Below, in pieces: positions 1 to 64,000 of a stretch of 64,000 bases of DNA. The stretch covers positions 10,579 through 74,578 of the forward strand of contig JAWXBP010000256.1 of the NCBI GenBank assembly GCA_034440135.1. The letters run 5' to 3'. The notes beneath the pieces were generated by a model. It made no database searches. It saw only the letters and a list, made by a program, of their open reading frames with translations, and was not told where the DNA came from. Each line of letters begins with the position of its first letter. The first letter of the stretch is position 1. The DNA comes from Planctomycetia bacterium. GTDB taxonomy: Bacteria > Planctomycetota > Planctomycetia > Pirellulales > JALHLM01. The translations under genes were made by a program, and so were the position numbers.

Positions 1-1942
1 ATTCCAGGATCTTCGCCGGCAACGGATGTTGTGCCGCTAGTTCTTCCAAAACTTCCGCGTCGGTACTGGGGCCCGTCTTAGTTTTTTTCAAGACCGGCAG
101 CCCTTGCTCTACGAACAGCACTTGCTGCAATTGCTTGGGCGAGGCGATGTTGAACTCATGCCCCGCGAGCTCGTAAACTTCCCGCTCTAACTCCACGATC
201 CGCACGCCATACTTTTCGCTGAGTCCTTGCAGATGGGCGACATCGACCTTGATGCCGTTCGATTCCAGTTCCGCCAACACCTCAATCAATGGCACTTCGA
301 GCGTGTCGAATAGTTCCATCAAGTTCGCATCCAGAAGCTGCTGCTCCAAGATCGGCCACAAGCGCAACGGCACGTCGGCGTCTTCCGCCGCGTATTGCCC
401 GACGGCCGCGACCGGCGCTTCGTCCATCCGTTTTTGATTCTTGCCCGAGCCGATCAACTCCGTGATCTTGATATTCGTGTGATGGAGATAGCGCTCGGCG
501 AGTTCGTCGAGGTTGTGAATGCGTTCGCCGGCGTCGAGTAAGTAACTCGCCACCATCGTATCTGCGGCCACGCCGCGCAGCTCCGCGCCGGCGGTGCGCA
601 GCGCGACGATGTCGTACTTGAGATTCTGCCCCAGCTTCTTGATCGCGTCGTTTTCCAACACCGGTCGCAAGGTTTCGAGCGCGACGCTCGGCTCGATCAC
701 GCGGTCACCCGCCGGCCCGCGCACCGGCACGTAGAAGGCCTTGCCTGGCTCCCAGGCGAATGAAAAGCCCACGAGGTCCGCGTGCGCCGGATTGACGTGC
801 GTCGTTTCGGTGTCGAACGACAGCAGCGTCTGCTGCGACATCGCGGCGACGAGTTCCTGCAACGCTGGCAGCGTATCGACGACCTGGTACTGAGTATTCC
901 AGTCAGAACTCTGCGGCACGGCCGGTGCATCCGCCACGTCGAGGGGAACTTCCTGGCCCAACTTGGTGGCCAAGGCTTTCACCTGCTCGCCGAAGCGATG
1001 AAAGCCGAACTCGCCGAATAACTTCAACAAGTTTGCCGGCATGAATCCGCCGGCACGTCCGGCGTCCCAGTCGATGTCGAGCGGCATATGTTGATCGAGC
1101 CGTGCGAGTTGCTGGCTGAGAAACGCCTGGTCGCGATGGTCGGCTAGTGTTTGCTTGCGTTTCGCCGCGGTGATTTCCTCCAAATGCTCGTAGACGCCTT
1201 CCAACGTGTTGTATTTGTTGAGCAGTTCGCACGCCGCCTTGGGGCCGATCTGCGGAACGCCGGGCACGTTGTCGACCGAGTCGCCGACCATGGCCTGAAA
1301 GTCGACGACCTGATCCGGCCGCACGCCCCAATCGGCCTGCAACTCCGCCTCGCCGTACACCTGATCCTTGCGCACGTTGAGCACCTTCACGCGCTCGGTG
1401 ATCAATTGCCGGCAATCCTTGTCGCCGGTCACGAGATAGCCCTCCCAACCGCGCTCATCGGTCAGTCGGGCGAGCGTCGCCAGAATGTCGTCCGCCTCGA
1501 AGCCGGGCGATTCCAGAATCGGAATGTGCAGCGCCTCGACGACGCGGCGAATCTTCGGAAACTGCGGCACCAACTCATCCGGCATCTCGCTGCGCTGCCC
1601 CTTGTACTGCTCATACATCAAATGCCGAAACGTCGGCCCCGACATATCAAACGCGCAAAACAAATACGTCGGCTGCTTCTTTTCGAGCAAGAACAACAGA
1701 TCGCGCGTAAACCCATATACGGCATTGACCGGCTCCCCGGCGGGGCTGGTCATCTCCGGAATGGCATGAAACACCTGAAAGATCAGGCTATTGGCGTCAA
1801 TGACGTAGACGGAGGGAGTGGTCAGGGGGACTTCCGCGATCACGACTGGTGCGGCGACCGTCGTCGTGATCGTGACGCGCTCCGCAGGTGCCGCGTCGTC
1901 GGGGGCATCGAACAGGGAACCTTGGCGATTGCTCTTCGACAT
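1..1942 (-). CDS. polA: DNA polymerase I, N-terminal ~647 codons (gene runs past the window start)
   Basis: Reverse-strand ATG at 1942-1940. Translation reads MSKSNRQGSLFDAP...VYVIDANSLIFQVFHAIPEMTSPAGEPVNAVYGFTRDLL (5'-3' exonuclease), ...LLSFDTETT... (3'-5' exo-like) and ...LPVLKKTKTGPSTDAEVLEELAAQHPLPAKILE (start of polymerase domain). The frame stays open to base 1, which is why it is missing from the ORF track. Confidence 0.9.
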   Translation of the reverse strand, partial: MSKSNRQGSLFDAPDDAAPAERVTITTTVAAPVVIAEVPLTTPSVYVIDANSLIFQVFHAIPEMTSPAGEPVNAVYGFTRDLLFLLEKKQPTYLFCAFDMSGPTFRHLMYEQYKGQRSEMPDELVPQFPKIRRVVEALHIPILESPGFEADDILATLARLTDERGWEGYLVTGDKDCRQLITERVKVLNVRKDQVYGEAELQADWGVRPDQVVDFQAMVGDSVDNVPGVPQIGPKAACELLNKYNTLEGVYEHLEEITAAKRKQTLADHRDQAFLSQQLARLDQHMPLDIDWDAGRAGGFMPANLLKLFGEFGFHRFGEQVKALATKLGQEVPLDVADAPAVPQSSDWNTQYQVVDTLPALQELVAAMSQQTLLSFDTETTHVNPAHADLVGFSFAWEPGKAFYVPVRGPAGDRVIEPSVALETLRPVLENDAIKKLGQNLKYDIVALRTAGAELRGVAADTMVASYLLDAGERIHNLDELAERYLHHTNIKITELIGSGKNQKRMDEAPVAAVGQYAAEDADVPLRLWPILEQQLLDANLMELFDTLEVPLIEVLAELESNGIKVDVAHLQGLSEKYGVRIVELEREVYELAGHEFNIASPKQLQQVLFVEQGLPVLKKTKTGPSTDAEVLEELAAQHPLPAKILE

Positions 1943-2080
1943 AGAATCCGATCCGCGGTGCGACAGGCAGTAAGGCAAGGGTGAATGCCCACCATCATTG
2001 CCTGCCACCAGCAACCTGCCAATGCACCGCCTTCTGTAGCCGAGGTCTGTGACCTAGGGGGCGCTGGTCGTGGCGATCTG

Positions 2081-2190
2081 GAACCACGAAAGGCACGAAA
2101 AACACGAACAGGAGCTCGGTACAAGAGAAACGCGCGTTGTCAGTCAACCACCGCGCCAGAACCGTTCGTGTCTTTCCGGCTTTTCGTGGT
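2081..2190. repeat. Family D (CACGAAA-periodic) palindromic element, copy D1
   Basis: AACCACGAAAGGCACGAAAAACACGAACAGG ... CCGTTCGTGTCTTTCCGGCTTTTCGTGGTT. Confidence 0.8.
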
Positions 2191-2287
2191 TAAAGAATCT
2201 GCATTGGATCGGCGCATTCGAAGGTGCAACGTCCTCTCCGGCCGGCCTCACAGAGACCGGCTTCAGAAGAGGAACTTCGGACGCTTT

Positions 2288-2836
2288 TTACGTTGGCGAG
2301 GCCGCCGGTTTGGGACGGGAGCAGACGTCCGAGCCCGTAATCCCCACGCGCATCATGGCCAGCAGGCCGCGTAGTTCGCCAAGTTGCTCCGCCGACATTT
2401 CCGCAGTCGCCCGCGCGCGAATTCTCTGCGCGCAGGCCACCATTTGTTCCCAGACCGGGCGAACTTGTTCCGTGGGGCGGATCAGGTTTTTGCGGCGGTC
2501 GGTGTCGCTTTGCACGCGGTGAATCCAGCCGTCGCGTTCCATGCGGTCGAGCACGCCGACCAGCGTCGGGGCCTCGATGCCCATGCGATCGGCCAGTTCC
2601 GTTTGGGAGACGTCTCCCTCGTGCGAGAGCCAGACCAGCACTTCCCATTGGCGAAACGTAATCCCGCAGGCGGCGAGCTCGGTGTTCATTGCCCGGGCCA
2701 TCTCATGCGCCGTGGCGAACACCCAGTACGCAACGCTATTCTCGAAATCGTATTGCAGCACGCCGTTCCACCTCCCCTTGGTAAATGCCCCGCGGCCGTG
2801 CGGACGCATTCTAAGGCTGGCGGCGCGCCATCGCAA
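2288..2836 (-). CDS. MarR family transcriptional regulator
   Basis: Winged-HTH signature ITFRQWEVLVWLSHEGDVSQTELADRMGIEAPTLVGVLDRMERDGWIHRVQSDTDRRKNLIRPTEQ. The start is uncertain; an alternative Met lies at 2809. Confidence 0.8.
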   Translation of the reverse strand: MRWRAASLRMRPHGRGAFTKGRWNGVLQYDFENSVAYWVFATAHEMARAMNTELAACGITFRQWEVLVWLSHEGDVSQTELADRMGIEAPTLVGVLDRMERDGWIHRVQSDTDRRKNLIRPTEQVRPVWEQMVACAQRIRARATAEMSAEQLGELRGLLAMMRVGITGSDVCSRPKPAASPT

Positions 2837-2870
2837 GAAAATGAGCGGCGCGATTTCGCGCGACAGCGCT

Positions 2871-2935
2871 AAGCCCAGGGGAGGCTAGCAACGACTTGGA
2901 AGGTTGCGTGGACTATGGCGGCCTGCCCTGGGGTT
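2871..2935. repeat. Family C palindromic element, degenerate copy C1a
   Basis: AAGCCCAGGGGAGGC ... GCCTGCCCTGGGGTT. Confidence 0.6.
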
Positions 2936-2956
2936 CGGCAGCGCCGTGGCGCGCGA

Positions 2957-3018
2957 CCCAGGGGAGGCCTCCCGAGACGGTTCTGTTTTCGATGTCTTTG
3001 AGGGCCTCCCCTGGGCTT
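2957..3018. repeat. Family C palindromic element, copy C1b
   Basis: CCCAGGGGAGGCCTC ... GAGGGCCTCCCCTGGGCTT, flanked by GCGCGA / CGCGC. Confidence 0.8.
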
Positions 3019-3075
3019 ATTGCTTCCCGCGCGTGGCAGCTATAATGCGAACGTGCATTAACGGCGAGTACATCC

Positions 3076-3360
3076 ATGGATCATGAATCCGAAGGCGGTC
3101 AGTTCACCACGCGCGGGATCTTCGCGTTGGTGACGGGCTGCGCGGTGGTGGCCGCGATCTTGCGGTTTACAACTACGTCAGTCTCGTCGTTCGTCGCCGG
3201 CTTCGCCGTGGGGCTAATGTTCGCCGTGATCTTTGTCGTCGCCGGCACGGCCTACGACGCCGTCGAACGCCGCGCCCACGTGCGCTGGGCCCGCGCGCGG
3301 GAAAACGAACCGCTCGATGGAAAAGCTCTCGGCGCCGACGCCGCGGCGCACTCGGCATGA
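3076..3360 (+). CDS. small two-TM membrane protein, hypothetical
   Basis: 94 aa with two hydrophobic helices (IFALVTGCAVVAAIL, FVAGFAVGLMFAVIFVVAG). Its stop overlaps the next start (ATGA at 3357), suggesting translational coupling to the hydrolase. Confidence 0.5.
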   Translation: MDHESEGGQFTTRGIFALVTGCAVVAAILRFTTTSVSSFVAGFAVGLMFAVIFVVAGTAYDAVERRAHVRWARARENEPLDGKALGADAAAHSA

Positions 3361-4397
3361 GCGGCAATGGAACCTTCCCTCGGTTTCGTCCGCATCCGCT
3401 CGCGCCGGGCGGCGATTTGCAAACCATCGCCGCCGTCTATTTGCCGCAAGGCGGGCACGTGTATCGGGCGAAGCAGCATCGCCTGACGCTCGAGGACGGC
3501 GATCAACTCGTGTTGCACGATGATTGTCCGCCTCATTGGAGCGCCGGCGATCGCGCTGCGCTGTTGATGCACGGTCTCGCCGGCTGCTATCAAAGCGGTT
3601 ACATGGTTCGCATCGCGGCGAAGCTCACGGTGCGCGGCGTGCGCGTCTTTCGTTTAGATTTGCGCGGTTGCGGCGCCGGCTTCGGACTCGCCCGTTGGCC
3701 GTATCACAGCGGGCGGACTGAAGACGCGGTGGCCGCACTTCAGTTCATTGAGCAATTTTGTCCCGGCTCGCCCGTGTCGATGATCGGCTTTTCGTTGTCC
3801 GGCAATATCGCGCTCAAACTCTGCGGCGAACTCGGCGAAGTGTCCTGTGCAGGTTTGAGCGATTGCCTGGCGATTTGCCCGCCGATTGATTTGCGCGCCT
3901 GCTCGGCGCGGCTCGGGGCGCGGCGCAATCGGCTGTACGACCGCCATTTCGTGCGCATGTTGCTCCGGCAACTGCACGAAAAGCACCGCCAGATTGCCGA
4001 CGCGCCCGGCGCGGATTATGCGCATCGCCCACGCACGCTGTTCGAGTTTGACGACACGTTCACCGCGCCAATCTGCGGGTTCGGCGACGCCGAGAACTAT
4101 TACCACACGGCGAGCTCTGCGCTGGGCTTGAAAAACATCCGACTGCCAACGCGCATCATTGCTGCGGCCGACGACCCGATGATTCCGAGTGAAGTCTTTC
4201 GCACCACCGCCGCGTCTTCCAGCGTCGACATCCGCATCGCGGAAGGCGGCGGCCACCTCGGCTTCCTCGCCCGCCGCGGCGACGATCCGGACACGCGATG
4301 GATCGACTGGCGCGTCGTCGATTGGATCAACGAAGTGACAACCCTCACACCAACCCGAAGGGCCAGCGATGGGGAGAGGACGCCGTCTACCGTTTGA
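3357..4397 (+). CDS. alpha/beta-fold hydrolase (YheT/ABHD-like)
   Basis: LLMHGLAGCYQSGYM...VRVFRLDLRGCG, nucleophile elbow GFSLSGN, and C-terminal GGHLGF, typical of the YheT-type predicted hydrolase family. Confidence 0.7.
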   Translation: MSGNGTFPRFRPHPLAPGGDLQTIAAVYLPQGGHVYRAKQHRLTLEDGDQLVLHDDCPPHWSAGDRAALLMHGLAGCYQSGYMVRIAAKLTVRGVRVFRLDLRGCGAGFGLARWPYHSGRTEDAVAALQFIEQFCPGSPVSMIGFSLSGNIALKLCGELGEVSCAGLSDCLAICPPIDLRACSARLGARRNRLYDRHFVRMLLRQLHEKHRQIADAPGADYAHRPRTLFEFDDTFTAPICGFGDAENYYHTASSALGLKNIRLPTRIIAAADDPMIPSEVFRTTAASSSVDIRIAEGGGHLGFLARRGDDPDTRWIDWRVVDWINEVTTLTPTRRASDGERTPSTV

Positions 4398-4518
4398 CCG
4401 CGCGCTGAAACGAAGCGAGCCGCGGAGAAAACCCCCGCGGCTCGAACTTTGTGTCGCTGCATTGTGGTGGCGGACTACTGCTCTCTCAAAGCCAACAGTT
4501 CAGGTCATCAATACGCCT

Positions 4519-4600
4519 GGGTGGCTGGGGTCGAATGTACTCATTCGCCCCCAGGACTAGCGGGCTGGGGGCGAGCGAGTACGCTCGACCCCAGCCACCC
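4519..4600. repeat. Palindromic element G1
   Basis: GGGTGGCTGGGGTCGAATGTACTCATTCGCCCCCAG ... CTGGGGGCGAGCGAGTACGCTCGACCCCAGCCACCC (36-nt arms with a few mismatches), in a convergent gap. Confidence 0.85.
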
Positions 4601-4640
4601 TCGCTTTCAAGCAGCCCGAAAATCAGGCTTTGACATTGCA

Positions 4641-6581
4641 CTACTCTCTTGGCGGTTCCGGCAAGGTTCTCGCGGGCCGTGCGCTGGCTGGATCCACCGG
4701 CCGTAGTTTTTCTTCCGCAGACGCGGCAAACGGATCCATCTCGGGATGCTTGACCGAACCGCCTTTCTGAGTGGCTTGAACGGGATGTCCCGGCGCGTAT
4801 CTTGTCGCCGGTTCTTCCGCGGTCGGCAGCGCCAAGTCATCGAAGCCGGGCTTGGTCGTCGGCCCATAGAACTCGACGTTCATCGTGCGCGTCGACGCCG
4901 TGGCGAGCGGATTCGCCTTGCCACGCGTCCGCAGCAGTCCGATGAAATGGCCGACGATTTTTTGCGTCTCTTCGTCCGCGGTGACGATGAGGCGAGATAC
5001 CGTCTGCGGCCCTTCATTCGGCGAAGGTGACGGCGTTTGCGTCACTTGTACATTGGCTTGCACCACGTCACCTAACGTTCCGTTCAAGAATTGCGAGAAC
5101 GGTTCGGCGAGCTCGGCCGGCAGGCGATACGTGGCCCGCGTCAAATGCACAACTTCTTCCGCCGCTGTTTCGGCAGCGTCGCTGGCCGTCCAGTAGTAGT
5201 TGGCTGTGGCGCTGGGCACACCCGTTGGTACGGGCATCGCCGCGGGCGGCCGGTAACCGGCATGCGGGTCCAGCGGTGGCGCCGGCACCGCAAACGGATC
5301 GGTGGGCGCGTTAACCGCCGGTTCAGGCTGTGGCGGCAAAAGAGCTGCAGCGGCGCTCGGCGCACGAGGCGGTTCGCCAGGGATCGACGGCGCCGGCAAT
5401 GCTGCCGGCGCGCCGGTGGCTGGCAGTCCAGGGACCGCCGGCTCCGCGGTGACGATCGGAGGGTTGGACGGCGCCGGCGGCGAGTTCTGTGCTGGAGTAA
5501 ATCCCGGCAACACCACCAACGCCAACAGTCCCACGCCGGTTACCGCGCCCAGCGACAATCGCGACGCGATCTTCTCTCGCATGATCATGGTTAGTCTCCG
5601 TTCGAAGGCTCTTCTCGTTTGCGAACCGATGCCCAACGCGGGCCCCGGCGTGATTCCCTTGGCTAACAATTCACACACTTCCACCAACGCTTGGGCATAC
5701 GCCTTGCGCGCGGCCGGCAACAATTGCGTCACCCGCGCATCGCAGGCTTGCTCCGCCGCGTCGTGCAACATGGCGCGGACGTACCAGAACAGCGGATGCC
5801 ACCACCAGAACACGGTCGCCGCCAGCTCGAACCGCGCGACCCAATGATCGCGCCGCGCCAAGTGCGCGAGCTCATGGGCGATGATCGTGCGGCGCGATTC
5901 CGCCGAAAACCCGGCCAACATGGCTTCCGGCCAGAGCAGTTGCACGCGTCCCAGCACCCACACCAGCGGCGTGCAACGCACGCCCAGCACGCAGACGTCC
6001 GGCGCGCTGATGCGAAATTCCTGCGCTACCGCGGCGACTTCGTCTACCAGCCAATCCGGCGCAAAGTTCGTCGTGGCGAGCAACGCTTGGAACCGCCGCC
6101 AGCGATAAAACTGATAGACCGCCATTCCGGCAATGGCCGCCAGCCAAGTTCGCCACAGGAATCGATTCCAATCGTTCCACGTCAGCAATTCAGTCCACGC
6201 AACCGGAGCATAGGCTGCATGATTATGGGCGTGTTCCGGCGGCAGAACCTGCGTGACGCCGTTCAAGACAACGAACGACTCGGGCGCACCTGGCAAGGGC
6301 AGTCCTTCGTGGACGGTCGTGTTATCAGGATGCGACGAAGGTCGCCAAGTGATTTCATCCGAAGAAGTTAGGTCGGGTGCCATCGACGACCAGATCGCGT
6401 TCCAACCGCTGGGCGAGGCAAAGCTCCACACAGGCAAGGGTGGCGCGACAAGCTTGGCCAGCACGACCAGCCACAAAGCATGTCGCAGCGCCGGCTGCGC
6501 CGGACGCCAATGGCAAATCAACAACGCCACGAGGGCCAGGATCGCCGCCGAAACCGTATTGTGCAGGAGCCAGTAAGCCAT
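4641..6581 (-). CDS. BlaR1-type M56 family peptidase / signal transducer
   Basis: N-terminal TM helices, the zinc motif HELAHLARRDHW, and a Pro-rich linker. It lies immediately downstream of a BlaI-family repressor on the same strand. Confidence 0.8.
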   Translation of the reverse strand: MAYWLLHNTVSAAILALVALLICHWRPAQPALRHALWLVVLAKLVAPPLPVWSFASPSGWNAIWSSMAPDLTSSDEITWRPSSHPDNTTVHEGLPLPGAPESFVVLNGVTQVLPPEHAHNHAAYAPVAWTELLTWNDWNRFLWRTWLAAIAGMAVYQFYRWRRFQALLATTNFAPDWLVDEVAAVAQEFRISAPDVCVLGVRCTPLVWVLGRVQLLWPEAMLAGFSAESRRTIIAHELAHLARRDHWVARFELAATVFWWWHPLFWYVRAMLHDAAEQACDARVTQLLPAARKAYAQALVEVCELLAKGITPGPALGIGSQTRRAFERRLTMIMREKIASRLSLGAVTGVGLLALVVLPGFTPAQNSPPAPSNPPIVTAEPAVPGLPATGAPAALPAPSIPGEPPRAPSAAAALLPPQPEPAVNAPTDPFAVPAPPLDPHAGYRPPAAMPVPTGVPSATANYYWTASDAAETAAEEVVHLTRATYRLPAELAEPFSQFLNGTLGDVVQANVQVTQTPSPSPNEGPQTVSRLIVTADEETQKIVGHFIGLLRTRGKANPLATASTRTMNVEFYGPTTKPGFDDLALPTAEEPATRYAPGHPVQATQKGGSVKHPEMDPFAASAEEKLRPVDPASARPARTLPEPPRE

Positions 6582-6659
6582 GTCGCCAGTACCGTCAAAA
6601 AGTAGGAACGCGGAACGATGAACGGCAGAGAACTCCCTGCATTCGTCATTCGAGGTTCA

Positions 6660-7052
6660 TCATTTCCCTTTCCCCTTTTCCAACTCGTCAATCAGATCGC
6701 GGAATTGCTTCAACTCGGATTTCGAGAATCGCTTGCCTTGCACGAGCGCCAACACGAGCGGCGCCGAGGCGCCTTCGCAGAGCTCGCCCGCCAGATCGTT
6801 CAAACGATCGGCCAACAAATCGTCGCGCGAGACCGTCGGCCGATACACATGCGCCACGTCGCGCTTGTCGCTGGTGACGACCCCCTTCGCGCAGAGCCGA
6901 TTGAGCAGCGTTTGCACGGTGGTGTAGGCCCACTGCCGGCCGCGCGCCCCGAGGCGATCGTTTAACTCGCGGACCGTGCCTGGCCCTTCGTCCCAGAGCG
7001 CCTTGAGCACTTCGAGCTCCGTTCCAGAAATGCTCGGCCCCTTGTCGGCCAT
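6660..7052 (-). CDS. BlaI/MecI/CopY family transcriptional repressor
   Basis: ELEVLKALWDEGPGTVRELNDRLGARGRQWAYTTVQTLLNRLCAKGVVTSDKRDVAHVYRP is a penicillinase-repressor winged helix. The gene is 130 aa and first in the blaI-blaR1-type pair. Confidence 0.85.
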   Translation of the reverse strand: MADKGPSISGTELEVLKALWDEGPGTVRELNDRLGARGRQWAYTTVQTLLNRLCAKGVVTSDKRDVAHVYRPTVSRDDLLADRLNDLAGELCEGASAPLVLALVQGKRFSKSELKQFRDLIDELEKGKGK

Positions 7053-7113
7053 ATTCGTTCCTCCGTGTCGATCCGCGTCGAAGCGATCTCCTACATCGTG
7101 TCGGAGGGCGATT

Positions 7114-7132
7114 CTACTACGCCACGTAGTAG
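7114..7132. promoter_or_regulatory. candidate BlaI operator
   Basis: Perfect dyad CTACTACG-CCA-CGTAGTAG (TACTAC-N5-GTAGTA core), about 60 nt upstream of the blaI start. Confidence 0.5.
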
Positions 7133-7190
7133 GCAGTCAAGAGTGGATTTTCGCTTCTTCAGAAACGGCCGCTCCGGCAGAAACCGGGGC

Positions 7191-7358
7191 GGCCCGCGAA
7201 ACACGCGAAACACACGAAAGTTGTTGCTTAAATGGCGTTTCTGACTGAGCTGACAGGCGAATTCATTCCGTTTCGTTGAGCGAACGCCAGTGCGCAACCT
7301 TCCTGAAGTCCTGGCTCAAAAAACGCATCCCTCCTTTTTTCGTGTGTTTCGCGGGCCC
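7191..7358. repeat. Family D-like palindromic element, copy D2 (divergent)
   Basis: GGCCCGCGAAACACGCGAAACACACGAAAG ... CTTTTTTCGTGTGTTTCGCGGGCC. Confidence 0.7.
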
Positions 7359-7546
7359 CAATCCGGCCACACGCCTAGTCTCTCGGCGGGAATTCCGCGG
7401 CTGGCAATTTGGGCTGAGTTTGCCGGTCGTGCTCAATTGTCTTGAATTGCCGGTTCAATCGGTCGAAACGATAGTCATGACCCCGTCGGCACAGCCGGCA
7501 TTTGCGGAACATTCAGACAACTTCCCGCGATAAGCACAGGTGAACC

Positions 7547-8953
7547 ATGCGATTCCTTCCGACCACAACGCTGGCGGCGTTGGGGCTGGCCTTCACGGTT
7601 CCGGCCGTAACTGCTTCCGCTGCAAATCCGGCCGATGACGGCGTCGTCATGGCTAGCGATGCTCCGGACGCCTCCTACGGCCAGGACTACGCCCAGCCGA
7701 CCGGCTATTCCACGCCGGTCCTGCCGATGGGCGCTGGCCCCGGACCGATCCACCCGTACTCCGCGGATGCGATGGATTGCTACGGCTGTCCGCCCAGTGG
7801 CAACGCCTTCGCCGAGGGCTGGCACGCGCCTCCGCAATGCAGTCGGGCGTGGGTCAACTTCGAATATCTCTATTGGCAGCCCAAGGGGATCAACGTCCCC
7901 GCGCTGGTCACCACCAGTCCGGTCCGCACGGCGCAAACGGTGGCCGGCGAATTAGGTCAACCGACCACGAGCGTGCTTTACGGCGACGGTGAAATCAACG
8001 ACGACTACCGCGCTGGCGGACGGTTGCAGGGCGGGTTCTGGCTCGCCCCGGATGAAATGGCCGGCATCGAAGGACATGTCTTCTCGTTCGACGACGAGCA
8101 ATCCGTGTTCACCGCCAACGGCTCGTTCAGCAATGGCGGCGCCGGGCCGATCCTGGCTCGACCGTTCTTCAACGTGGACAGTGCCCTGCAAGACACCTTG
8201 CTGCTGGCCTATCCGGACTTCGTCACGGGCAACCAGACCATCGACCTGGACGGCAGTGTCGACGTACGCAGCGAATCGGAGATTCAATCGGCGGGCGTCT
8301 TGTTCCGTCGGATTAGCTGGATGGACGTGCTCGATTCGAGCGGCGTGTCCTTCGTCCGCATCTACGGGTTGATTGGATACCGCTACTTCAATCTCGATGA
8401 GCAGCTCTCGATCGACAGCACAATCCGCCCCATCGGCGGCTCGTTCGGCAACAACAGCAGCGTGCGCTCCTCGGACCTGTTCGACACGGAGAATGAATTC
8501 CACGGCGGCGAATTGGGCATCGATACCCAAATCAACCGCGGTTCGTTCTTCTTGAAGATCTTAACCAAGGCCGCATTGGGCAACACGCATCAGACCGTGA
8601 ATATCGCCGGTTCGACCGTCAGCTCTGACGGCGTGAACTCGACGACTTTCGCGGGCGGTTTGCTGGCCCAGCCGACTAACATCGGCGAGATCACCAGCGA
8701 CCACTTCTCGGTGCTGCCGGAAGGCAACATCACGGTCGGCTGCCAGTTGACCCGCAACGTGGCGGTCACCGGCGGCTACAGCTTTCTGTACTTGAGCAAC
8801 GTTGTGCGACCGGGAGATCAGATCGACTTCTCGGTCAATCCGACGCAGTTCGACGGCGGCGTGTTGATCGGCGAGGCCCGACCCACGGCCTCGATCAATC
8901 ACGACGACTTTTGGATGCACGGCTTCAACGCCGGCGTCGAAGTCACCTGGTAG
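7547..8953 (+). CDS. BBP7 family outer-membrane beta-barrel protein
   Basis: Signal peptide (LAALGLAFTVPAVTASA), WVNFEYLYWQPKG motif, alternating beta-strand pattern, and a C-terminal aromatic end ...GFNAGVEVTW. Confidence 0.65.
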   Translation: MRFLPTTTLAALGLAFTVPAVTASAANPADDGVVMASDAPDASYGQDYAQPTGYSTPVLPMGAGPGPIHPYSADAMDCYGCPPSGNAFAEGWHAPPQCSRAWVNFEYLYWQPKGINVPALVTTSPVRTAQTVAGELGQPTTSVLYGDGEINDDYRAGGRLQGGFWLAPDEMAGIEGHVFSFDDEQSVFTANGSFSNGGAGPILARPFFNVDSALQDTLLLAYPDFVTGNQTIDLDGSVDVRSESEIQSAGVLFRRISWMDVLDSSGVSFVRIYGLIGYRYFNLDEQLSIDSTIRPIGGSFGNNSSVRSSDLFDTENEFHGGELGIDTQINRGSFFLKILTKAALGNTHQTVNIAGSTVSSDGVNSTTFAGGLLAQPTNIGEITSDHFSVLPEGNITVGCQLTRNVAVTGGYSFLYLSNVVRPGDQIDFSVNPTQFDGGVLIGEARPTASINHDDFWMHGFNAGVEVTW

Positions 8954-9022
8954 CTCCGCCAGCTCCAGCCTGTGCAGCCAGCCGCGGTCCTTCGCCGGAT
9001 ACCGCGGCTGGCTTCGTTTTGG

Positions 9023-9109
9023 GGGAGTTTGAAGTTTTCGATGTTCAGTTTTCAGTGAAGACCGTGTTTCAAAATACTGGAAACTGAACACTGAAAACTT
9101 CAAACTCCC
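9023..9109. repeat. Family E module 1 in head-to-head palindromic pair (E1)
   Basis: GGGAGTTTGAAGTTTTCGATGTTCAGTTTTCAGTG ... CTGGAAACTGAACACTGAAAACTTCAAACTCCC. The right arm ends 6 nt from the ribD stop. Confidence 0.9.
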
Positions 9110-9114
9110 TAAAT

Positions 9115-10215
9115 TTATCGCAATCGCCCGGAAACATAGACGTCTCCATCCAGCACTTGAATGTGAGCGTCACGGAACGAATGCGCCGCCGACATATTGG
9201 GAATTCCGACGCCTGCGATTGCCGACGGCGCCGCTTCACCGCCCACCAGCTTCGGTGCGATGAAGGCGTGCACTTCGTTGATCAGATCGTAGTGAAACGC
9301 CTCGCCCAGCAACTTTGCCCCGCCTTCGATCAGCACGTTCGTCCAGCGCCGCCGCCCCATTTCTGCGAGCAACGAATCCAGCCGTTCAAAGTGCGAGTCT
9401 CCTTGGCAAAAAAGCACCTCGCAGCCGTGTGAGCGTAGCAGGTCGCGCCGCTCCGACGGCGCCGATTCGCTGACCGCGATCAATACCGGCCAATCGCGTG
9501 CGGTATGCACCAGTTGCGACGAGGTCGCGATTTGCGCTAAGGAATCCAGCACGACGCGTGTTGCGCGGCGCGGGCCTTCCGGACGGGCCGTGAGCAGCGG
9601 GTCGTCATGTTCCACCGTGCCGCGGCCGACGAGGATCGCGTCCATCCGGCCGCGCAGCTCATGCACGATGGCCCGCGAACATTCGTTCGAAATCCAGCGA
9701 CTGTCGCCCGCTTCCGTGGCGATCTTCCCGTCCAGCGTCATGGCCCACTTGGCGATCACCCAAGGCCGCGCAGTGCTGAGCAACCACAAATAGGGCTCAT
9801 TCAACGCTTCGGCCTCGGCTTCCAGCACGCCCGATACGACTTCCACGCCGGCCGCTTGTAGCTGTGCGAATCCACCGCCATCGACCGCGGGGAAAGGATC
9901 GCGCATCGCGGCGACGACGCGGCGCACGCCGGATTTTAAGATGGCATCCGTGCAGGGCGGCGTCTTACCTTGATGGCAACACGGCTCGAGCGTGACGTAA
10001 AGTGTCGCGCCGCGGGCGCGTTCCCTGGCAAGTGCGAGCGCCTCGATCTCGGCATGTGGTCCGCCGTAGCGACGGTGCCAACCTTCGCCGAGCAATTCCG
10101 CGCCGCGCGCCACAATGCAGCCGACCATGGGATTCGGCTCGACGGCGCCTTGGCCTCGCCTGGCAAGTTCCAACGCCCGCGCCATGTGCCAGCGATCGAG
10201 GGCGAGCTGATCCAT
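9115..10215 (-). CDS. ribD: bifunctional diaminohydroxyphosphoribosylaminopyrimidine deaminase / 5-amino-6-(5-phosphoribosylamino)uracil reductase
   Basis: Deaminase zinc motifs HAEIEAL and TLEPCCHQGKTPPC, followed by the reductase domain (WVIAKWAMTLDGKIAT...). Confidence 0.9.
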   Translation of the reverse strand: MDQLALDRWHMARALELARRGQGAVEPNPMVGCIVARGAELLGEGWHRRYGGPHAEIEALALARERARGATLYVTLEPCCHQGKTPPCTDAILKSGVRRVVAAMRDPFPAVDGGGFAQLQAAGVEVVSGVLEAEAEALNEPYLWLLSTARPWVIAKWAMTLDGKIATEAGDSRWISNECSRAIVHELRGRMDAILVGRGTVEHDDPLLTARPEGPRRATRVVLDSLAQIATSSQLVHTARDWPVLIAVSESAPSERRDLLRSHGCEVLFCQGDSHFERLDSLLAEMGRRRWTNVLIEGGAKLLGEAFHYDLINEVHAFIAPKLVGGEAAPSAIAGVGIPNMSAAHSFRDAHIQVLDGDVYVSGRLR

Positions 10216-10282
10216 GGTGGGAACGGCCTGAGTTCGATTTCCAAATCGTGCGGCAGCGTTGTCAATTGGATCGCGACCGGAC

Positions 10283-11824
10283 TTAATCCTCCATGAAGCG
10301 ATCGAGCAGCTGAGTGTAAAGCGGATCTTGCGGCAGTTCCTCGTTGAGCTTGTCCAGGACTCCAGACTGATAGCGCCGAATCATTTGCGCCACTTCGTCG
10401 CCGACCGTGCCGTCTTCGGCCATTTTAGGATGGGCCGCGAACGCCGTCTTCCATTGCGCCAACGAGCCGGCGTAGTATTCCTTGGCCTGCTCCAAGTTGC
10501 CTTGCTCGACCGCCTGATCGGCGGCGTACGCGAGGCGGCGGGCTTCGATCGTGTCGTCCCGGATTTCCAATCGGCCGCGTTCACGCCAGTAATCGAAATT
10601 GATGACGCCGCGGAAATACTCGATCCCCATGATTTCTCGCTGCAATGCCGCGATCTTCTCGCCGACTTTCTTGCCTTCCGCGAGTTTATCCGCCGGCAGC
10701 CGTGGCGGGATTTCGTCGTAGTTCACAAAGATTTCGCTGATGGCGCTGGCCGCCAGTTGATACTGCTCCTGCGTCTTTTCTTCGTCGGGCGTTTTCAAGG
10801 CCTCTTGGCTTTCCTGCGAGAGCTTCAACAACTTTTCGTCCACAAGCTCCTGCCTGAGCCCCGGCTTCAAGGCGTCGAGCTCCGCCACAAGTTCGTTGAA
10901 CACGACCATCCGCGGTTCCCAATCGTTGAGTCGAACGTTGAGATCCACTTCCGAGACCAACGGGCGGTTGCCGTACTCGGTCCATTCGCGGCTGCCGTCT
11001 TCCCAGGCGCCCTTTGCGGCCGGGCCGAAGGCGCCGTCGACTTCGAGGGCCTCGGCGTAGTTGTGTTGCGCCATGGGGGCGCTGGAGAAGTATTGGAAAT
11101 CGGCCATGCCGATCAGATCGGCCGTGCCCTGGTCGATCATGTCGGCGCCGGCGACGTACCAGGCCTTGCCCATGAGCCAGTTGTCGCGCCGCCCGCGGTG
11201 AACGCCGCGGGCCTTGTCATCCGGGATGTTGGCGTCGAGAAAATCGAACAAATCGTCATTGCGATCGGCAAACAGCTTGCGGAATTCGCGGTGCTCGTCG
11301 GCGCGGCCGAGCTTCTGGCCGGTAAACCAACCCATGTCCCAGATCATCCGCGCTTCGCGCCGATTCTTGGTCGTCCCTTCATGCAGGAACTGGATGCCTT
11401 CCTTCACGCAGCGATAACGCTGCTTGAAATCGTCCCATTCGGCCGAGATGTTGTACGACAGATTCCAGGCCTGGTGGCGCCAGACGCCCGTGAAGTGCGG
11501 TTGCAGCTTGGACAGCTCTTCCAGCGTGACGCGCTGATCGTCCCACTGTTTGCGCTTCTCTTGCTCCTGCTTGCGGTGATAAAGCATGGTGATCGCCGGT
11601 GCGCGGAGGCCGAACATCACCAGCTTGACGCTTTCCGCCGTGGGATCGATCTCGCCCAGGCTGGCCTCGCTGATGTCGTTGTCCTTGCGCAACTCCGCCA
11701 GCACGCCGCCGCCGCTGCCGTCCGACTTCTTGGCCGGCATCCCGATCAGCGAGAGCGGCACCAACAAGAGCACGATCAGGCCCAGGTAGGTGACTTTGCG
11801 AAAAAACGCGGCACGAGGATTCAT
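10283..11824 (-). CDS. hypothetical membrane-anchored protein co-transcribed with the ABC transporter
   Basis: 513 aa with one N-terminal TM (VTYLGLIVLLLVPLSLIG) and a mostly helical, charged body. Its start overlaps the stop of the upstream permease gene by 4 nt (11821-11824). I recognise no family. Confidence 0.6.
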   Translation of the reverse strand: MNPRAAFFRKVTYLGLIVLLLVPLSLIGMPAKKSDGSGGGVLAELRKDNDISEASLGEIDPTAESVKLVMFGLRAPAITMLYHRKQEQEKRKQWDDQRVTLEELSKLQPHFTGVWRHQAWNLSYNISAEWDDFKQRYRCVKEGIQFLHEGTTKNRREARMIWDMGWFTGQKLGRADEHREFRKLFADRNDDLFDFLDANIPDDKARGVHRGRRDNWLMGKAWYVAGADMIDQGTADLIGMADFQYFSSAPMAQHNYAEALEVDGAFGPAAKGAWEDGSREWTEYGNRPLVSEVDLNVRLNDWEPRMVVFNELVAELDALKPGLRQELVDEKLLKLSQESQEALKTPDEEKTQEQYQLAASAISEIFVNYDEIPPRLPADKLAEGKKVGEKIAALQREIMGIEYFRGVINFDYWRERGRLEIRDDTIEARRLAYAADQAVEQGNLEQAKEYYAGSLAQWKTAFAAHPKMAEDGTVGDEVAQMIRRYQSGVLDKLNEELPQDPLYTQLLDRFMED

Positions 11825-13641
11825 TTCGCCAACTCACGCAATTTCAGGAAGAAGTAGCCGGCGACGGCAATCGGCACGAAGTACGCCACGGCGGCCGTCA
11901 ACTGCATCAGCATCGCGTCGCCGCCGATGTCGTAGCCGTTGGCCACCGCGCCGACATTATAGAACTGGGAAAAATCCGGCAGGATGTACGAGACCACGCG
12001 CAGAAATCTGTTCGCCACGTGATCGGCGCTCTTCACCACTTCCGTGCTGACCGTGGCGTCCAGTTGCTGCGTCAGGTTTTCCTGCTTGGCGATGCGAATC
12101 ATCGACTCGAACACGCCGCCGCCAAGGTTCTGCCCCGTGGCGATGTTGACCAGCATGTCCGTGAAGAAGCCCAGCACCAGACACCCGATGGTGGACAACA
12201 GCGACACGGCCGTATTAACGATCGTGCTCCACATCACGCCCACGGTGGTGGCGAGCACCATTTGGAACCAGATGCCCAGGCAGCCCTTGGCGTAGTTCCA
12301 AAGAAACGGCTGCTCGCCCGCCAGCAGGTACACGTCGTTGCGGCCCACGCCGAAATACTGCGCTGGCTCTTCGCAGGAGAGTTCCACGACAATTTGCCCG
12401 TCCCGAACGATGTCGCGGAACAGCTCCATCTCCTTGCCGTCGGCAGTGGTCCACTTGCGCGGAATATACTTGCGATCGGAGACGAATTCCTTCGCCGTGA
12501 AGAATTGCTCTTCCGCCTTGGCTTCCAGATTGCCGGGACGGTGGACTTGCAGGCTGCCGAGAATGCCGCGGGTGATATCGCCCTTATAGCTGCGGAACAC
12601 GCCGAGGTTCAGCTCGATCGGTACTCCCAGCGGATATTGATCTTCCGGGAACAATTCGGGGCGCAGCCCGCTGAAGGTGTAGATCGCCTTGGCCTGCGTG
12701 GCGCCTTCGATGAACTTGCGGTATTCCCATTCATCGCCGACGTTGACGCCGCCCCCTTCGCCGCCTTCGCGGGTCGTGAATTTCAAATCACCGATGATCG
12801 GCACACGTGCCTGAAACACGCCGAGCGGGCCAGTAACGGCGTAGGTCGCCGGAGCGTCTCCCTCGCCCGGCAGTAACGTGATTTCGTGGTAGTGACCGCG
12901 CTCGACCGAGGTGGCGCCGTGGCCTTCCTTGTCCAGCGAAAAATAGTGTGAATGGCCGCTGTCGTCGCGAATCGTGCCTTCGTAGCCGATCACGGCGCCG
13001 TCACGTTGATCGGTCAACGTGGTCACGGCCGTCGGATCGATCGAATGTCCGTGGGTCACGGCGCGGACGGCGAAGACATAGCCGATCAGCGAAGCCACGA
13101 CCAGCAGCGTCGTGCCGACGGTCGAAAAGCCAATGATCCGCCCCAGGATGATCTCACTCGCGCGCACCGGCTTGGTGACGATGGTATAGATGGTCCGCTG
13201 GGCGATATCGGTCGGCAAACTGAAAGCGCTTAAGAAGCAACACACGGCGATCACCAGCACCGCGGTGATGAACATCAGATAGTCGATGTAGGCGGTGACG
13301 GCGCGATCGCGCATGAACCAGGAGAGAAACATCACCGCCACGACGAACACGGCTAGCGCCACCAGCACCCAACGGCTGAGCGATTCTTGGATGGCCAGCC
13401 GCGCCAATGCGCCGACGCGTCGCGGTGAGATGCGGAACAGGTCGCCGGCGGCGTCGCGTAGCACGCCATACATCACGCGCTCGGTCCGCCACGGACCGTT
13501 CAGAATCGTGCCGATCAGGAACGAAGCGGCGACCACGACCAAGGCCAGGATGCCGACGACCATCACCCATTGCAGCGAAGCGCTGCCGATCCAGTCGAAG
13601 TACCGTAGCGGCGTGTTTTCAATCACGTAAGACAGCAACAT
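11821..13641 (-). CDS. ABC-2-type transporter permease with large extracytoplasmic insert
   Basis: Multiple TM helices, a TKPVRASEIILGRIIG motif typical of ABC-2 permeases, and a ~230-aa soluble insert. It lies downstream of the ABC ATPase on the same strand. Confidence 0.6.
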   Translation of the reverse strand: MLLSYVIENTPLRYFDWIGSASLQWVMVVGILALVVVAASFLIGTILNGPWRTERVMYGVLRDAAGDLFRISPRRVGALARLAIQESLSRWVLVALAVFVVAVMFLSWFMRDRAVTAYIDYLMFITAVLVIAVCCFLSAFSLPTDIAQRTIYTIVTKPVRASEIILGRIIGFSTVGTTLLVVASLIGYVFAVRAVTHGHSIDPTAVTTLTDQRDGAVIGYEGTIRDDSGHSHYFSLDKEGHGATSVERGHYHEITLLPGEGDAPATYAVTGPLGVFQARVPIIGDLKFTTREGGEGGGVNVGDEWEYRKFIEGATQAKAIYTFSGLRPELFPEDQYPLGVPIELNLGVFRSYKGDITRGILGSLQVHRPGNLEAKAEEQFFTAKEFVSDRKYIPRKWTTADGKEMELFRDIVRDGQIVVELSCEEPAQYFGVGRNDVYLLAGEQPFLWNYAKGCLGIWFQMVLATTVGVMWSTIVNTAVSLLSTIGCLVLGFFTDMLVNIATGQNLGGGVFESMIRIAKQENLTQQLDATVSTEVVKSADHVANRFLRVVSYILPDFSQFYNVGAVANGYDIGGDAMLMQLTAAVAYFVPIAVAGYFFLKLRELAK

Positions 13642-13728
13642 GACGTTATCGCGAATTCATCTTGAGTTCGAATAGAAAGGGGATGCTCATCGGGGCCGTC
13701 GGGCTAAGCGCCCTCACGGCAGCTGCTC

Positions 13729-13831
13729 CACTAGCCCGACGCGCAAGCGAGGGGGAGCGGACGCGGAAACAAATGACACGTCTCACTCAAATCAATCGTC
13801 AACTCCCCCTCGCTTGCGCGTCGGGCTAGTG
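13729..13831. repeat. Family B palindromic element, copy B1
   Basis: CACTAGCCCGACGCGCAAGCGAGGGGGAG, a 45-nt spacer, then CTCCCCCTCGCTTGCGCGTCGGGCTAGTG. It lies between the ABC ATPase and permease genes of one operon. Confidence 0.9.
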
Positions 13832-13852
13832 TGGTTCTCTTGATGCTTGTAC

Positions 13853-14770
13853 TTAGTTGCGAATCCGTTTGCCGGGACGCGCCTCGCTGTCGCGGACGAT
13901 TTCCAGGAACAGGTCTTCCAGCGTGCTGCTGGGATGCCCGATCGAAATCGTCTCGGCGTGATGGCGACGGATGACGTCCTGGATTTCCTGCTTGGCCGCT
14001 TCGCTCAATCCCTTGGCCTGGATCTCGGTCACGTCCTGCTGCATCAGCAAGTCGTCGACGCGGCCCAATTCTTTGAGCTCGCCTTGATGCAGAATGGCGA
14101 TACGGTCGCAGACGTCCTGTACGTCGGCCAGCAAGTGGCTGCACATCACGACCGTCTTGCCCTGTTCCTTGAGCCGGATGATCAGCTCTTTCATTTCTCG
14201 CGTGCCGATCGGGTCGAGGCCGCTGGTCGGCTCGTCGAGCAGGATTAGTTCTGGATCGTTGATCAGCGCCTGGGCGAGGCCGATGCGGCGCGTCATACCT
14301 TTGGAGTATTCGCGCAATTGGCGCTTTTTTGCCCAATTCAATTTGACCATATCGATCAACTCCGCCGTCCGTTGCCGGCGGGTTTCCTTCGACATGTTGA
14401 ACAGCCGCCCGTAGAAATCGAGCGTTTCTTCGGCGTTCAAGAAGCGATACAGATACGACTCCTCGGGCAGGTAGCCGAGGCGTTCGTTCTTGGTCACATC
14501 CGTGGCTTCCTTGCCGAAGATCAACGCTTGACCGCTGGTGGGGAACAAGAGTCCGAGCAGCAGCTTGAGCGTCGTCGACTTGCCTGAGCCGTTCGGCCCG
14601 AGCAGTCCAAAGATCTCGCCGCGGCGGACTTCCAGGTCCAATGCGTTCAAGGCCCGCACTTTTTGGCGGCCCCAGAAATCGCGATAGACCTTGGTCAGGT
14701 TGCGGGTCTCGATGACCACGTCGGTCTGCTGGGCCGGTTCAACAACCGGAGCGGTGACCACAGCCCCCAT
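13853..14770 (-). CDS. ABC transporter ATP-binding protein
   Basis: Walker [14 protein letters not shown], signature-like [15 protein letters not shown], and Walker [13 protein letters not shown]. Confidence 0.9.
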
Positions 14771-15131
14771 AGGGAAGGCTCCCTCTCAGGAAATATGACT
14801 AGACGGATGGAATCAGCAATGAAGTGGACCCGGCTCAAGCGGAGAACGGCTCATCCGGCGCGAACGGCGGACAAGGAACAACTGCCGGACTCGGCGATGG
14901 AGCAGCGCCCGCGCCAAGGCAACACGTGCCCGGAAATCGGCGCAACTCTCGAAAAGACCGGCAGCTAATCTAGTCCTACGACGCCGCGTCGCACGAGGTT
15001 CGAAATCTCCCTGCGAAGCCCGGCTTGCCCCCGGGACTCACCACAACCGGCCAAGGAAGGTCTTACTATAAGTGGGCGCGTGGGGAGTGACAAGCCAACG
15101 GCGCATCGCGCCAGGGCGGAATAGCACTCGC

Positions 15132-15237
15132 CTGTGGGAGGCGTCTCCGACGCCGATGCGAACGACGTGAGCACCGCGCTACCGGATTTTCTCGTACAAA
15201 ACGCCAAATTCAGCGGCGTCGGAGACGCCTCCCACAG
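15132..15237. repeat. Family A palindromic element, copy A1
   Basis: CTGTGGGAGGCGTCTCCGACGCCGAT, a 54-nt spacer, then AGCGGCGTCGGAGACGCCTCCCACAG. Intergenic. Confidence 0.9.
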
Positions 15238-15289
15238 TCGTTCTAGCGGCTTACGCGAAGCAACCGATTCGCGCTGCCGCAAATCTCCC

Positions 15290-15425
15290 CTACGTCGAAA
15301 AATCCAGACTTTTCGGTCTAGAACGCCAGTTACGCGTCTCAGGGCGGATTTGAGGCGCGAGGGGATTTTCGTGTCCGCAGATTCTTTGGGAAGTGATGCC
15401 ACGCTCGACCCGGCGGGTCGTGACT
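15290..15425 (+). repeat. Direct repeat DR-left (copy of the ketosynthase leader and first codons)
   Basis: CTACGTCGAAAAATCCAGACTTTTCGGTCTAGAACGCCAGTTACGCGTCTCAGGGCGGATTTGAGGCG... aligns by eye at roughly 80% identity with 16907-17040. Confidence 0.85.
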
Positions 15426-15461
15426 AATGGTCTCAGGACAGCCGCCGCCCTGACAGCTTAA
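15393..15461 (+). pseudogene. 22-codon remnant duplicating the 5' end of the ketosynthase-like gene at 17008
   Basis: GTG ATG CCA CGC TCG ACC CGG CGG GTC GTG ACT... gives VMPRSTRRVVTNGL..., versus MTPRSARRVVITGLG at 17008. It is preceded by the same ~100-nt leader (direct repeat 15290-15425 vs 16907-17040) and ends at a TAA after 22 codons. Confidence 0.5.
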
Positions 15462-15502
15462 TTCTAATTCTGGGTGGATCACCAAGCCCGCGATGTCCTC
15501 GC

Positions 15503-16615
15503 TCAGGCCCCACGTCGCAGGAGCGCCGCATACAGTTGATGAATAAACGCCGCGTTATCGCATTGCAAATACTGCATGGAGCCCCCCATGCGTGAATAAC
15601 TTTTGCAGAAGCGGAGATAGTATGCAGGGTTGGATTTCGGCGGCTCTCCGTGAGTCCAATCCCAGCCGCCGCCGTCTTGTAAGTCGACGACGAAGATCGA
15701 TTGCCGGGTGAGGACCTGACGACCTTCCTGCAACCGCAGATTGTTCACGCAGCTCACCGTCTTCTCAAACACCTGCGGGCCCATGATCGCGGAGCCGACC
15801 GAGAGGACCACGCCGTCGTCCAGACCGGCGACCGATCCGGCGAAGAGCTTGAAGTCCCATTCCGCGGCGCGGCCGATCGCCGAGCCGCTGAACACCGAAT
15901 GGTTCGAGATGATGTCGTAGCCGATCCCCGGATGCACTGTCACCGGAACGCCATGGCGATACGCCTGGGCGATGATCGACGCGTGCTTCCAGCGATGCTC
16001 GATGGTGATCCGCCCGGCCGGCCATGCTTGTTCGCGCATCGCCCGCAACAAATCCGCGCGCGCCGAAGTGAGCGGATGCTCCGGATCGCGTGCAATCGCT
16101 TGCGTCAGCGCGTCGGCTTCCGGCAGCGTCACGCCATCCTCATGAATCAAACGCCCGAGCGCCCGCCCGTAGCCGAGTCCGTCCTGTGCGCCGGTCAAGA
16201 TCGCCAGATGAATGTTGGTGGCTGTCTCATGCCAGGTTCCAAATGTGCCCGAGGCCACGTTCATTTCGACGCTCTCGGTCGACGCGCCGAACCAGGCGTA
16301 CTCCCAATCGTGAATGGTTCCCGCGCCGTTCGTGGCCAAATGCGTCAGCCAGCCGCGCGCCATCATCCGCTCCAAAATCTGTGCGGCGCCGTTCCTCAAT
16401 AGGTGCGCGCCGTAGATCAGCATGATCGACGCTTCCCGCTCCTGGGCGAAGAGAATCCGCTCGGCGCATTGGTCGATCGTCGCTTGATTGGCCGCGGACA
16501 CCGGCTTCGGCGGCGACGCGGGATCGACCAGAATGTCATCCGCGCGTGTCAGATGATGCCGATCCTTCAGCGGAAAGACCTTGAGTTTGCGCAGATCGAG
16601 CGGCTGGATATTCAT
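15503..16615 (-). CDS. deoxyhypusine synthase-like (DHS family) protein, tentative
   Basis: IMLIYGAHLLRNGAAQILERMMARGWLTHLATNGAGTIHDWEYAWFGASTESVEMNVASGTFGTWHET resembles bacterial DHS-like family proteins as I recall them. No alignment was possible. Confidence 0.5.
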   Translation of the reverse strand: MNIQPLDLRKLKVFPLKDRHHLTRADDILVDPASPPKPVSAANQATIDQCAERILFAQEREASIMLIYGAHLLRNGAAQILERMMARGWLTHLATNGAGTIHDWEYAWFGASTESVEMNVASGTFGTWHETATNIHLAILTGAQDGLGYGRALGRLIHEDGVTLPEADALTQAIARDPEHPLTSARADLLRAMREQAWPAGRITIEHRWKHASIIAQAYRHGVPVTVHPGIGYDIISNHSVFSGSAIGRAAEWDFKLFAGSVAGLDDGVVLSVGSAIMGPQVFEKTVSCVNNLRLQEGRQVLTRQSIFVVDLQDGGGWDWTHGEPPKSNPAYYLRFCKSYSRMGGSMQYLQCDNAAFIHQLYAALLRRGA

Positions 16616-16709
16616 GAAACAAGGCCTGGCGCAGGTAGCCGTAAGAGGGCGGACCGGATTAGACGAAAGGACAATTGCTCAGTTTGAAAAACGGGCCCGG
16701 AGCATGGAT

Positions 16710-16787
16710 GGGTGCCACTGACGGCTCGTCCGCCAGTGCCGGAGTTGACGTCGCTACACACTGGCGGACGAGCCGTCAGTGGCACCC
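16710..16787. repeat. Palindromic element F1
   Basis: GGGTGCCACTGACGGCTCGTCCGCCAGTG, a 20-nt spacer, then CACTGGCGGACGAGCCGTCAGTGGCACCC (perfect 29-nt arms). Confidence 0.9.
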
Positions 16788-16906
16788 CAACTATGACTTC
16801 AAACAGGGCCAAGTATACCGGGCGTGTCCCCTCCACCCCATGCCGGCGTCGCGTGCGTCTGCAATGGACGCGAACGGGCGCCTTCCCACCTACCACGCCC
16901 CACCCC

Positions 16907-17040
16907 CTACCTCGACGAATCCAGACTTTTCGGTCTAGAATGCCAGTTCCGCGCCTCAGGGCGGATTTGGGGCGGGCAGCGATTATCGTGGCCGGAGGTT
17001 CGGGGAAGTGACACCACGTTCGGCCCGGCGGGTTGTGATT
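16907..17040 (+). repeat. Direct repeat DR-right (authentic leader and start of the ketosynthase-like gene)
   Basis: CTACCTCGACGAATCCAGACTTTTCGGTCTAGAATGCCAGTTCCGCGCCTCAGGGCGGATTTGGGGCG... It contains a TAGAAT -10-like hexamer. Confidence 0.85.
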
Positions 17041-18327
17041 ACCGGTTTGGGGGTAGTCTCGCCGTTGGGAAACACCAAGGACGACCTGTGGGCCGCGCTG
17101 GCTGCGCGCCGTAGCGGCGTCGTTCACATGCCCGAGATGCCCGCGGGAGCGGCGCCGATGTCGTTCGGCGCTCCGGCGCGGTCGTTTACCGGGGCGATCG
17201 ATGATTATGGCCAGCTTGAACCGGATCAAAAGAAAGCGATCCGCAAAGCCATCAAGATGATGTGCCGCGAATCGCAGATGGGCGTTGCCGCCGCGCAACG
17301 CGCCTGGCAGGATGCCGGGTTGAAATCCGGCGTGCTCGATCCGGAACGCGCAGGCGTCGTCTTCGGCTCCGATTATATGATCACCGAGCCGGAAGATTTC
17401 ACGGCCGGCATCCAGAACTGCGTGGCGGACGGCGAGTTCGATTTCTCCCGTTGGGCCACCGAAGGCATGACGCGGATGACGCCGCTCTGGCTGCTTAAGT
17501 ATTTGCCCAACATGCCAGCCAGCCACATTGCCATCTACAACGACCTGCGCGGCCCGAACAATTCCCTCACGCAGCGCGAGGCTTCGGCCAACCTCGCCGT
17601 CGGCGAAGCGCTCCGCGTGATCCAGCGCGGCCACGCGGAGGTGATGCTCGCCGGCGCCACCGGCACCCGAATTCATCCCATGAAGATGGTCCACGCCGTA
17701 CAGCAAGAACCGCTGGCGACGGACGGCGTCCCTCCGGAAAAGGCCAGTCGCCCGTTCGATCTCCATCGTACCGGGCAAGTGCTGGGGGAAGGCGCCGGCG
17801 TGGTGTTGCTCGAAGAACTGGGCCACGCGCAAGCCCGCGGCGCGACCATTTACGCCGAAGTCGTCGGCGCATCGTCGTCCAGCGCCAGCGGTCGGAACTT
17901 TGTCGCGCGCCGCGAATTATCGCTGGCGAATGCCATGCGCGGCGCACTCCGCGATGCCCACCTGGATCCCGCTGATGTCGGCCACCTGCAAGCCCACGGC
18001 CTCGGCACCATCGGTTGCGACCTCGACGAAGCCCGCGCGATTCGGGACGTCTTCGGAGATCTCACAGAACGCCTGCCGGTTACCGCGGCGAAGAGCTACT
18101 TCGGACATCTCGGCGCAGCGAGCGGACTGGTCGAACTGATCGCCGGCGTGTTGGCACTCCAGCACCATCAATTGTTCCCGCTCCTGAACTACGAAACCCC
18201 AGACCCCGACTGCCCGGTCTGCGCAGTGACCCAAGATCATCAATCCCCCGGCGATAGTTTCTTGAGCCCCAGCGTCACGCCGCAAGGCCAAGCCAGTTGC
18301 GTAGCGGTACGCCGGTTCTTGAACTAG
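17008..18327 (+). CDS. beta-ketoacyl-ACP synthase (FabF/FabB fold) paralog with active-site Cys replaced by Glu
   Basis: RRVVITGLGVVSPLGN N-terminus. The FabF segment [23 protein letters not shown] corresponds here to DLRGPNNSLTQREASANLAVGEA, putting E at the Cys position. Both catalytic His contexts are retained (QAHGLGT, KSYFGHLGAASG). A GGAGG lies 10 nt upstream of the GTG start. Confidence 0.8.
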   Translation: MTPRSARRVVITGLGVVSPLGNTKDDLWAALAARRSGVVHMPEMPAGAAPMSFGAPARSFTGAIDDYGQLEPDQKKAIRKAIKMMCRESQMGVAAAQRAWQDAGLKSGVLDPERAGVVFGSDYMITEPEDFTAGIQNCVADGEFDFSRWATEGMTRMTPLWLLKYLPNMPASHIAIYNDLRGPNNSLTQREASANLAVGEALRVIQRGHAEVMLAGATGTRIHPMKMVHAVQQEPLATDGVPPEKASRPFDLHRTGQVLGEGAGVVLLEELGHAQARGATIYAEVVGASSSSASGRNFVARRELSLANAMRGALRDAHLDPADVGHLQAHGLGTIGCDLDEARAIRDVFGDLTERLPVTAAKSYFGHLGAASGLVELIAGVLALQHHQLFPLLNYETPDPDCPVCAVTQDHQSPGDSFLSPSVTPQGQASCVAVRRFLN

Positions 18328-18367
18328 CCGCGCGGCATAGTCTCCTTTCGCTCCGCGAAAGGCGACC

Positions 18368-19519
18368 ATGGTCGACGCTCGCAAGAGTTACGCAACTATG
18401 CAAACAAGCGACGTCCTGATTCTCGGCGGCGGCGCGATCGGCCTCTCGCTGGCGTATGAACTCGCCGGCAACGGCGCGAAAGTTCACGTCCTCGATCGCG
18501 CGGAACCTGGTCGCGCATCCTCCTGGGCCGGCGCCGGGATGATTCCCCCGGCGCCGCGAGATCCCGTCGACACGTTCCTACAACTCGCAAAACTCTCCGG
18601 CGAACTGCATCCGCGCTGGGCGGCAAAGCTGCTGGAGCAAACCGGCATCGACGTCGAATATCGCCCCACGGGCGCAATCTACCTCGCAGCGAATGCCCAA
18701 GAAGCGGACTGGCTGGCCGGAGAACAACACGGTTGGCAATCGCTCGGCATCGAACACCAGCCGATCGAACCACGGCAACTCCCCGATTGGGAACCGGAAG
18801 CGATGCCGGCCGCCCAACAGCATTGCCAACACGTCGCGGCCGCCTATCACTTGCCCGGCGAATCGCAGATTCGCAACCCGCGATTTGTCCGCGCATTGTT
18901 GGCCGGCTGTGCGCAACATGGCGTGCACATCATCGCCGGCGCGGAAGTCTTCGATTTCATCAAGCACGATGCGCGACTCACAGGCGTCCGCACCGCGAGC
19001 GGCGACTTCGCCGCCAGCCAAGTGTGCCTTGCCGCGGGCGCTTGGACCTCCAGCCTTGCCTCGAGACTCGGCGTCACGCTGGGCGTGACGCCGGTGCGCG
19101 GACAAATCGCGCTGCTCAACCCGGGGCGTCCGGTATTGCGGCGGATCATCAACTGCGGCCCGCGCTACCTGGTGCCACGCGTTGATGGCCGCGTGTTGGT
19201 CGGGTCCACAATGGAACACGTCGGCTTCGACACGCGCACTACGGCTGAGGGCATCGGCGGACTCCTGGAAATGGCCGGCGCGCTTGCCCCTGGCCTTGCA
19301 TCCGCGCCAGTCGAACGTTGCTGGGCAGGACTTCGCCCCGGCACGCCGGACGGCCTCCCGTACTTAGGGCGCATCCCCGGCTACGACAACGCCTTCATCG
19401 CCGCCGGCCACTACCGCAGCGGCCTCCAACTCGCGCCCGCCACAGCCGTCGTGATGAGGCAACTCCTGCGCGGTGAATCAACCAGTGTCCCGCTCGACGC
19501 CTTCCGCATGGACCGGTAG
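18368..19519 (+). CDS. FAD-dependent oxidoreductase, glycine oxidase ThiO-like
   Basis: Rossmann motif DVLILGGGAIGLSLAYELAGNGAKVHVLDR and C-terminal AAGHYRSGLQLAPATA typical of ThiO/DAO family enzymes. An alternative start lies at 18398 (MQTSDVLILGGG). Confidence 0.65.
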   Translation: MVDARKSYATMQTSDVLILGGGAIGLSLAYELAGNGAKVHVLDRAEPGRASSWAGAGMIPPAPRDPVDTFLQLAKLSGELHPRWAAKLLEQTGIDVEYRPTGAIYLAANAQEADWLAGEQHGWQSLGIEHQPIEPRQLPDWEPEAMPAAQQHCQHVAAAYHLPGESQIRNPRFVRALLAGCAQHGVHIIAGAEVFDFIKHDARLTGVRTASGDFAASQVCLAAGAWTSSLASRLGVTLGVTPVRGQIALLNPGRPVLRRIINCGPRYLVPRVDGRVLVGSTMEHVGFDTRTTAEGIGGLLEMAGALAPGLASAPVERCWAGLRPGTPDGLPYLGRIPGYDNAFIAAGHYRSGLQLAPATAVVMRQLLRGESTSVPLDAFRMDR

Positions 19520-19521
19520 TA

Positions 19522-19777
19522 GGATTCACCACGGACTCACGGGGGCACAGAGAAGATCGAGGGGGAGTCGTACGAAACGCGAATAGATTTGCAGTTACCG
19601 ATGAATGGCGAATGCCGAACCAAGAAAACATCGCCTCCCAAGTCCACTGAAAACTTCAAACTCTTGCGCTTTCCATTCCACTCCTGAATTCCTCCGCGTC
19701 TCAGCGCTTCCGAGTTTCAAAGTGTCTCCCCCACCTCACTTTTCTCCTCCGTGCCTCCGTGACTCCGTGGTGAATCC
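19522..19777. repeat. Palindromic element H1 (long spacer)
   Basis: GGATTCACCACGGACTCACGGGGGCACAGAGAAG ... CTCCTCCGTGCCTCCGTGACTCCGTGGTGAATCC. The 188-nt spacer contains the E2 fragment. Confidence 0.85.
19645..19663. repeat. Family E module 1 fragment (E2) nested in element H1
   Basis: CACTGAAAACTTCAAACTC. Confidence 0.6.
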
Positions 19778-19882
19778 TCCGGATTGATCGCCGCCGCGAA
19801 TCGGTTTGCGTGGCGTACACTTCCCCGGTCCAATAGTTGGCATGGCCCGTTCTGTCATGCGCCCCGGATTGAGGAAGCCACG

Positions 19883-21028
19883 GTGAATACTCACTGCTTG
19901 CGGTTGCGAACGATGCTGCCGATTCTGCTGATTGCCCTGCTCGCGCCGGCCACGGCCCACGCGATCACCAGCGCCGAGAAGCTCGGCTACGGGCCGGAGG
20001 ATCGCGTAGTGATTCTCGGCGTCACGCACTTCGGCTGGGCGTACGAGACGAACGCCGCGGTGAGCGAAATCCTCGCCCAGCCGGAACTGCGCGTCAGCGC
20101 CGAGGTGATGGTCGTCGGCCCTTGGTTCGACGACGTGACGACCTGGCGCAAGCATCATCCCGAGAAAGAACTCGGCGTCATGCTCACGCTGCTTTCTGAA
20201 GGGGACGCCTACCGCTTCGGCCCCGCCGGTAAGCCACAACAACTAGCGGGACTGATCGATGAAGAAGGCCGTCTGCCTGGCTCGCTGCGTCGCTTGGAAA
20301 TGAACGCCTCGCCGAAAGTGATTGAACACGAGCTCCGCGCACAGATTGAGCGCTGCCTGAAAGCTGGCATCCGCCCCACGCACCTGATGACGCACAAGGG
20401 CGTGCTGTTCTCACGCGTCGACCTGGCCGAGATCTACATGCGCCTCGCGCAGGAGTATTGGATTCCGGCCGTTGTCGTGGAACTGAAGCCGGAAATGCTC
20501 GAACTCTTCGCGAGCAATGGGATGCCGGTGGAAGAAGGGTTGGTCGATCTGATCTCTCGCTATCCCATGCCCAAGCTCGACGAGCTGCGCATCGCGCCGG
20601 AAGGCGAAACCTACGAAGCCAAGCGCGCGGCGCTGTTGGAGATGATCGCGCAATTGCCGCCGGGTTTGTCCGAGGTGTACTTCCGCGCCGCCGAGGAATC
20701 GAACGCGCTCAAGCGACTGACGCCGCGCTGGCAACAAATGGTCTGGGATCGCGAACTGCTGCTCGATCCAGCGGTACGAGAGCACTTCAAGTCGCAAGGC
20801 ATCATCCTCACCGACTGGCGGGAAGTGATGCAACGCTTCGAAGGCACATTACCGGCGGAAACGGCGAACGAAGCGGTTGAAGACGGCAACGTTCCGTTGG
20901 ACGACATCAGTGCGGAACTCCGCCGCAACCGTATCGATGTGCCGGAACCGCGAGTGAAGGAACTCCTCGAGCCTCCGGTCGATACCGAGATTCGCACTGA
21001 CACGCCCAAGGTCGTCCCGCGCCGCTAG
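19883..21028 (+). CDS. secreted protein, possibly a divergent YdjC/ChbG-like carbohydrate deacetylase
   Basis: Signal peptide MNTHCLRLRTMLPILLIALLAPATAHA (GTG 19883 or ATG 19913). Weak similarity to the YdjC pattern (VILGVTHFGWAYETNAAV; IRPTHLMTHKG), but the canonical DD of the DDxG motif is not conserved. Confidence 0.35.
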   Translation: MNTHCLRLRTMLPILLIALLAPATAHAITSAEKLGYGPEDRVVILGVTHFGWAYETNAAVSEILAQPELRVSAEVMVVGPWFDDVTTWRKHHPEKELGVMLTLLSEGDAYRFGPAGKPQQLAGLIDEEGRLPGSLRRLEMNASPKVIEHELRAQIERCLKAGIRPTHLMTHKGVLFSRVDLAEIYMRLAQEYWIPAVVVELKPEMLELFASNGMPVEEGLVDLISRYPMPKLDELRIAPEGETYEAKRAALLEMIAQLPPGLSEVYFRAAEESNALKRLTPRWQQMVWDRELLLDPAVREHFKSQGIILTDWREVMQRFEGTLPAETANEAVEDGNVPLDDISAELRRNRIDVPEPRVKELLEPPVDTEIRTDTPKVVPRR

Positions 21029-21049
21029 CGCCAAGCAAATACCAGCCCT

Positions 21050-21466
21050 ATGTTCAACGTGCTTAACATTCGTCGACTCGTCGCCGTGCTGGCCGCTGTG
21101 CTCGGCGCTGCCGATGTTGCCTTCGCGCAGTATCAGCAAAACAGGTCGTACTCGGACTACTATCGCGACCAGTACCAGACGACGCGGAACGTGCCGAAAT
21201 CGGCCGCGAATTACACGATCGACAAGTACTACTACCACAACAAAAACATCAGCCCGTACTTGAACCTGGTCCGGCCGACCAGTTCGTACAACCCGCGCTA
21301 TCAGAGCCTGGTCCAGCCGGAAGTCCAGCGCCGCGCGAATCAACAACAGGCCGCCCGCCGCCCCACGCCGAACTTCTCCGCGTCGCCCACGTACGGCGGC
21401 GGCGGAGGCAGAGCGAAACCGGCCTACCACGACCACTGGTACGGCGGCCTGCTGACAGGCCCGTAA
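21050..21466 (+). CDS. small secreted Tyr/Gln/Asn-rich protein, hypothetical
   Basis: Signal peptide LVAVLAAVLGAADVAFA, then low-complexity sequence QYQQNRSYSDYYRDQYQ...YYYHNKN. Confidence 0.5.
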   Translation: MFNVLNIRRLVAVLAAVLGAADVAFAQYQQNRSYSDYYRDQYQTTRNVPKSAANYTIDKYYYHNKNISPYLNLVRPTSSYNPRYQSLVQPEVQRRANQQQAARRPTPNFSASPTYGGGGGRAKPAYHDHWYGGLLTGP

Positions 21467-21492
21467 GTCAGTAGCACAGCGCCGTCCCTCTC

Positions 21493-21558
21493 AAGCCCAG
21501 GGAAGGCCCTCGACAATCGTCGACTACAAGTAGATTCTCGACGGCCTTCCCTGGGCTT
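21493..21558. repeat. Family C palindromic element, copy C2
   Basis: AAGCCCAGGGAAGGCCCTCGAC ... CTCGACGGCCTTCCCTGGGCTT, in the convergent gap between 21466 and 21590. Confidence 0.8.
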
Positions 21559-21589
21559 ATCGCGCGCAAGCGGCGCAATCAAGCGATTC

Positions 21590-23311
21590 TTACTCCGGCA
21601 ACGGCCGATCTTTCGTCTCCGGTGCAAACGGCAGCACCAACAGGCCGATCAGGTAAACCGAGCACATCGTGATCGCGGCCGGTCGCAATGGTTCGGCGTA
21701 ATCGCTGAAGACGTTGTTGCTCAGATACCCGAGGAACAGGGGGCCGCTGGCGGAAAGGTAGCGTCCCACGTTGTAGCAAAACGACGTGCCTGTGCTCCGC
21801 AGTCGCGTGGGAAACAACTCCGGGAAATAGATCGCATACCCGCCAAACACCGACAACTGGCAGAAGCCCATCAGCGGGATCATCCAATAGAAATCGGTGA
21901 CGTCGTTGAACGACGAGAACACGAGAATCGTACTCAGCATCGCCAAGATGAAAGACACGGCAAACGCGAACCGGCGTCCGGTGTAGTGCGTCAGCGTCGT
22001 GAACATGTAGATCCCGAAGAACGCGCCTATGTTCTGCACGAACAGCGTCAGCCCGGCAAGCGAAGTCAGGCTCCCCTTGATCCCCTGCGTACGGCCGGCG
22101 ATGCGATCAACATGCGATTGCATCGCCTCCGGAGTCGGCGCGGCGCCTGTCGTCTCAACGTTGAGATATGCGGCGCGGCGCGTGCGCACTGCTTCGGCGT
22201 CGCCCGCCGGCAATTTGGCCGATTGCTCTAACACGGCCTCCTTGGTGATCGCTTGGCCGGACTTCTTCTGTTCCAGAATGGCCGTGTAAATGGCCGAGGC
22301 GTCCCGATCGTCCGCCGTCAGGTTGATCAAGTCCGCGGCGTTGACTTTGATGGCGATCGCATCGAGCGTCGCTGGCTGTTGCACAAGCAGATTCAGAAAC
22401 GCGCGGTCCTCCGCCGCAGCACCTTGTTCACGCGCCTCGGCATGATATTGCCGCGTAAACACGGAGCGGATCAATTCCGGACTGAAAAAGCCGATCCCCC
22501 AGACGCCCACGACGCCGGACGTGGCCAACGCCAGCCCAACGAGCGCCCGGCGGCGAAATTCGGGGTTGCCGAGCAATTCAGAATACGAACCAAGCTGCTT
22601 GCCGCCGTCGTTCTTGTGCGCGGCGACGAGCGCCTTCCATTGTTCCGGCTCTTTGAGTCGCTTGCGAATGACGATAGCCAACAACGCCGGCAATGTGCCG
22701 ATGACGAACATTAGCCGCCAGGGGGTGAACTTGATGCCCCACAGGTCCCAATTGTCGATCACTCCGGTTTGCTCGAGTTGACCTAGGCTTAAGCCCACCA
22801 GCGCCGCGGTGATGTTGCCTACCGCGGATAGGGCCTGCAAGAGCCCTAGCGCATGCGGCCGCGCGCGATCGGGCATCACTTCCGCGACGAGCGCCACGCC
22901 GACAGCGAACTCCCCTCCTACGCCGAGGCCGGTCAGAAAGCGGTACAGCGCGAAGTCCCAGAAGCCCTTTGAGAATGCGCTCAATCCGGTGCAGAATGAG
23001 TACAGCAGAATTGTCAGCATCATCGTTTTGGCGCGGCCGAAGCGGTCCCCCAGCACGCCAAAAAAAATGCCGCCGGTCGCCCAGCCGATCATGAAGATCG
23101 AAGTGACTTGCGTGATGCCTTCGCGCACGACCGCGTCGTCAGGCCGTTGCCCGGGCGACGGCGCCAGCAATTCCACCATGGCCGGCTGGCGCGCCAGGTT
23201 GAACAACTGCTGGTCCATCGTGTCGAATAACCAGCCCAGCGCCGCCACGATCAGCACGAACCAGTGATACCGGTTCAGTTCGTGATACCAGCGGCGAGGG
23301 GCGGTGCTCAT
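21590..23311 (-). CDS. MFS transporter with large central loop
   Basis: 12-TM pattern, MFS motif GVLGDRFGRAKTM, and a ~190-aa hydrophilic insert between TM6 and TM7. The start is chosen at MSTAPRRWYHELNRYHW (ATG 23311), which has GGAAGG upstream. The ORF track starts at 23374. Confidence 0.8.
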   Translation of the reverse strand: MSTAPRRWYHELNRYHWFVLIVAALGWLFDTMDQQLFNLARQPAMVELLAPSPGQRPDDAVVREGITQVTSIFMIGWATGGIFFGVLGDRFGRAKTMMLTILLYSFCTGLSAFSKGFWDFALYRFLTGLGVGGEFAVGVALVAEVMPDRARPHALGLLQALSAVGNITAALVGLSLGQLEQTGVIDNWDLWGIKFTPWRLMFVIGTLPALLAIVIRKRLKEPEQWKALVAAHKNDGGKQLGSYSELLGNPEFRRRALVGLALATSGVVGVWGIGFFSPELIRSVFTRQYHAEAREQGAAAEDRAFLNLLVQQPATLDAIAIKVNAADLINLTADDRDASAIYTAILEQKKSGQAITKEAVLEQSAKLPAGDAEAVRTRRAAYLNVETTGAAPTPEAMQSHVDRIAGRTQGIKGSLTSLAGLTLFVQNIGAFFGIYMFTTLTHYTGRRFAFAVSFILAMLSTILVFSSFNDVTDFYWMIPLMGFCQLSVFGGYAIYFPELFPTRLRSTGTSFCYNVGRYLSASGPLFLGYLSNNVFSDYAEPLRPAAITMCSVYLIGLLVLPFAPETKDRPLPE

Positions 23312-23440
23312 GCGGGAGACCTTCCGGGGCGCGAGTGACAAGTCCGAGGCGGGAGCGCGCGTTAGAACACGCACGCCGCCAGGGATTGTAACCGCCTCAG
23401 TGAAGCCCCGAAACCCTTAGAGCGCATTCCCGGAAATGAC

Positions 23441-23542
23441 CTGTGGGAGGCGTCTCCGACGCCGATGGAGCGATCGATGTGGCCCGCTCAGTTTGCGCGG
23501 TCGCCGCGACCATTCCATCGGCGTCGGAGACGCCTCCCACAG
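23441..23542. repeat. Family A palindromic element, copy A2
   Basis: The same 26-nt arms in inverted orientation with an unrelated 50-nt spacer. It lies between the MFS gene start and a small ORF. Confidence 0.9.
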
Positions 23543-23583
23543 TTTGTCGAGGTTGACCGGATCAGTTCATCAACATCGCGTGG

Positions 23584-23805
23584 CTAATGGGCCACGGTAT
23601 GCAGCTCCATCGCCTCTTGATAGCGCCGCGATAAGGTCCGCCCGTTTAAGATTCGGTCCGCCAGCTCGGTCCCTGGCCGCTTGCCGGCGACCAGTTCTCG
23701 GTCCGGATTCCAAGTCTCAGGCTCCGCCGCGCCGGCCTCCTTGCGCCGCGCTATCAGTCCCAACAGGTGCCAAAGATCGTATCGCAGTTTCGGTTCGTCG
23801 TTCAT
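23584..23805 (-). CDS. small hypothetical protein downstream of the ECF sigma factor
   Basis: 73-aa ORF MNDEPKLRYDLWHLLGLIARRKEAG... with no TM, no zinc anti-sigma motif and no convincing SD. Confidence 0.25.
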   Translation of the reverse strand: MNDEPKLRYDLWHLLGLIARRKEAGAAEPETWNPDRELVAGKRPGTELADRILNGRTLSRRYQEAMELHTVAH

Positions 23806-23836
23806 GGTATTGTCTTGGTATCTCCGCGTCTCCGCG

Positions 23837-23867
23837 GTGAGAAATGTGAAATGTGAAATGTGAAAAA
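23837..23867. repeat. short tandem heptamer (GAAATGT x3)
   Basis: GTGAGAAATGTGAAATGTGAAATGTGAAAAA, between the ECF sigma stop and the small downstream ORF. Confidence 0.7.
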
Positions 23868-23950
23868 GCGGAAACGACCGGCGGCGAATGGCCTCGACCC
23901 CACGGAAGTCCACCCAGTGACTTCCTGCCCGGAATTCGGGGTCTCGGCCA

Positions 23951-24526
23951 TTACACCGCCATCGTTTCCAACTCCCGCGCGAGGCGCTTCCGCGCCACGT
24001 GCAACCGGCGCTTGATGGTGCCCACCGGAGACTCGAAAGCGTTGCTCATCTCGGCCAACGACTGGCCTTCGACGTAGAACGCCACCAACGTCTCCCGGTC
24101 CATCTGGCCCAACCGGCGCAAACCGTCGCGGACCTGTTCCGCCCGCTCGCTCGCGAGCGCCCGGCCGAGCGGGGTTTCCGGCTCGGCACAAGTTGCTTCG
24201 AGCGAAGACGGATCGGTCGGCACGGCGCCGCCGCCGCGCACGGCCCGATTGATTGCCATCCGCTGGGTGATCGAACGCAACCAGCCCGGGAATGCATCCG
24301 GCTCACGGAGCTGGCCGATCTTGCGCAAGACCTGGACGAAGACCTCTTGGGTCAACTCCTGGGCCTCGGCATGATTCCGCAAGCGCCGCAACGCGATGCT
24401 GTAGACGGTCGTTTCGTAACGCTGAATCAACGCTCCGAACGCCGCGCGGTCGCCATTTTGCGCCGCGCGCACGTCGAGCGCGAGCTGTGAGTATTCCTCT
24501 GCCTCGGGGGCAGTTGAAGCGGTCAT
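23951..24526 (-). CDS. ECF-type RNA polymerase sigma-70 family factor
   Basis: Region 2 (FGALIQRYETTVYSIALRRLRNHAEAQELTQEVFVQV) and region 4 (RETLVAFYVEGQSLAEMSNAFESPVGTIKRRLHVARKRL). Start at MTASTAPEAEEY with AAGGAG 8 nt upstream. Confidence 0.85.
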   Translation of the reverse strand: MTASTAPEAEEYSQLALDVRAAQNGDRAAFGALIQRYETTVYSIALRRLRNHAEAQELTQEVFVQVLRKIGQLREPDAFPGWLRSITQRMAINRAVRGGGAVPTDPSSLEATCAEPETPLGRALASERAEQVRDGLRRLGQMDRETLVAFYVEGQSLAEMSNAFESPVGTIKRRLHVARKRLARELETMAV

Positions 24527-24685
24527 TGGAGTCTCTCCTTGCACGAACGAGGTTTCAAAGCACGCAGGAAGAGACCGCGGGAGCCGGCTTGGTAAGCGAT
24601 GGGTACGTACCATCGCTACCGGCCGCGGTCGTCGTGCCGCCGTTCGTCGTTAGGAGCGGATTGAGTGGGGTCGACTACCGACCCT

Positions 24686-24973
24686 TCACGCAGTTCCGCA
24701 CGACGAACAGGGCACGCCACACACCGGTTGACTCTGGAATCCCACGAACGACGAGCTCGACATGAGCCCCGCATAGGATTCCGAGAGCCACGACTTGGAA
24801 CGCTCTTTCAGCGGTTTCCACAGTCGTGCCGGCAACGCCGTGGCGTGCCTCGTTGCGAGATGGCGCGCGCCTGCGATCATGCGCACAACATCACCCGTAA
24901 CGACGACGACGAAGTCCTGGCAATTGCCAATGACATTGATCGTGTTGACGGTAATGTTTGTGTTGCAACGCAT
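24686..24973 (-). CDS. 95-aa Cys-containing hypothetical peptide upstream of the ECF sigma gene
   Basis: ATG at 24973 preceded by AAGGAG-CGACCC (6-nt spacer). Translation is MRCNTNITVNTINVIGNCQDFVVVVTGDVVRMIAG...QPVCGVPCSSCGTA. Third-position GC is high. I recognise no family. Confidence 0.35.
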   Translation of the reverse strand: MRCNTNITVNTINVIGNCQDFVVVVTGDVVRMIAGARHLATRHATALPARLWKPLKERSKSWLSESYAGLMSSSSFVGFQSQPVCGVPCSSCGTA

Positions 24974-25417
24974 GGGTCGCTCCTTTGCGCATCCGCGCCC
25001 GAAATAGAGAATCCGAGGGTAAAAAGATAAACCCGAGGACCGTGGCCCGTTGGTGGGCCGCACCCGGCGTCCGACCATCGGACGCCGTTCAGTTCGCTCC
25101 GTGCTCCGGGACGTCAGCGGCCGGCTGATGTAGCCCGCCGCCAAAAAGTCCGCTCAGCACCGCAAGCCTACCATCATACGCTCCGCCCTCCGGACGGAAA
25201 ATACGATGGTACCCCTGCTGAGAGTACCATTCGGAAAAAAAGGTTCGCCCCGGCCGAAGAAAAAAGGGGGAAATCTTCATTCTCCCGCGAAATTAGCCCT
25301 ACTGAGGGGGCGGACGGGGACGCCGCCGTCGGAAAACGGCCTCCCGCGGCCGCTACTTTCTAATCCGCGACCAACCTCCAGCGCATCGGCCCTCGGTGGA
25401 ATACACGACTCAGCAGG

Positions 25418-25572
25418 AACCACGAAAAGCACGAAAAGCACCAACATTAGGAGGCCTTGGTACATCCAAGGTGGCCAATCCATAGCCAGCGTTCGCACCA
25501 ATTTGCCTGTGGCATTCACGCCGCAATCCCTGGCACAACAAGGCGTTCGTGCCTTTCGTGACTTTCGTGGTT
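25418..25572. repeat. Family D palindromic element, copy D3
   Basis: AACCACGAAAAGCACGAAAAGCACCAAC ... CGTTCGTGCCTTTCGTGACTTTCGTGGTT. Confidence 0.8.
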
Positions 25573-25661
25573 GCTTCCTAATGCCTGGAAGAAGGCGTGT
25601 AGAACATTGAGGCCTCGACCATCAATGGCGACTCAGCCTGTTTTTCTGCAATCGCGAGCTC

Positions 25662-25707
25662 TTGACATCGCGACGCGACCGCAATACTGTACTAGTACAA
25701 TAGTACA
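25662..25707 (+). promoter_or_regulatory. sigma-70-type promoter with overlapping GntR/YtrA-type operator
   Basis: TTGACA (25662-25667), a 17-nt spacer, then TACTGT (25685-25690). A perfect 12-bp palindrome TGTACTAGTACA (25688-25699) is followed by a third half-site ATAGTACA. It ends 15 nt before the GntR ATG. Confidence 0.55.
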
Positions 25708-25721
25708 CATGAGGCCCTGCG

Positions 25722-26123
25722 ATGTTTCTTTCGATCGATCCTCACAACGGCCTGGCGATCTATGAGCAGATCGTCCGGCAAGTGAAATTCGCCGTGGCGA
25801 GCGAAGCGCTGCGGCCCGGCGAACTGGTTCCCAGCGTGCGCGAGTTGGCCCGTGAGTTGGCCATCAATCCCAACACCGTCGCCCGGGCTTACCGGCAGTT
25901 GCAGGACGAGGCGGTGCTGCAGGCAGTCCGCGGAACCGGGCTGGAAGTGGCGGTCAACGCGCGTTCGCAATGCCGAAACGATCGGCGCGATCTGGTTCGA
26001 GTGCGCCTGCGGAACGTGCTGCACGAGGCGATGACCAGTGGGCTGGAAGCGGACGAGGTCCGCAAGCTCGTGGAAAAAGAACTGCAAACCCTGGAACGCG
26101 AACTCAAACGAGAGGCGGTGTGA
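25722..26123 (+). CDS. GntR family (YtrA-like, short) transcriptional regulator
   Basis: IYEQIVRQVKFAVASEALRPGELVPSVRELARELAINPNTVARAYRQLQDEAVL is a GntR winged HTH. The short C-terminal helical tail is typical of YtrA-type regulators that precede ABC transporter genes. Confidence 0.85.
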   Translation: MFLSIDPHNGLAIYEQIVRQVKFAVASEALRPGELVPSVRELARELAINPNTVARAYRQLQDEAVLQAVRGTGLEVAVNARSQCRNDRRDLVRVRLRNVLHEAMTSGLEADEVRKLVEKELQTLERELKREAV

Positions 26124-26124
26124 A

Positions 26125-27033
26125 ATGGACGCGGTGATCAGACTCGACCATGTCACCAAGAGTTTCGGATCGCAGACGGCGCTCCATCAGGTGTCGCTGG
26201 AAGTGCCGCCGGGCGTGGTGTGCGCGCTGCTGGGAGAAAACGGCGCTGGCAAGACAACCGCCATTCGCATCATGCTCGGGCTCACCGAGCCGGACGCCGG
26301 TTCGTGTCACGTGCTGGGGATGTATAGCAAGGAACACGGCGAGGAGATTCGCCGATCGGTCGGCTACGTGTCGGAGCGGCCGACGCTGTACGAGTGGATG
26401 ACGGTCGGCGAAATCGGTTGGTTCGCCGCTGGCTTCTATCCGCCCGGCTACTTAGCGCGGTACCAGGGACTGATCGCCCAATTCGGTTTGCCCGCCGATC
26501 GCAAGATCAAGACGCTGTCGAAGGGAACTCGTGCCAAAGTCGCGCTGTCGCTGGCGATGGCGCATGAACCGCGGTTGTTGATTCTCGACGAACCGACGTC
26601 GGGGCTCGATACCTTGGTGCGGCGCGAATTCCTGGAGAGCATGGTCGACCTGGCCGCCGACGGGCGAACCGTGCTGCTGTCGAGCCATCAGATTAGCGAA
26701 GTGGAACGCGTCGCCGACGTCGTGGCAATTCTTCATGAAGGCCGATTGGTACTCTTCGAACGGCTGGAAGAGTTGAAGAAACAAGTCCAGGAGCTGACGA
26801 TCACGCTCGCGGAAGGAATCGGCGCGCCGCCGGACGTGGGCGGGGAGATTCTCCGGCGCGCCGGCAAACTGCGCCAGTGGCAGGTATTAATTCGCGGACC
26901 GGTGAACGGACAGGTCGACCGGCTGCGCAGCAATCCGATGGTGCGACAGGTCGAGGTGCGCACGCCGGCGCTAGAGGAAATCTTCGTCGCCTACCTGGCT
27001 TCTAGCGGCGCCTCGCAGGGAGGTGAACAATGA
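26125..27033 (+). CDS. ABC transporter ATP-binding protein
   Basis: Start MDAVIRLDHVTKSFG lies 1 nt after the GntR stop. Walker A LLGENGAGKTT, signature LSKGTRAKVALSLAM, Walker [13 protein letters not shown]. Confidence 0.9.
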   Translation: MDAVIRLDHVTKSFGSQTALHQVSLEVPPGVVCALLGENGAGKTTAIRIMLGLTEPDAGSCHVLGMYSKEHGEEIRRSVGYVSERPTLYEWMTVGEIGWFAAGFYPPGYLARYQGLIAQFGLPADRKIKTLSKGTRAKVALSLAMAHEPRLLILDEPTSGLDTLVRREFLESMVDLAADGRTVLLSSHQISEVERVADVVAILHEGRLVLFERLEELKKQVQELTITLAEGIGAPPDVGGEILRRAGKLRQWQVLIRGPVNGQVDRLRSNPMVRQVEVRTPALEEIFVAYLASSGASQGGEQ

Positions 27034-29591
27034 CGCCCATCTGGCATGTCGCCTGGAAAGAGTACCGGTTGCTGCGCAGTCTGTGGTTGACATTCTTCGC
27101 GCTGGCGATGCTGCTGCAGGTCACGGCGCTCATGTCCGTATCGCGGTCATATGCTTCGTCGCGAGAGTTTGTCACGGTCCTGTTCGCGCTGACGGTTTGG
27201 CTGCCGGCGTTCTATGCGCTAGGCTGTGGCGCGACGATGTTTGCGGCCGAGAAAGACGATGGAACGTATGAATGGCTCCGCGTGCTGCCCATCGACGGAC
27301 TGCGCGTGTTCGCCGGCAAGCTGCTGTTTGCCGTGCCGAGTACGGGGCTATTGTTTTTGGCGGTGGTGTTGATCACGCGCTCCTTTGGACGCGGCGTCAT
27401 GCCGCCCGACGAGATCACGCGTCAGTTGTGCGGAGCCTGGGGCGTCGCGGCGCTGGAGGCATTGGCCTGGGGGGCGTTGATATCACTCATCTCGCGCCGA
27501 CCGTTGCTCTCGGCCGTCATCGCTGCGGCCGTCGGTTCAACCGTGACGCACATGATCGTTGCCAGTTTCGTCGACAAGTTCTGGACGCTGGAGGCCTACA
27601 CGTCCGCGCTGCCGGCGCGATTGGTCATCGTGGCCGTGGTGTTTGCCGTCGACCTGATCTTGGCGCGCGGGTGGTTGGCGAATCCGCGCCCAGCGCGCGT
27701 TCGGTCCCAACCCATTCAGAACGTTGTGCGGCGCAGTTCTACGACGGGTTTGGGACCGCGTTGGCGGCGTATCCTACGTTTGTGCTGGCAGGATTGGCGG
27801 CAGTCGCGGCGCGCGGTCGCAGGGTATTGCGTGGTCGCGGTGATCGCTGGTTTCGTAGTCGGACGATTTCTGATATTCGGCTTGTCGGTTGGGTCCGCCG
27901 CGATGCTGGCCGCCGCGTCGCTCAGCGCGTTTCTTTGCACGTTGGTGGGCGCCACGACGTTTCGCGGCGACCACGAAGACAGCCACTATCGATTCTTGGC
28001 CGAACACGCGATTTCACCGCGCGACGTCTGGTGGGCGCGCGAGCTATTCTGGGGAACGGTGGCGCTGATTTGTGGATTGGCATGTATTCTGGCGGTGTTC
28101 GCGTGGAACACCTCCTTAGGCACGCACTCTTACGCCAGGTCGCAGATTCTTGAGTCCGCGATTCCAGATAGCTTGTTGGAAGCAATGTTTTGCTACCTCG
28201 CGCTCCCCTTCATCGCCGGACAGTTCGCGTCGTTGTTGTTGCGAAGTCCCCTCTTGCCGGCGACTGCCGGAATCGCGCTCGCCGGCGCGCTGATGGCCTG
28301 GGCGATGCTCATGGCGCAGCTATCGATCGCGTGGTGGTGGACGGTCCTCCCGCTCGCCGTGGCGCTGCTGATTGCCACACGGATGCGTCTGAGCGACTGG
28401 CTGACCTATCGAGACGGCTGGCGAAAATGGCTGCGCATCGCCGGAACCGTGCTCGTGCCGATCGCACTCGTCGCAGCAGGCGTGATCTGGTTTCGCGTGC
28501 ATGAGATTCCCGCGGTGGTCAATGGCGTCGCCTTGACGGGCGATCCGTTTGACCTCGCCGACTACGACCGGATGGCGACCGAGGAGGAGAACAAGACGGC
28601 GTTGCTTTATGTCGAGGCGTGGAACAGCTATCACGATTACGCGCTGGATGCACCTCCGGCAGTTGTCATTCCAACGGCCGCTTACGCACCCAATGCAAGG
28701 GTATTGGCCGCGGAGCGCCGCGGAATACTCGAACTAAACGCGGAGCCGCTCCAATGGATGCTGAGCGCGACGCAGCGCGCAGATTGCGTGTTGCGGCGGC
28801 CGAGTTCGGCAAGTCTCATTGACATGCCCGGAGTGGCCAAGGAGGCCAATAAGCTGGCTGGTTTGTTGATCGTCGCTGGCCAACTGGCGGAGCACGACGG
28901 CAAGCTCGACGAGGCGCTGGACTACTATTTGCGCGCGCGCCGTTTCGCACAGCACATCGCGCGGTTCGGTAACCACTCCCAATGTCTCCAAGCAGCGTTA
29001 GTCGACAACCTGGCGACGAACGCCATTGTCACTTGGGCGGACCGCCCAGGTCAGTCAAATGAGTTATTGGAACGCGCATTGGAGGCGGTGCGTTCAAAAC
29101 GAATGGTTGATTTGTTGGCCGACGCGCCTAAGACAGAGTACCTGATGACGCGGCGAGCGATCGAATCGGGCAGTTTCGACATGCCTGCGTCGATTTCGCC
29201 GAGAGTCGACGCAGTCCGGATTGCCTCGGCCGGGGCCAGTCGTTTTCCCTGGGAGCGAGCACGACAACTTCGCTTGCTGCGGCTCGCCACGTATTGGGCG
29301 ATGCATTTCCCGCAAGGGTCAACCGCAAATCTCAATATCAACACTCCCTGGGCCTGGCTGCGACGAGAACCGCTCAGCAGTCGTCCGAATCAAGCCTTGC
29401 GCCAATTGATTGGTGACTCGTCGTATGCCCAACACTTGGTGCCAACGTTCGAATCGTTCGAGACTTGGGCCGGCGGCACTTATGTCAATGCAGAACACCA
29501 CCTGCAGAACGCGATCGAACGGACGCGCTATGGTACGAACGCGCCGTCGACGCCATTCGCGGAACCTGACAGCGAAGGCTTTGCCGACTAA
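27030..29591 (+). CDS. large polytopic membrane protein (ABC-2-like permease region fused to a ~370-aa C-terminal soluble domain)
   Basis: 4-nt overlap with the ATPase stop. About 12 predicted TM helices over the first ~480 aa, then a helical-repeat-like soluble region. I recognise no family for the C-terminal part. Confidence 0.6.
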   Translation: MTPIWHVAWKEYRLLRSLWLTFFALAMLLQVTALMSVSRSYASSREFVTVLFALTVWLPAFYALGCGATMFAAEKDDGTYEWLRVLPIDGLRVFAGKLLFAVPSTGLLFLAVVLITRSFGRGVMPPDEITRQLCGAWGVAALEALAWGALISLISRRPLLSAVIAAAVGSTVTHMIVASFVDKFWTLEAYTSALPARLVIVAVVFAVDLILARGWLANPRPARVRSQPIQNVVRRSSTTGLGPRWRRILRLCWQDWRQSRRAVAGYCVVAVIAGFVVGRFLIFGLSVGSAAMLAAASLSAFLCTLVGATTFRGDHEDSHYRFLAEHAISPRDVWWARELFWGTVALICGLACILAVFAWNTSLGTHSYARSQILESAIPDSLLEAMFCYLALPFIAGQFASLLLRSPLLPATAGIALAGALMAWAMLMAQLSIAWWWTVLPLAVALLIATRMRLSDWLTYRDGWRKWLRIAGTVLVPIALVAAGVIWFRVHEIPAVVNGVALTGDPFDLADYDRMATEEENKTALLYVEAWNSYHDYALDAPPAVVIPTAAYAPNARVLAAERRGILELNAEPLQWMLSATQRADCVLRRPSSASLIDMPGVAKEANKLAGLLIVAGQLAEHDGKLDEALDYYLRARRFAQHIARFGNHSQCLQAALVDNLATNAIVTWADRPGQSNELLERALEAVRSKRMVDLLADAPKTEYLMTRRAIESGSFDMPASISPRVDAVRIASAGASRFPWERARQLRLLRLATYWAMHFPQGSTANLNINTPWAWLRREPLSSRPNQALRQLIGDSSYAQHLVPTFESFETWAGGTYVNAEHHLQNAIERTRYGTNAPSTPFAEPDSEGFAD

Positions 29592-29763
29592 CCCTGCCCG
29601 CGAAATCGAGCGCTCTAGCAGGGCGCCGCGCACATTGACTGCACGGGAACCTTGTTTCTAACGGCCATGGCCGGTGCTTTTAACGCTGATGCCTGACCGC
29701 GCCGCATCTCAGGCGAATCAGCCGTCAGCCAAGCACTCACCCTGCGGACGGACGGCAGGCATA

Positions 29764-32700
29764 CTAAGCGTCATATTCCGGCGAAGCCACAAAGGCCGAT
29801 ACGACTTGCTCCTCGCGCATTCCGCGCGAGAGCAGGTCGGCGTAGAAATCAACCTCGCCGGCGCTGGCCGAGCGATCCAGCAGGGCGTCGTAGATGTCGG
29901 TGACTTTCTTGTTCTGCGCCTCGTCGGTTGCCAGCAGCCGTTTGGCGACGGTGTCGCGATCTTCGTTGCGCAGCAATCGCCCGAACTCGCTTTGGCCAAC
30001 GGGGTCGATGGCGCGACCCATGACGTCGCGGTAGAGGGCCGCCAAGAATGCGTTCGCCGAACCGCCGGCGCGGCGATAATACTCGTTCGATCCCAGGAAC
30101 GTCGTGCGCAGACCGTCCCACGTGCCGCCAGCGGCAAGATATGTGAGGTGGGCGCTCAGGCCGGCCGTGTCGCTGCCGCGGCCTAGGTACTTCTGGTACA
30201 TGGCCTGAATCTGCCGCGTGCGGTACTCGATGCTATTTTGCATCGCCGTAGCCATCTGGAATTCGTTCATCCGGCCGTCTTCGAGTTGATCGGCGTAGAA
30301 CTGCAATCCAGCGTCTTCCGGCTCGCGCCCGAGCAGATCCTCGTAGGCTTGCGTGACCAGCGATTCGGTCGGCGTTTCCTGGATCTCTGTGATCCGGACC
30401 GTCGCAGTGGACGGCGTTCCCAGCGTGCCGCCGCCGCCCGGGGCGCTGAGCGTGAGCGTGAACGTCTCTTCTTGCTCCAACACCGCGTCGACCAGGATCG
30501 GCACGGTGAGGGTCTTCTGCGTCTCGCCGGCGGCGAATGTCAGCGTGGCGCTGGCAGTCGTGTAATCGCTGCCGGCCGTGGCTGCGCCGTTGCTCGTGGC
30601 GTATTGAACCGTCACGCCCGCCGCGTCGCCGCCTGTCCGGGTGACTGTAATCGTCACCGTGCCAGCCGCTTCGTCGACGGTATAGCTCGTTGCGCTGAAC
30701 TGCAGCGCCCCGGGTCCGTCGTCGTCGGTGATGGTGACCGTTCCGGTGGCCGTGCCGAGCGTGGAATTCGTCGGCGCGGAAAGCACGACGGTAAACGCCT
30801 CGCTCGATTCCGTCGCGGCGTCGACCGCGATCGGCACGCTGATGGTCTTCGAGGTTTCCCCCGCGGCGAACGTCAGTGTGCCGGAAGTGGTGGTGTAGTC
30901 CCCCGGCGCTGTGGCCGTGCCGTTCTGCGACTGGTACGCAACCGTAACCGCCTGGCTGCTCGGGTTCGAGAGCGTCACCGTCAACGTCGCGTTGACCGTA
31001 CCGGAGTCCCCTTCGGTGACCGTCGTGCCGGCGATCGACACGGTTGGCAATGGATCGTCGTCGGTAATCGTGCCGGTCGCCTGGGCGTCAGCGAGCGTGG
31101 CATTCACTGGCGCGGACAGGTCCAGCTCGAAGGTCTCGTTGGGCTCGTCGGTGGTGTCGCCGACGATCGGCACGCTGATGGTCTTGGACGTCTCGCCGAT
31201 GGCGAACGTCAGCGTGCCGGAAGTCAACGTGTAGTCGGTTCCGGCTGTCGCGGTGACGTTATCTGTGGCGTAGTTCACGGTCACCACGTTGGTCGCCGCG
31301 GCCGAGAGCGTGACCGTAAACACCAGGTTCGATTGACCGCTATTCCCTTCGGCGATCGAGACGTCCGACACGCTTGCCGTTGGCGGCGGCGCGTCGGCCT
31401 TGCCGGTGACCGTGATGCGGACCGTCGCGATGTCTTGCCCGCCTTGGCCATCGCTTACCGTGTAGGTGAACGCATCTTCGAGCGTCTGGCCTTCGTTCAA
31501 CGCGCCGAGGATCGCCGACGCGCGGGGATCATATGCATAACTACCGTTTGCATTGACGACCACCGTGGCGCCTTGCGCACTCACGGCGTCGAAGGCCGTG
31601 ACGGTCAACGTGTCGGACGCGTCCGGATCGGTGTCGTTCGTCAGGACCCCGGGCGCCGCGATGCTCAATGCCGTATCTTCGTCCGTAGCGCCGGTGTCGT
31701 CCGTCGCCCCGGGCGGGTCGTTGGTCGTCGTGACGGCCACGGTGAACGATTGCGTCCCGGTGTTCCCCGCGGCGTCGACCGCTTGCACCGTGACGCTCGC
31801 GTTGCCGAGTTGTGCAGCGCTCGGCGTCCAACTGATGACGCCGGTGTCCTGGTTGATCGTCATGCCGGCCGGGGGCGTGGCTAGCAGGTAGGTCAGCCCT
31901 AGGACGCTTTCGTCCGCCGATTGCACGTCGTAGCTGTAGGCGACGCCCACCGAGGCCGCCGTCACCGCGGCGGACGAAATCACCGGCGTCGTCGCGTCGA
32001 TCGTGATCGATTGGGCCGGTGAGGCGTCGCTGACGCTGCTGCCAATTTGCTGCGTGGCCGTCAGGCTGATGGCGCCGTCGGCCAAGGGGACAGTGCCGTT
32101 GGTGATGATGTCGACCGTGCCGCCGCTGGCAGTTCCGGTTCCGATCAGCGTCGCACCAGCGAATACGTTCACCGTGGCGCTATCAATCACACCGCCCACG
32201 CGCAAGCGCAGGGCATGCGCAGCGTCGGTGTTATTGAAATTGGTCAGGTTGTCCGTGCTCGAACCGCCGGAATCGGCCTCGGGCAGCAGGTCGATCGACG
32301 TCGGCGGACTTGGCCGTGCATTGTCCGTCAGCGCGTCGACGAACATCTGTTTCAGCGTGGCATAGTTCGCGACGTTCGCCAGCGAGTTATTCGTCAGGTT
32401 ATAGACGTCGGTGACGACATTGGCGGCATTCAGGATCACCACGTCGCGCCATTCGATCTCCCAACTCGTCCAAACATCCGAGTTAAGGTCAGAGTTCGCG
32501 TCGACGTCCTGGACAATCGGTAAGTCTTCGTCGATCAGATCGAAATCGGCTTCCTGCCCCTCTTCGTTCACGCCCAGGATATTGACCTGCTGCAACGGGA
32601 ACATCGCGCGCAGTTCCGATTGCATTTGCTCCAGGAAGCCAAACTGGCTTCGGCAGTAGCTTCACGTCGTGTGGATGAAATACCAGCCGGAAACCTGCTG

Positions 32701-32907
32701 GAGGTACTCGCGCGGCGAGATCGTATCGCCGAACTGGTCGGAGTTCAGATTCTGGTCGACCAATTGAAAGTCCGGCATCTGCACGCCGATCGTGGCGAGC
32801 ACTACGCGGGCTTCCAGCCGCTCGACGCCAGCACCGCTGTGCAGCGCCGCCTCGACCCGGGGTCGCCAGGCGTTCCCCATTCGATTCCGCGACTTCCGCC
32901 AAGACAT
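29764..32907 (-). CDS. giant secreted protein: N-terminal thioredoxin-fold (redoxin/TlpA-like) domain, cadherin-like/VCBS, 4x Calx-beta and 3x DUF4214; interrupted by one in-frame TGA at 32662-32664 (Sec candidate or pseudogene)
   Basis: The track ORFs 32662..32907 (81 aa) and 29764..32625 (953 aa) share one frame. Only a TGA plus 12 sense codons separate them. The joined sequence reads ...QQVSGWYFIHTT[TGA]SYCRSQFGFLEQMQSELRAMFPLQQVNILGVNEEG.... Calx-beta repeats match (TAGTDYTLTSGTLTFAIGETSKTISVPIVGDTTDEPNETF, four times). The VCBS-like segment is (TNDPPGATDDTGATDEDTAL...LTNDTDPDASDTLTV). DUF4214 repeats match (YEDLLGREPEDAGLQFYADQL, three times). The N-terminal VERLEARVVLA motif is shared with other planctomycete secreted proteins. 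Confidence 0.75.
32635..32651 (-). promoter_or_regulatory. candidate bacterial SECIS stem-loop (or fortuitous hairpin) 10 nt 3' of the in-frame TGA
   Basis: The mRNA reads UGA AGCUACUGCC GAAGCCA-GUU-UGGCUUC. This is a perfect 7-bp stem whose apical loop starts with G. Confidence 0.4.
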
Positions 32908-33203
32908 GCGTGTGACCGTTTCTGCTGCGAATAGAACTGCCTCGACCGTGCGACGTCCGGCGCGCCCGGCAGTTGGACCGCGGGGACGTCGTCAAAGTTC
33001 CAGACTAACGCGCGCGGCCGGAAATTCCCACCAATTTGCCCGACTTCCTCAACCGGCAACGCCGTGGGAAGGTCCTGCATACGCGTCACGTGCGCGTTTT
33101 TAACGCCCGGAGTGATTATAGCGCCTGCCACCCCTGGGGAAGGCGTGTAGAATTCGGCGAAGCGTCAAGAAGCCATTTCGGAGGGGCCTCCGTCCCCCGC
33201 TGT

Positions 33204-33233
33204 AAACTGAACACTGAAAACTTCAAACTCCCC
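33204..33233 (-). repeat. Family E module 1 (E3)
   Basis: AAACTGAACACTGAAAACTTCAAACTCCC, 10 nt upstream of the MBL hydrolase ATG. Confidence 0.8.
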
Positions 33234-33243
33234 CACTATCCGC

Positions 33244-34263
33244 ATGGCCGAACTGCCCCCCGTCGAGATGTTCGTTTCCAGCACCGGGGTGCGCATCTAC
33301 CGGATTCCTTGCGAGGCGTTCCCCAACTTCATTGTGTATTGCCACCTATTGCTGGGGGATTTGCCGCCCACGCTCATCGACACTGGCAGCGGCTATGGGG
33401 CCTCGAACAAACAACTACTCGCCGGCCTGGAGGCTGTCCATACCCAGTTCAACGAGGCCTTTCGCGTGGCGGACCTGGCGCGGATCGTGATCAGCCACGG
33501 CCACATCGATCACTTCGGCGGGCTGTCCCACCTCTTGGAGCACGTGCAGGCCGAGGTCGCCGTCCACCCGCTCGATCGCCGCGTGTTGACACATTACGAG
33601 GAGCGGCTGATCGTCGCAACGAAGAATGTGCGGTTCTATCTGCAACAGGCGGGCGTTTCGGCCGAGATGCAGGAAGTGCTGATTGGGACGTATCAGTTCT
33701 CGAAGAAACATGTGCGTAGCGTGTCCGTCGAACGAGAACTTCGCGACGGCGACGAATTGGACGGACTCCGCTACATTCACACGCCCGGCCATTGCTCCGG
33801 GCAACTGTGCATCGGCGTGGGCGATATCCTGCTCAGCACCGATCACATCCTGCCCGGCATCAGCCCGCACCAATCGCCGGAAAGCATCACCGCTTTCACG
33901 GGGCTGGCGCATTACCTGGAATCGCTCGACAAGGTCGCGCGCATCGGCGGGTTCGATCTCGCCCTGGGCGGCCACGAGGGTCCGACGCGGGACGTCTACC
34001 GCCGGATCGAAGCAATCCGCGCCGGGCACGAGCGCAAACTGGAACGCGTCTCGAACATCATCCGCGACGCCCCCGCGCCGCCGACCGTGCAGGAAATCAC
34101 GCACACGATGTATCCCAAAGTGCAAGGCTTCGACGTGCTGCTGGCGCTCGAAGAAGCCGGCGCGCATGTGGAGTACCTCTACCAGCACGGCCGGCTGGAA
34201 GTCACGAACTTGGATGAAGTGGAGCGCGAGGACAACCCGCCGTTGCGCTACGCGGTGGCTTGA
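33244..34263 (+). CDS. MBL-fold metallo-hydrolase
   Basis: HxHxDH motif VISHGHIDHFGG, then later HTPGHCSG and a C-terminal helical domain. Confidence 0.8.
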   Translation: MAELPPVEMFVSSTGVRIYRIPCEAFPNFIVYCHLLLGDLPPTLIDTGSGYGASNKQLLAGLEAVHTQFNEAFRVADLARIVISHGHIDHFGGLSHLLEHVQAEVAVHPLDRRVLTHYEERLIVATKNVRFYLQQAGVSAEMQEVLIGTYQFSKKHVRSVSVERELRDGDELDGLRYIHTPGHCSGQLCIGVGDILLSTDHILPGISPHQSPESITAFTGLAHYLESLDKVARIGGFDLALGGHEGPTRDVYRRIEAIRAGHERKLERVSNIIRDAPAPPTVQEITHTMYPKVQGFDVLLALEEAGAHVEYLYQHGRLEVTNLDEVEREDNPPLRYAVA

Positions 34264-34275
34264 TTCCATCCGCAA

Positions 34276-34971
34276 TCACTTCCGGCCCCAAGTGCGGCTG
34301 ACGTGCATCGCCGCCATCACGCCGATTGAAATCATCGCCCCGGCCGTGGCGAGCGCCATGTCTTTCTGCCCATCGAAAACATCGCCCTGCATGCCGAGGA
34401 AGTGATCGGCCCATTCCGGCGTGAACACGACGGCCACGAGCCATTCGATGATTTCATACAACGCGCTCGTCGCCAGAATGCATTCCACGGCCAGCACTGA
34501 CGAGAGCGCCAGCGATAAACCCAGATGCCGCCTTTCGAATTCCTGGATCGGAATCGCCAGCAGCAGGCCATATGAGAAATGCACCATTCGGTCGAAGTGA
34601 TTGCGCTCGAACCCGAACAACTCGCTGATCGAGCGGCCCATGAGCGCTCGCGCCCAATCGTCGTACGGCGTATAGGAATAGAGATATCGCGCCCCCAACG
34701 TGTGCAAGGCGAGAAATAGCAGGATCGACCCGAAGCTTAGGCGACTGATTTCGAAACGATTCGCCAGAAAACAAAGCAAGAACGCGGCCGGCAGGGTGGG
34801 CGCATGCTGCATCAACATGAACTGCAAATACGGCGGGTTGATGCAACTCACGCAGAAGCAGACGAGAAACAACGCGAACAACAGGCGTTGCACCGGATCG
34901 CGAGGAATCGCCGCCCGGACGTACCAGGGTCGATCGTCGAACGGTGCGCTGGCGTGGGAAGGCGGATTCAT
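34276..34971 (-). CDS. DUF2238 (YjdF-like) inner-membrane protein
   Basis: Polytopic. LALHTLGARYLYSYTPYDDW...FGFERNHFDRMVHFSYGLL resembles the YjdF/DUF2238 signature. Confidence 0.55.
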   Translation of the reverse strand: MNPPSHASAPFDDRPWYVRAAIPRDPVQRLLFALFLVCFCVSCINPPYLQFMLMQHAPTLPAAFLLCFLANRFEISRLSFGSILLFLALHTLGARYLYSYTPYDDWARALMGRSISELFGFERNHFDRMVHFSYGLLLAIPIQEFERRHLGLSLALSSVLAVECILATSALYEIIEWLVAVVFTPEWADHFLGMQGDVFDGQKDMALATAGAMISIGVMAAMHVSRTWGRK

Positions 34972-35004
34972 GCGGCCGATTGTAATGCCGCGATGCGCGC
35001 CTAG

Positions 35005-35232
35005 TTAGACGCGCCCGGATGAGGCGGAACGGCGCCAGTATCGGCTGCCAAGCCAGACCACGACGCCGCCAATCGCACCCGATACGGCGGCGATCAGCAG
35101 CACGGCGCCCGTGACATCCGCGTCTCCGACGGCAAAGCCGCCGTCAGCGGTGTCGAACAGCGAATAGCGATTGACCGTGACGCAGCCAGCCAGCCAGGGA
35201 ATCAGCGCCAACAACACGATGAAACGCCGCAT
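35005..35232 (-). CDS. small lipoprotein, hypothetical
   Basis: Lipobox MRRFIVLLALIPWLAGC followed by a C-terminal TM helix. Confidence 0.5.
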   Translation of the reverse strand: MRRFIVLLALIPWLAGCVTVNRYSLFDTADGGFAVGDADVTGAVLLIAAVSGAIGGVVVWLGSRYWRRSASSGRV

Positions 35233-35299
35233 ATCGCCTCCGACGACGAGAATGACCCCGACGATAGTGGAGAGACGTTAGCGGCGAAGCTGTGCCACG

Positions 35300-36409
35300 T
35301 CAATCGCGATCGACAGGTCGATTGTTTCGTCCCGTCCGTCGCCTTCGCCTGGAGGCGATAGTGAGCAGCGAAAGGGACGTCGTGGCAGCGAGAACGATTC
35401 CGGAAGGTTCCGGGACAGTAACGACCCAACTGGATTGATCCCCTTCGGCGTTGAATCCCCGGCCGGCGAACGTTCGTCCATCCCTGGATACTTCACGCGG
35501 TGGCCACAGACTCCATCCTTGTAGTGCATCCCCCAGCCCGTATTTCTCAACAAGCAATTCTTGCAACGGGCGCGCTCCGTGAAATTCATCCCAGATGAAT
35601 GTGCCTATCTCCGCTGAGGATCCAAACACGCGCGAACCGTCGTCGGACATCGACGTTGGAGCCAAATTCATTCCGGGCTCGAGTTCGCGGTAACCTGTGA
35701 TGGCACTCCAAAGAAACGTCTTGAATACAGAACGCGTACTTTTTTGCACCAGCAGTGTTTCACCGTCGTCAGTCACGTCGACTGCGCTGTATCCGGCTGT
35801 CTCGCCGGCAGGAAGTCCCAGCGTCTGGAAACCATCCGCCTCGGTCCAACGCATCGGCTCAAAGTCACGTGACGACGGGCCGGTGATGACGTGGCCCACA
35901 ATAGTAGTCGCGTCGCCAGTCATGGCCAGCGCGGTAATGTACGGCTCGTACACCTCCAGCGGCCGGAGCCAACGGTACGATTCACTCTCGCTCCAGAGGA
36001 ACGGCTGAATGTTGCTAAAGTTGCCGAGGATGATGTTTCCATCGTCGGAGATGTCGTAGATTTCGTATCTGGGTGGATCGGGTTGGGAGCCACCTGTTGC
36101 CGTCCAGCGAAAATGATCGAAATCGAGGTCTGCCGAGCCGCCGACTACTACTGTCCCGTCAGCCGAGGTGGCGCTGGGTCGTGTGTCGGACGCCCCTCCC
36201 AGCGGCGCGATCGGAACGATTCCAGACTGCTTCGTCCAGCGCAAGGCATGGTATTCAACGTCTTCGTAGCCGTACCCCACGACGACAGTGCCGTCGGCGG
36301 AGACGTCCGTTGGCGTGAAGTCGGGGAGTGGCGTAAAGGTTGGCTTGGCGGCGACAGCGACGCGTAAAAGCGCGCAGACCAGCACACAACTCAAAACAAT
36401 ACGCAGCAT
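35300..36409 (-). CDS. HAF-repeat extracellular protein with PEP-CTERM sorting signal
   Basis: Signal peptide, repeated SADGTVVVG-type units, and C-terminal VPEPSGIVLAATTSLSLLTIASRRRRR (PEP motif, TM, Arg cluster). Confidence 0.7.
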   Translation of the reverse strand: MLRIVLSCVLVCALLRVAVAAKPTFTPLPDFTPTDVSADGTVVVGYGYEDVEYHALRWTKQSGIVPIAPLGGASDTRPSATSADGTVVVGGSADLDFDHFRWTATGGSQPDPPRYEIYDISDDGNIILGNFSNIQPFLWSESESYRWLRPLEVYEPYITALAMTGDATTIVGHVITGPSSRDFEPMRWTEADGFQTLGLPAGETAGYSAVDVTDDGETLLVQKSTRSVFKTFLWSAITGYRELEPGMNLAPTSMSDDGSRVFGSSAEIGTFIWDEFHGARPLQELLVEKYGLGDALQGWSLWPPREVSRDGRTFAGRGFNAEGDQSSWVVTVPEPSGIVLAATTSLSLLTIASRRRRRTGRNNRPVDRD

Positions 36410-36567
36410 GGCTAAGCTCCAGAATCAGAGCGCGGAACTGTAGCGCAGTTAGCCCCTGCAAGAGAGAACTTACCGGAACTGCGCGAACCACGCAACCATT
36501 TTGCGAGCCTCCACACGCGCCAATTTCAGCGGTGTGCGCCACGAAACATGCCCGGTATTATCGGGTC

Positions 36568-39207
36568 ATGCATGAGCTTCCGCTGATTACCACGATCGCC
36601 ACTGCTTTTACCGCCGCCTGGCTACTGGGGCTGCTGGCGCAGCGCGTTGGACTGTCGCCGATTGTCGGTTACCTCGTCGCCGGCACGCTTGTGGGTCCTC
36701 ACACGCCGGGATTCGCCGGCGACCTCAAGCTCGCACAGCAGTTGGCCGAAGTCGGTGTGATCCTGTTGATGTTCGACGTCGGGCTGCACTTCAGTTTGAA
36801 GGAATTGCTCGCCGTGAAAGGCGTGGCGATTCCCGGCGCGGTGGGGCAGAGTCTGGTCGCGACGATCCTGGGAGGCATGATCTTTGCCGCGTTCGGATTC
36901 CCCGTCACTTCCGGTCTAGTGATCGGCATGGCGATGGCCGTGGCCAGCACTGTCGTACTCATGCGCGTGCTGATGGACGCTGACGCGCTCAATTCGCCCG
37001 CGGGACACGTGGCCGTCGGCTGGCTGCTGGTGGAAGACATCTTCACGGTCATCGTGCTGGTGCTGATTCCGGTGCTCGGCACTGGCGAAGGGGGCGCCAA
37101 GGTGGAAGCCAACGTTTGGCTATCCCTGGGCATGGCCTTACTAAAACTCGCCACCTTGACGGGCATCGTGTTGGTGGCGGGGGCGCAGGTCATTCCCTGG
37201 GTGTTGCTGCGCGTAGCGCGGTTGCGTTCGCGCGAGTTGTTCACGCTCACAGTGTTGGTCTTTTCGATCGCGGTCGCCGCCGCGTCGTACTACTTCTTCG
37301 GCGCATCAATGGCCCTGGGCGCGTTCCTCGCCGGGATGGTCGTGGCGCAGTCGCCGGTCAGTCATCAGGCCGCGGCCGACGCCCTGCCGATGCGCGATAC
37401 CTTTGCGGTGTTGTTCTTCGTTTCCGTTGGGATGATTTTCAATCCGATTTTTCTGTGGCAAGAACCGCTGATGGTCCTGGCCGGCCTGGCGATCGTGCTC
37501 GTGGCGAAGCCGCTCACGGCGCTGGTGATCGTGGCGGCGCTCGGCAGTTCGGCGCGCACGGCGCTCACCGTGGCGATCGGCCTGGCGCAGATCGGCGAAT
37601 TCTCGTTCGTCCTCTCGGAACTTGCCCGGCATCACGGTCTGATGCCGGACGCCGGCCAGAACGTGCTGATCGCCACGGCGATTCTTTCGATCTCGCTGAA
37701 CCCTATTCTGTTCCGCGCGTTGCCGCGCATCGAACAGCGTTTGCGAACGATTCCCTGGCTGTGGAAATTGCTCAACGCCAAGGCGGAGCGAAAAGCGCGG
37801 GAAGCCAGCCTGGCCGCCGGAGCGCAGGTGTTGAGTCCGTCCACTGCGGAGCGACTGGCCATCGTCGTGGGTTACGGGCCCGTGGGGCGCACCGTCGATC
37901 GGCTCCTGCGTGAGGCAGGTTTGGAGACCGTCGTCATTGAGATGAACGTCGACACTGTCACGGAATTGAATCGCTCCGGACAACGCGCGATCTACGGCGA
38001 TGCGGCGAGCACGTCGATTTTGACGCAGGCCGGCGCGGCACACGCCTCGCATCTCGTGGTGACGTTGCCGCAAAGCCGTGTGCGGACTGCGGTAGTTGCC
38101 GCGGCGCGGACGCTCAACTCCGATTTGCGCATTCTGGTGCGCGCGCACTATCTGCGCGAGCGCAACGACCTGGAACACGCCGGCGCGACTGCGGCCGTGT
38201 TCGAGGAAGGCGAAGCGGCCGTGGCGCTCGCGCGACTTGTGCTTGCTAACACCGGCGCCAGCCGCGAAGTCGTCGACCGCTCATTGCGCGATGTGCGACT
38301 GAGATTGATCCTGGAAAACGTCGCCCATCTCAACACGCGCCCGATTCGCAGCATCATGGTCCCCTGGACGCGGGTCAGTCGCCTGACTGATCGCGAAAGC
38401 TTGGAAGAGGTCCGTCGCAAGGTCACCGAAAAGCGTTACTCGCGCTGGCCCGTCGTGGATTCCAGCACCGGGCGGCCCGTGGGCTATCTGTTGGCCAAGG
38501 ATCTGATCGCGGAGACGTCGGACTCGTCCAACTGGCTGCGGCTCCAGCGCCGGCTGCACGCGGTGCGGCCCGACGACACCATCGAAACTGCATTGCAATT
38601 CATGCAACAAGAAGGCGCTACGCTCTGCGTCGTCGAGGAAAAAGGCGCGCCGCTCGGACTCGTCACGGCGGAGAATATCCTCGAACAAGTCGTCGGGCGG
38701 ATGGAGGATGAATACCCGCGCGATGTTACCTTGACCCTCAGTGAACTTATCAACGCCGGCGTCATCGTGTCCGACTTGATGGCAACCACCGCTGAGGAAG
38801 CCATCACTGAGTTGGCGGCCTCGATTCCGGCCGACGCCTGCCCCGCGGCGGCGCACTTGGCGGAACTGGCCATCGCCCGTGAGCGGCAACTCGCCACGCA
38901 CATCGGGTTTGGCGTAGCGATCCCACATGCGTCCTGCCCGGAGTTGAAACGGCCGTTCGTGGCCTTCGGACGTTCACGGACGGGCATCGTCTTCGGGGCG
39001 GAAGCGGCCGAGCCGGTGCGATTGGTGTTCTTGCTGGCCTCCCCCGCAGCTCAGCCAGAACTGCACGTATATCTCTTGGGACGCATCGCCACACTGGTCC
39101 ACCAGACTGACGTCCGCGACCGGCTTCGGGCGGCCGCTACATCCGAGGAAATCATGGATGTGATTCGGGCTGCCGAAGGGGACGTGCCGCCGGTGGGTCG
39201 GGGTTAA
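36568..39207 (+). CDS. CPA2 (Kef-type) cation:proton antiporter fused to RCK/TrkA-N, a CBS pair and a PTS EIIA type-2 (EIIA-Ntr-like) domain
   Basis: Start at MHELPLITTIATAF. Antiporter TM core (GYLVAGTLVGPH...), Rossmann motif IVVGYGPVGRTV, and CBS pair (IMVPWTRVSRL...; AVRPDDTIETALQFMQQEG). The C-terminal segment THIGFGVAIPHASCPE...VRLVFLLASP is typical of EIIA type 2, including the phosphorylatable His context. Confidence 0.75.
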   Translation: MHELPLITTIATAFTAAWLLGLLAQRVGLSPIVGYLVAGTLVGPHTPGFAGDLKLAQQLAEVGVILLMFDVGLHFSLKELLAVKGVAIPGAVGQSLVATILGGMIFAAFGFPVTSGLVIGMAMAVASTVVLMRVLMDADALNSPAGHVAVGWLLVEDIFTVIVLVLIPVLGTGEGGAKVEANVWLSLGMALLKLATLTGIVLVAGAQVIPWVLLRVARLRSRELFTLTVLVFSIAVAAASYYFFGASMALGAFLAGMVVAQSPVSHQAAADALPMRDTFAVLFFVSVGMIFNPIFLWQEPLMVLAGLAIVLVAKPLTALVIVAALGSSARTALTVAIGLAQIGEFSFVLSELARHHGLMPDAGQNVLIATAILSISLNPILFRALPRIEQRLRTIPWLWKLLNAKAERKAREASLAAGAQVLSPSTAERLAIVVGYGPVGRTVDRLLREAGLETVVIEMNVDTVTELNRSGQRAIYGDAASTSILTQAGAAHASHLVVTLPQSRVRTAVVAAARTLNSDLRILVRAHYLRERNDLEHAGATAAVFEEGEAAVALARLVLANTGASREVVDRSLRDVRLRLILENVAHLNTRPIRSIMVPWTRVSRLTDRESLEEVRRKVTEKRYSRWPVVDSSTGRPVGYLLAKDLIAETSDSSNWLRLQRRLHAVRPDDTIETALQFMQQEGATLCVVEEKGAPLGLVTAENILEQVVGRMEDEYPRDVTLTLSELINAGVIVSDLMATTAEEAITELAASIPADACPAAAHLAELAIARERQLATHIGFGVAIPHASCPELKRPFVAFGRSRTGIVFGAEAAEPVRLVFLLASPAAQPELHVYLLGRIATLVHQTDVRDRLRAAATSEEIMDVIRAAEGDVPPVGRG

Positions 39208-39328
39208 CACGGACAACGCGTTGGAGCCCTTCTCGGCGAATCGCTCGCCACCACGGTCGATTTTATCGCCGTGGCGGAATTGCCTGGCCTCGAAATTTGA
39301 CGGACGGCGCACGCGACGGATATGATCG

Positions 39329-40324
39329 ATGTCGGCGGGAGGTGCCCGGAACAGCGGCCCCCGCCTCCGCCACACGGTCCATTCGGGGGAGGTCGCCATC
39401 GTGACGCAAACGCATGTCGTCGCGGAATCGAGCGACGATCACTGGCGAAGCCGCGCCTCGACTTGGCATTCGGCGCTGATTTCGATAGTTTGCCACCTCA
39501 TGGCGCTCATTGCCTTGGGGTTACTCACGGTCGCCGTCCAGGAGAAGAGCTCCGGCGTCGCCCTGCTCACAGAGATGATCGGAGCGGCCGATTCACTGAC
39601 CAGCGCGGAATTGTCCACGGTGAGCGTGGCTTCCAGCGCCGCAGGGGCGGCAACCGGCGTCGGGCCAGAAACGCTCTTCGACACCGACGCTTTCGCGGCC
39701 GCCAACGTCAACGGGCCAAGCGTTGAGTTGGAAATCGCCCCGCATTCCAGTGGTCTGTCCGGCATGGGCGCCGGGACCGGCGGCGAAGGCAAAGGCCTGT
39801 CAGGCGCAGGCCTCGGCGCGGACTTCTTCGGCCTTGGCGGCCAGGGTACGTCTTTCGTTTATGTGCTCGACTGCTCCGACAGCATGAATAACGAGGATCG
39901 CTTCCGCCGCGCCCGCGAGGAGTTGATCTATTCTATCGAACGGCTCTCGGCGGAGCAGCGGTTCTACGTCATTCTCTATAGCGACGGCGCAATCCCGATG
40001 GACGCCGACGATCCGGTGCCCGCCGTGCCGAAGGAATTCGCCCGCTTGCGCACTTGGCTGGAACGCGCTGAGCCGTTTGGCGGCACGTATCCCTGGCCGG
40101 CATTGGAATACGCGATTTCCCTGGAGCCGGATGCCATTTACTTTCTCTCCGACGGAGAGTTCGAGCCGAATATCATCTCCGCCGTGCGCGAGAAAAACAA
40201 AAAGTCAAAACTGAATCCGCGACAAATCCCCATCCACGCGATCGCGTTCGCAAGCCAGGCTGGCGAGAACCAGATGAAGATCCTGGCACGCACTTCGGGC
40301 GGAAAGTATCGGTTTGTGAAGTGA
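39329..40324 (+). CDS. membrane-anchored von Willebrand factor type A (vWA) domain protein
   Basis: N-terminal TM (ALISIVCHLMALIALGLLTV) and a vWA/MIDAS region FVYVLDCSDSMNNEDRFRRAREEL...FYVILYSDGA...IYFLSDGE. The start is uncertain. Confidence 0.7.
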   Translation: MSAGGARNSGPRLRHTVHSGEVAIVTQTHVVAESSDDHWRSRASTWHSALISIVCHLMALIALGLLTVAVQEKSSGVALLTEMIGAADSLTSAELSTVSVASSAAGAATGVGPETLFDTDAFAAANVNGPSVELEIAPHSSGLSGMGAGTGGEGKGLSGAGLGADFFGLGGQGTSFVYVLDCSDSMNNEDRFRRAREELIYSIERLSAEQRFYVILYSDGAIPMDADDPVPAVPKEFARLRTWLERAEPFGGTYPWPALEYAISLEPDAIYFLSDGEFEPNIISAVREKNKKSKLNPRQIPIHAIAFASQAGENQMKILARTSGGKYRFVK

Positions 40325-40328
40325 GGGG

Positions 40329-40395
40329 GGAGGAAGTAAGTGGAGTAGTTCTTTGTATTCCCCGCTGAAAACTGAACACTGAAAACTTCAAACTC
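40329..40395 (-). repeat. Family E composite element (module 1 + module 2), minus orientation (E4)
   Basis: The reverse complement reads GAGTTTGAAGTTTTCAGTGTTCAGTTTTCAG-cggggaatacaaagaa-CTACTCCACTTACTTCCTCC. It begins 9 nt after the queD stop on the queD strand. Confidence 0.85.
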
Positions 40396-40403
40396 GCTCT
40401 CCC

Positions 40404-40805
40404 CTACCTGGAATACGTCGCATAGCAATGCGGCGTCTCCCACAGCTTAGATTCGATGATTGGGAATCCGGCCTGGCTGGTGATGTCGAAAATCAGCTTG
40501 GCGATGTTCTCCGCCGTGGGGTTGGAGTCCATTAAGTACAGCGGCTCGCCTTGCGCCTGCAGCACCGTCACGATGGGGTCGTCGCGCTGCAGGATCATGC
40601 GGTGATCCAGGTTTTCGTCGATCCAGCGACTCACCACTTGCTTGATGTCGGTGAAATCGAGCACCATCCCGCGCTCGTCCAGCTTCTCGGCCTCGATCGT
40701 AATGATCGCCAGCCCGTTGTGACCGTGCAGATGCTTGCACTTGCCGTCGTAGTTGAGCAAGCGATGGCCGTAGCAGAAATCAATTTCGCGCGTCACGCGG
40801 AACAT
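40404..40805 (-). CDS. queD: 6-carboxy-5,6,7,8-tetrahydropterin synthase
   Basis: MFRVTREIDFCYGHRLLNYDGKCKHLHGHNG (CxxxHGH zinc motif), 133 aa, immediately downstream of queC. Confidence 0.9.
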   Translation of the reverse strand: MFRVTREIDFCYGHRLLNYDGKCKHLHGHNGLAIITIEAEKLDERGMVLDFTDIKQVVSRWIDENLDHRMILQRDDPIVTVLQAQGEPLYLMDSNPTAENIAKLIFDITSQAGFPIIESKLWETPHCYATYSR

Positions 40806-40871
40806 GATGGAACCAGTTGATTGGAGATAAGGGAATCGAGCTTTTATTCAGAACGCATCAAGGATCTTTTA

Positions 40872-40956
40872 CACTAGCCCGACGCGCAAGCGAGGGGGAG
40901 TAGTCGTCGAACATCGCACAGCGATTACTCCCCCTCGCTTGCGCGTCGGGCTAGTG
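40872..40956. repeat. Family B palindromic element, copy B2
   Basis: The same 29-nt arms with an unrelated 27-nt spacer, between queC and queD. It overlaps the queC stop codon. Confidence 0.9.
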
Positions 40957-41667
40957 ATTTTTGTCAGCAATTGGTTGCTCATCTGCATTCAGGTCAGATG
41001 CATAGCGAGTCGGGTCCGGAAGGCCCGCCGCGGCGAACGCCCCCCGGCGCTCCGCGCATTTGTTGCACGTCCCACAGTGATCCATGCCGACGGGGTGAAT
41101 GCACGAAAATGTTCGCTCCAGCGGCAAGTCTTTCCCTAGCTCCATCACTTCGCGCTTGTGCAGCCCAGCAAAGGGACGCAGGATTTCAATCGGCCCGCCG
41201 GTGGCCTGGCTCATCAGGCGGCCGAAACCATCGAAGAACTCCGGCGTCGCGTCCGGGAAGGGATTCGAGCCGAGGGGCGCGAGCGCCAGTTTTGCGATCT
41301 CGTGCAGCCGGCACCAGATCGCGGCTTTCACCAGTAGCAGCGGATTGCGACCCGGCAGATAGACCGCCTCGTCCGGCGTGCTGGCGTCCGGCACGTCCGC
41401 ACCGGTGACGCTCCAATGCCCCTCATATAAATCCGCCGTGGGCTGCTGCAAGACCTTGAGTTGCCGTAGTCCGGGGGACTGGATCGCTTCCAAAAACCGC
41501 CGCAGATAGAACAGTTCCGCCGCTTCCCAGGCCAGGGCGGTGCTGATGTAAATTGGCTGCACCGAGGCTTCCGTCTGCAACAGCCGCCCCGTGAGGATGG
41601 CGCTGTCCAGCCCGCCGCTGACGAGGACCGCCACGCTGGCGGGGGTTGCAACGGAATCTGGGGTCAT
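40951..41667 (-). CDS. queC: 7-cyano-7-deazaguanine synthase
   Basis: PP-loop VAVLVSGGLDSA and C-terminal zinc cluster SCIHPVGMDHCGTCNKCAERR. The last codons and the TAG stop lie inside palindromic repeat B2. Confidence 0.9.
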   Translation of the reverse strand: MTPDSVATPASVAVLVSGGLDSAILTGRLLQTEASVQPIYISTALAWEAAELFYLRRFLEAIQSPGLRQLKVLQQPTADLYEGHWSVTGADVPDASTPDEAVYLPGRNPLLLVKAAIWCRLHEIAKLALAPLGSNPFPDATPEFFDGFGRLMSQATGGPIEILRPFAGLHKREVMELGKDLPLERTFSCIHPVGMDHCGTCNKCAERRGAFAAAGLPDPTRYASDLNADEQPIADKNH

Positions 41668-41735
41668 ACAGGCGACTCACACGGCGGCTGGATCCACCTT
41701 TATCCTAGCAAACGGTCAAGCGGCGCGATGCCAGT

Positions 41736-41839
41736 CTGTGGGAGGCGTCTCCGACGCCGATGTCGTACACCTTGGTTGGCAGACTCACCGCAGACCTTAG
41801 CACCGTCGTCTCCATCGGCGTCGGAGACGCCTCCCACAG
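41736..41839. repeat. Family A palindromic element, copy A3
   Basis: The same arms with an unrelated 52-nt spacer, in the queC / doxX divergent region. Confidence 0.9.
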
Positions 41840-41875
41840 ACTGATGGATTGGCACGTTTACGGCGCGCCCGGGAG

Positions 41876-41904
41876 TGGCAAAGAGGCTTGCCGGCGTTTA
41901 TAAT
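41876..41904 (+). promoter_or_regulatory. possible promoter of the doxX-oxidoreductase-isomerase cluster
   Basis: TGGCAA, a 17-nt spacer, then TATAAT (41899-41904), about 150 nt upstream of the doxX start. Confidence 0.3.
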
Positions 41905-42050
41905 CCTGGGTCGCATGTCAGTTGGTTTGGTTCGCGATTCTGGCACACCTGTCGCGGGCGAAATCAGCGTTCGATCGAACTCCGCGGGGCCGCTACCGGC
42001 CATCTGATCCCTCCTGGGGGGAGGTTCCTCTGAGCGACAATGATGTTCGT

Positions 42051-42965
42051 ATGTCCGGTTTTCGGATCGGCCTGCTGGGCGTGATCGCGCTCGTGCTGTT
42101 GCGCATCTCCGTCGGCTGGCACTTCGTTACGCAAGGCATGGAGAAGTATCGCGACGCCGACTTCTCGTCGCGGGGATATCTATCCCAGGCGAAGGGACCG
42201 TTCGCGGAAAAGTTTCACGAACTGATCCCCGACTACGACGGCCGCGAGCGGCTCAGCGTTGACGCGACGAAGCTGCGCTTCGAGCGAATGCTCGACGGCG
42301 TCAAAAATCAGTACGGCTTCAACGAAAAGCAGATGGCCGAGGCGAATCAACTTATCGCATCGGCCACGGCGGACGTGAAGGACTACTTGGATTCCAACAA
42401 GTTGGAAATCGACAAGTACTTCCAGGACTTGAAGCAGAACACCGAACGCCGGCACTCGAAGGATTTTCAGGAGACGCCTTTCGCCCAGAAATGGGTCTGG
42501 GACAAGCAGCAGGAACTGCAAACCACGGTCAAACCATGGACCGCTTGGGTCGACGACAGAGCAAACGAACTGTTGGCGTCCCTGAACGAGATTCAGGGCA
42601 CGCACATGTTGTCCCATCCGCCCTACAAAGAGCCGCCGAGCGATCTTGAAAAAGCCGACAAGCTGGTGCTCTACAGCAATCTGGCAATTGGCGTTTGCTT
42701 GATCATCGGACTGTTCACGCGGTTCGCGAGTTTTGGCGGCGCACTCTTCATGTTGTCGCTCATTCTCGCGCAGCCGCCGCTCGCCAACCTGTATCCGCCG
42801 GCGCATCCCTCGGCGGGGGCGCAGTGGATCGTCAATAAAGAAGTCGTCGAAATGATGGCCCTGTTCGCGCTGGCGTTCCTGCCCACGGGACGTTGGGGCG
42901 GGCTCGACTTTTTCATTCATCATCTGATTACTCGGCCCTTGTTCGGGCGGAAGGAAGAAGCATGA
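42051..42965 (+). CDS. DoxX family membrane protein with long central insert
   Basis: Start MSGFRIGLLGVIALVLLRISVGWHFVTQG. C-terminal LAIGVCLIIGLFTRFASFGGALFMLSLIL is DoxX-like. ATGA overlap with the next gene. Confidence 0.6.
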   Translation: MSGFRIGLLGVIALVLLRISVGWHFVTQGMEKYRDADFSSRGYLSQAKGPFAEKFHELIPDYDGRERLSVDATKLRFERMLDGVKNQYGFNEKQMAEANQLIASATADVKDYLDSNKLEIDKYFQDLKQNTERRHSKDFQETPFAQKWVWDKQQELQTTVKPWTAWVDDRANELLASLNEIQGTHMLSHPPYKEPPSDLEKADKLVLYSNLAIGVCLIIGLFTRFASFGGALFMLSLILAQPPLANLYPPAHPSAGAQWIVNKEVVEMMALFALAFLPTGRWGGLDFFIHHLITRPLFGRKEEA

Positions 42966-44719
42966 GCCTCAATCCTCTCACACCGGAAGAAAAGGCGATC
43001 GGCAAGGATAATTTCTACGCCGCGCTTGGCAGCCCGCTCACGCGACGTGAATTTATCGGCGGCAGTCTGGCCGCTGGCGCCATCTCGGGCGTCGGGCTCG
43101 GCTCGTACTACTTCGGGTACGGCACGTCGGTCGATAACCCGGTCCGCATCGGCATCATCGGCACGGGTGACGAAGGGAACGTGCTGATCGGCGCGATCAA
43201 TCCGGCCTACGTGCAGGTGGTGGCAATCGCCGATATCCGCCCGTTCAACATTCACCGCGCGTTCCACGGCGATCAATCGAGCCCGGCGATTCAAAAGATT
43301 CGCACGGGGCTGATGACGAAGTACGACTGGAAGACGGAAGACGAAGCTCACAAGCACGTGACCAGGTACGAAGGCAACTACGAGGAACTGCTCAACGACC
43401 CGGCGGTCGAAGGGGTGGTGATCGCGCTGCCGCTGCACTTGCATCACGAGGCCGCCATCAAGGCGATGAAGGCCGGCAAGCATGTGCTGACCGAAAAACT
43501 GATGGGTCACAGCGTCGGCAAGTGCAAGAGCATGGGACGCGTCGCGCATCAGGAAAAGAAGCTCCTGGCGACCGGCCATCAACGGCACTACAGCGTGTTG
43601 TACGACAACGCCGTCTCCACGATCCGCGCCGGCCTGATCGGCAAGGTGCATCACATTCGCGCGCAATGGCATCGCCAGAAGGACACCTGGTCTCCGCCAT
43701 TGCCGGCGAAGATTCATGAAGAGCGGCTGGAGTTTGTCAGCAAGTTGGCCGAGGCGGAAGAGGCGCTCTTCAAAGCCAAGGGAAGCGACAAGGAAATCGC
43801 CAAGCTCGTCAAGCGCGTCGAAGACGTGCGTAAAAAGCTCGACGCCAGCAGCAAGCAATGGCTGCTCATCGAAAAGGATCTGGCCGTAAAGGCCAAGGAT
43901 TACGGCTATCTCGACAAGAGCAACGGCGGCTCTCCCTTCTGCCAGTCCCCCGAGGAAGAACTGTTCCGCTGGCGGCTTTGGGATCGAACCGGTGGCGGTC
44001 TGATGGCCGAGCTGGGCAGCCACCAGCTCGACGCGTCGGGCATCTTCATCTCGGCGAGCCACCCGCTCGACAAGGAAGGTCATTCGCAAAAGATCCGCCC
44101 GCTCGTGGTCTCCGCTGTCGGCGGACGCCATCTTTATGGGCGCAACCGCGATTGCGAAGATCACGTTTACTGCACCTACGAGTACCCGGCGGCAGACTAT
44201 GATCCTTCGCCGGGGACGGAAATGAACGAGAAGCGGATCGCGGTCACTTACTCGTCGATCAACGGCAACGGCTACGGCGGTTACGGCGAAGTGGTGATGG
44301 GCGAAACCGGCACGTTGATCCTCGAAAACGAGCAGGAAGTGATGTTGCTCCAGGCCGCGAACGCGGTCACGAATCTCGAGGTGAAGAAAGACGACAAGGC
44401 CGGGCCGCTCTTGAACACTACGAGCAGCGCCCCGCCGGAAGCGGCCGTCGCCAAGAAGGCGCTCGATGGCCCCGTGAGCAAGGGCTACACCGAAGAGATC
44501 GAGCACTGGGCGTGGTGCATCCGCAACTTCAAGGCGGACGATTACGCGAACACGCCGCAGCCGAAGTGCAAACCGGAAGTGGCGATCGCGGACGCGATCA
44601 TCGCGCTCACCACGAACATCGCCATCAAGGAACGCCGGCAAATCGAGTTCAAGCCGGAGTGGTACGACATCAACCACGACGACACGCCGGACGGCGTGGC
44701 GCCGGAAGTGAAGGTTTGA
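42962..44719 (+). CDS. Gfo/Idh/MocA family oxidoreductase with TAT-type signal
   Basis: TAT-like LTRREFIGGSLAAGAISGVGLG and Rossmann motif VRIGIIGTGDEGNVLIGA. The EKLM motif reads HVLTEKLMGH. Confidence 0.8.
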   Translation: MSLNPLTPEEKAIGKDNFYAALGSPLTRREFIGGSLAAGAISGVGLGSYYFGYGTSVDNPVRIGIIGTGDEGNVLIGAINPAYVQVVAIADIRPFNIHRAFHGDQSSPAIQKIRTGLMTKYDWKTEDEAHKHVTRYEGNYEELLNDPAVEGVVIALPLHLHHEAAIKAMKAGKHVLTEKLMGHSVGKCKSMGRVAHQEKKLLATGHQRHYSVLYDNAVSTIRAGLIGKVHHIRAQWHRQKDTWSPPLPAKIHEERLEFVSKLAEAEEALFKAKGSDKEIAKLVKRVEDVRKKLDASSKQWLLIEKDLAVKAKDYGYLDKSNGGSPFCQSPEEELFRWRLWDRTGGGLMAELGSHQLDASGIFISASHPLDKEGHSQKIRPLVVSAVGGRHLYGRNRDCEDHVYCTYEYPAADYDPSPGTEMNEKRIAVTYSSINGNGYGGYGEVVMGETGTLILENEQEVMLLQAANAVTNLEVKKDDKAGPLLNTTSSAPPEAAVAKKALDGPVSKGYTEEIEHWAWCIRNFKADDYANTPQPKCKPEVAIADAIIALTTNIAIKERRQIEFKPEWYDINHDDTPDGVAPEVKV

Positions 44720-44844
44720 GGAGTTTGAAGTTTTCAGTGTTCAGTTTTCAGTGGGGGAAGCGCAATGCTACTCCACCTACTTCCTCTCCTACTTCACCTA
44801 CTAACTACTCCACCTACTTCCTCCCCCACCTACTTCCTCCTCCC
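44720..44844 (+). repeat. Family E composite element (E5): module 1 then several ACTCCACCTACTTCCTC-type units
   Basis: GGAGTTTGAAGTTTTCAGTGTTCAGTTTTCAGTG starts 1 nt after the TGA at 44717-44719. Pyrimidine-rich units then run up to the ATG at 44845. Confidence 0.9.
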
Positions 44845-45693
44845 ATGCCCGACCGTTGGCCCATTGGCGTGTTTGCCAGCCTTGACGCTGGCCTTGGCGT
44901 GAAATTAGAAGTCGCGCGCGAGTTGGGCGTGCCGACGATTCAGTTGCACGCGCCGCACCAGCAAACCCGCACCAAGGCCAACGCCGACGCGTTCCTGGCG
45001 AAACTCAAGGACTACGGCATTCGACTGACGGCCGTGTTCGGCGGCTTCGAAGGGGAAAGCTACGCCGACATCCCGACGGTTGACCGCACCGTAGGACTCG
45101 TGCCACTGGAAACCCGCGCGGCGCGACTGGCGGAGATGAAGGAAATCTCCGACTTCGCCAAGCTACTCGGCTGCCCGGTGATCGCGTTGCATCTGGGCTT
45201 CGTCCCGCACGACGCCGGCGCGGGGCTATACCAGGAAATCATCGCCATCACCCGCGAGTTGTGCGACTACGCCAAGAACAACGGCCAGGCGTTGCACTTG
45301 GAGACGGGCCAGGAATCGGCCGCCGCGCTGCTGCAGTTCATCGGCGACGTACAGCGCGACAATCTGTACATCAACTTCGATCCGGCCAACATGATCCTCT
45401 ATGGATCCGGCGAACCGATCGAGGCGCTCCGCATGGTCGGCAAGTACGTCCGCAGCATTCACTGCAAGGACGGCACCTGGGCCGCGAACCCCGGCAAAGA
45501 ATGGGGCCGCGAAGTCCCGCTCGGCGAAGGCGACGTCGGCATGGAAAACTACCTGCGGACGCTCAAGGAAATTGGCTACGACGGCCCGCTCACGATCGAA
45601 CGCGAAATCCCGCAGGAGCCGGAACGCCAAAAAGCGGAAATCGGCCACGCGGTACGGCTGCTGACGGAATTGCGCGCGAAGGTCCTTGCCTAG
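44845..45693 (+). CDS. sugar phosphate isomerase/epimerase (xylose isomerase-like TIM barrel)
   Basis: MPDRWPIGVFASLDAGLG...VIALHLGFVP...LHLETGQES...INFDPANMILYG, a typical AP endonuclease 2/xylose isomerase-like fold. The start is preceded by a pyrimidine tract rather than an SD. Confidence 0.75.
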   Translation: MPDRWPIGVFASLDAGLGVKLEVARELGVPTIQLHAPHQQTRTKANADAFLAKLKDYGIRLTAVFGGFEGESYADIPTVDRTVGLVPLETRAARLAEMKEISDFAKLLGCPVIALHLGFVPHDAGAGLYQEIIAITRELCDYAKNNGQALHLETGQESAAALLQFIGDVQRDNLYINFDPANMILYGSGEPIEALRMVGKYVRSIHCKDGTWAANPGKEWGREVPLGEGDVGMENYLRTLKEIGYDGPLTIEREIPQEPERQKAEIGHAVRLLTELRAKVLA

Positions 45694-45721
45694 TGCCTCG
45701 GATCCTGCACTTTGCAACCAA

Positions 45722-45872
45722 GCGTGGGTGCCTGGGGCTGGGGCGAACGACGGAATGTGCGACGTCGAACCGGCTGGGGCATCGTGGCGATTTGTTGACA
45801 AGTTCAACGAATCCCCAGCGTTTGGACCATGGCGACCGCGCATTCATTGCCCCTGCCCCAGGCACCCAGCGC
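45722..45872. repeat. Palindromic element J1
   Basis: GCGTGGGTGCCTGGGGCTGGGGC ... GCCCCTGCCCCAGGCACCCAGCGC, in a convergent gap. Confidence 0.8.
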
Positions 45873-45887
45873 ATTTTGTATCGCTGA

Positions 45888-46553
45888 TCAGTTCAAGCGC
45901 ACTTTCAATCGCACGGCCTCCTCCACGCGTCTTAGAAACTGCTTGCGGGGAATCTCCTTCGCCCCGAAACGCGCGGTGTTCGGATTGTGCTGCTGCACGT
46001 CGAACAACGTGAAGCCGCACGCGCGCAAGCGTTCCACGAGATAGACGAGGGCCACTTTTGCCGCGTCCGGCGCGCGGAAGAACATCGATTCGGCCGCGAA
46101 CATCCCGCCGATTGCCACGCCGTACACGCCGCCAGCGAGCTTGCCGTCCTGCCAGGCTTCGACGCTATGCGCGAAGCCGGCCTGGTGAAACGCTTTGTAT
46201 CCGGCCAGCATTTCCGGTGTGATCCAGGTGCCCTCGGTGCGATACGGCGCCGTGGCGCAGCCTTCAATCACGCCGGTGAAGTCGCGATCGATCGATAGCT
46301 CGAATCGCCCTTGCCGAAAGGTCCTCGCCAGCCGGCGGGCGACGTGGAACTCGTCCAACTCGATGACCGCCCGCGGATCGGGCGACCACCACGCAAGTAA
46401 TCCCTCTTGGCTTGGCCAGGGAAAAATGCCGGCGCGATACGCCGCTTCCAAGGTGTCCACGTCGATCCAGCCGCCAACGCCGAGCAGCCCTTCCCCGTCG
46501 GGGTCGGCGATTTCGGGATCGGGAAAGCGAATCGTGGGACGCTTCTTGGTCAT
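45888..46553 (-). CDS. aat: leucyl/phenylalanyl-tRNA--protein transferase
   Basis: Close match to the E. coli Aat pattern: AYRAGIFPW, WWSPDPRAV, VIEGCA...EGTWIT, HSVEAW, GGVYGVAIGGMFAAESMF. Confidence 0.9.
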   Translation of the reverse strand: MTKKRPTIRFPDPEIADPDGEGLLGVGGWIDVDTLEAAYRAGIFPWPSQEGLLAWWSPDPRAVIELDEFHVARRLARTFRQGRFELSIDRDFTGVIEGCATAPYRTEGTWITPEMLAGYKAFHQAGFAHSVEAWQDGKLAGGVYGVAIGGMFAAESMFFRAPDAAKVALVYLVERLRACGFTLFDVQQHNPNTARFGAKEIPRKQFLRRVEEAVRLKVRLN

Positions 46554-46686
46554 AGAGTCGGAAAAGTGTCCGCAAAGTCGACGTAACGCACAACGCGCAA
46601 ATCACTTGCGCCTTATTCTGTCACGTTTCGCCGCGATTGCCTATAATGCACGCACTCGCTCTTTCGGCCATCTGATCGGAGCCGGC

Positions 46687-47928
46687 ATGTTTCCTGAAGA
46701 CGATTCCCCGTCGCACGACGTGTCCGCGGATCGATTTCTGCTGCCGGCGTCGAGCCCGCCGCCTCCGGCGCCCGCGCGGTATCCCGGCCTGGTGATGTCT
46801 CGATTGCTATTGATTCTCGCCACGCTCGTCGCGCTGGTGGCGATGCCGCGGCTCCTAGAGAACGTGCAATACTCGCTCACCCGCGGCCGGCTCCGCGCGC
46901 AGGCCGAAGTGGCCGAGACGCATCTGGCGAAGTACGACAAGATCGCCGACCCAGCCGAGGCCTTTAAGTGGGTGGCGCTGCGGATGGAGGCCAGCGTCGT
47001 ACATATCAATACGAGTCGGAGGCCGGAGATCTCAAGCACCGGCGATCCGCCGCGTCTCACGCTTCCACCCGACTTTGAAGTGAGCGGCGAGGGTTCGGGC
47101 GTGATCGTTGACGCCTCTGGATACATTCTCACCAACCACCACGTAATCTCGGGGGCCGAGCAGATCTCGGTGGTCTTAAGCGACGATCGCATCATCGGTC
47201 CGGAGGATGTCACCATTGTCGGCATCGACGAGTTCTCCGATCTCGCCGTGCTCAAGGTCGACGCCGGCAACCTGGTCGCCGCCGCTTGGGGCGATAGCAA
47301 CGCGATGGAAGTTGGCGACTGGCTGGTCGCCGTAGGGGCGCCGTTTGGTTTGGACCGCACGGTCACGGCCGGCATTCTCAGTGCAAAGCGAAAGAAGTTC
47401 GTCGATCGCTCCGCCACGCAGGATTTTCTTCAAACCGACGTGGCCGTGAACCCCGGCAATAGCGGCGGGCCGCTGGTGAACTTGAAGGGTGAAATCGTCG
47501 GCATCAACACGGCAATCGTCGGCAACGCCTATCAGGGGATCAGCTTCGCCATTCCGAGCGACATTGCGAAGTCAGTCTACGAGCAAATCAAAGCCAACGG
47601 CAAAGCGGTCCGCGGCTGGCTCGGCGTGGAAATGGCCAAGCTCACCGCGGAGAACGCCAAGTCCGCCGGACTCGACAAGCCGGACGGGTCACTCGTCACC
47701 AACGTAGTGATGAACTCTCCCGCCGACCTGGCGAAGATCGAGCGAAACGACATCGTGGTTTCCTGGGGCGGCAAGCCAGTCGCCAGCCCGCGCGACCTCG
47801 GGCAACTTGTCGCCGAAACGCCGATTGACACGGTCGTTCCGGCCGAAATCATCCGCGGCGCGGAGCGTCAAACCGTTCAAGTGAAGGTCACCGATCGCCC
47901 GCTACGCAACATTCGCATCAAGCAGTAG
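46687..47928 (+). CDS. HtrA/DegP-family serine protease with one PDZ domain
   Basis: N-terminal TM, catalytic contexts ILTNHHVI, DLAVLKV and GNSGGPLVNLKGEIVGINTAI, then a PDZ domain (GWLGVEMAKL...). Start at MFPEDD. Confidence 0.85.
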   Translation: MFPEDDSPSHDVSADRFLLPASSPPPPAPARYPGLVMSRLLLILATLVALVAMPRLLENVQYSLTRGRLRAQAEVAETHLAKYDKIADPAEAFKWVALRMEASVVHINTSRRPEISSTGDPPRLTLPPDFEVSGEGSGVIVDASGYILTNHHVISGAEQISVVLSDDRIIGPEDVTIVGIDEFSDLAVLKVDAGNLVAAAWGDSNAMEVGDWLVAVGAPFGLDRTVTAGILSAKRKKFVDRSATQDFLQTDVAVNPGNSGGPLVNLKGEIVGINTAIVGNAYQGISFAIPSDIAKSVYEQIKANGKAVRGWLGVEMAKLTAENAKSAGLDKPDGSLVTNVVMNSPADLAKIERNDIVVSWGGKPVASPRDLGQLVAETPIDTVVPAEIIRGAERQTVQVKVTDRPLRNIRIKQ

Positions 47929-48012
47929 CAGGTTTGTTCGTCCCGTTCAAGGCATCCGCAAGTCGTTGCCCCGCATCGCGTTGCGACACGGCTTTAAAGG
48001 CCGCGTTCGTGA

Positions 48013-48041
48013 TTGACCCTGCCGACCAATCGCACTATAAT
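48013..48041 (+). promoter_or_regulatory. near-consensus sigma-70 promoter upstream of dnaG-rpoD
   Basis: TTGACC (48013-48018), a 17-nt spacer, then TATAAT (48036-48041). Confidence 0.55.
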
Positions 48042-48069
48042 CCCCGCCCGCACAGGGAAGTCCTGGCGT

Positions 48070-48110
48070 GAGTTTGAAGTTGCGAGGGAGTAGGTGAAGT
48101 AGCGAGTAGG
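48070..48110 (+). repeat. Family E rearranged copy (E7): truncated module 1 plus inverted module 2
   Basis: GAGTTTGAAGTT then GAGGGAGTAGGTGAAGTAGCGAGTAGG (reverse complement of module 2), in the dnaG leader. Confidence 0.7.
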
Positions 48111-48187
48111 CGGCGTCGCTACGTTCACGGTTCGTCATTCATACTTTCTAGCGGCCAGCCAGCCGTTGCCTGAAGGAGCAGTTGCGA

Positions 48188-50023
48188 GTGTCCCTCTCCA
48201 CGGATGATCGGGAACGGGTGCGGCAGGCGATCGACATTGTCGATCTCGTCGGCGGCTACCTCCCGTTGCGCCGCGAGGGACGCCACTTCAAGTGCCTCTG
48301 CCCTTGGCACGACGACAGTCGGCCGAGCTTGTTCGTCAATCAGGAGCGGCAAAGCTACAAGTGCTTTGTCTGCAACCTGGGCGGCGACATCTTCAGCTTC
48401 ACGATGAAGATGGAAGGGCTGGAGTTTCCCGAGGCACTTGAATTCCTCGCCGAGAAGGCCGGCCTCACGCTGGAGCGCCGCCGCAGCGGCCCTTCGTCCG
48501 ACGACAAGAAGACGCTGCTGCAGATCATGGCCTGGGCCGAGCAGCGCTATCACGATTGCTTGCTGAAATCATCCTCTGCGCAAATCGGTCGCGACTACTT
48601 CGAGGGTCGTGGCATCACGCCCGAGAGCATTGACCGATTCAAGCTCGGCTTCGCTCCCGAAGAATGGGACTGGCTGCTCACGCAATCGCGCGATACGCGA
48701 TTCAGTTCCGCGCAGTTGGAACGCGTCGGACTGGTCCGCGCCCGTCAAGGCGGCGGCGGCCACTACGATTGGTTCCGGAACCGCATGCTGTTTTCGATCC
48801 GCGATTCGCAGGGCCGTCCCGTCGGCCTGGGCGGACGCGTGTTGCCGGGTCCGGATGCCGACAAGACCGCCAAATACATCAATTCGCCCGAGACGCCGCT
48901 CTTCTCGAAGAGCCAATTGCTCTACGGGCTGGACCTGGCACGGGAGTCGATCACCAAATCGCGTACCGCGCTGGTGATGGAAGGCTACACCGACGTCGTC
49001 GTGGCGCACCAATGCGGCTTCCAGAACGCCGTCGCCGTGCTCGGCACGGCTCTGGGCGAAAGCCACGTCCGCTTGCTCAAACGCTTCGCAGACCGCATCG
49101 TGTTGGTGCTCGACGGGGATGAAGCGGGTCGCAAACGGGCCAACGAGATTCTCGACTTGTTCATGGGTGAGCAGATCGATCTCCGCGTACTGACCTTGCC
49201 CGGCGAGCTCGATCCCTGCGACTTTTTGCTCCAGCAAGGCGCCCCGGCGTTCCAAGAACAAATCGAGCGTGCCATCGACGCGGTAGAACACAAATTCAAT
49301 GTCGTCGCGGCAGGCCTTTCCGGTCGTGGCACGCACGAAGTGCAGGCCGCGCTCGAAGATTTGCTGACCACGCTGGCAAAATCGCCTCACGCCAGCGGCG
49401 AGGTGGGCAGCGCCGCGATGCTCAAGCAAGAACACATTCTGCAGCGCGCCTCGCACCGCTTCGGCGTGTCGGAAGCGCAGCTACGGGCGCGGCTTGGCTC
49501 GTTGCGACATGGTAAACCCGCGCGCCCGGCGCGCGTCGTCGCCGAGGCGCCGACGGTGGAAGCCGCCGTGGCGTTTGGCGATATCGACGAGTGGGAACGC
49601 GAGCTGATGGAGTTGCTGCTCGTCGCGCCCCAGACGTTGCCCGAGGTTCTGCACGAAGTGCGGCCGGAGCAATTCGCCGTCGGCCCATTGCGTGAACTTT
49701 TCTCGCGGGCCTGCGTCCTCGTGGCCTCGGGGAGATCGTTCTCGTTCGCGGAATTGATGATTCAAATCGAGGAACCGGAATTGAAGAGCGTGCTGGTCGA
49801 CCTGGACGAGCATGCCCAGAAAAAGAGTCACGCCGACGCCGCGAAGTTAGTGCGGCAGGTGTTGGAAAGTTATCGTCTCCGGCACGAAGGCAGGCACATG
49901 CGCCAACAAGTGCATGAGCTGCGCGAGGGCCGCATCGATGAAGAAAGGGGGTTGCAACTGTTGCGACAAAGGATTGAAAGCGGGCGAAGTCGCCAGGGCA
50001 TTTCCGCACCCACGGACGGGTAG
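48188..50023 (+). CDS. dnaG: DNA primase
   Basis: Zinc ribbon [36 protein letters not shown] and TOPRIM region ([10 protein letters not shown]...[13 protein letters not shown]). The GTG at 48188 has GGAG 9 nt upstream. The track start (TTG 48182) is too close to that SD. Confidence 0.9.
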
Positions 50024-50142
50024 GATGCGTTGACGGCTGGTCGCGGTTTCCCCGTACGGTCGCTGGTCCCAGCCGGCGACTCGTGACCGTGATCGCACTT
50101 CGACATGCTGAGCGCCATGAGGGCGCGGGAGGAAAGCACGAC

Positions 50143-51813
<1,671 letters not shown>

Positions 51814-51846
51814 CCTTTCGCCCGTTGTAAACCTGTTTTCCAATAA

Positions 51847-51875
51847 AGCCTCACCGTCCGGTGGGGCTTTTTCTT
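51847..51875 (+). terminator. rho-independent terminator after rpoD
   Basis: AGCCTCACC-GTCC-GGTGGGGCT (9 bp including one G-U pair) followed by TTTTCTT, 34 nt after the rpoD stop. Confidence 0.7.
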
Positions 51876-51900
51876 GCGCGGATAGGTAGAATCGAAGTGT

Positions 51901-52164
51901 ATGGAACCGACGAGCTTCGACCTGACCGACCCTTGGCATTCGCATCTGTACTTTGCAATTGACTGCGCGTGCGACTGCTGCGACCGCCGCGTCGATTTTC
52001 AATGGTTCTGGGATAGAGTCGAGGGCGAAGGCGAAGAGCGCGTTGAGCGATGGTCGGTGCTCGTCGCAGAGGCTGTTCGAACGGATGGCTGGAGAATTCT
52101 TGACGATGGCGTTTTTTGCCCAGAATGCTCGAGGCGACGTCTCGCATCACGGCCGGAGGTATAG
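51901..52164 (+). CDS. small Cys-rich (zinc-ribbon-like) hypothetical protein
   Basis: 87 aa with DCACDCCDRR near the N-terminus and CPECSRR near the C-terminus. Confidence 0.35.
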   Translation: MEPTSFDLTDPWHSHLYFAIDCACDCCDRRVDFQWFWDRVEGEGEERVERWSVLVAEAVRTDGWRILDDGVFCPECSRRRLASRPEV

Positions 52165-52240
52165 AATCGGCCGCTCGACGGGGGCGATTAAGTTCTGACA
52201 ATGATTCAGGCGTGTTGTTGATCGGACTCACCGAGAGCGT

Positions 52241-52453
52241 ATGCGTTTCAGCCTCAAAGCGATCTTCCTGCTCATGTTCGCCGCGGCGCTGCTATTCGCC
52301 ACGCCGTGGGGAGCGTGGTTGGGCATCTCGCCCGCAGTGGTTCCGTTGGGGCTTTCGCTCATGGCGATCGCGATCGGGAACATGCTTCTGGTGGGCGCCG
52401 GGATGTATGCGTTGGCCGGCATTGACTGGCTGCTGCGCAAATTGAATCGCTGA
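52241..52453 (+). CDS. small two-TM membrane protein, hypothetical
   Basis: 70 aa, almost entirely two hydrophobic helices (IFLLMFAAALLFATPW; LSLMAIAIGNMLLVGAGMYALAGI). Confidence 0.4.
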   Translation: MRFSLKAIFLLMFAAALLFATPWGAWLGISPAVVPLGLSLMAIAIGNMLLVGAGMYALAGIDWLLRKLNR

Positions 52454-52535
52454 GCGTAGGGCGAGCAACGCCGGGCGGAACGTCGTTTGTATTGACTCGC
52501 TTTGGCGAACCCCGCATCGGGTTGACCACAAACAC

Positions 52536-52569
52536 GTAAGGCCCGCCGACCTGCCCCGGCGGGCCTTAC
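52536..52569. terminator. strong hairpin in a convergent gap (possible bidirectional terminator)
   Basis: GTAAGGCCCGCCG, an 8-nt loop, then CGGCGGGCCTTAC (perfect 13 bp). No clear U-tract on either side. Confidence 0.4.
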
Positions 52570-52647
52570 GCTATTCTAGATTGCATCGGTACGTCTAGCG
52601 CTCGCCATGGACAAGACAATCTTGTTGACTGTCGGGCGCGGCCCGCC

Positions 52648-53550
52648 CTACAGCGCGCGGCGACGGCGCGCGACCGTCAATACCGCTCCGCCCACGAGCA
52701 GCAATCCAATCGTGCCCGGTTCCGGTACGGCGATCGGTTCGCCGTAGATGAAATCGTCCATTGCCACGGCGTCGTTGCCGGCGCCGAAGCTGACTAAACT
52801 CAGGTCCAGCGAGCCGTTGGTGATGCGGATGCGTGAGACGACGGCGTCGTCGAACGACAGGCCGAGGAACGAGAACGACTTGAAGGTGTCCGCAGCGCCG
52901 TCGAGCGGAAACGCGGGCACATTTTCGGTCGCGAGCAGGTTGTCGTCCAAGTCGAAGAATTCCAGTTTCGTCGTGCCGTCTTCTTCCACATCGGTGAACA
53001 CCGCGCCGAAGCCGCGCACCAGGGCCGCCACGTCCGGCGAGCCGGGCAAGCTAAACGTCACGTCGAGCAGGTTCGTGCCGTTGAGGCCGAAGATGCGCTC
53101 GGCACTGAAGGCGGCGAAATCCTCGTCGTTGTCCGGATGGCGATTGGCGAATAGGGTTTCCACGGGTCCAGGATTGCCGTCGCCGTCGGAATCGCTGTCG
53201 GCGCTGACTTCGAACGTGCCGGACGTCGTGAATTGAATTCCGCGGATGCGTCCGGCCGCGTTGCCGGTCGCCAGGTTGAAGAAGTCGCCTGGAAAGGCAT
53301 TGGCGCCGCCGGAGGAAAACGCATCAGGGACGCCGTCCCAATTCACCTCGCGGCGATTGTTCGGTCCAAGACCCGTGCTGGGGCCGGCTTGGATTGGTCC
53401 CAGGTCGGCGCGGAACGCATCCAGACCCGTTTGGATATCGATGGCGTTTTGTCCGACGGCCGAAAAAACGTTTTGTGCAGGCGCGCGTGTCGCCAGGCTG
53501 GCGAGGCCCAGACCCACGACGACCGTAATCGCCCAGTTCCGTGTGTGCAT
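52648..53550 (-). CDS. secreted PEP-CTERM protein, hypothetical
   Basis: Start MHTRNWAITVVVGLGLASLATRAPAQ (signal peptide). C-terminal VPEPGTIGLLLVGGAVLTVARRRRAL is a PEP-CTERM sorting signal. Confidence 0.7.
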   Translation of the reverse strand: MHTRNWAITVVVGLGLASLATRAPAQNVFSAVGQNAIDIQTGLDAFRADLGPIQAGPSTGLGPNNRREVNWDGVPDAFSSGGANAFPGDFFNLATGNAAGRIRGIQFTTSGTFEVSADSDSDGDGNPGPVETLFANRHPDNDEDFAAFSAERIFGLNGTNLLDVTFSLPGSPDVAALVRGFGAVFTDVEEDGTTKLEFFDLDDNLLATENVPAFPLDGAADTFKSFSFLGLSFDDAVVSRIRITNGSLDLSLVSFGAGNDAVAMDDFIYGEPIAVPEPGTIGLLLVGGAVLTVARRRRAL

Positions 53551-53774
53551 CGAGTGTTTGCTCCTGTTCCTGAGGGTGCGAATCCGCGGAGTTCCAACGG
53601 TTGATCGTATTCTCCGGTCGCGGCGGCCAAGAATTGTCGCCATCAATGTAGAGCGGGCCGGGTCGCAATGCGACCGTTTAAACTCGAAGCATCCGCGTAC
53701 GTGGATGCTTCGAGCCCTTGCGCGAAGATTCGCGGCCGCTTGTCGGGATCAGGCCGGACCGACAGAATACGGCG

Positions 53775-54401
53775 ATGTCCAAGGAGTCTCCGCAGGAAAA
53801 TCCCTATGCTTCGCCGGAGGTGTTTGGCGAGCAGTTTCGCCGCGCCGCCGCGGATTTCGGCCAGCCGAACGATGGCGATGCGCCGATCTACGCGGAGGGA
53901 GTGCTTTCGGAGCGCGACTACTTGCGCGCTGTGCGGCGCGTTTATCGTTGGCGGTTCTTGTTCGGACGCCTCGTCGTCCTGCTGGTCGGCGCCGTCTACG
54001 GCGGATTATTTTGGACGATGCTCCCGCTGGGCGGCGGCGCCGGTTGGCGAGGGTTCCTGCTGGCCCGATTGCCGTTGATTCTGGTGGTGGGCGCCGGCGT
54101 GGCGCTGTTGCTGTCGCAACAGACCGCCCGGTTTCGCAAGGCCTGGCGAGCACGGTTGATCAAAGACGAGCCCGTCTCGCTGCGATTCACTCGGGAAGTG
54201 ATCGAAGTCAGTCGGCCGTCCGCCTACATTCTGATGCGGTGGACCAATTACACGCAATATCGCGTCTGCGACGACGATCTCGCGATCCTGTCGTCGGCCC
54301 ATGCCGTGAACCAGTTCGATATCTTCCCACTGTCGTTCTTCACGCCGCCGGAATGGGAGCGGTTCGTGAAACTAGTGGAGGAGAAGTTGCCGAAGAAATG
54401 A
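53775..54401 (+). CDS. YcxB-like membrane protein (two TM plus bacterial PH-like domain), tentative
   Basis: Start MSKESPQENPYASP, two TM helices, then a C-terminal domain ending FPLSFFTPPEWERFVKLVEEKL. Confidence 0.45.
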   Translation: MSKESPQENPYASPEVFGEQFRRAAADFGQPNDGDAPIYAEGVLSERDYLRAVRRVYRWRFLFGRLVVLLVGAVYGGLFWTMLPLGGGAGWRGFLLARLPLILVVGAGVALLLSQQTARFRKAWRARLIKDEPVSLRFTREVIEVSRPSAYILMRWTNYTQYRVCDDDLAILSSAHAVNQFDIFPLSFFTPPEWERFVKLVEEKLPKK

Positions 54402-54406
54402 TGGTG

Positions 54407-54506
54407 GGAGTTTGAAATTCTCAGTGGTCAGTTTTCAGTGATTGCGAAGCAGCACATTCTGCCGCTACTCCACCTACTTACTACTCCACCTACTTCCCAC
54501 TTCCTC
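54407..54506 (+). repeat. Family E composite element (E6)
   Basis: GGAGTTTGAAATTCTCAGTGGTCAGTTTTCAGTG starts 6 nt after the TGA at 54399-54401, followed by CTACTCCACCTACTTACTACTCCACCTACTTCCCACTTCCTC. It abuts the stop of the convergent gene at 54505. Confidence 0.9.
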
Positions 54507-56478
54507 ACGGCTTTTGCGCCGCGGCGCCGCCGCCCGTGTTCAAGCGTTGAACATTGTTCCACGTCATCTTGACGGGATTCAGCAGGCCGTCGCCGTTGGT
54601 CATGATGTCGTAGGTCGTGCGCGTCGGATGGTCGCCTTCAAAGTACGTGTTGCTGACGTCGATTCGCGTGTACCCGTTGTTGGCCGCTTGCCAGTCGATG
54701 CCGGCGCCCCAGAAGCCGACGATCCGGCAATCGACCATCGTCAGTTTGCCGACCTTGATGCGTTCCATCGCGTAAGCCGGGGAATAGCCGCCGTCGCCGA
54801 TGGCGACTCGCTCCATGTACAGTTCTTCCATGGGGTCTTCGAGGCCCGAGCCGTCGTGCGTCTCTTGCTGCATGAACAGATTGCGATTCAAGTAAACGTT
54901 GCGCATCGTGACCCTGCCCATGCCCTCGGCGAAGCGTAGCGACGAATGGTTGTCAGCCGTGCTGATAAACCTGCTGTTTTCGATCAACAGGTCGTTCACA
55001 AGCACGATCTTGGCGGCGTTGGTAGTCGCCTGCGTACTGTTTTGGGGACCGTTCACGACCAGGTTTCGCAACACCACGCGCTCGAGCTGGTTTCCCGGTC
55101 CGGGATCGATCTGGAAACTGATCACGCCCAGCCAGTGTTCCGCGGCATTCGTTTCGAAGCGTCCGCCGTCGACTGTGAAGCTGAGCCCATTGCCCGAGGC
55201 GTTGAAGCCTTTCACGCGCGCATTCAACGAGACGATGTCGCGGTACATCGCATTGTCGCCAACCTGGCGGTAGCCAGAGTGACCGGCGCTGATCGAGCGC
55301 GTTTCCGTGAGGCGATTGCCCGTGCCAAATACGACAAAGTTTTGGCCGGACGCTTCGGAAATTCCGTCTTCGGCCATATAGGTGTTCGATACCTGCACGC
55401 GGAAAATGCGATTGTCGTCGCCGACGACGCGTAGTCCTTCGGCGCGGCCGGTATGCAGACCGGCCTTGTTGCCGTCGATATTGACGTACGAGACCAGGTT
55501 GTGGTCGCCGTCGATCGTCAAGACGCCCACATTGGCGGAAGCGTTCTTCAGCTTGAGCGTGCCCGGTCCGCTAATCTTCAAATGGTCGCCGTACAGTCGC
55601 AGGTTGTCGACGACGAACACGCCGGCGGGAATGTAGATCAGGCTGTGGCCAGCAGCGTCCGCGGCATTGAAGGCCGCTTGAATGGCCGCGGTGTCGTCGC
55701 TGCCGTTGTTGGCGGTCGCGCCGAAATCGCGGACGTCGAAGTACGGCTGCCGGGCGTATTCCACGCCTGCCAGCAGGGAGGCTTGCGCCTGCGCCTGGCT
55801 CATGCCGCCGCGCATCAGGCCGACCCAAAAGGTCCCGCCTCCCGGATCGACGTCGCGATGCAAGTAGTCGTGATACCAGCTATCCACGGCCTGCAGCCGG
55901 AACTCGTCGCTGGTCACAAAACCGTACGCGACATTGGCCAACGCCGCGCGGCTCATCACGTCGATCCAGTAATTCTCCTCAGAGTCGACGGCCGTGCGGC
56001 GCAAGAGATCGTTGTAGAGCGATTGAATCGCGCCTTGTTTGGTGCCGCCGGCCTTGTGGAAGTATTCGCCGGAGCCGATCAGCGACGCACGGACGACCTC
56101 TGGGCCGCCGGTGGCGTCCCAGACGTTGAGCCAGAATTCCAGGCCCGAGGGATCGACGTTCCGACCCAGGACTTTTTGATAGTAGTCGTCGACGGCCGCC
56201 GCGCGCCGCTCGCGGGAGTTGATCAGCGACAGCGCAATGGAGGTCTTCGTGACCCCGGCGCCCAACCGGTCGGTCCAATAGTCGGTTTCGGCGTTGGCGG
56301 CCGGACGACCCATGACGTCGAGATAGAGGCGCTTGACCCATGCCCCTTCCGAGATATCCGCCGCCGGTTCCGGTTCCCCCGGGGCGACCGACAACATTTC
56401 CCGTGGTTCAAGCGCCTCCATACGGCGTTGAACACTGTCAGGGCGGATGCCTGCTCGCGTACGGCGCGTGGTCCCCAT
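54505..56478 (-). CDS. secreted protein: N-terminal LEPR..LS motif, DUF4214 repeats, right-handed beta-helix (pectate-lyase-3-like) domain
   Basis: MEALEPREMLS motif, DUF4214-type units (YLDVMGRPANAETDYWTDRL, three or four times), and VRDFGATANNGSDDTAAIQAAFNAADAAGHSLIYIPAGVF followed by a parallel beta-helix periodicity. Confidence 0.7.
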   Translation of the reverse strand: MGTTRRTRAGIRPDSVQRRMEALEPREMLSVAPGEPEPAADISEGAWVKRLYLDVMGRPAANAETDYWTDRLGAGVTKTSIALSLINSRERRAAAVDDYYQKVLGRNVDPSGLEFWLNVWDATGGPEVVRASLIGSGEYFHKAGGTKQGAIQSLYNDLLRRTAVDSEENYWIDVMSRAALANVAYGFVTSDEFRLQAVDSWYHDYLHRDVDPGGGTFWVGLMRGGMSQAQAQASLLAGVEYARQPYFDVRDFGATANNGSDDTAAIQAAFNAADAAGHSLIYIPAGVFVVDNLRLYGDHLKISGPGTLKLKNASANVGVLTIDGDHNLVSYVNIDGNKAGLHTGRAEGLRVVGDDNRIFRVQVSNTYMAEDGISEASGQNFVVFGTGNRLTETRSISAGHSGYRQVGDNAMYRDIVSLNARVKGFNASGNGLSFTVDGGRFETNAAEHWLGVISFQIDPGPGNQLERVVLRNLVVNGPQNSTQATTNAAKIVLVNDLLIENSRFISTADNHSSLRFAEGMGRVTMRNVYLNRNLFMQQETHDGSGLEDPMEELYMERVAIGDGGYSPAYAMERIKVGKLTMVDCRIVGFWGAGIDWQAANNGYTRIDVSNTYFEGDHPTRTTYDIMTNGDGLLNPVKMTWNNVQRLNTGGGAAAQKP

Positions 56479-56982
56479 AGTTATTTCCGAAGGTGCGTGG
56501 CTCCGCTGGCGTCATGGGCGTCGCTATGCCGATCGCGGCGGACAGTCGTGCTAGATGACCTGGCACGGTCGTCCGGGAAGTCGCGATTGCGCGTAGCGCC
56601 GCCGTCAACGAATGGGGGTCCCGCGAAGGAGTTCCGGTTCCTTCGCGACACGGAACGCGATATCAAGTGATATCGTGCGAAAACTGTGACAAGACGGGCG
56701 ACAGTTCAGATCGTCCGCTATCAACTAATAGGTCACAATTGCCGCTCAGGCAAATTCCTCGGCGTACGCCGGACGCACGGCTGGCAGAATGCAAAAAAAC
56801 CGCAAACCCGTTGCCTTCCGGTCGCGTAGCATACGAGACGACGAATCCGCCGCATCCTCGGACGCATTCGTTGACACCCTGGATAGCGGCGGGGATATTA
56901 CATTTGGGCGGTTCTCGCGGCAATCCCAGTCGCCGGCACGCCCGGCAAGGCATCCTTCGTCGGCATCCCGGAGTGTCACCGC

Positions 56983-58416
56983 GTGGAGTTCGTACTGCTC
57001 ATTCTCGCCCTGGGCGGCCTGCTGACGTACTCGGCCGCCATGCACGGCACGCTGCTGGTGTTGCACTCCCTGTTGGCCGTTTGGTACGCGTGGAAACTTA
57101 AGGCCACGCAGCCGCTCACAGCCATCGTGTTGTTGGGCTACGCGCCGATGTATTTCATCAATCCGTTCGCGATTCTCGCGGGCTGGATTGATTTGGACAG
57201 CACGGAGGAAGCGCTGTATCTCTCCAACGTGCTGATGATGGTCGGACTCGATTTGTTCATCGTCGGCGCTTACCGGCTGCGCTGGACCAAGAAGGACCTC
57301 TGCAACGTGCAGCCGGTCGAAATCGCCGAGGGACGCGTCGACATCGTGATCGTGATCGCCCTGGGGATCTACTTGATCGCCAGTTGCGTGCAAATTCTGG
57401 GCGTCGGCAGCCTCGATGCGAGCCGCGGCGCGTTCGACATGCAGAAGACCGATATCGCCATCGGCGGCGAGCATAGCATCTTCTTCCTGATCGCGCGTTA
57501 TGCCTCGTTCAGCCTGCCGTTCGCGGGGTTCCTGATCGCGCTGAAGCGCCCGGCGAAACAGGCGATGTTCCTGATTCCGTTGGCCGCGCTCTTGGTCTTG
57601 CATTTCCTTCTGTTCCGCGTGCGGCAGGCGCCCGTTGCAGTGGCGCAGGGGTATTTGCTGGGTGCGTTATCCAGCTACTTATTTGTCACGCTCAAGGGAC
57701 GTCCGCTGTTGGGCCATATCCCCTCGTACGTACGGATGACGGCACTCGTGATGATCCCCGCACTTGCCGTGATGGCGGTCTCCATCCGCTGGGTGCGGGC
57801 GATGTACGCGACGGGCCAGTACGACTTCTCGTCGGAGAGCGCCGAAAAAATCGCAGAAAAGACGTTCGCGGCCGGCGACTTTGCCGTCGCTTATATGTGC
57901 CGCATGGCCGTGCAGAAATTCCCTTCGGAGCATGAATATCTGAATGGGCTGTCGGTGTATCGCTTGTTTCTGACGCCGATCCCGCGGTTCATCTGGCCGG
58001 ACAAGCCCGAGACTTCGCAACGCATCTTCGCCGGCGTGCTCGATCCGCGATTGCGCGCCAAGGGCGTGACGATTCCCGCCGGGCTGGTGGGCGACTTACA
58101 CATCAACTTCGGTCCCTGGGGCGTGCTGGGGATGATCGTGCTGGGCTTTTTCTTCGCCCAGGAGCGGTACACGTCGCTGGCGTCGTTGATGGTACTAGCA
58201 TCCAGCGGCGCGTGGATTTTCCACTTCACGCGAGGCTCGCAAACGGGGCCGATCGTGGTGCTCGGCGTCACGTGGCTGGTATCGCGACTCTTCCAATACA
58301 TGCTGGCGCCGCAACCGGTCGCAGTTAGCCAAACGCAATGGCCGATGATGATGGCCTGGCGTCCCGCGTTGGCGATGCCGACGGTGGCCCGCAAATTGAA
58401 GCCGCGCGGCGGCTAG
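56983..58416 (+). CDS. polytopic membrane protein, O-antigen/oligosaccharide repeat-unit polymerase (Wzy)-like
   Basis: About 11 TM helices with one larger loop and a GTG start. The call rests on topology and on adjacency to a flippase-like gene, not on a specific motif. Confidence 0.45.
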   Translation: MEFVLLILALGGLLTYSAAMHGTLLVLHSLLAVWYAWKLKATQPLTAIVLLGYAPMYFINPFAILAGWIDLDSTEEALYLSNVLMMVGLDLFIVGAYRLRWTKKDLCNVQPVEIAEGRVDIVIVIALGIYLIASCVQILGVGSLDASRGAFDMQKTDIAIGGEHSIFFLIARYASFSLPFAGFLIALKRPAKQAMFLIPLAALLVLHFLLFRVRQAPVAVAQGYLLGALSSYLFVTLKGRPLLGHIPSYVRMTALVMIPALAVMAVSIRWVRAMYATGQYDFSSESAEKIAEKTFAAGDFAVAYMCRMAVQKFPSEHEYLNGLSVYRLFLTPIPRFIWPDKPETSQRIFAGVLDPRLRAKGVTIPAGLVGDLHINFGPWGVLGMIVLGFFFAQERYTSLASLMVLASSGAWIFHFTRGSQTGPIVVLGVTWLVSRLFQYMLAPQPVAVSQTQWPMMMAWRPALAMPTVARKLKPRGG

Positions 58417-58426
58417 GTCTCCGCGC

Positions 58427-59794
58427 ATGACTTCCTCGACCGCCGCGGAACCCGTGCAGCCATCCGGTGCCGTGCCCGACGCTCCTTCGGTCCCGCCCGT
58501 CAAGGAAACCACGCGCCGCCGCGTGATTCGACTTGGCGGTTACACGGCTTGGACGGTCGCGGCCCTGGCGATGCCGCTGGTGCTCGATCGCCTCATCGCC
58601 TGCCCGATTCTCCGCCAGCGCTTGGGCGCCGTCCCCTTTGGCAGTTTCATCTGGGTACGCTCGTTGGCGTATATGTTCGGAAACATCGTGGCCAACGGGT
58701 TCTCGATTCCCTTCCTGCGCGACCTGGTCAAACAAACCGACGAGGAGGTGCGCATCCGGATGCGCACGGCGCTCCTGTTGACGTCCGTGATGACGTGCGC
58801 GGTGATGTGCTGCGTGAGCGTCGTGGCTTGTTACTTCGGCAAACCGTTTGTGTGGCGCCACGCCGAGGCGTTGTTTCTGCCCTTTATCGGATTTGCGATC
58901 GCGCGGTCGCTGGATCTCGTGATCACGGTGCGGCTGCGCGTGCAGCGCCGCGTGCGGCAGATCTTCATCCTCCGCACCGTGGAAGGCGTGATCCTCAGCG
59001 CCGCGGCGATTTTCTTCCCCACCCGCGACATCCTGCTCATCGCTTTGATTTATTTCTCCAGCACGCTGATCCCGATGCTGATGACCGGCTTTTTCAATCG
59101 CGACGTCCTCGCCGGTGGGCGGGGCTGGGATTGGGGTTGCGCGAAGGAGTTATTGAAACAAGCGCCGGCCGGGAGTCTGATGGTGGCCATCGACAGCGCG
59201 CAGGTTTATCTGCCGATCATCCTGCTCGGCGCGATGGCCGGCCAGAACGCGGTGCCCGCGTTTTATGCCGCCGGCGTCGGGTATGCCTTCCTGACGCCCA
59301 TCACGCACCTGGGTCAGGCGGTGCTGAGCCTGATCTCTGGCAAGAAGACTTTTGATCTGCACGGCCGCCGCGGGCGGATTTATCTCGCCACGACGCTCGG
59401 CCTCGCGCTCGCCGTCGGGCTGACTTCGTACATCGTCGGCCGCTGGCTGGCCGAATACCTCTATCCGCTCGACGCACCGGAGACGCTGAAGTTCTATCAC
59501 TGGATGGCGATCGCCAACGGCTGCGCTTCGGTCCGCGCCTTAATGCGGCCGATCGGTCTTAAATTCGCGCCGCTGAAGAGCGTAGTCCGGCTCTCGTGGA
59601 TCACGCTGGCCGCGCAAGTCGTCGCCCTCGTGGCCCTGATCCCTTTTTGGCAAGCCGCCGGGGCAGCGGTGGCGCTGGCGATCTCGTCTGCCGTTGGAAT
59701 GGTGATCTGGATGGTAATTTTCGAGCAGTTTCGCAGTGGAGCGGCCAGCGCCGCGGAGATCGCTTCTGAGGGTATTGCGTCGGACACGGAATAG
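58427..59794 (+). CDS. polysaccharide flippase (Wzx/MOP superfamily)-like membrane protein
   Basis: 455 aa, about 12-14 TM helices, basic loops. It starts 11 nt after the preceding membrane gene. Confidence 0.45.
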   Translation: MTSSTAAEPVQPSGAVPDAPSVPPVKETTRRRVIRLGGYTAWTVAALAMPLVLDRLIACPILRQRLGAVPFGSFIWVRSLAYMFGNIVANGFSIPFLRDLVKQTDEEVRIRMRTALLLTSVMTCAVMCCVSVVACYFGKPFVWRHAEALFLPFIGFAIARSLDLVITVRLRVQRRVRQIFILRTVEGVILSAAAIFFPTRDILLIALIYFSSTLIPMLMTGFFNRDVLAGGRGWDWGCAKELLKQAPAGSLMVAIDSAQVYLPIILLGAMAGQNAVPAFYAAGVGYAFLTPITHLGQAVLSLISGKKTFDLHGRRGRIYLATTLGLALAVGLTSYIVGRWLAEYLYPLDAPETLKFYHWMAIANGCASVRALMRPIGLKFAPLKSVVRLSWITLAAQVVALVALIPFWQAAGAAVALAISSAVGMVIWMVIFEQFRSGAASAAEIASEGIASDTE

Positions 59795-59908
59795 CACGCC
59801 GGACGGCGCAAGCGGCCGACTTGTTGCCGGCTCGCACGCGAATCACAATGTCGTGGCGACGTTGCCATACGATTCGAGCCCTCCGACCGCATAGCGGGAC
59901 ACTCACCT

Positions 59909-60883
59909 GTGCCACAAAACGCCTCCCAAGTCTCCCGCCGTCAACTTCTCCAGTCCCTGGCCGTCGCCGGTGTGGCCGGGGCGGCGATTTCTCGTGATCA
60001 GGTGTTTGCCATGGATGCTCCCGCGCCCGCCGCTGCGACGGCCGAGAAGCCGTTTAAGCTTTGTTTGAACACCAGCACGATTCGCGGGCAGGAACTCGGT
60101 ATCGAGCGGGAAATCGAACTGGCCGCCAAGGTCGGCTTCGATTCGCTGGAGCCGTGGGTTGATCAGCTGACCAAGTACCGCGATGCGGGCGGGTCGCTCA
60201 AGGATCTCGGCAAACGCATTGCGGACCTGGGCCTGACCGTCGAAAGTGGGATCGCGTTTACTGCCTGGATTGTCGACGACGACGCGAAGCGCGCTGCGGC
60301 GCTGGAGGACACGAAGCGGGCGATGGAGATCATCGCCGAAATTGGCGGCAAGCGAATCGCCGCGCCGCCGGTCGGCGCTACGGATGTTCAAGACACCGAC
60401 CTGGCCAAGATCGCGCGCCGCTATCGCGCGCTATTGGAAGTCGGCGATCAGACCGGCGTGGCACCGCTCTTGGAGCTGTGGGGTTTCTCCAAGACGCTCA
60501 GCCGCCTGGGCGAAGTGGCGTACGTGGCCATCGAAGCGGCCCACCCGCAGGCGAGCATTCTGGCCGACGTCTATCACATCTACAAAGGCGGTTCCGATCC
60601 CGCCTCGTTGAAGCTATTGAACGGCGCCGCCATGCACTGCCTGCACATGAACGACTATCCCGACCTGTCGCGCGATAAGATCGTCGACGCGGATCGCGTC
60701 TTCCCCGGCGACGGCGTGGCGCCGCTGCCGATGATCCTCCGTACGCTCCACGAAATCGGCTTCCGCGGCGCGCTCTCGCTGGAAGTCTTCAACCGCGAAT
60801 ACTGGCGCCGCGACCCGGACGAGGTCCTGCGAGAAGGCCTGGAGAAGATGCGCGTGGCCGTCGAAACGGCGATGCGGGAATGA
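59909..60883 (+). CDS. TAT-signal sugar phosphate isomerase/epimerase (xylose isomerase-like TIM barrel)
   Basis: SRRQLLQSLAVAGVAGAAIS twin-arginine signal, ...GFDSLEPW..., ...LLELWGFS..., HMNDYP. The TGA stop (60881-60883) lies inside palindromic element I1. Confidence 0.75.
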   Translation: MPQNASQVSRRQLLQSLAVAGVAGAAISRDQVFAMDAPAPAAATAEKPFKLCLNTSTIRGQELGIEREIELAAKVGFDSLEPWVDQLTKYRDAGGSLKDLGKRIADLGLTVESGIAFTAWIVDDDAKRAAALEDTKRAMEIIAEIGGKRIAAPPVGATDVQDTDLAKIARRYRALLEVGDQTGVAPLLELWGFSKTLSRLGEVAYVAIEAAHPQASILADVYHIYKGGSDPASLKLLNGAAMHCLHMNDYPDLSRDKIVDADRVFPGDGVAPLPMILRTLHEIGFRGALSLEVFNREYWRRDPDEVLREGLEKMRVAVETAMRE

Positions 60884-61172
60884 CGAATTTCTAAATCTGA
60901 ATGTCGAATCAAATTCAAATGCCTGAATGACGAATGGATTTGGTCCGACAAACGTCGTTGTGGCACGGTCTCCCGACCGTGCCACGGTGCGAGTCGCGAT
61001 GTCGAGCAATGGAGACCTTCGGTCGGGCCCGTGGCATGGTCGGGAGACCATGCCACAACGAGAAATGCGCGAAGCCGTTTTGTTTTCTCAAGGGACGTCG
61101 TCAGACTTCAATGCATTCGACATTCGTCATTCAAATTTGATTCGACATTCAAATTTAGAACTTCGTCATTCC
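60877..61172. repeat. Nested AT-rich palindromic element I1
   Basis: Outer arms GGAATGACGAATTTCTAAATCTGAATGTCGAATCAAATT... / ...AATTTGATTCGACATTCAAATTTAGAACTTCGTCATTCC. Inner mirrored hairpins are GTGGCACGGTCTCCCGACCGTGCCAC (60960-60985) and GTGGCATGGTCGGGAGACCATGCCAC (61031-61056). Confidence 0.85.
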
Positions 61173-61183
61173 GCTCCCGCGGC

Positions 61184-62773
61184 CTACGCACTCTCCGCTT
61201 CGTCAATGAAGCTCGCCAGTGATCTTGCCCGGATCGGGTGCTGGAGCTTGCGGACCGCCTTGGCTTCGATCTGGCGGACGCGTTCTCGGGTGACGCTGAA
61301 GATTTGCCCGACTTCTTCCAGCGTGTACGAGTAGCCGTCCGAGAGGCCGTAACGCAAGCGGAGAATTTCTCGTTCGCGGTAGTTCAACTCGTTGAGCACG
61401 TCGGCGATGCGTTGCTTGAGCAATTGCTGCGTCATTTCGCGCAGCGGGTCGATATCGCGGTGATCTTCGACGAATTCGCCGAAGAAGCTATCGTCGTGAT
61501 CGCCGACCGGTTGGTCCAGCGACAACGGCTGCCGCGTCATCTTCATCACGCAGCGGGTTTCTTCCAACGATAGTCCGGCCGCGAAGGCGGTTTCTTCGAC
61601 GCTCGGTTCGCGCCCCGTGGTTTGCAACAGGTCGCGGGTCACGGTGCGAACGCGGCTCATCGTTTCGATCATGTGGACCGGCAACCGGATCGTCCGGCTT
61701 TGGTCGGCGATCGCCCGGGTGATCGCCTGGCGAATCCACCACGTAGCATACGTCGAGAACTTGTAGCCGCGTGCGTGTTCGAACTTATCGACCGCTCGCA
61801 TCAAGCCAGTGTTGCCTTCTTGAATCAAGTCCAAGAAGCTCATCCCGCGGTTGCGATAACGCTTGGCGATCGACACGACGAGTCGGAGGTTGCCGGCCGA
61901 CAGCACGCGTTTCGCCGCGTCGTAGGTGTACTGCAGCTTCGTCACGCGTTCGACGCGTTTGCGAAGCGTGGTCGGGCTTTCCATGGTGAGTTGCATGAGC
62001 TGGCGCAGTTCGCGCCGCGACGCGGCCAATTCGGCGTCGCCGTGGCCTTCGGCGCGGAGCCGATCGATTTCGCCGCGGAGTTGCTGCATCCGGCGGGAGA
62101 TCTGTCCGGCCCCTTCCATCAGCGGTTGCAGGCGTTGCGTACGCAAGCCGAGTTCCTCGACCAGGCGCACCGCCTTGTAGCGGCGACGGACCAGGCGGCG
62201 CCACGCGGTGCGGCGTTCGGCGAGCGACGTCGATTTGCTGACGGCCTTGGCGAAATCGCGCCGGTTGGCTCGCAACAGATGCGTCAAGGTGGCCAGGTTC
62301 GGTCCCAAGAGCGCCATGATCTGGCGCTTTTCGACGGCGTTCGTGACGGAGACGTCGACCGTGCGGTCGAGCCGCAGCTTGCCGTCGCGGACTTTTTCCA
62401 GCAAGGTCACCGCCCCGCGAAGCAGAAAATCACCGGCCAACATCGCGTGCCGATACGACCGGCGTGAACGCTCAATCTCTTTCGCGGAATCGATTTCCTG
62501 CGCTCGCGTGAGCAACGGGATCGAACCCATTTGCATCAAGTAGATACGCACCGGGTCGTCGATCCGATCGTCGCCGGTGTCGGCGTCCATCGGTTCGTCG
62601 TCGTGATCGATTTCGACCTCGCGTTCCGCCGCCACCGGCGCCGGCGCATCGTCGTGCGCGATCGGCTCGATCTCGTCGTCGATCGGCTCCAACTCGTCCA
62701 GGTGCGCCACCGCGTCGAAGCGCCCCGCTGCCGGGGCCTCATCGAAGTGATTCAACTCCAGGCCCTCCGACAT
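61184..62773 (-). CDS. second RpoD-like sigma-70 factor (group 1/2 paralog) with acidic N-terminal region
   Basis: [17 protein letters not shown] (1.2), [54 protein letters not shown] (2), and region 4 [28 protein letters not shown]. Start chosen at [10 protein letters not shown]; the track ORF extends to 62833. Confidence 0.85.
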
Positions 62774-63227
62774 GGGGCGGCGACGTGGAGGAGCTTTTCG
62801 GCTGACGAGCGTTTTGCGGTGCGGCTTTCGCAAGGTGCATCCTCTCCAGCGACAGAAGGGGGGACGACGTCGTCCGGCGTGTTCTCCACGCGACGTGCGT
62901 GGCGACTTCGGCGAACTGGAAAAGCACTTCCAATGCCGCCCTTCGCTGCGACCAAGTCCGATCGGCGCAAGCGCAAGAGAAGACGCGAGTTAGCGCCACG
63001 CGTGAGCCTGCCCCGACGGACGCGAGTCGGCGAGATTGTTGCCGGAACTCCCCAATTTCACCCACAGCGTTGAGGCGATTCCGCAACGCTGTTTCCCCAA
63101 CTCTCCGACGCTGTCCCTGATTCGATTGTTCCAGTTTTATCCATTACGGCAACAATTCCGCACGAAGCAGGGCGATAAAAGCACGTCGCCGCTGACCCGG
63201 ACACCTGCAGAAGCCCTGTGGAACGGC

Positions 63228-63299
63228 CTGTAGGAGGCGTCTCCGACGCCGATTGGGCTGCGGCGTCCTCTCCATCGGCGTCGGAGACGCCTCCCACAG
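63228..63299. repeat. Family A palindromic element, copy A4 (short spacer)
   Basis: CTGTAGGAGGCGTCTCCGACGCCGAT, a 20-nt spacer, then ATCGGCGTCGGAGACGCCTCCCACAG. Confidence 0.9.
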
Positions 63300-63419
63300 T
63301 CGCGCGGATGAAAAAGGCGCGGCTTCCGGAGGCGATACCCCGGGGTTTGCCGTCTATAATCAAGTGCGGGAACGTGGAATCGCCCGACGACCGACGGCGC
63401 CCCGAAGAGGAAGCTACTT

Positions 63420-64000
63420 ATGGCAACCGGATCCGCCACCACGAATGCGCCCCCGCGCCGCGCGGAGCAGGAGCACGAGCTCGTCGAGTACGGCCGCTTC
63501 ATCGACCGTCAACTCACGAAGACGGCGCGCCAAGTGCGCGGGATTGATATCGCCAGCGGCCTGATGGGCTGGCTGGCCGTGGCGCTGGTCTACTTGATGT
63601 TGGCCGCGGCCGCCGATCATTGGCTATTTGCCAGCGGCCTCGGTTTGTGGGGGCGTTGGCTGGCGCTCCTGGGACTCGTGGCTGGCAGCGGTTGGTTTCT
63701 GGCTCGGCGTGTGGCGCCGCTGTTGTTGCATCGGATCAGCCCGGTGTATAGCGCGCACACAATCGAACGCGGCCGCCCGCAACTGAAAAACAGCCTGGTG
63801 AATTTCCTGCTGCTGCGGAACGAAACGCACGTCATGCCGGAGTTGGTTCGCGATGCGCTGCAGACGCAGGCCGCCAATGGCCTCGCCGCCACGCCGGTCG
63901 AACAATCGCTAGATCGCACACCGCTGGTGCGTTTCGCGCTGGTGCTGCTTGGCGCCGTCGTGGTGTCAGCGCTGTACATCATGCTCTCGCCGAAGGATCC
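63420..64000 (+). CDS. membrane protein, hypothetical (5' part; runs off the window end)
   Basis: ATG at 63420. MATGSATTNAPPRRAEQEHELVEYGRFIDRQL... followed by TM helices (GLMGWLAVALVYLMLAAAA; WLALLGLVAGSGWFLA). The frame is open to base 64000, so it is absent from the ORF track. Confidence 0.55.
   Translation, partial: MATGSATTNAPPRRAEQEHELVEYGRFIDRQLTKTARQVRGIDIASGLMGWLAVALVYLMLAAAADHWLFASGLGLWGRWLALLGLVAGSGWFLARRVAPLLLHRISPVYSAHTIERGRPQLKNSLVNFLLLRNETHVMPELVRDALQTQAANGLAATPVEQSLDRTPLVRFALVLLGAVVVSALYIMLSPKD

Follow-up and report, generated by a model that had tools for sequence, protein, structure and literature searches.

The domain family to which the present locus belongs is already known, since NCBI curates it as NF053656.1 (redoxin_TUGYCR) under the name 'TUGYCR motif thioredoxin fold (seleno)protein', while no literature description of a 'TUGYCR' family was found in the literature searched. 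Within the 64-kb stretch of DNA analysed here (the window), a predicted redox domain matches this model over the full profile (187.7 bits compared to a cutoff of 100; profile positions 1-146 of 146), shares its T-U-x-Y-C-R motif and has relatives among which Sec and Cys alternate. The window domain differs from the name-giving motif in having Ser in place of Gly (T-U-S-Y-C-R), a substitution also present in the homologous loci L019, L024, L034, L041-43 and L050, and it heads a protein of 1047 residues, whereas most of the family members found are lipoproteins, dockerin or PEP-CTERM proteins of 150-400 residues.

For the recoding signal, the prototype is the bacterial SECIS element (bSECIS) of Escherichia coli fdhF. 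The hairpin of the window resembles it in lying inside the coding sequence, immediately downstream of the UGA, but differs in being a short perfect mini-hairpin that lacks both the bulged U and the longer lower stem of the fdhF SECIS.

With respect to structure, the closest described proteins are ResA, TlpA, CcmG (DsbE) and Etrx, with which the domain would share an extended thioredoxin fold carrying the redox pair N-terminally on helix alpha-1, as modelled for a homologue, and probably also an extracytoplasmic location, judging from the lipoprotein and signal-peptide anchoring of its relatives. On the other hand, sequence identity to these proteins is just 12-20%, their first Cys is predicted to be Sec here, their cis-Pro appears to be an Arg, and the gene neighbourhoods of the family do not connect it with CcdA/DsbD or with genes of cytochrome c maturation. 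A further comparison, made by description only, is with the Prx-like thiol:disulfide oxidoreductase selenoproteins (UxxC, PF00578), which likewise combine UxxC with an AhpC/TSA-like thioredoxin fold and, like the window protein, are predicted selenoproteins without a characterised function (PMC13188914). The window domain is nevertheless below the PF00578 threshold and is covered by a separate NCBI model.

Layout of the interrupted gene

The features discussed below are, in window coordinates:

29764..32907, minus strand: complete predicted selenoprotein gene of 1047 codons and a stop (ATG at 32907, Sec-UGA codon 82, TAA at 29766-29764)
32779..32907, minus strand: N-terminal leader with VERLEARVVLA (residues 1-43), a degenerate form of the planctomycete 'LExLExRxLL' extracellular motif
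32332..32778, minus strand: TUGYCR-type thioredoxin-fold redox domain (residues 44-192; NCBIfam NF053656.1)
32662..32664, minus strand: UGA codon 82, read as Sec; N-terminal redox residue of T-U-S-Y-C-R, with TGA also in homologues
32635..32651, minus strand: bacterial SECIS-type hairpin GAAGCCA-GUU-UGGCUUC, a perfect 7-bp stem with apical loop GUU
29764..32331, minus strand: adhesin-like tail (residues 193-1047) with He_PIG, cadherin-like/Big_9, three Calx-beta and four DUF4214

From the ATG at 32907 to the TAA at 29764 the minus-strand frame is interrupted only once, by the TGA at 32664-32662. The first-pass annotation had described an ORF of 81 codons (32907->32665) and one of 953 codons (32625->29764) in one common frame, and this layout was recovered; between the two stand only the TGA and the 12 sense codons S Y C R S Q F G F L E Q, and read-through gives the context WYFIHTT-TGA-SYC-RSQFGF. 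The start codon region is conserved (MSWRK..) in L003, a Pirellulales MAG whose gene is 92% identical to that of the window. Over the full length, the window protein is identical to that of L003 at 965 of 1047 residues and to that of L004 at 789 of 1047, with the same TGA in both. The 953-residue ORF gave no entry in an exact-sequence look-up. We consider it highly likely that the gene encodes one protein of 1047 residues rather than two fragments, and that Sec, SECIS, an exported thioredoxin-fold domain and the tail together account for the locus as a whole.

A scan of positions 29500-33300 for promoters and terminators gave matches no better than chance level. When the window was scanned for further in-frame TGA candidates, none was convincing; an off-frame 'F-TGA-GYC' at 59767 on the plus strand was set aside as a chance look-alike, as it is without a hairpin and overlaps a longer ORF in another frame.

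The redox domain and its probable display outside the cell

A redoxin/TlpA-like thioredoxin fold had been proposed from the sequence, with the TGA at the place of the N-terminal redox Cys of a CxxC motif (U-S-Y-C). The placement of the TGA is borne out by the Cys homologues, in which a Cys aligns there. The fold is supported by the NF053656 match and by modelling, while the sole Pfam match, to AhpC-TSA (PF00578), spans the whole profile (positions 1-122 of 124) but stays sub-threshold in the window domain (22.1 bits; gathering threshold 26). A sequence search of the PDB was only marginal (E = 0.45), so that folds had to be searched with a model. The AlphaFold model of the Cys homologue P0005, which is 51% identical to the window domain, has a pLDDT of 96-98 over the domain and places CGYC directly before helix 40-59, following strand 29-35. 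Its best fold matches in the PDB were ResA, TlpA-like proteins, DsbE/CcmG and Etrx, with target-normalised TM-scores of 0.65-0.80 and Foldseek E-values of about 1e-7; StoA was also among the best hits. The Cys homologue is thus predicted to have the fold of a ResA/TlpA/CcmG-like extracytoplasmic thiol-disulfide oxidoreductase. By motif comparison, the position before the strand 'DVVIL' that would correspond to the cis-Pro of ResA and TlpA is R154-D155 and not Pro. This Arg, conserved at 98%, may stand in for the cis-Pro, as in peroxiredoxins, and the exact chemistry is therefore open to more than one reading.

One such reading is that the protein is a true selenoprotein, but acts as a selenol-based peroxidase of the peroxiredoxin or GPx type and not as a thiol-disulfide oxidoreductase. 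R154 would in this case correspond to the catalytic Arg of peroxiredoxins; AhpE and SCO are also among the fold matches of the model, and PF00578 is precomputed in several homologues, one of which was named 'peroxiredoxin' by JGI. However, it is the reductases ResA, DsbE, TlpA-like and Etrx that make up the best structural matches, and the peroxidatic motif PxxxTxxC is missing, with I78 for Pro and U82 for Thr relative to C85 (where the window has Ile, the family has Gly at residue 78). Moreover, canonical Prx selenoproteins carry TxxU, with Sec as the C-terminal residue of the motif, whereas UxxC, the form in the window, falls under the Prx-like thiol:disulfide oxidoreductases (PMC13188914, table). 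Weighing these points, we regard a peroxidase as unlikely and retain thiol-disulfide chemistry as the preferred reading of the domain.

The leader sequence VERLEARVVLA had been taken for a secretion-type N-terminus. As a classical signal peptide this does not hold, the window N-terminus having no classical hydrophobic signal peptide, but as a degenerate 'LExLExRxLL' motif it does: VERLEARVVLA aligns with IESLESRRVLA of L004 and LEKLEARQLL of L001. The corresponding Pfam model Planc_extracel (PF07595) did not match the window N-terminus at E<=10; among homologues it gave 29 bits for P0003, which is above threshold, 19.9 for L004 and 18.3 for L001. In planctomycete members the 'LExLExRxLL' motif occurs together with dockerin repeats, and members in other phyla have a PEP-CTERM anchor or a signal peptide of the lipoprotein or the classical type. 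By comparison with these relatives, the redox domain of the window is probably exported and extracytoplasmic.

The cadherin, Calx-beta and DUF4214 content reported earlier for the tail was found in our Pfam scan, with He_PIG in addition (Calx-beta 1.4e-64, DUF4214 1.2e-26, Big_9 3.9e-19, Cadherin_4 2.2e-15, He_PIG 1.3e-13). The fusion of a Sec-containing redox domain to such a protein had been called unusual; it is indeed uncommon in the family, yet two further Pirellulales MAGs (L003, JALHLM01, and L004, CAZUBB01) also join the redox domain to He_PIG, cadherin-like, Calx-beta and DUF4214 domains. In a Pirellulales lineage a predicted Sec redox centre has been joined to a large adhesin-like scaffold.

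As regards function, the Sec would be the exposed N-terminal residue of a U-x-x-C pair at the start of helix alpha-1, as seen for the corresponding Cys in the homologue model, and the domain would be displayed N-terminally on the adhesin-like He_PIG/cadherin-like/Calx-beta/DUF4214 scaffold. The most likely chemistry would be a selenenylsulfide/selenol-thiol cycle, which, outside the cytoplasm, may serve thiol-disulfide oxidoreduction or reduce an oxidised substrate. When the neighbourhoods of about 60 loci were clustered, no redox partner (CcdA or DsbD, for instance) proved to be conserved next to the gene; the single recurrent 'neighbour' was an artefact, an antisense ORF that overlaps the gene. 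Tentatively, and giving the whole proposal slightly less than an even chance, we suggest that the TUGYCR domain is a single-Sec cell-surface or extracellular enzyme, held here by a Ca-binding adhesin scaffold of about 850 residues and elsewhere by dockerin, PEP-CTERM or lipid tethers. Its members, some with two Sec domains in tandem, may thus form a class of selenol catalysts, so far uncharacterised, that are displayed externally and act on substrates or surfaces outside the cell, with no electron-donor gene dedicated to them nearby. The family as a whole is little studied, occurs widely across Planctomycetota, Myxococcota and several candidate phyla, and is apparently exported throughout.

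The hairpin downstream of codon 82

The 7-bp stem noted in the first-pass annotation 10 nt after the TGA, with an apical loop starting with G, was confirmed at 32651->32635, and 17 nt separate the UGA from the loop (10 nt of spacer and 7 nt of stem). In the centroid fold the hairpin is kept as the sole element, at -10.2 kcal/mol, while the 71-nt segment overall is no more stable than its shuffles (z = 0.12). With no significance for the whole segment, the hairpin is argued for from its local stem and from covariation, the comparative part being decisive. Perfect 7-bp hairpins with loops of 3-5 nt occur 68 times in the 128 kb made up by both strands of the window, and only 2 of the 1670 TGA triplets in the window have such a hairpin starting 6-15 nt downstream; the arrangement of TGA and hairpin exceeds chance expectation.

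The first-pass annotation had asked whether the hairpin co-varies, which it does in TGA forms of the gene and not in Cys forms, where it is lost. Among the TGA forms, 95.7% of cells in the stem alignment are paired, and five of the seven pairs show compensatory changes, with double-sided changes in 54 cells across these five. The covariation score was 0.476 compared to 0.150 for shuffles, none of 500 shuffles scoring as high, and slid controls gave 29-41% paired. On average, 6.7 of 7 pairs are kept in the 56 Sec forms as compared to 3-4 of 7 in the forms with Cys or Tyr. Of the Sec forms, 53 of 56 have GUU as their apical loop, and over all 56 the 17-nt hairpin has a mean energy of -8.35 kcal/mol. 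Rfam, scanned at gathering thresholds over the whole window, matched no family.

The bSECIS consensus comprises an apical loop of 3-9 nt on an upper stem of 4-16 bp, a condition on the start of the loop, a spacing of 16-37 nt from UGA to apical loop and a minimum free energy of -7.5 kcal/mol or lower (PMC13188914, Fig. 2 legend). The window hairpin agrees with all four, having a 3-nt loop that starts with G-U, a 7-bp stem, 17 nt of spacing and the energy given above; covariation, the usual confirmation, stands outside the bSECIS model itself. From this comparative evidence, which is strong, the hairpin 10 nt downstream of UGA codon 82 would act as a bacterial SECIS, and it would recruit SelB-GTP-Sec-tRNA(Sec), presumably leading to insertion of Sec in place of termination.

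The loop and the inner pairs are encoded by the protein-conserved codons Q-F-G, and covariation is possible in the outer four pairs only. It was also observed that the pairing constrains the amino acids flanking QFG, for example to R...F, S...Y, G...H or R...R. A predicted SECIS as compact as 17 nt, with its loop fixed by Q-F-G codons, thus offers a system for the overlap of coding and RNA-structure constraints.

Decoding of UGA codon 82

As suggested earlier, homologues were compared at this codon. TGA is present at the aligned codon in 56 distinct homologous loci, spanning Planctomycetota, Myxococcota, Krumholzibacteriota, Acidobacteriota, Verrucomicrobiales and other MAGs; a minority (L002/L052, L063-65 and L066) has TGT for Cys, and L059 has TAC for Tyr. 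The homologous Cys proteins P0001 and P0003-P0012 read CSYC, CGYC or CNYC at the motif. As the site aligns with Cys, one Tyr aside, at the nucleophilic position of CxxC, it has the classical Sec/Cys signature. Residues that are invariant across the family lie on both sides of the UGA, and the comparison with L003 shows purifying selection on either side of the TGA: upstream of it, 15 changes are synonymous and 7 non-synonymous, in the downstream remainder of the domain 25 and 8, and in the tail 232 and 65. Taken together, the conserved TGA, the Cys counterparts, the covarying hairpin and the name of the NCBIfam family uphold the candidate Sec/SECIS reading of the first-pass annotation, and there is strong support for taking the in-frame TGA as a true selenocysteine codon that has a recoding hairpin of its own.

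Genes for Sec decoding were sought nearby. A Pfam scan of the 39 window ORFs gave ordinary chromosomal genes only, with none of selA, selB and selD in the 64-kb window; ARAGORN found no tRNA in the window, and there was no tRNA-Sec in the flanks of 45 related loci. Some other Planctomycetes are reported to have complete Sec machinery (PMC4807772), which makes Sec decoding plausible for the lineage.

The lack of Sec machinery genes within the window would also fit decoding of the UGA as a standard amino acid (Trp, Cys or Gly), either by near-cognate read-through or by reassignment, with the hairpin as a generic stimulator; in other systems, read-through can be enhanced by a hairpin downstream. 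However, TGA is the ordinary stop of 8 of the 26 well-supported (Pfam-supported) window genes, which rules out a genome-wide reassignment, and the restriction of the aligned site to Cys, apart from the one Tyr, argues against insertion of another residue at the CxxC nucleophile. Hairpin geometry and the G-U start of the loop moreover match the SelB-type bSECIS model, and NCBI curators class the family as selenoproteins. Decoding as a standard amino acid is thus very improbable, and selenocysteine is the reading that we prefer for codon 82.

A pseudogene or assembly error, in which a recent TGC/TGT->TGA mutation or a miscalled base splits a Cys redoxin-adhesin gene, had been named as the alternative to Sec; TGT and TGC are indeed one base change from TGA, the family has Cys forms (L002, L063-66) and public gene calls split the gene, but the recurrence of this TGA in 56 distinct loci of different phyla and independent assemblies, its presence in the 92% identical L003, where synonymous changes outnumber the others to either side of it, and a covarying hairpin limited to TGA forms leave this explanation so negligible a chance that we regard it as excluded. 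The split is what standard gene callers produce, and recognising the recoding restores the 1047-residue protein. The relatives are affected in the same way, as most of them end at the TGA in public databases, under the name 'hypothetical protein' or 'dockerin type I domain-containing protein'.

A TGA codon shared across a thioredoxin-fold family

On the minus strand, an 81-codon ORF runs from the ATG at 32907 to a TGA at 32664-32662, and a 953-codon ORF (ATG 32625 to 29764) follows in the same frame, 12 sense codons past this TGA, as the first-pass annotation had described. Read-through gives ...VSGWYFIHTT-TGA-SYCRSQFGFLEQMQ...., a protein in which Pfam recognises He_PIG, cadherin-like/Big_9, three Calx-beta and four DUF4214 domains, and the N-terminal 200 residues of which match AhpC/TSA over the whole profile at a sub-threshold score (22.1 vs 26 bits). 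The single strong NCBIfam answer was NF053656.1 redoxin_TUGYCR, entitled 'TUGYCR motif thioredoxin fold (seleno)protein' (187.7 bits vs a cutoff of 100, whole 146-position profile), so the family has already been given selenoprotein status by its curators. We found no paper containing the term 'TUGYCR', and accession NF053656 is absent from the table of a 2026 prokaryotic selenoprotein review.

The initial protein search gave two relatives. In P0001, C-S-Y-C aligns exactly with TGA-S-Y-C of the window, confirming that the TGA stands at the first Cys of a CxxC motif, while P0002 starts directly after the TGA site and its contig (locus L001) holds an in-frame 81-codon ORF upstream, with a TGA at the corresponding codon between the two. 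A three-sequence profile, run on GTDB species genomes and JGI metagenomes, yielded 66 further loci; on translation of the loci, 56 distinct sequences shared the TGA at the aligned codon, and a minority had TGT (L002/L052, L063-65 and L066). The TGA forms came from MAGs labelled Pirellulales, Pirellulaceae, Lacipirellulaceae, Phycisphaerae, Planctomycetaceae, Polyangiaceae/Myxococcales, Krumholzibacteriota, Acidobacteriota and Verrucomicrobiales, among others. In L059, TAC (Tyr) replaces Sec/Cys (codon at about 1631; M-Y-S-Y-C), and L044 (10001-10447) has lost the UxxC motif entirely; both could be derived family members, inactive or of a one-Cys type. L045 was rejected as an unrelated SCO-like protein.

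A recent nonsense mutation or a sequencing error had been considered as the alternative. L003, a locus in a Pirellulales MAG (JALHLM010000165), is identical at 965 of 1047 residues over the entire protein and carries the same TGA, and its differences from the window are mostly synonymous, with 15 synonymous vs 7 non-synonymous changes before the TGA, 25 vs 8 in the remainder of the TUGYCR domain and 232 vs 65 in the tail. The same architecture and TGA recur in L004 (789/1047 identical). The TGA of L003 and the synonymous excess on both sides contradict this alternative and rule out a pseudogene or sequence error. Reassignment of TGA is ruled out as well, since TGA is the normal stop in 8 of the 26 Pfam-supported genes of the window.

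No selA, selB, selD or tRNA-Sec lies within the 64-kb window. Complete Sec machinery was reported in several other Planctomycetes (PMC4807772), making the Sec trait plausible for this lineage. Taken with the covarying hairpin described below, the conserved TGA and the NF053656 match support the candidate reading, and we assign the window TGA with high confidence as a predicted Sec codon with a SECIS hairpin.

Covariation and geometry of the hairpin

The proposed hairpin was recovered 10 nt past the TGA:
32651->32635, minus strand, GAAGCCA-GUU-UGGCUUC, starting 10 nt 3' of the TGA

It is the sole element retained in the centroid fold of the window segment (-10.2 kcal/mol), and the whole 71-nt segment showed no excess stability over shuffles (z = 0.12). 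Perfect 7-bp hairpins with 3-5 nt loops occur 68 times in 128 kb (both strands), and begin 6-15 nt downstream of only 2 of 1670 TGA triplets. The hairpin agrees with all four constraints of the bacterial SECIS model (PMC13188914), namely a loop of 3-9 nt on a stem of 4-16 bp, a G at loop position 1 or 2 with G or U after it, a UGA-to-loop distance of 16-37 nt (here 17 nt) and a free energy of at most -7.5 kcal/mol.

To score covariation of the 7-bp stem, 53 distinct Sec-form sequences were aligned without gaps. Paired cells made up 95.7%, falling to 29-41% when the partner was slid by 1-3 columns; compensatory changes affected five of the seven pairs (pair 2, for example, being U-A, A-U, C-G or G-C), with double-sided changes in 54 cells, and the covariation score was 0.476 vs 0.150 in shuffles, none of 500 of which scored as high. 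L001, for example, has GUAGCCA-GUU-UGGCUAC, a compensatory A-U to U-A change relative to the window. Sec forms kept on average 6.7 of 7 pairs, with a GUU loop in 53 of 56; Cys and Tyr forms retain just 3-4 pairs, which are dictated by the conserved Q-F-G codons. The codons on either side of Q-F-G (window 32635-32651, minus strand) make up the outer SECIS stem, and the residues that they encode therefore co-vary at the protein level too, for instance as R(CGA)...F(UUC), S(AGU)...Y(UAC), G(GGU)...H(CAC) and R(CGC)...R(CGC). Here RNA structure shapes protein sequence.

Fold, architecture and annotation of the family

For the Cys homologue P0005, an AlphaFold model computed from a 79-sequence alignment had pLDDT 96-98 across the domain and placed CGYC past strand 29-35, right before helix 40-59. 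Its top Foldseek matches in the PDB were ResA, Geobacter thioredoxin, DsbE, Etrx1/2, StoA and CcmG (E ~1e-7; target-normalised TM-scores 0.65-0.80; 12-20% identity), with SCO1 and AhpE ranking lower. Family-wide invariant residues are F47, D51, N53, S56, S64-P65, W75-Y76-F77, U82, C85, Q88-F89-G90, Q96, N114, P130, Q133, W149 and R154-D155. Motif comparison suggests that R154 would occupy the position of the cis-Pro in ResA/TlpA, which is that of the catalytic Arg in peroxiredoxins.

Planctomycete members carry an N-terminal LExLExRxLL motif, usually followed by dockerin repeats. PF07595 Planc_extracel matched P0003 (29 bits) and, sub-threshold, L004 (19.9 bits) and L001 (18.3 bits), with no Pfam match of PF07595 to the window N-terminus VERLEARVVLA. 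In members from Myxococcota, Krumholzibacteriota and other groups, the signal peptide is of lipoprotein type or classical, and one member carries a PEP-CTERM anchor. Judged by these signals, the family looks extracytoplasmic. Of the loci examined, only the window, L003 and L004 have the giant He_PIG/cadherin/Calx-beta/DUF4214 tail; the adhesin fusion is thus uncommon, as supposed, although not unique to the window. P0020 continues through a He_PIG linker into a second TUGYCR domain, and the C-termini of P0020 and P0042 (...VSPRDYxxQVSG(W/Y)YFxxAT) correspond to the N-terminal half of such a domain cut at its own TGA, indicating tandem domains in some members. Two Sec codons are probable in P0020; in P0042 one site is degenerate and the other is a predicted Sec site. 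No conserved neighbouring gene was found across the homologous loci.

A further profile search brought up 215 proteins, most of which start past the TGA: of the 120 relatives listed, about 100 span only this later part, under the titles 'dockerin type I domain-containing protein' or 'hypothetical protein'. About 15 proteins are full-length Cys forms. Public gene calls are therefore truncated, and the family is systematically mis-annotated in public protein databases; annotation is one area where the result counts. The curated selenoprotein domain and the canonical bacterial SECIS geometry are already known. The window gene is a new family member of uncommon adhesin-fusion architecture, and offers a way into an unstudied family of selenoproteins whose sequence signals suggest export.

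Other features of the window

The window is otherwise ordinary chromosome, encoding PolA, DnaG, RpoD, RibD, a FabF-like protein, an ABC transporter and QueC, among others. A BBP7 beta-barrel porin (PF07585, 342 bits), of a family described from Rhodopirellula, lies at 7547-8953 (+); this porin and the 92%-identical L003 locus of a Pirellulales MAG together fit an origin of the window in Pirellulales. At 4641-7052 (-) a BlaR1-type M56 peptidase sensor (646 residues) adjoins a BlaI/Penicillinase_R repressor (130 residues). The 657-residue ORF at 54505-56478 (-), with the LExLExRxLL-type N-terminus ...RRMEALEPREMLSVAP, DUF4214 and a pectate-lyase-like domain, is predicted to be a second secreted-type protein of the window. 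An off-frame TGA at 59767 (+), in the context ...RGDRF-TGA-GYCVGHG, superficially resembles UGYC and was judged a chance occurrence because it lacks a hairpin and differs in frame from the overlapping 455-residue ORF. Several long ORFs (370-853 residues) had no Pfam match at E<=1e-5:
10259-13641, long ORF without Pfam match
15503-16615, long ORF without Pfam match
27030-29591, long ORF without Pfam match
49870-52002, long ORF without Pfam match
56983-59794, long ORF without Pfam match

An ABC ATPase lies upstream of the 853-residue ORF, which probably encodes the matching permease.
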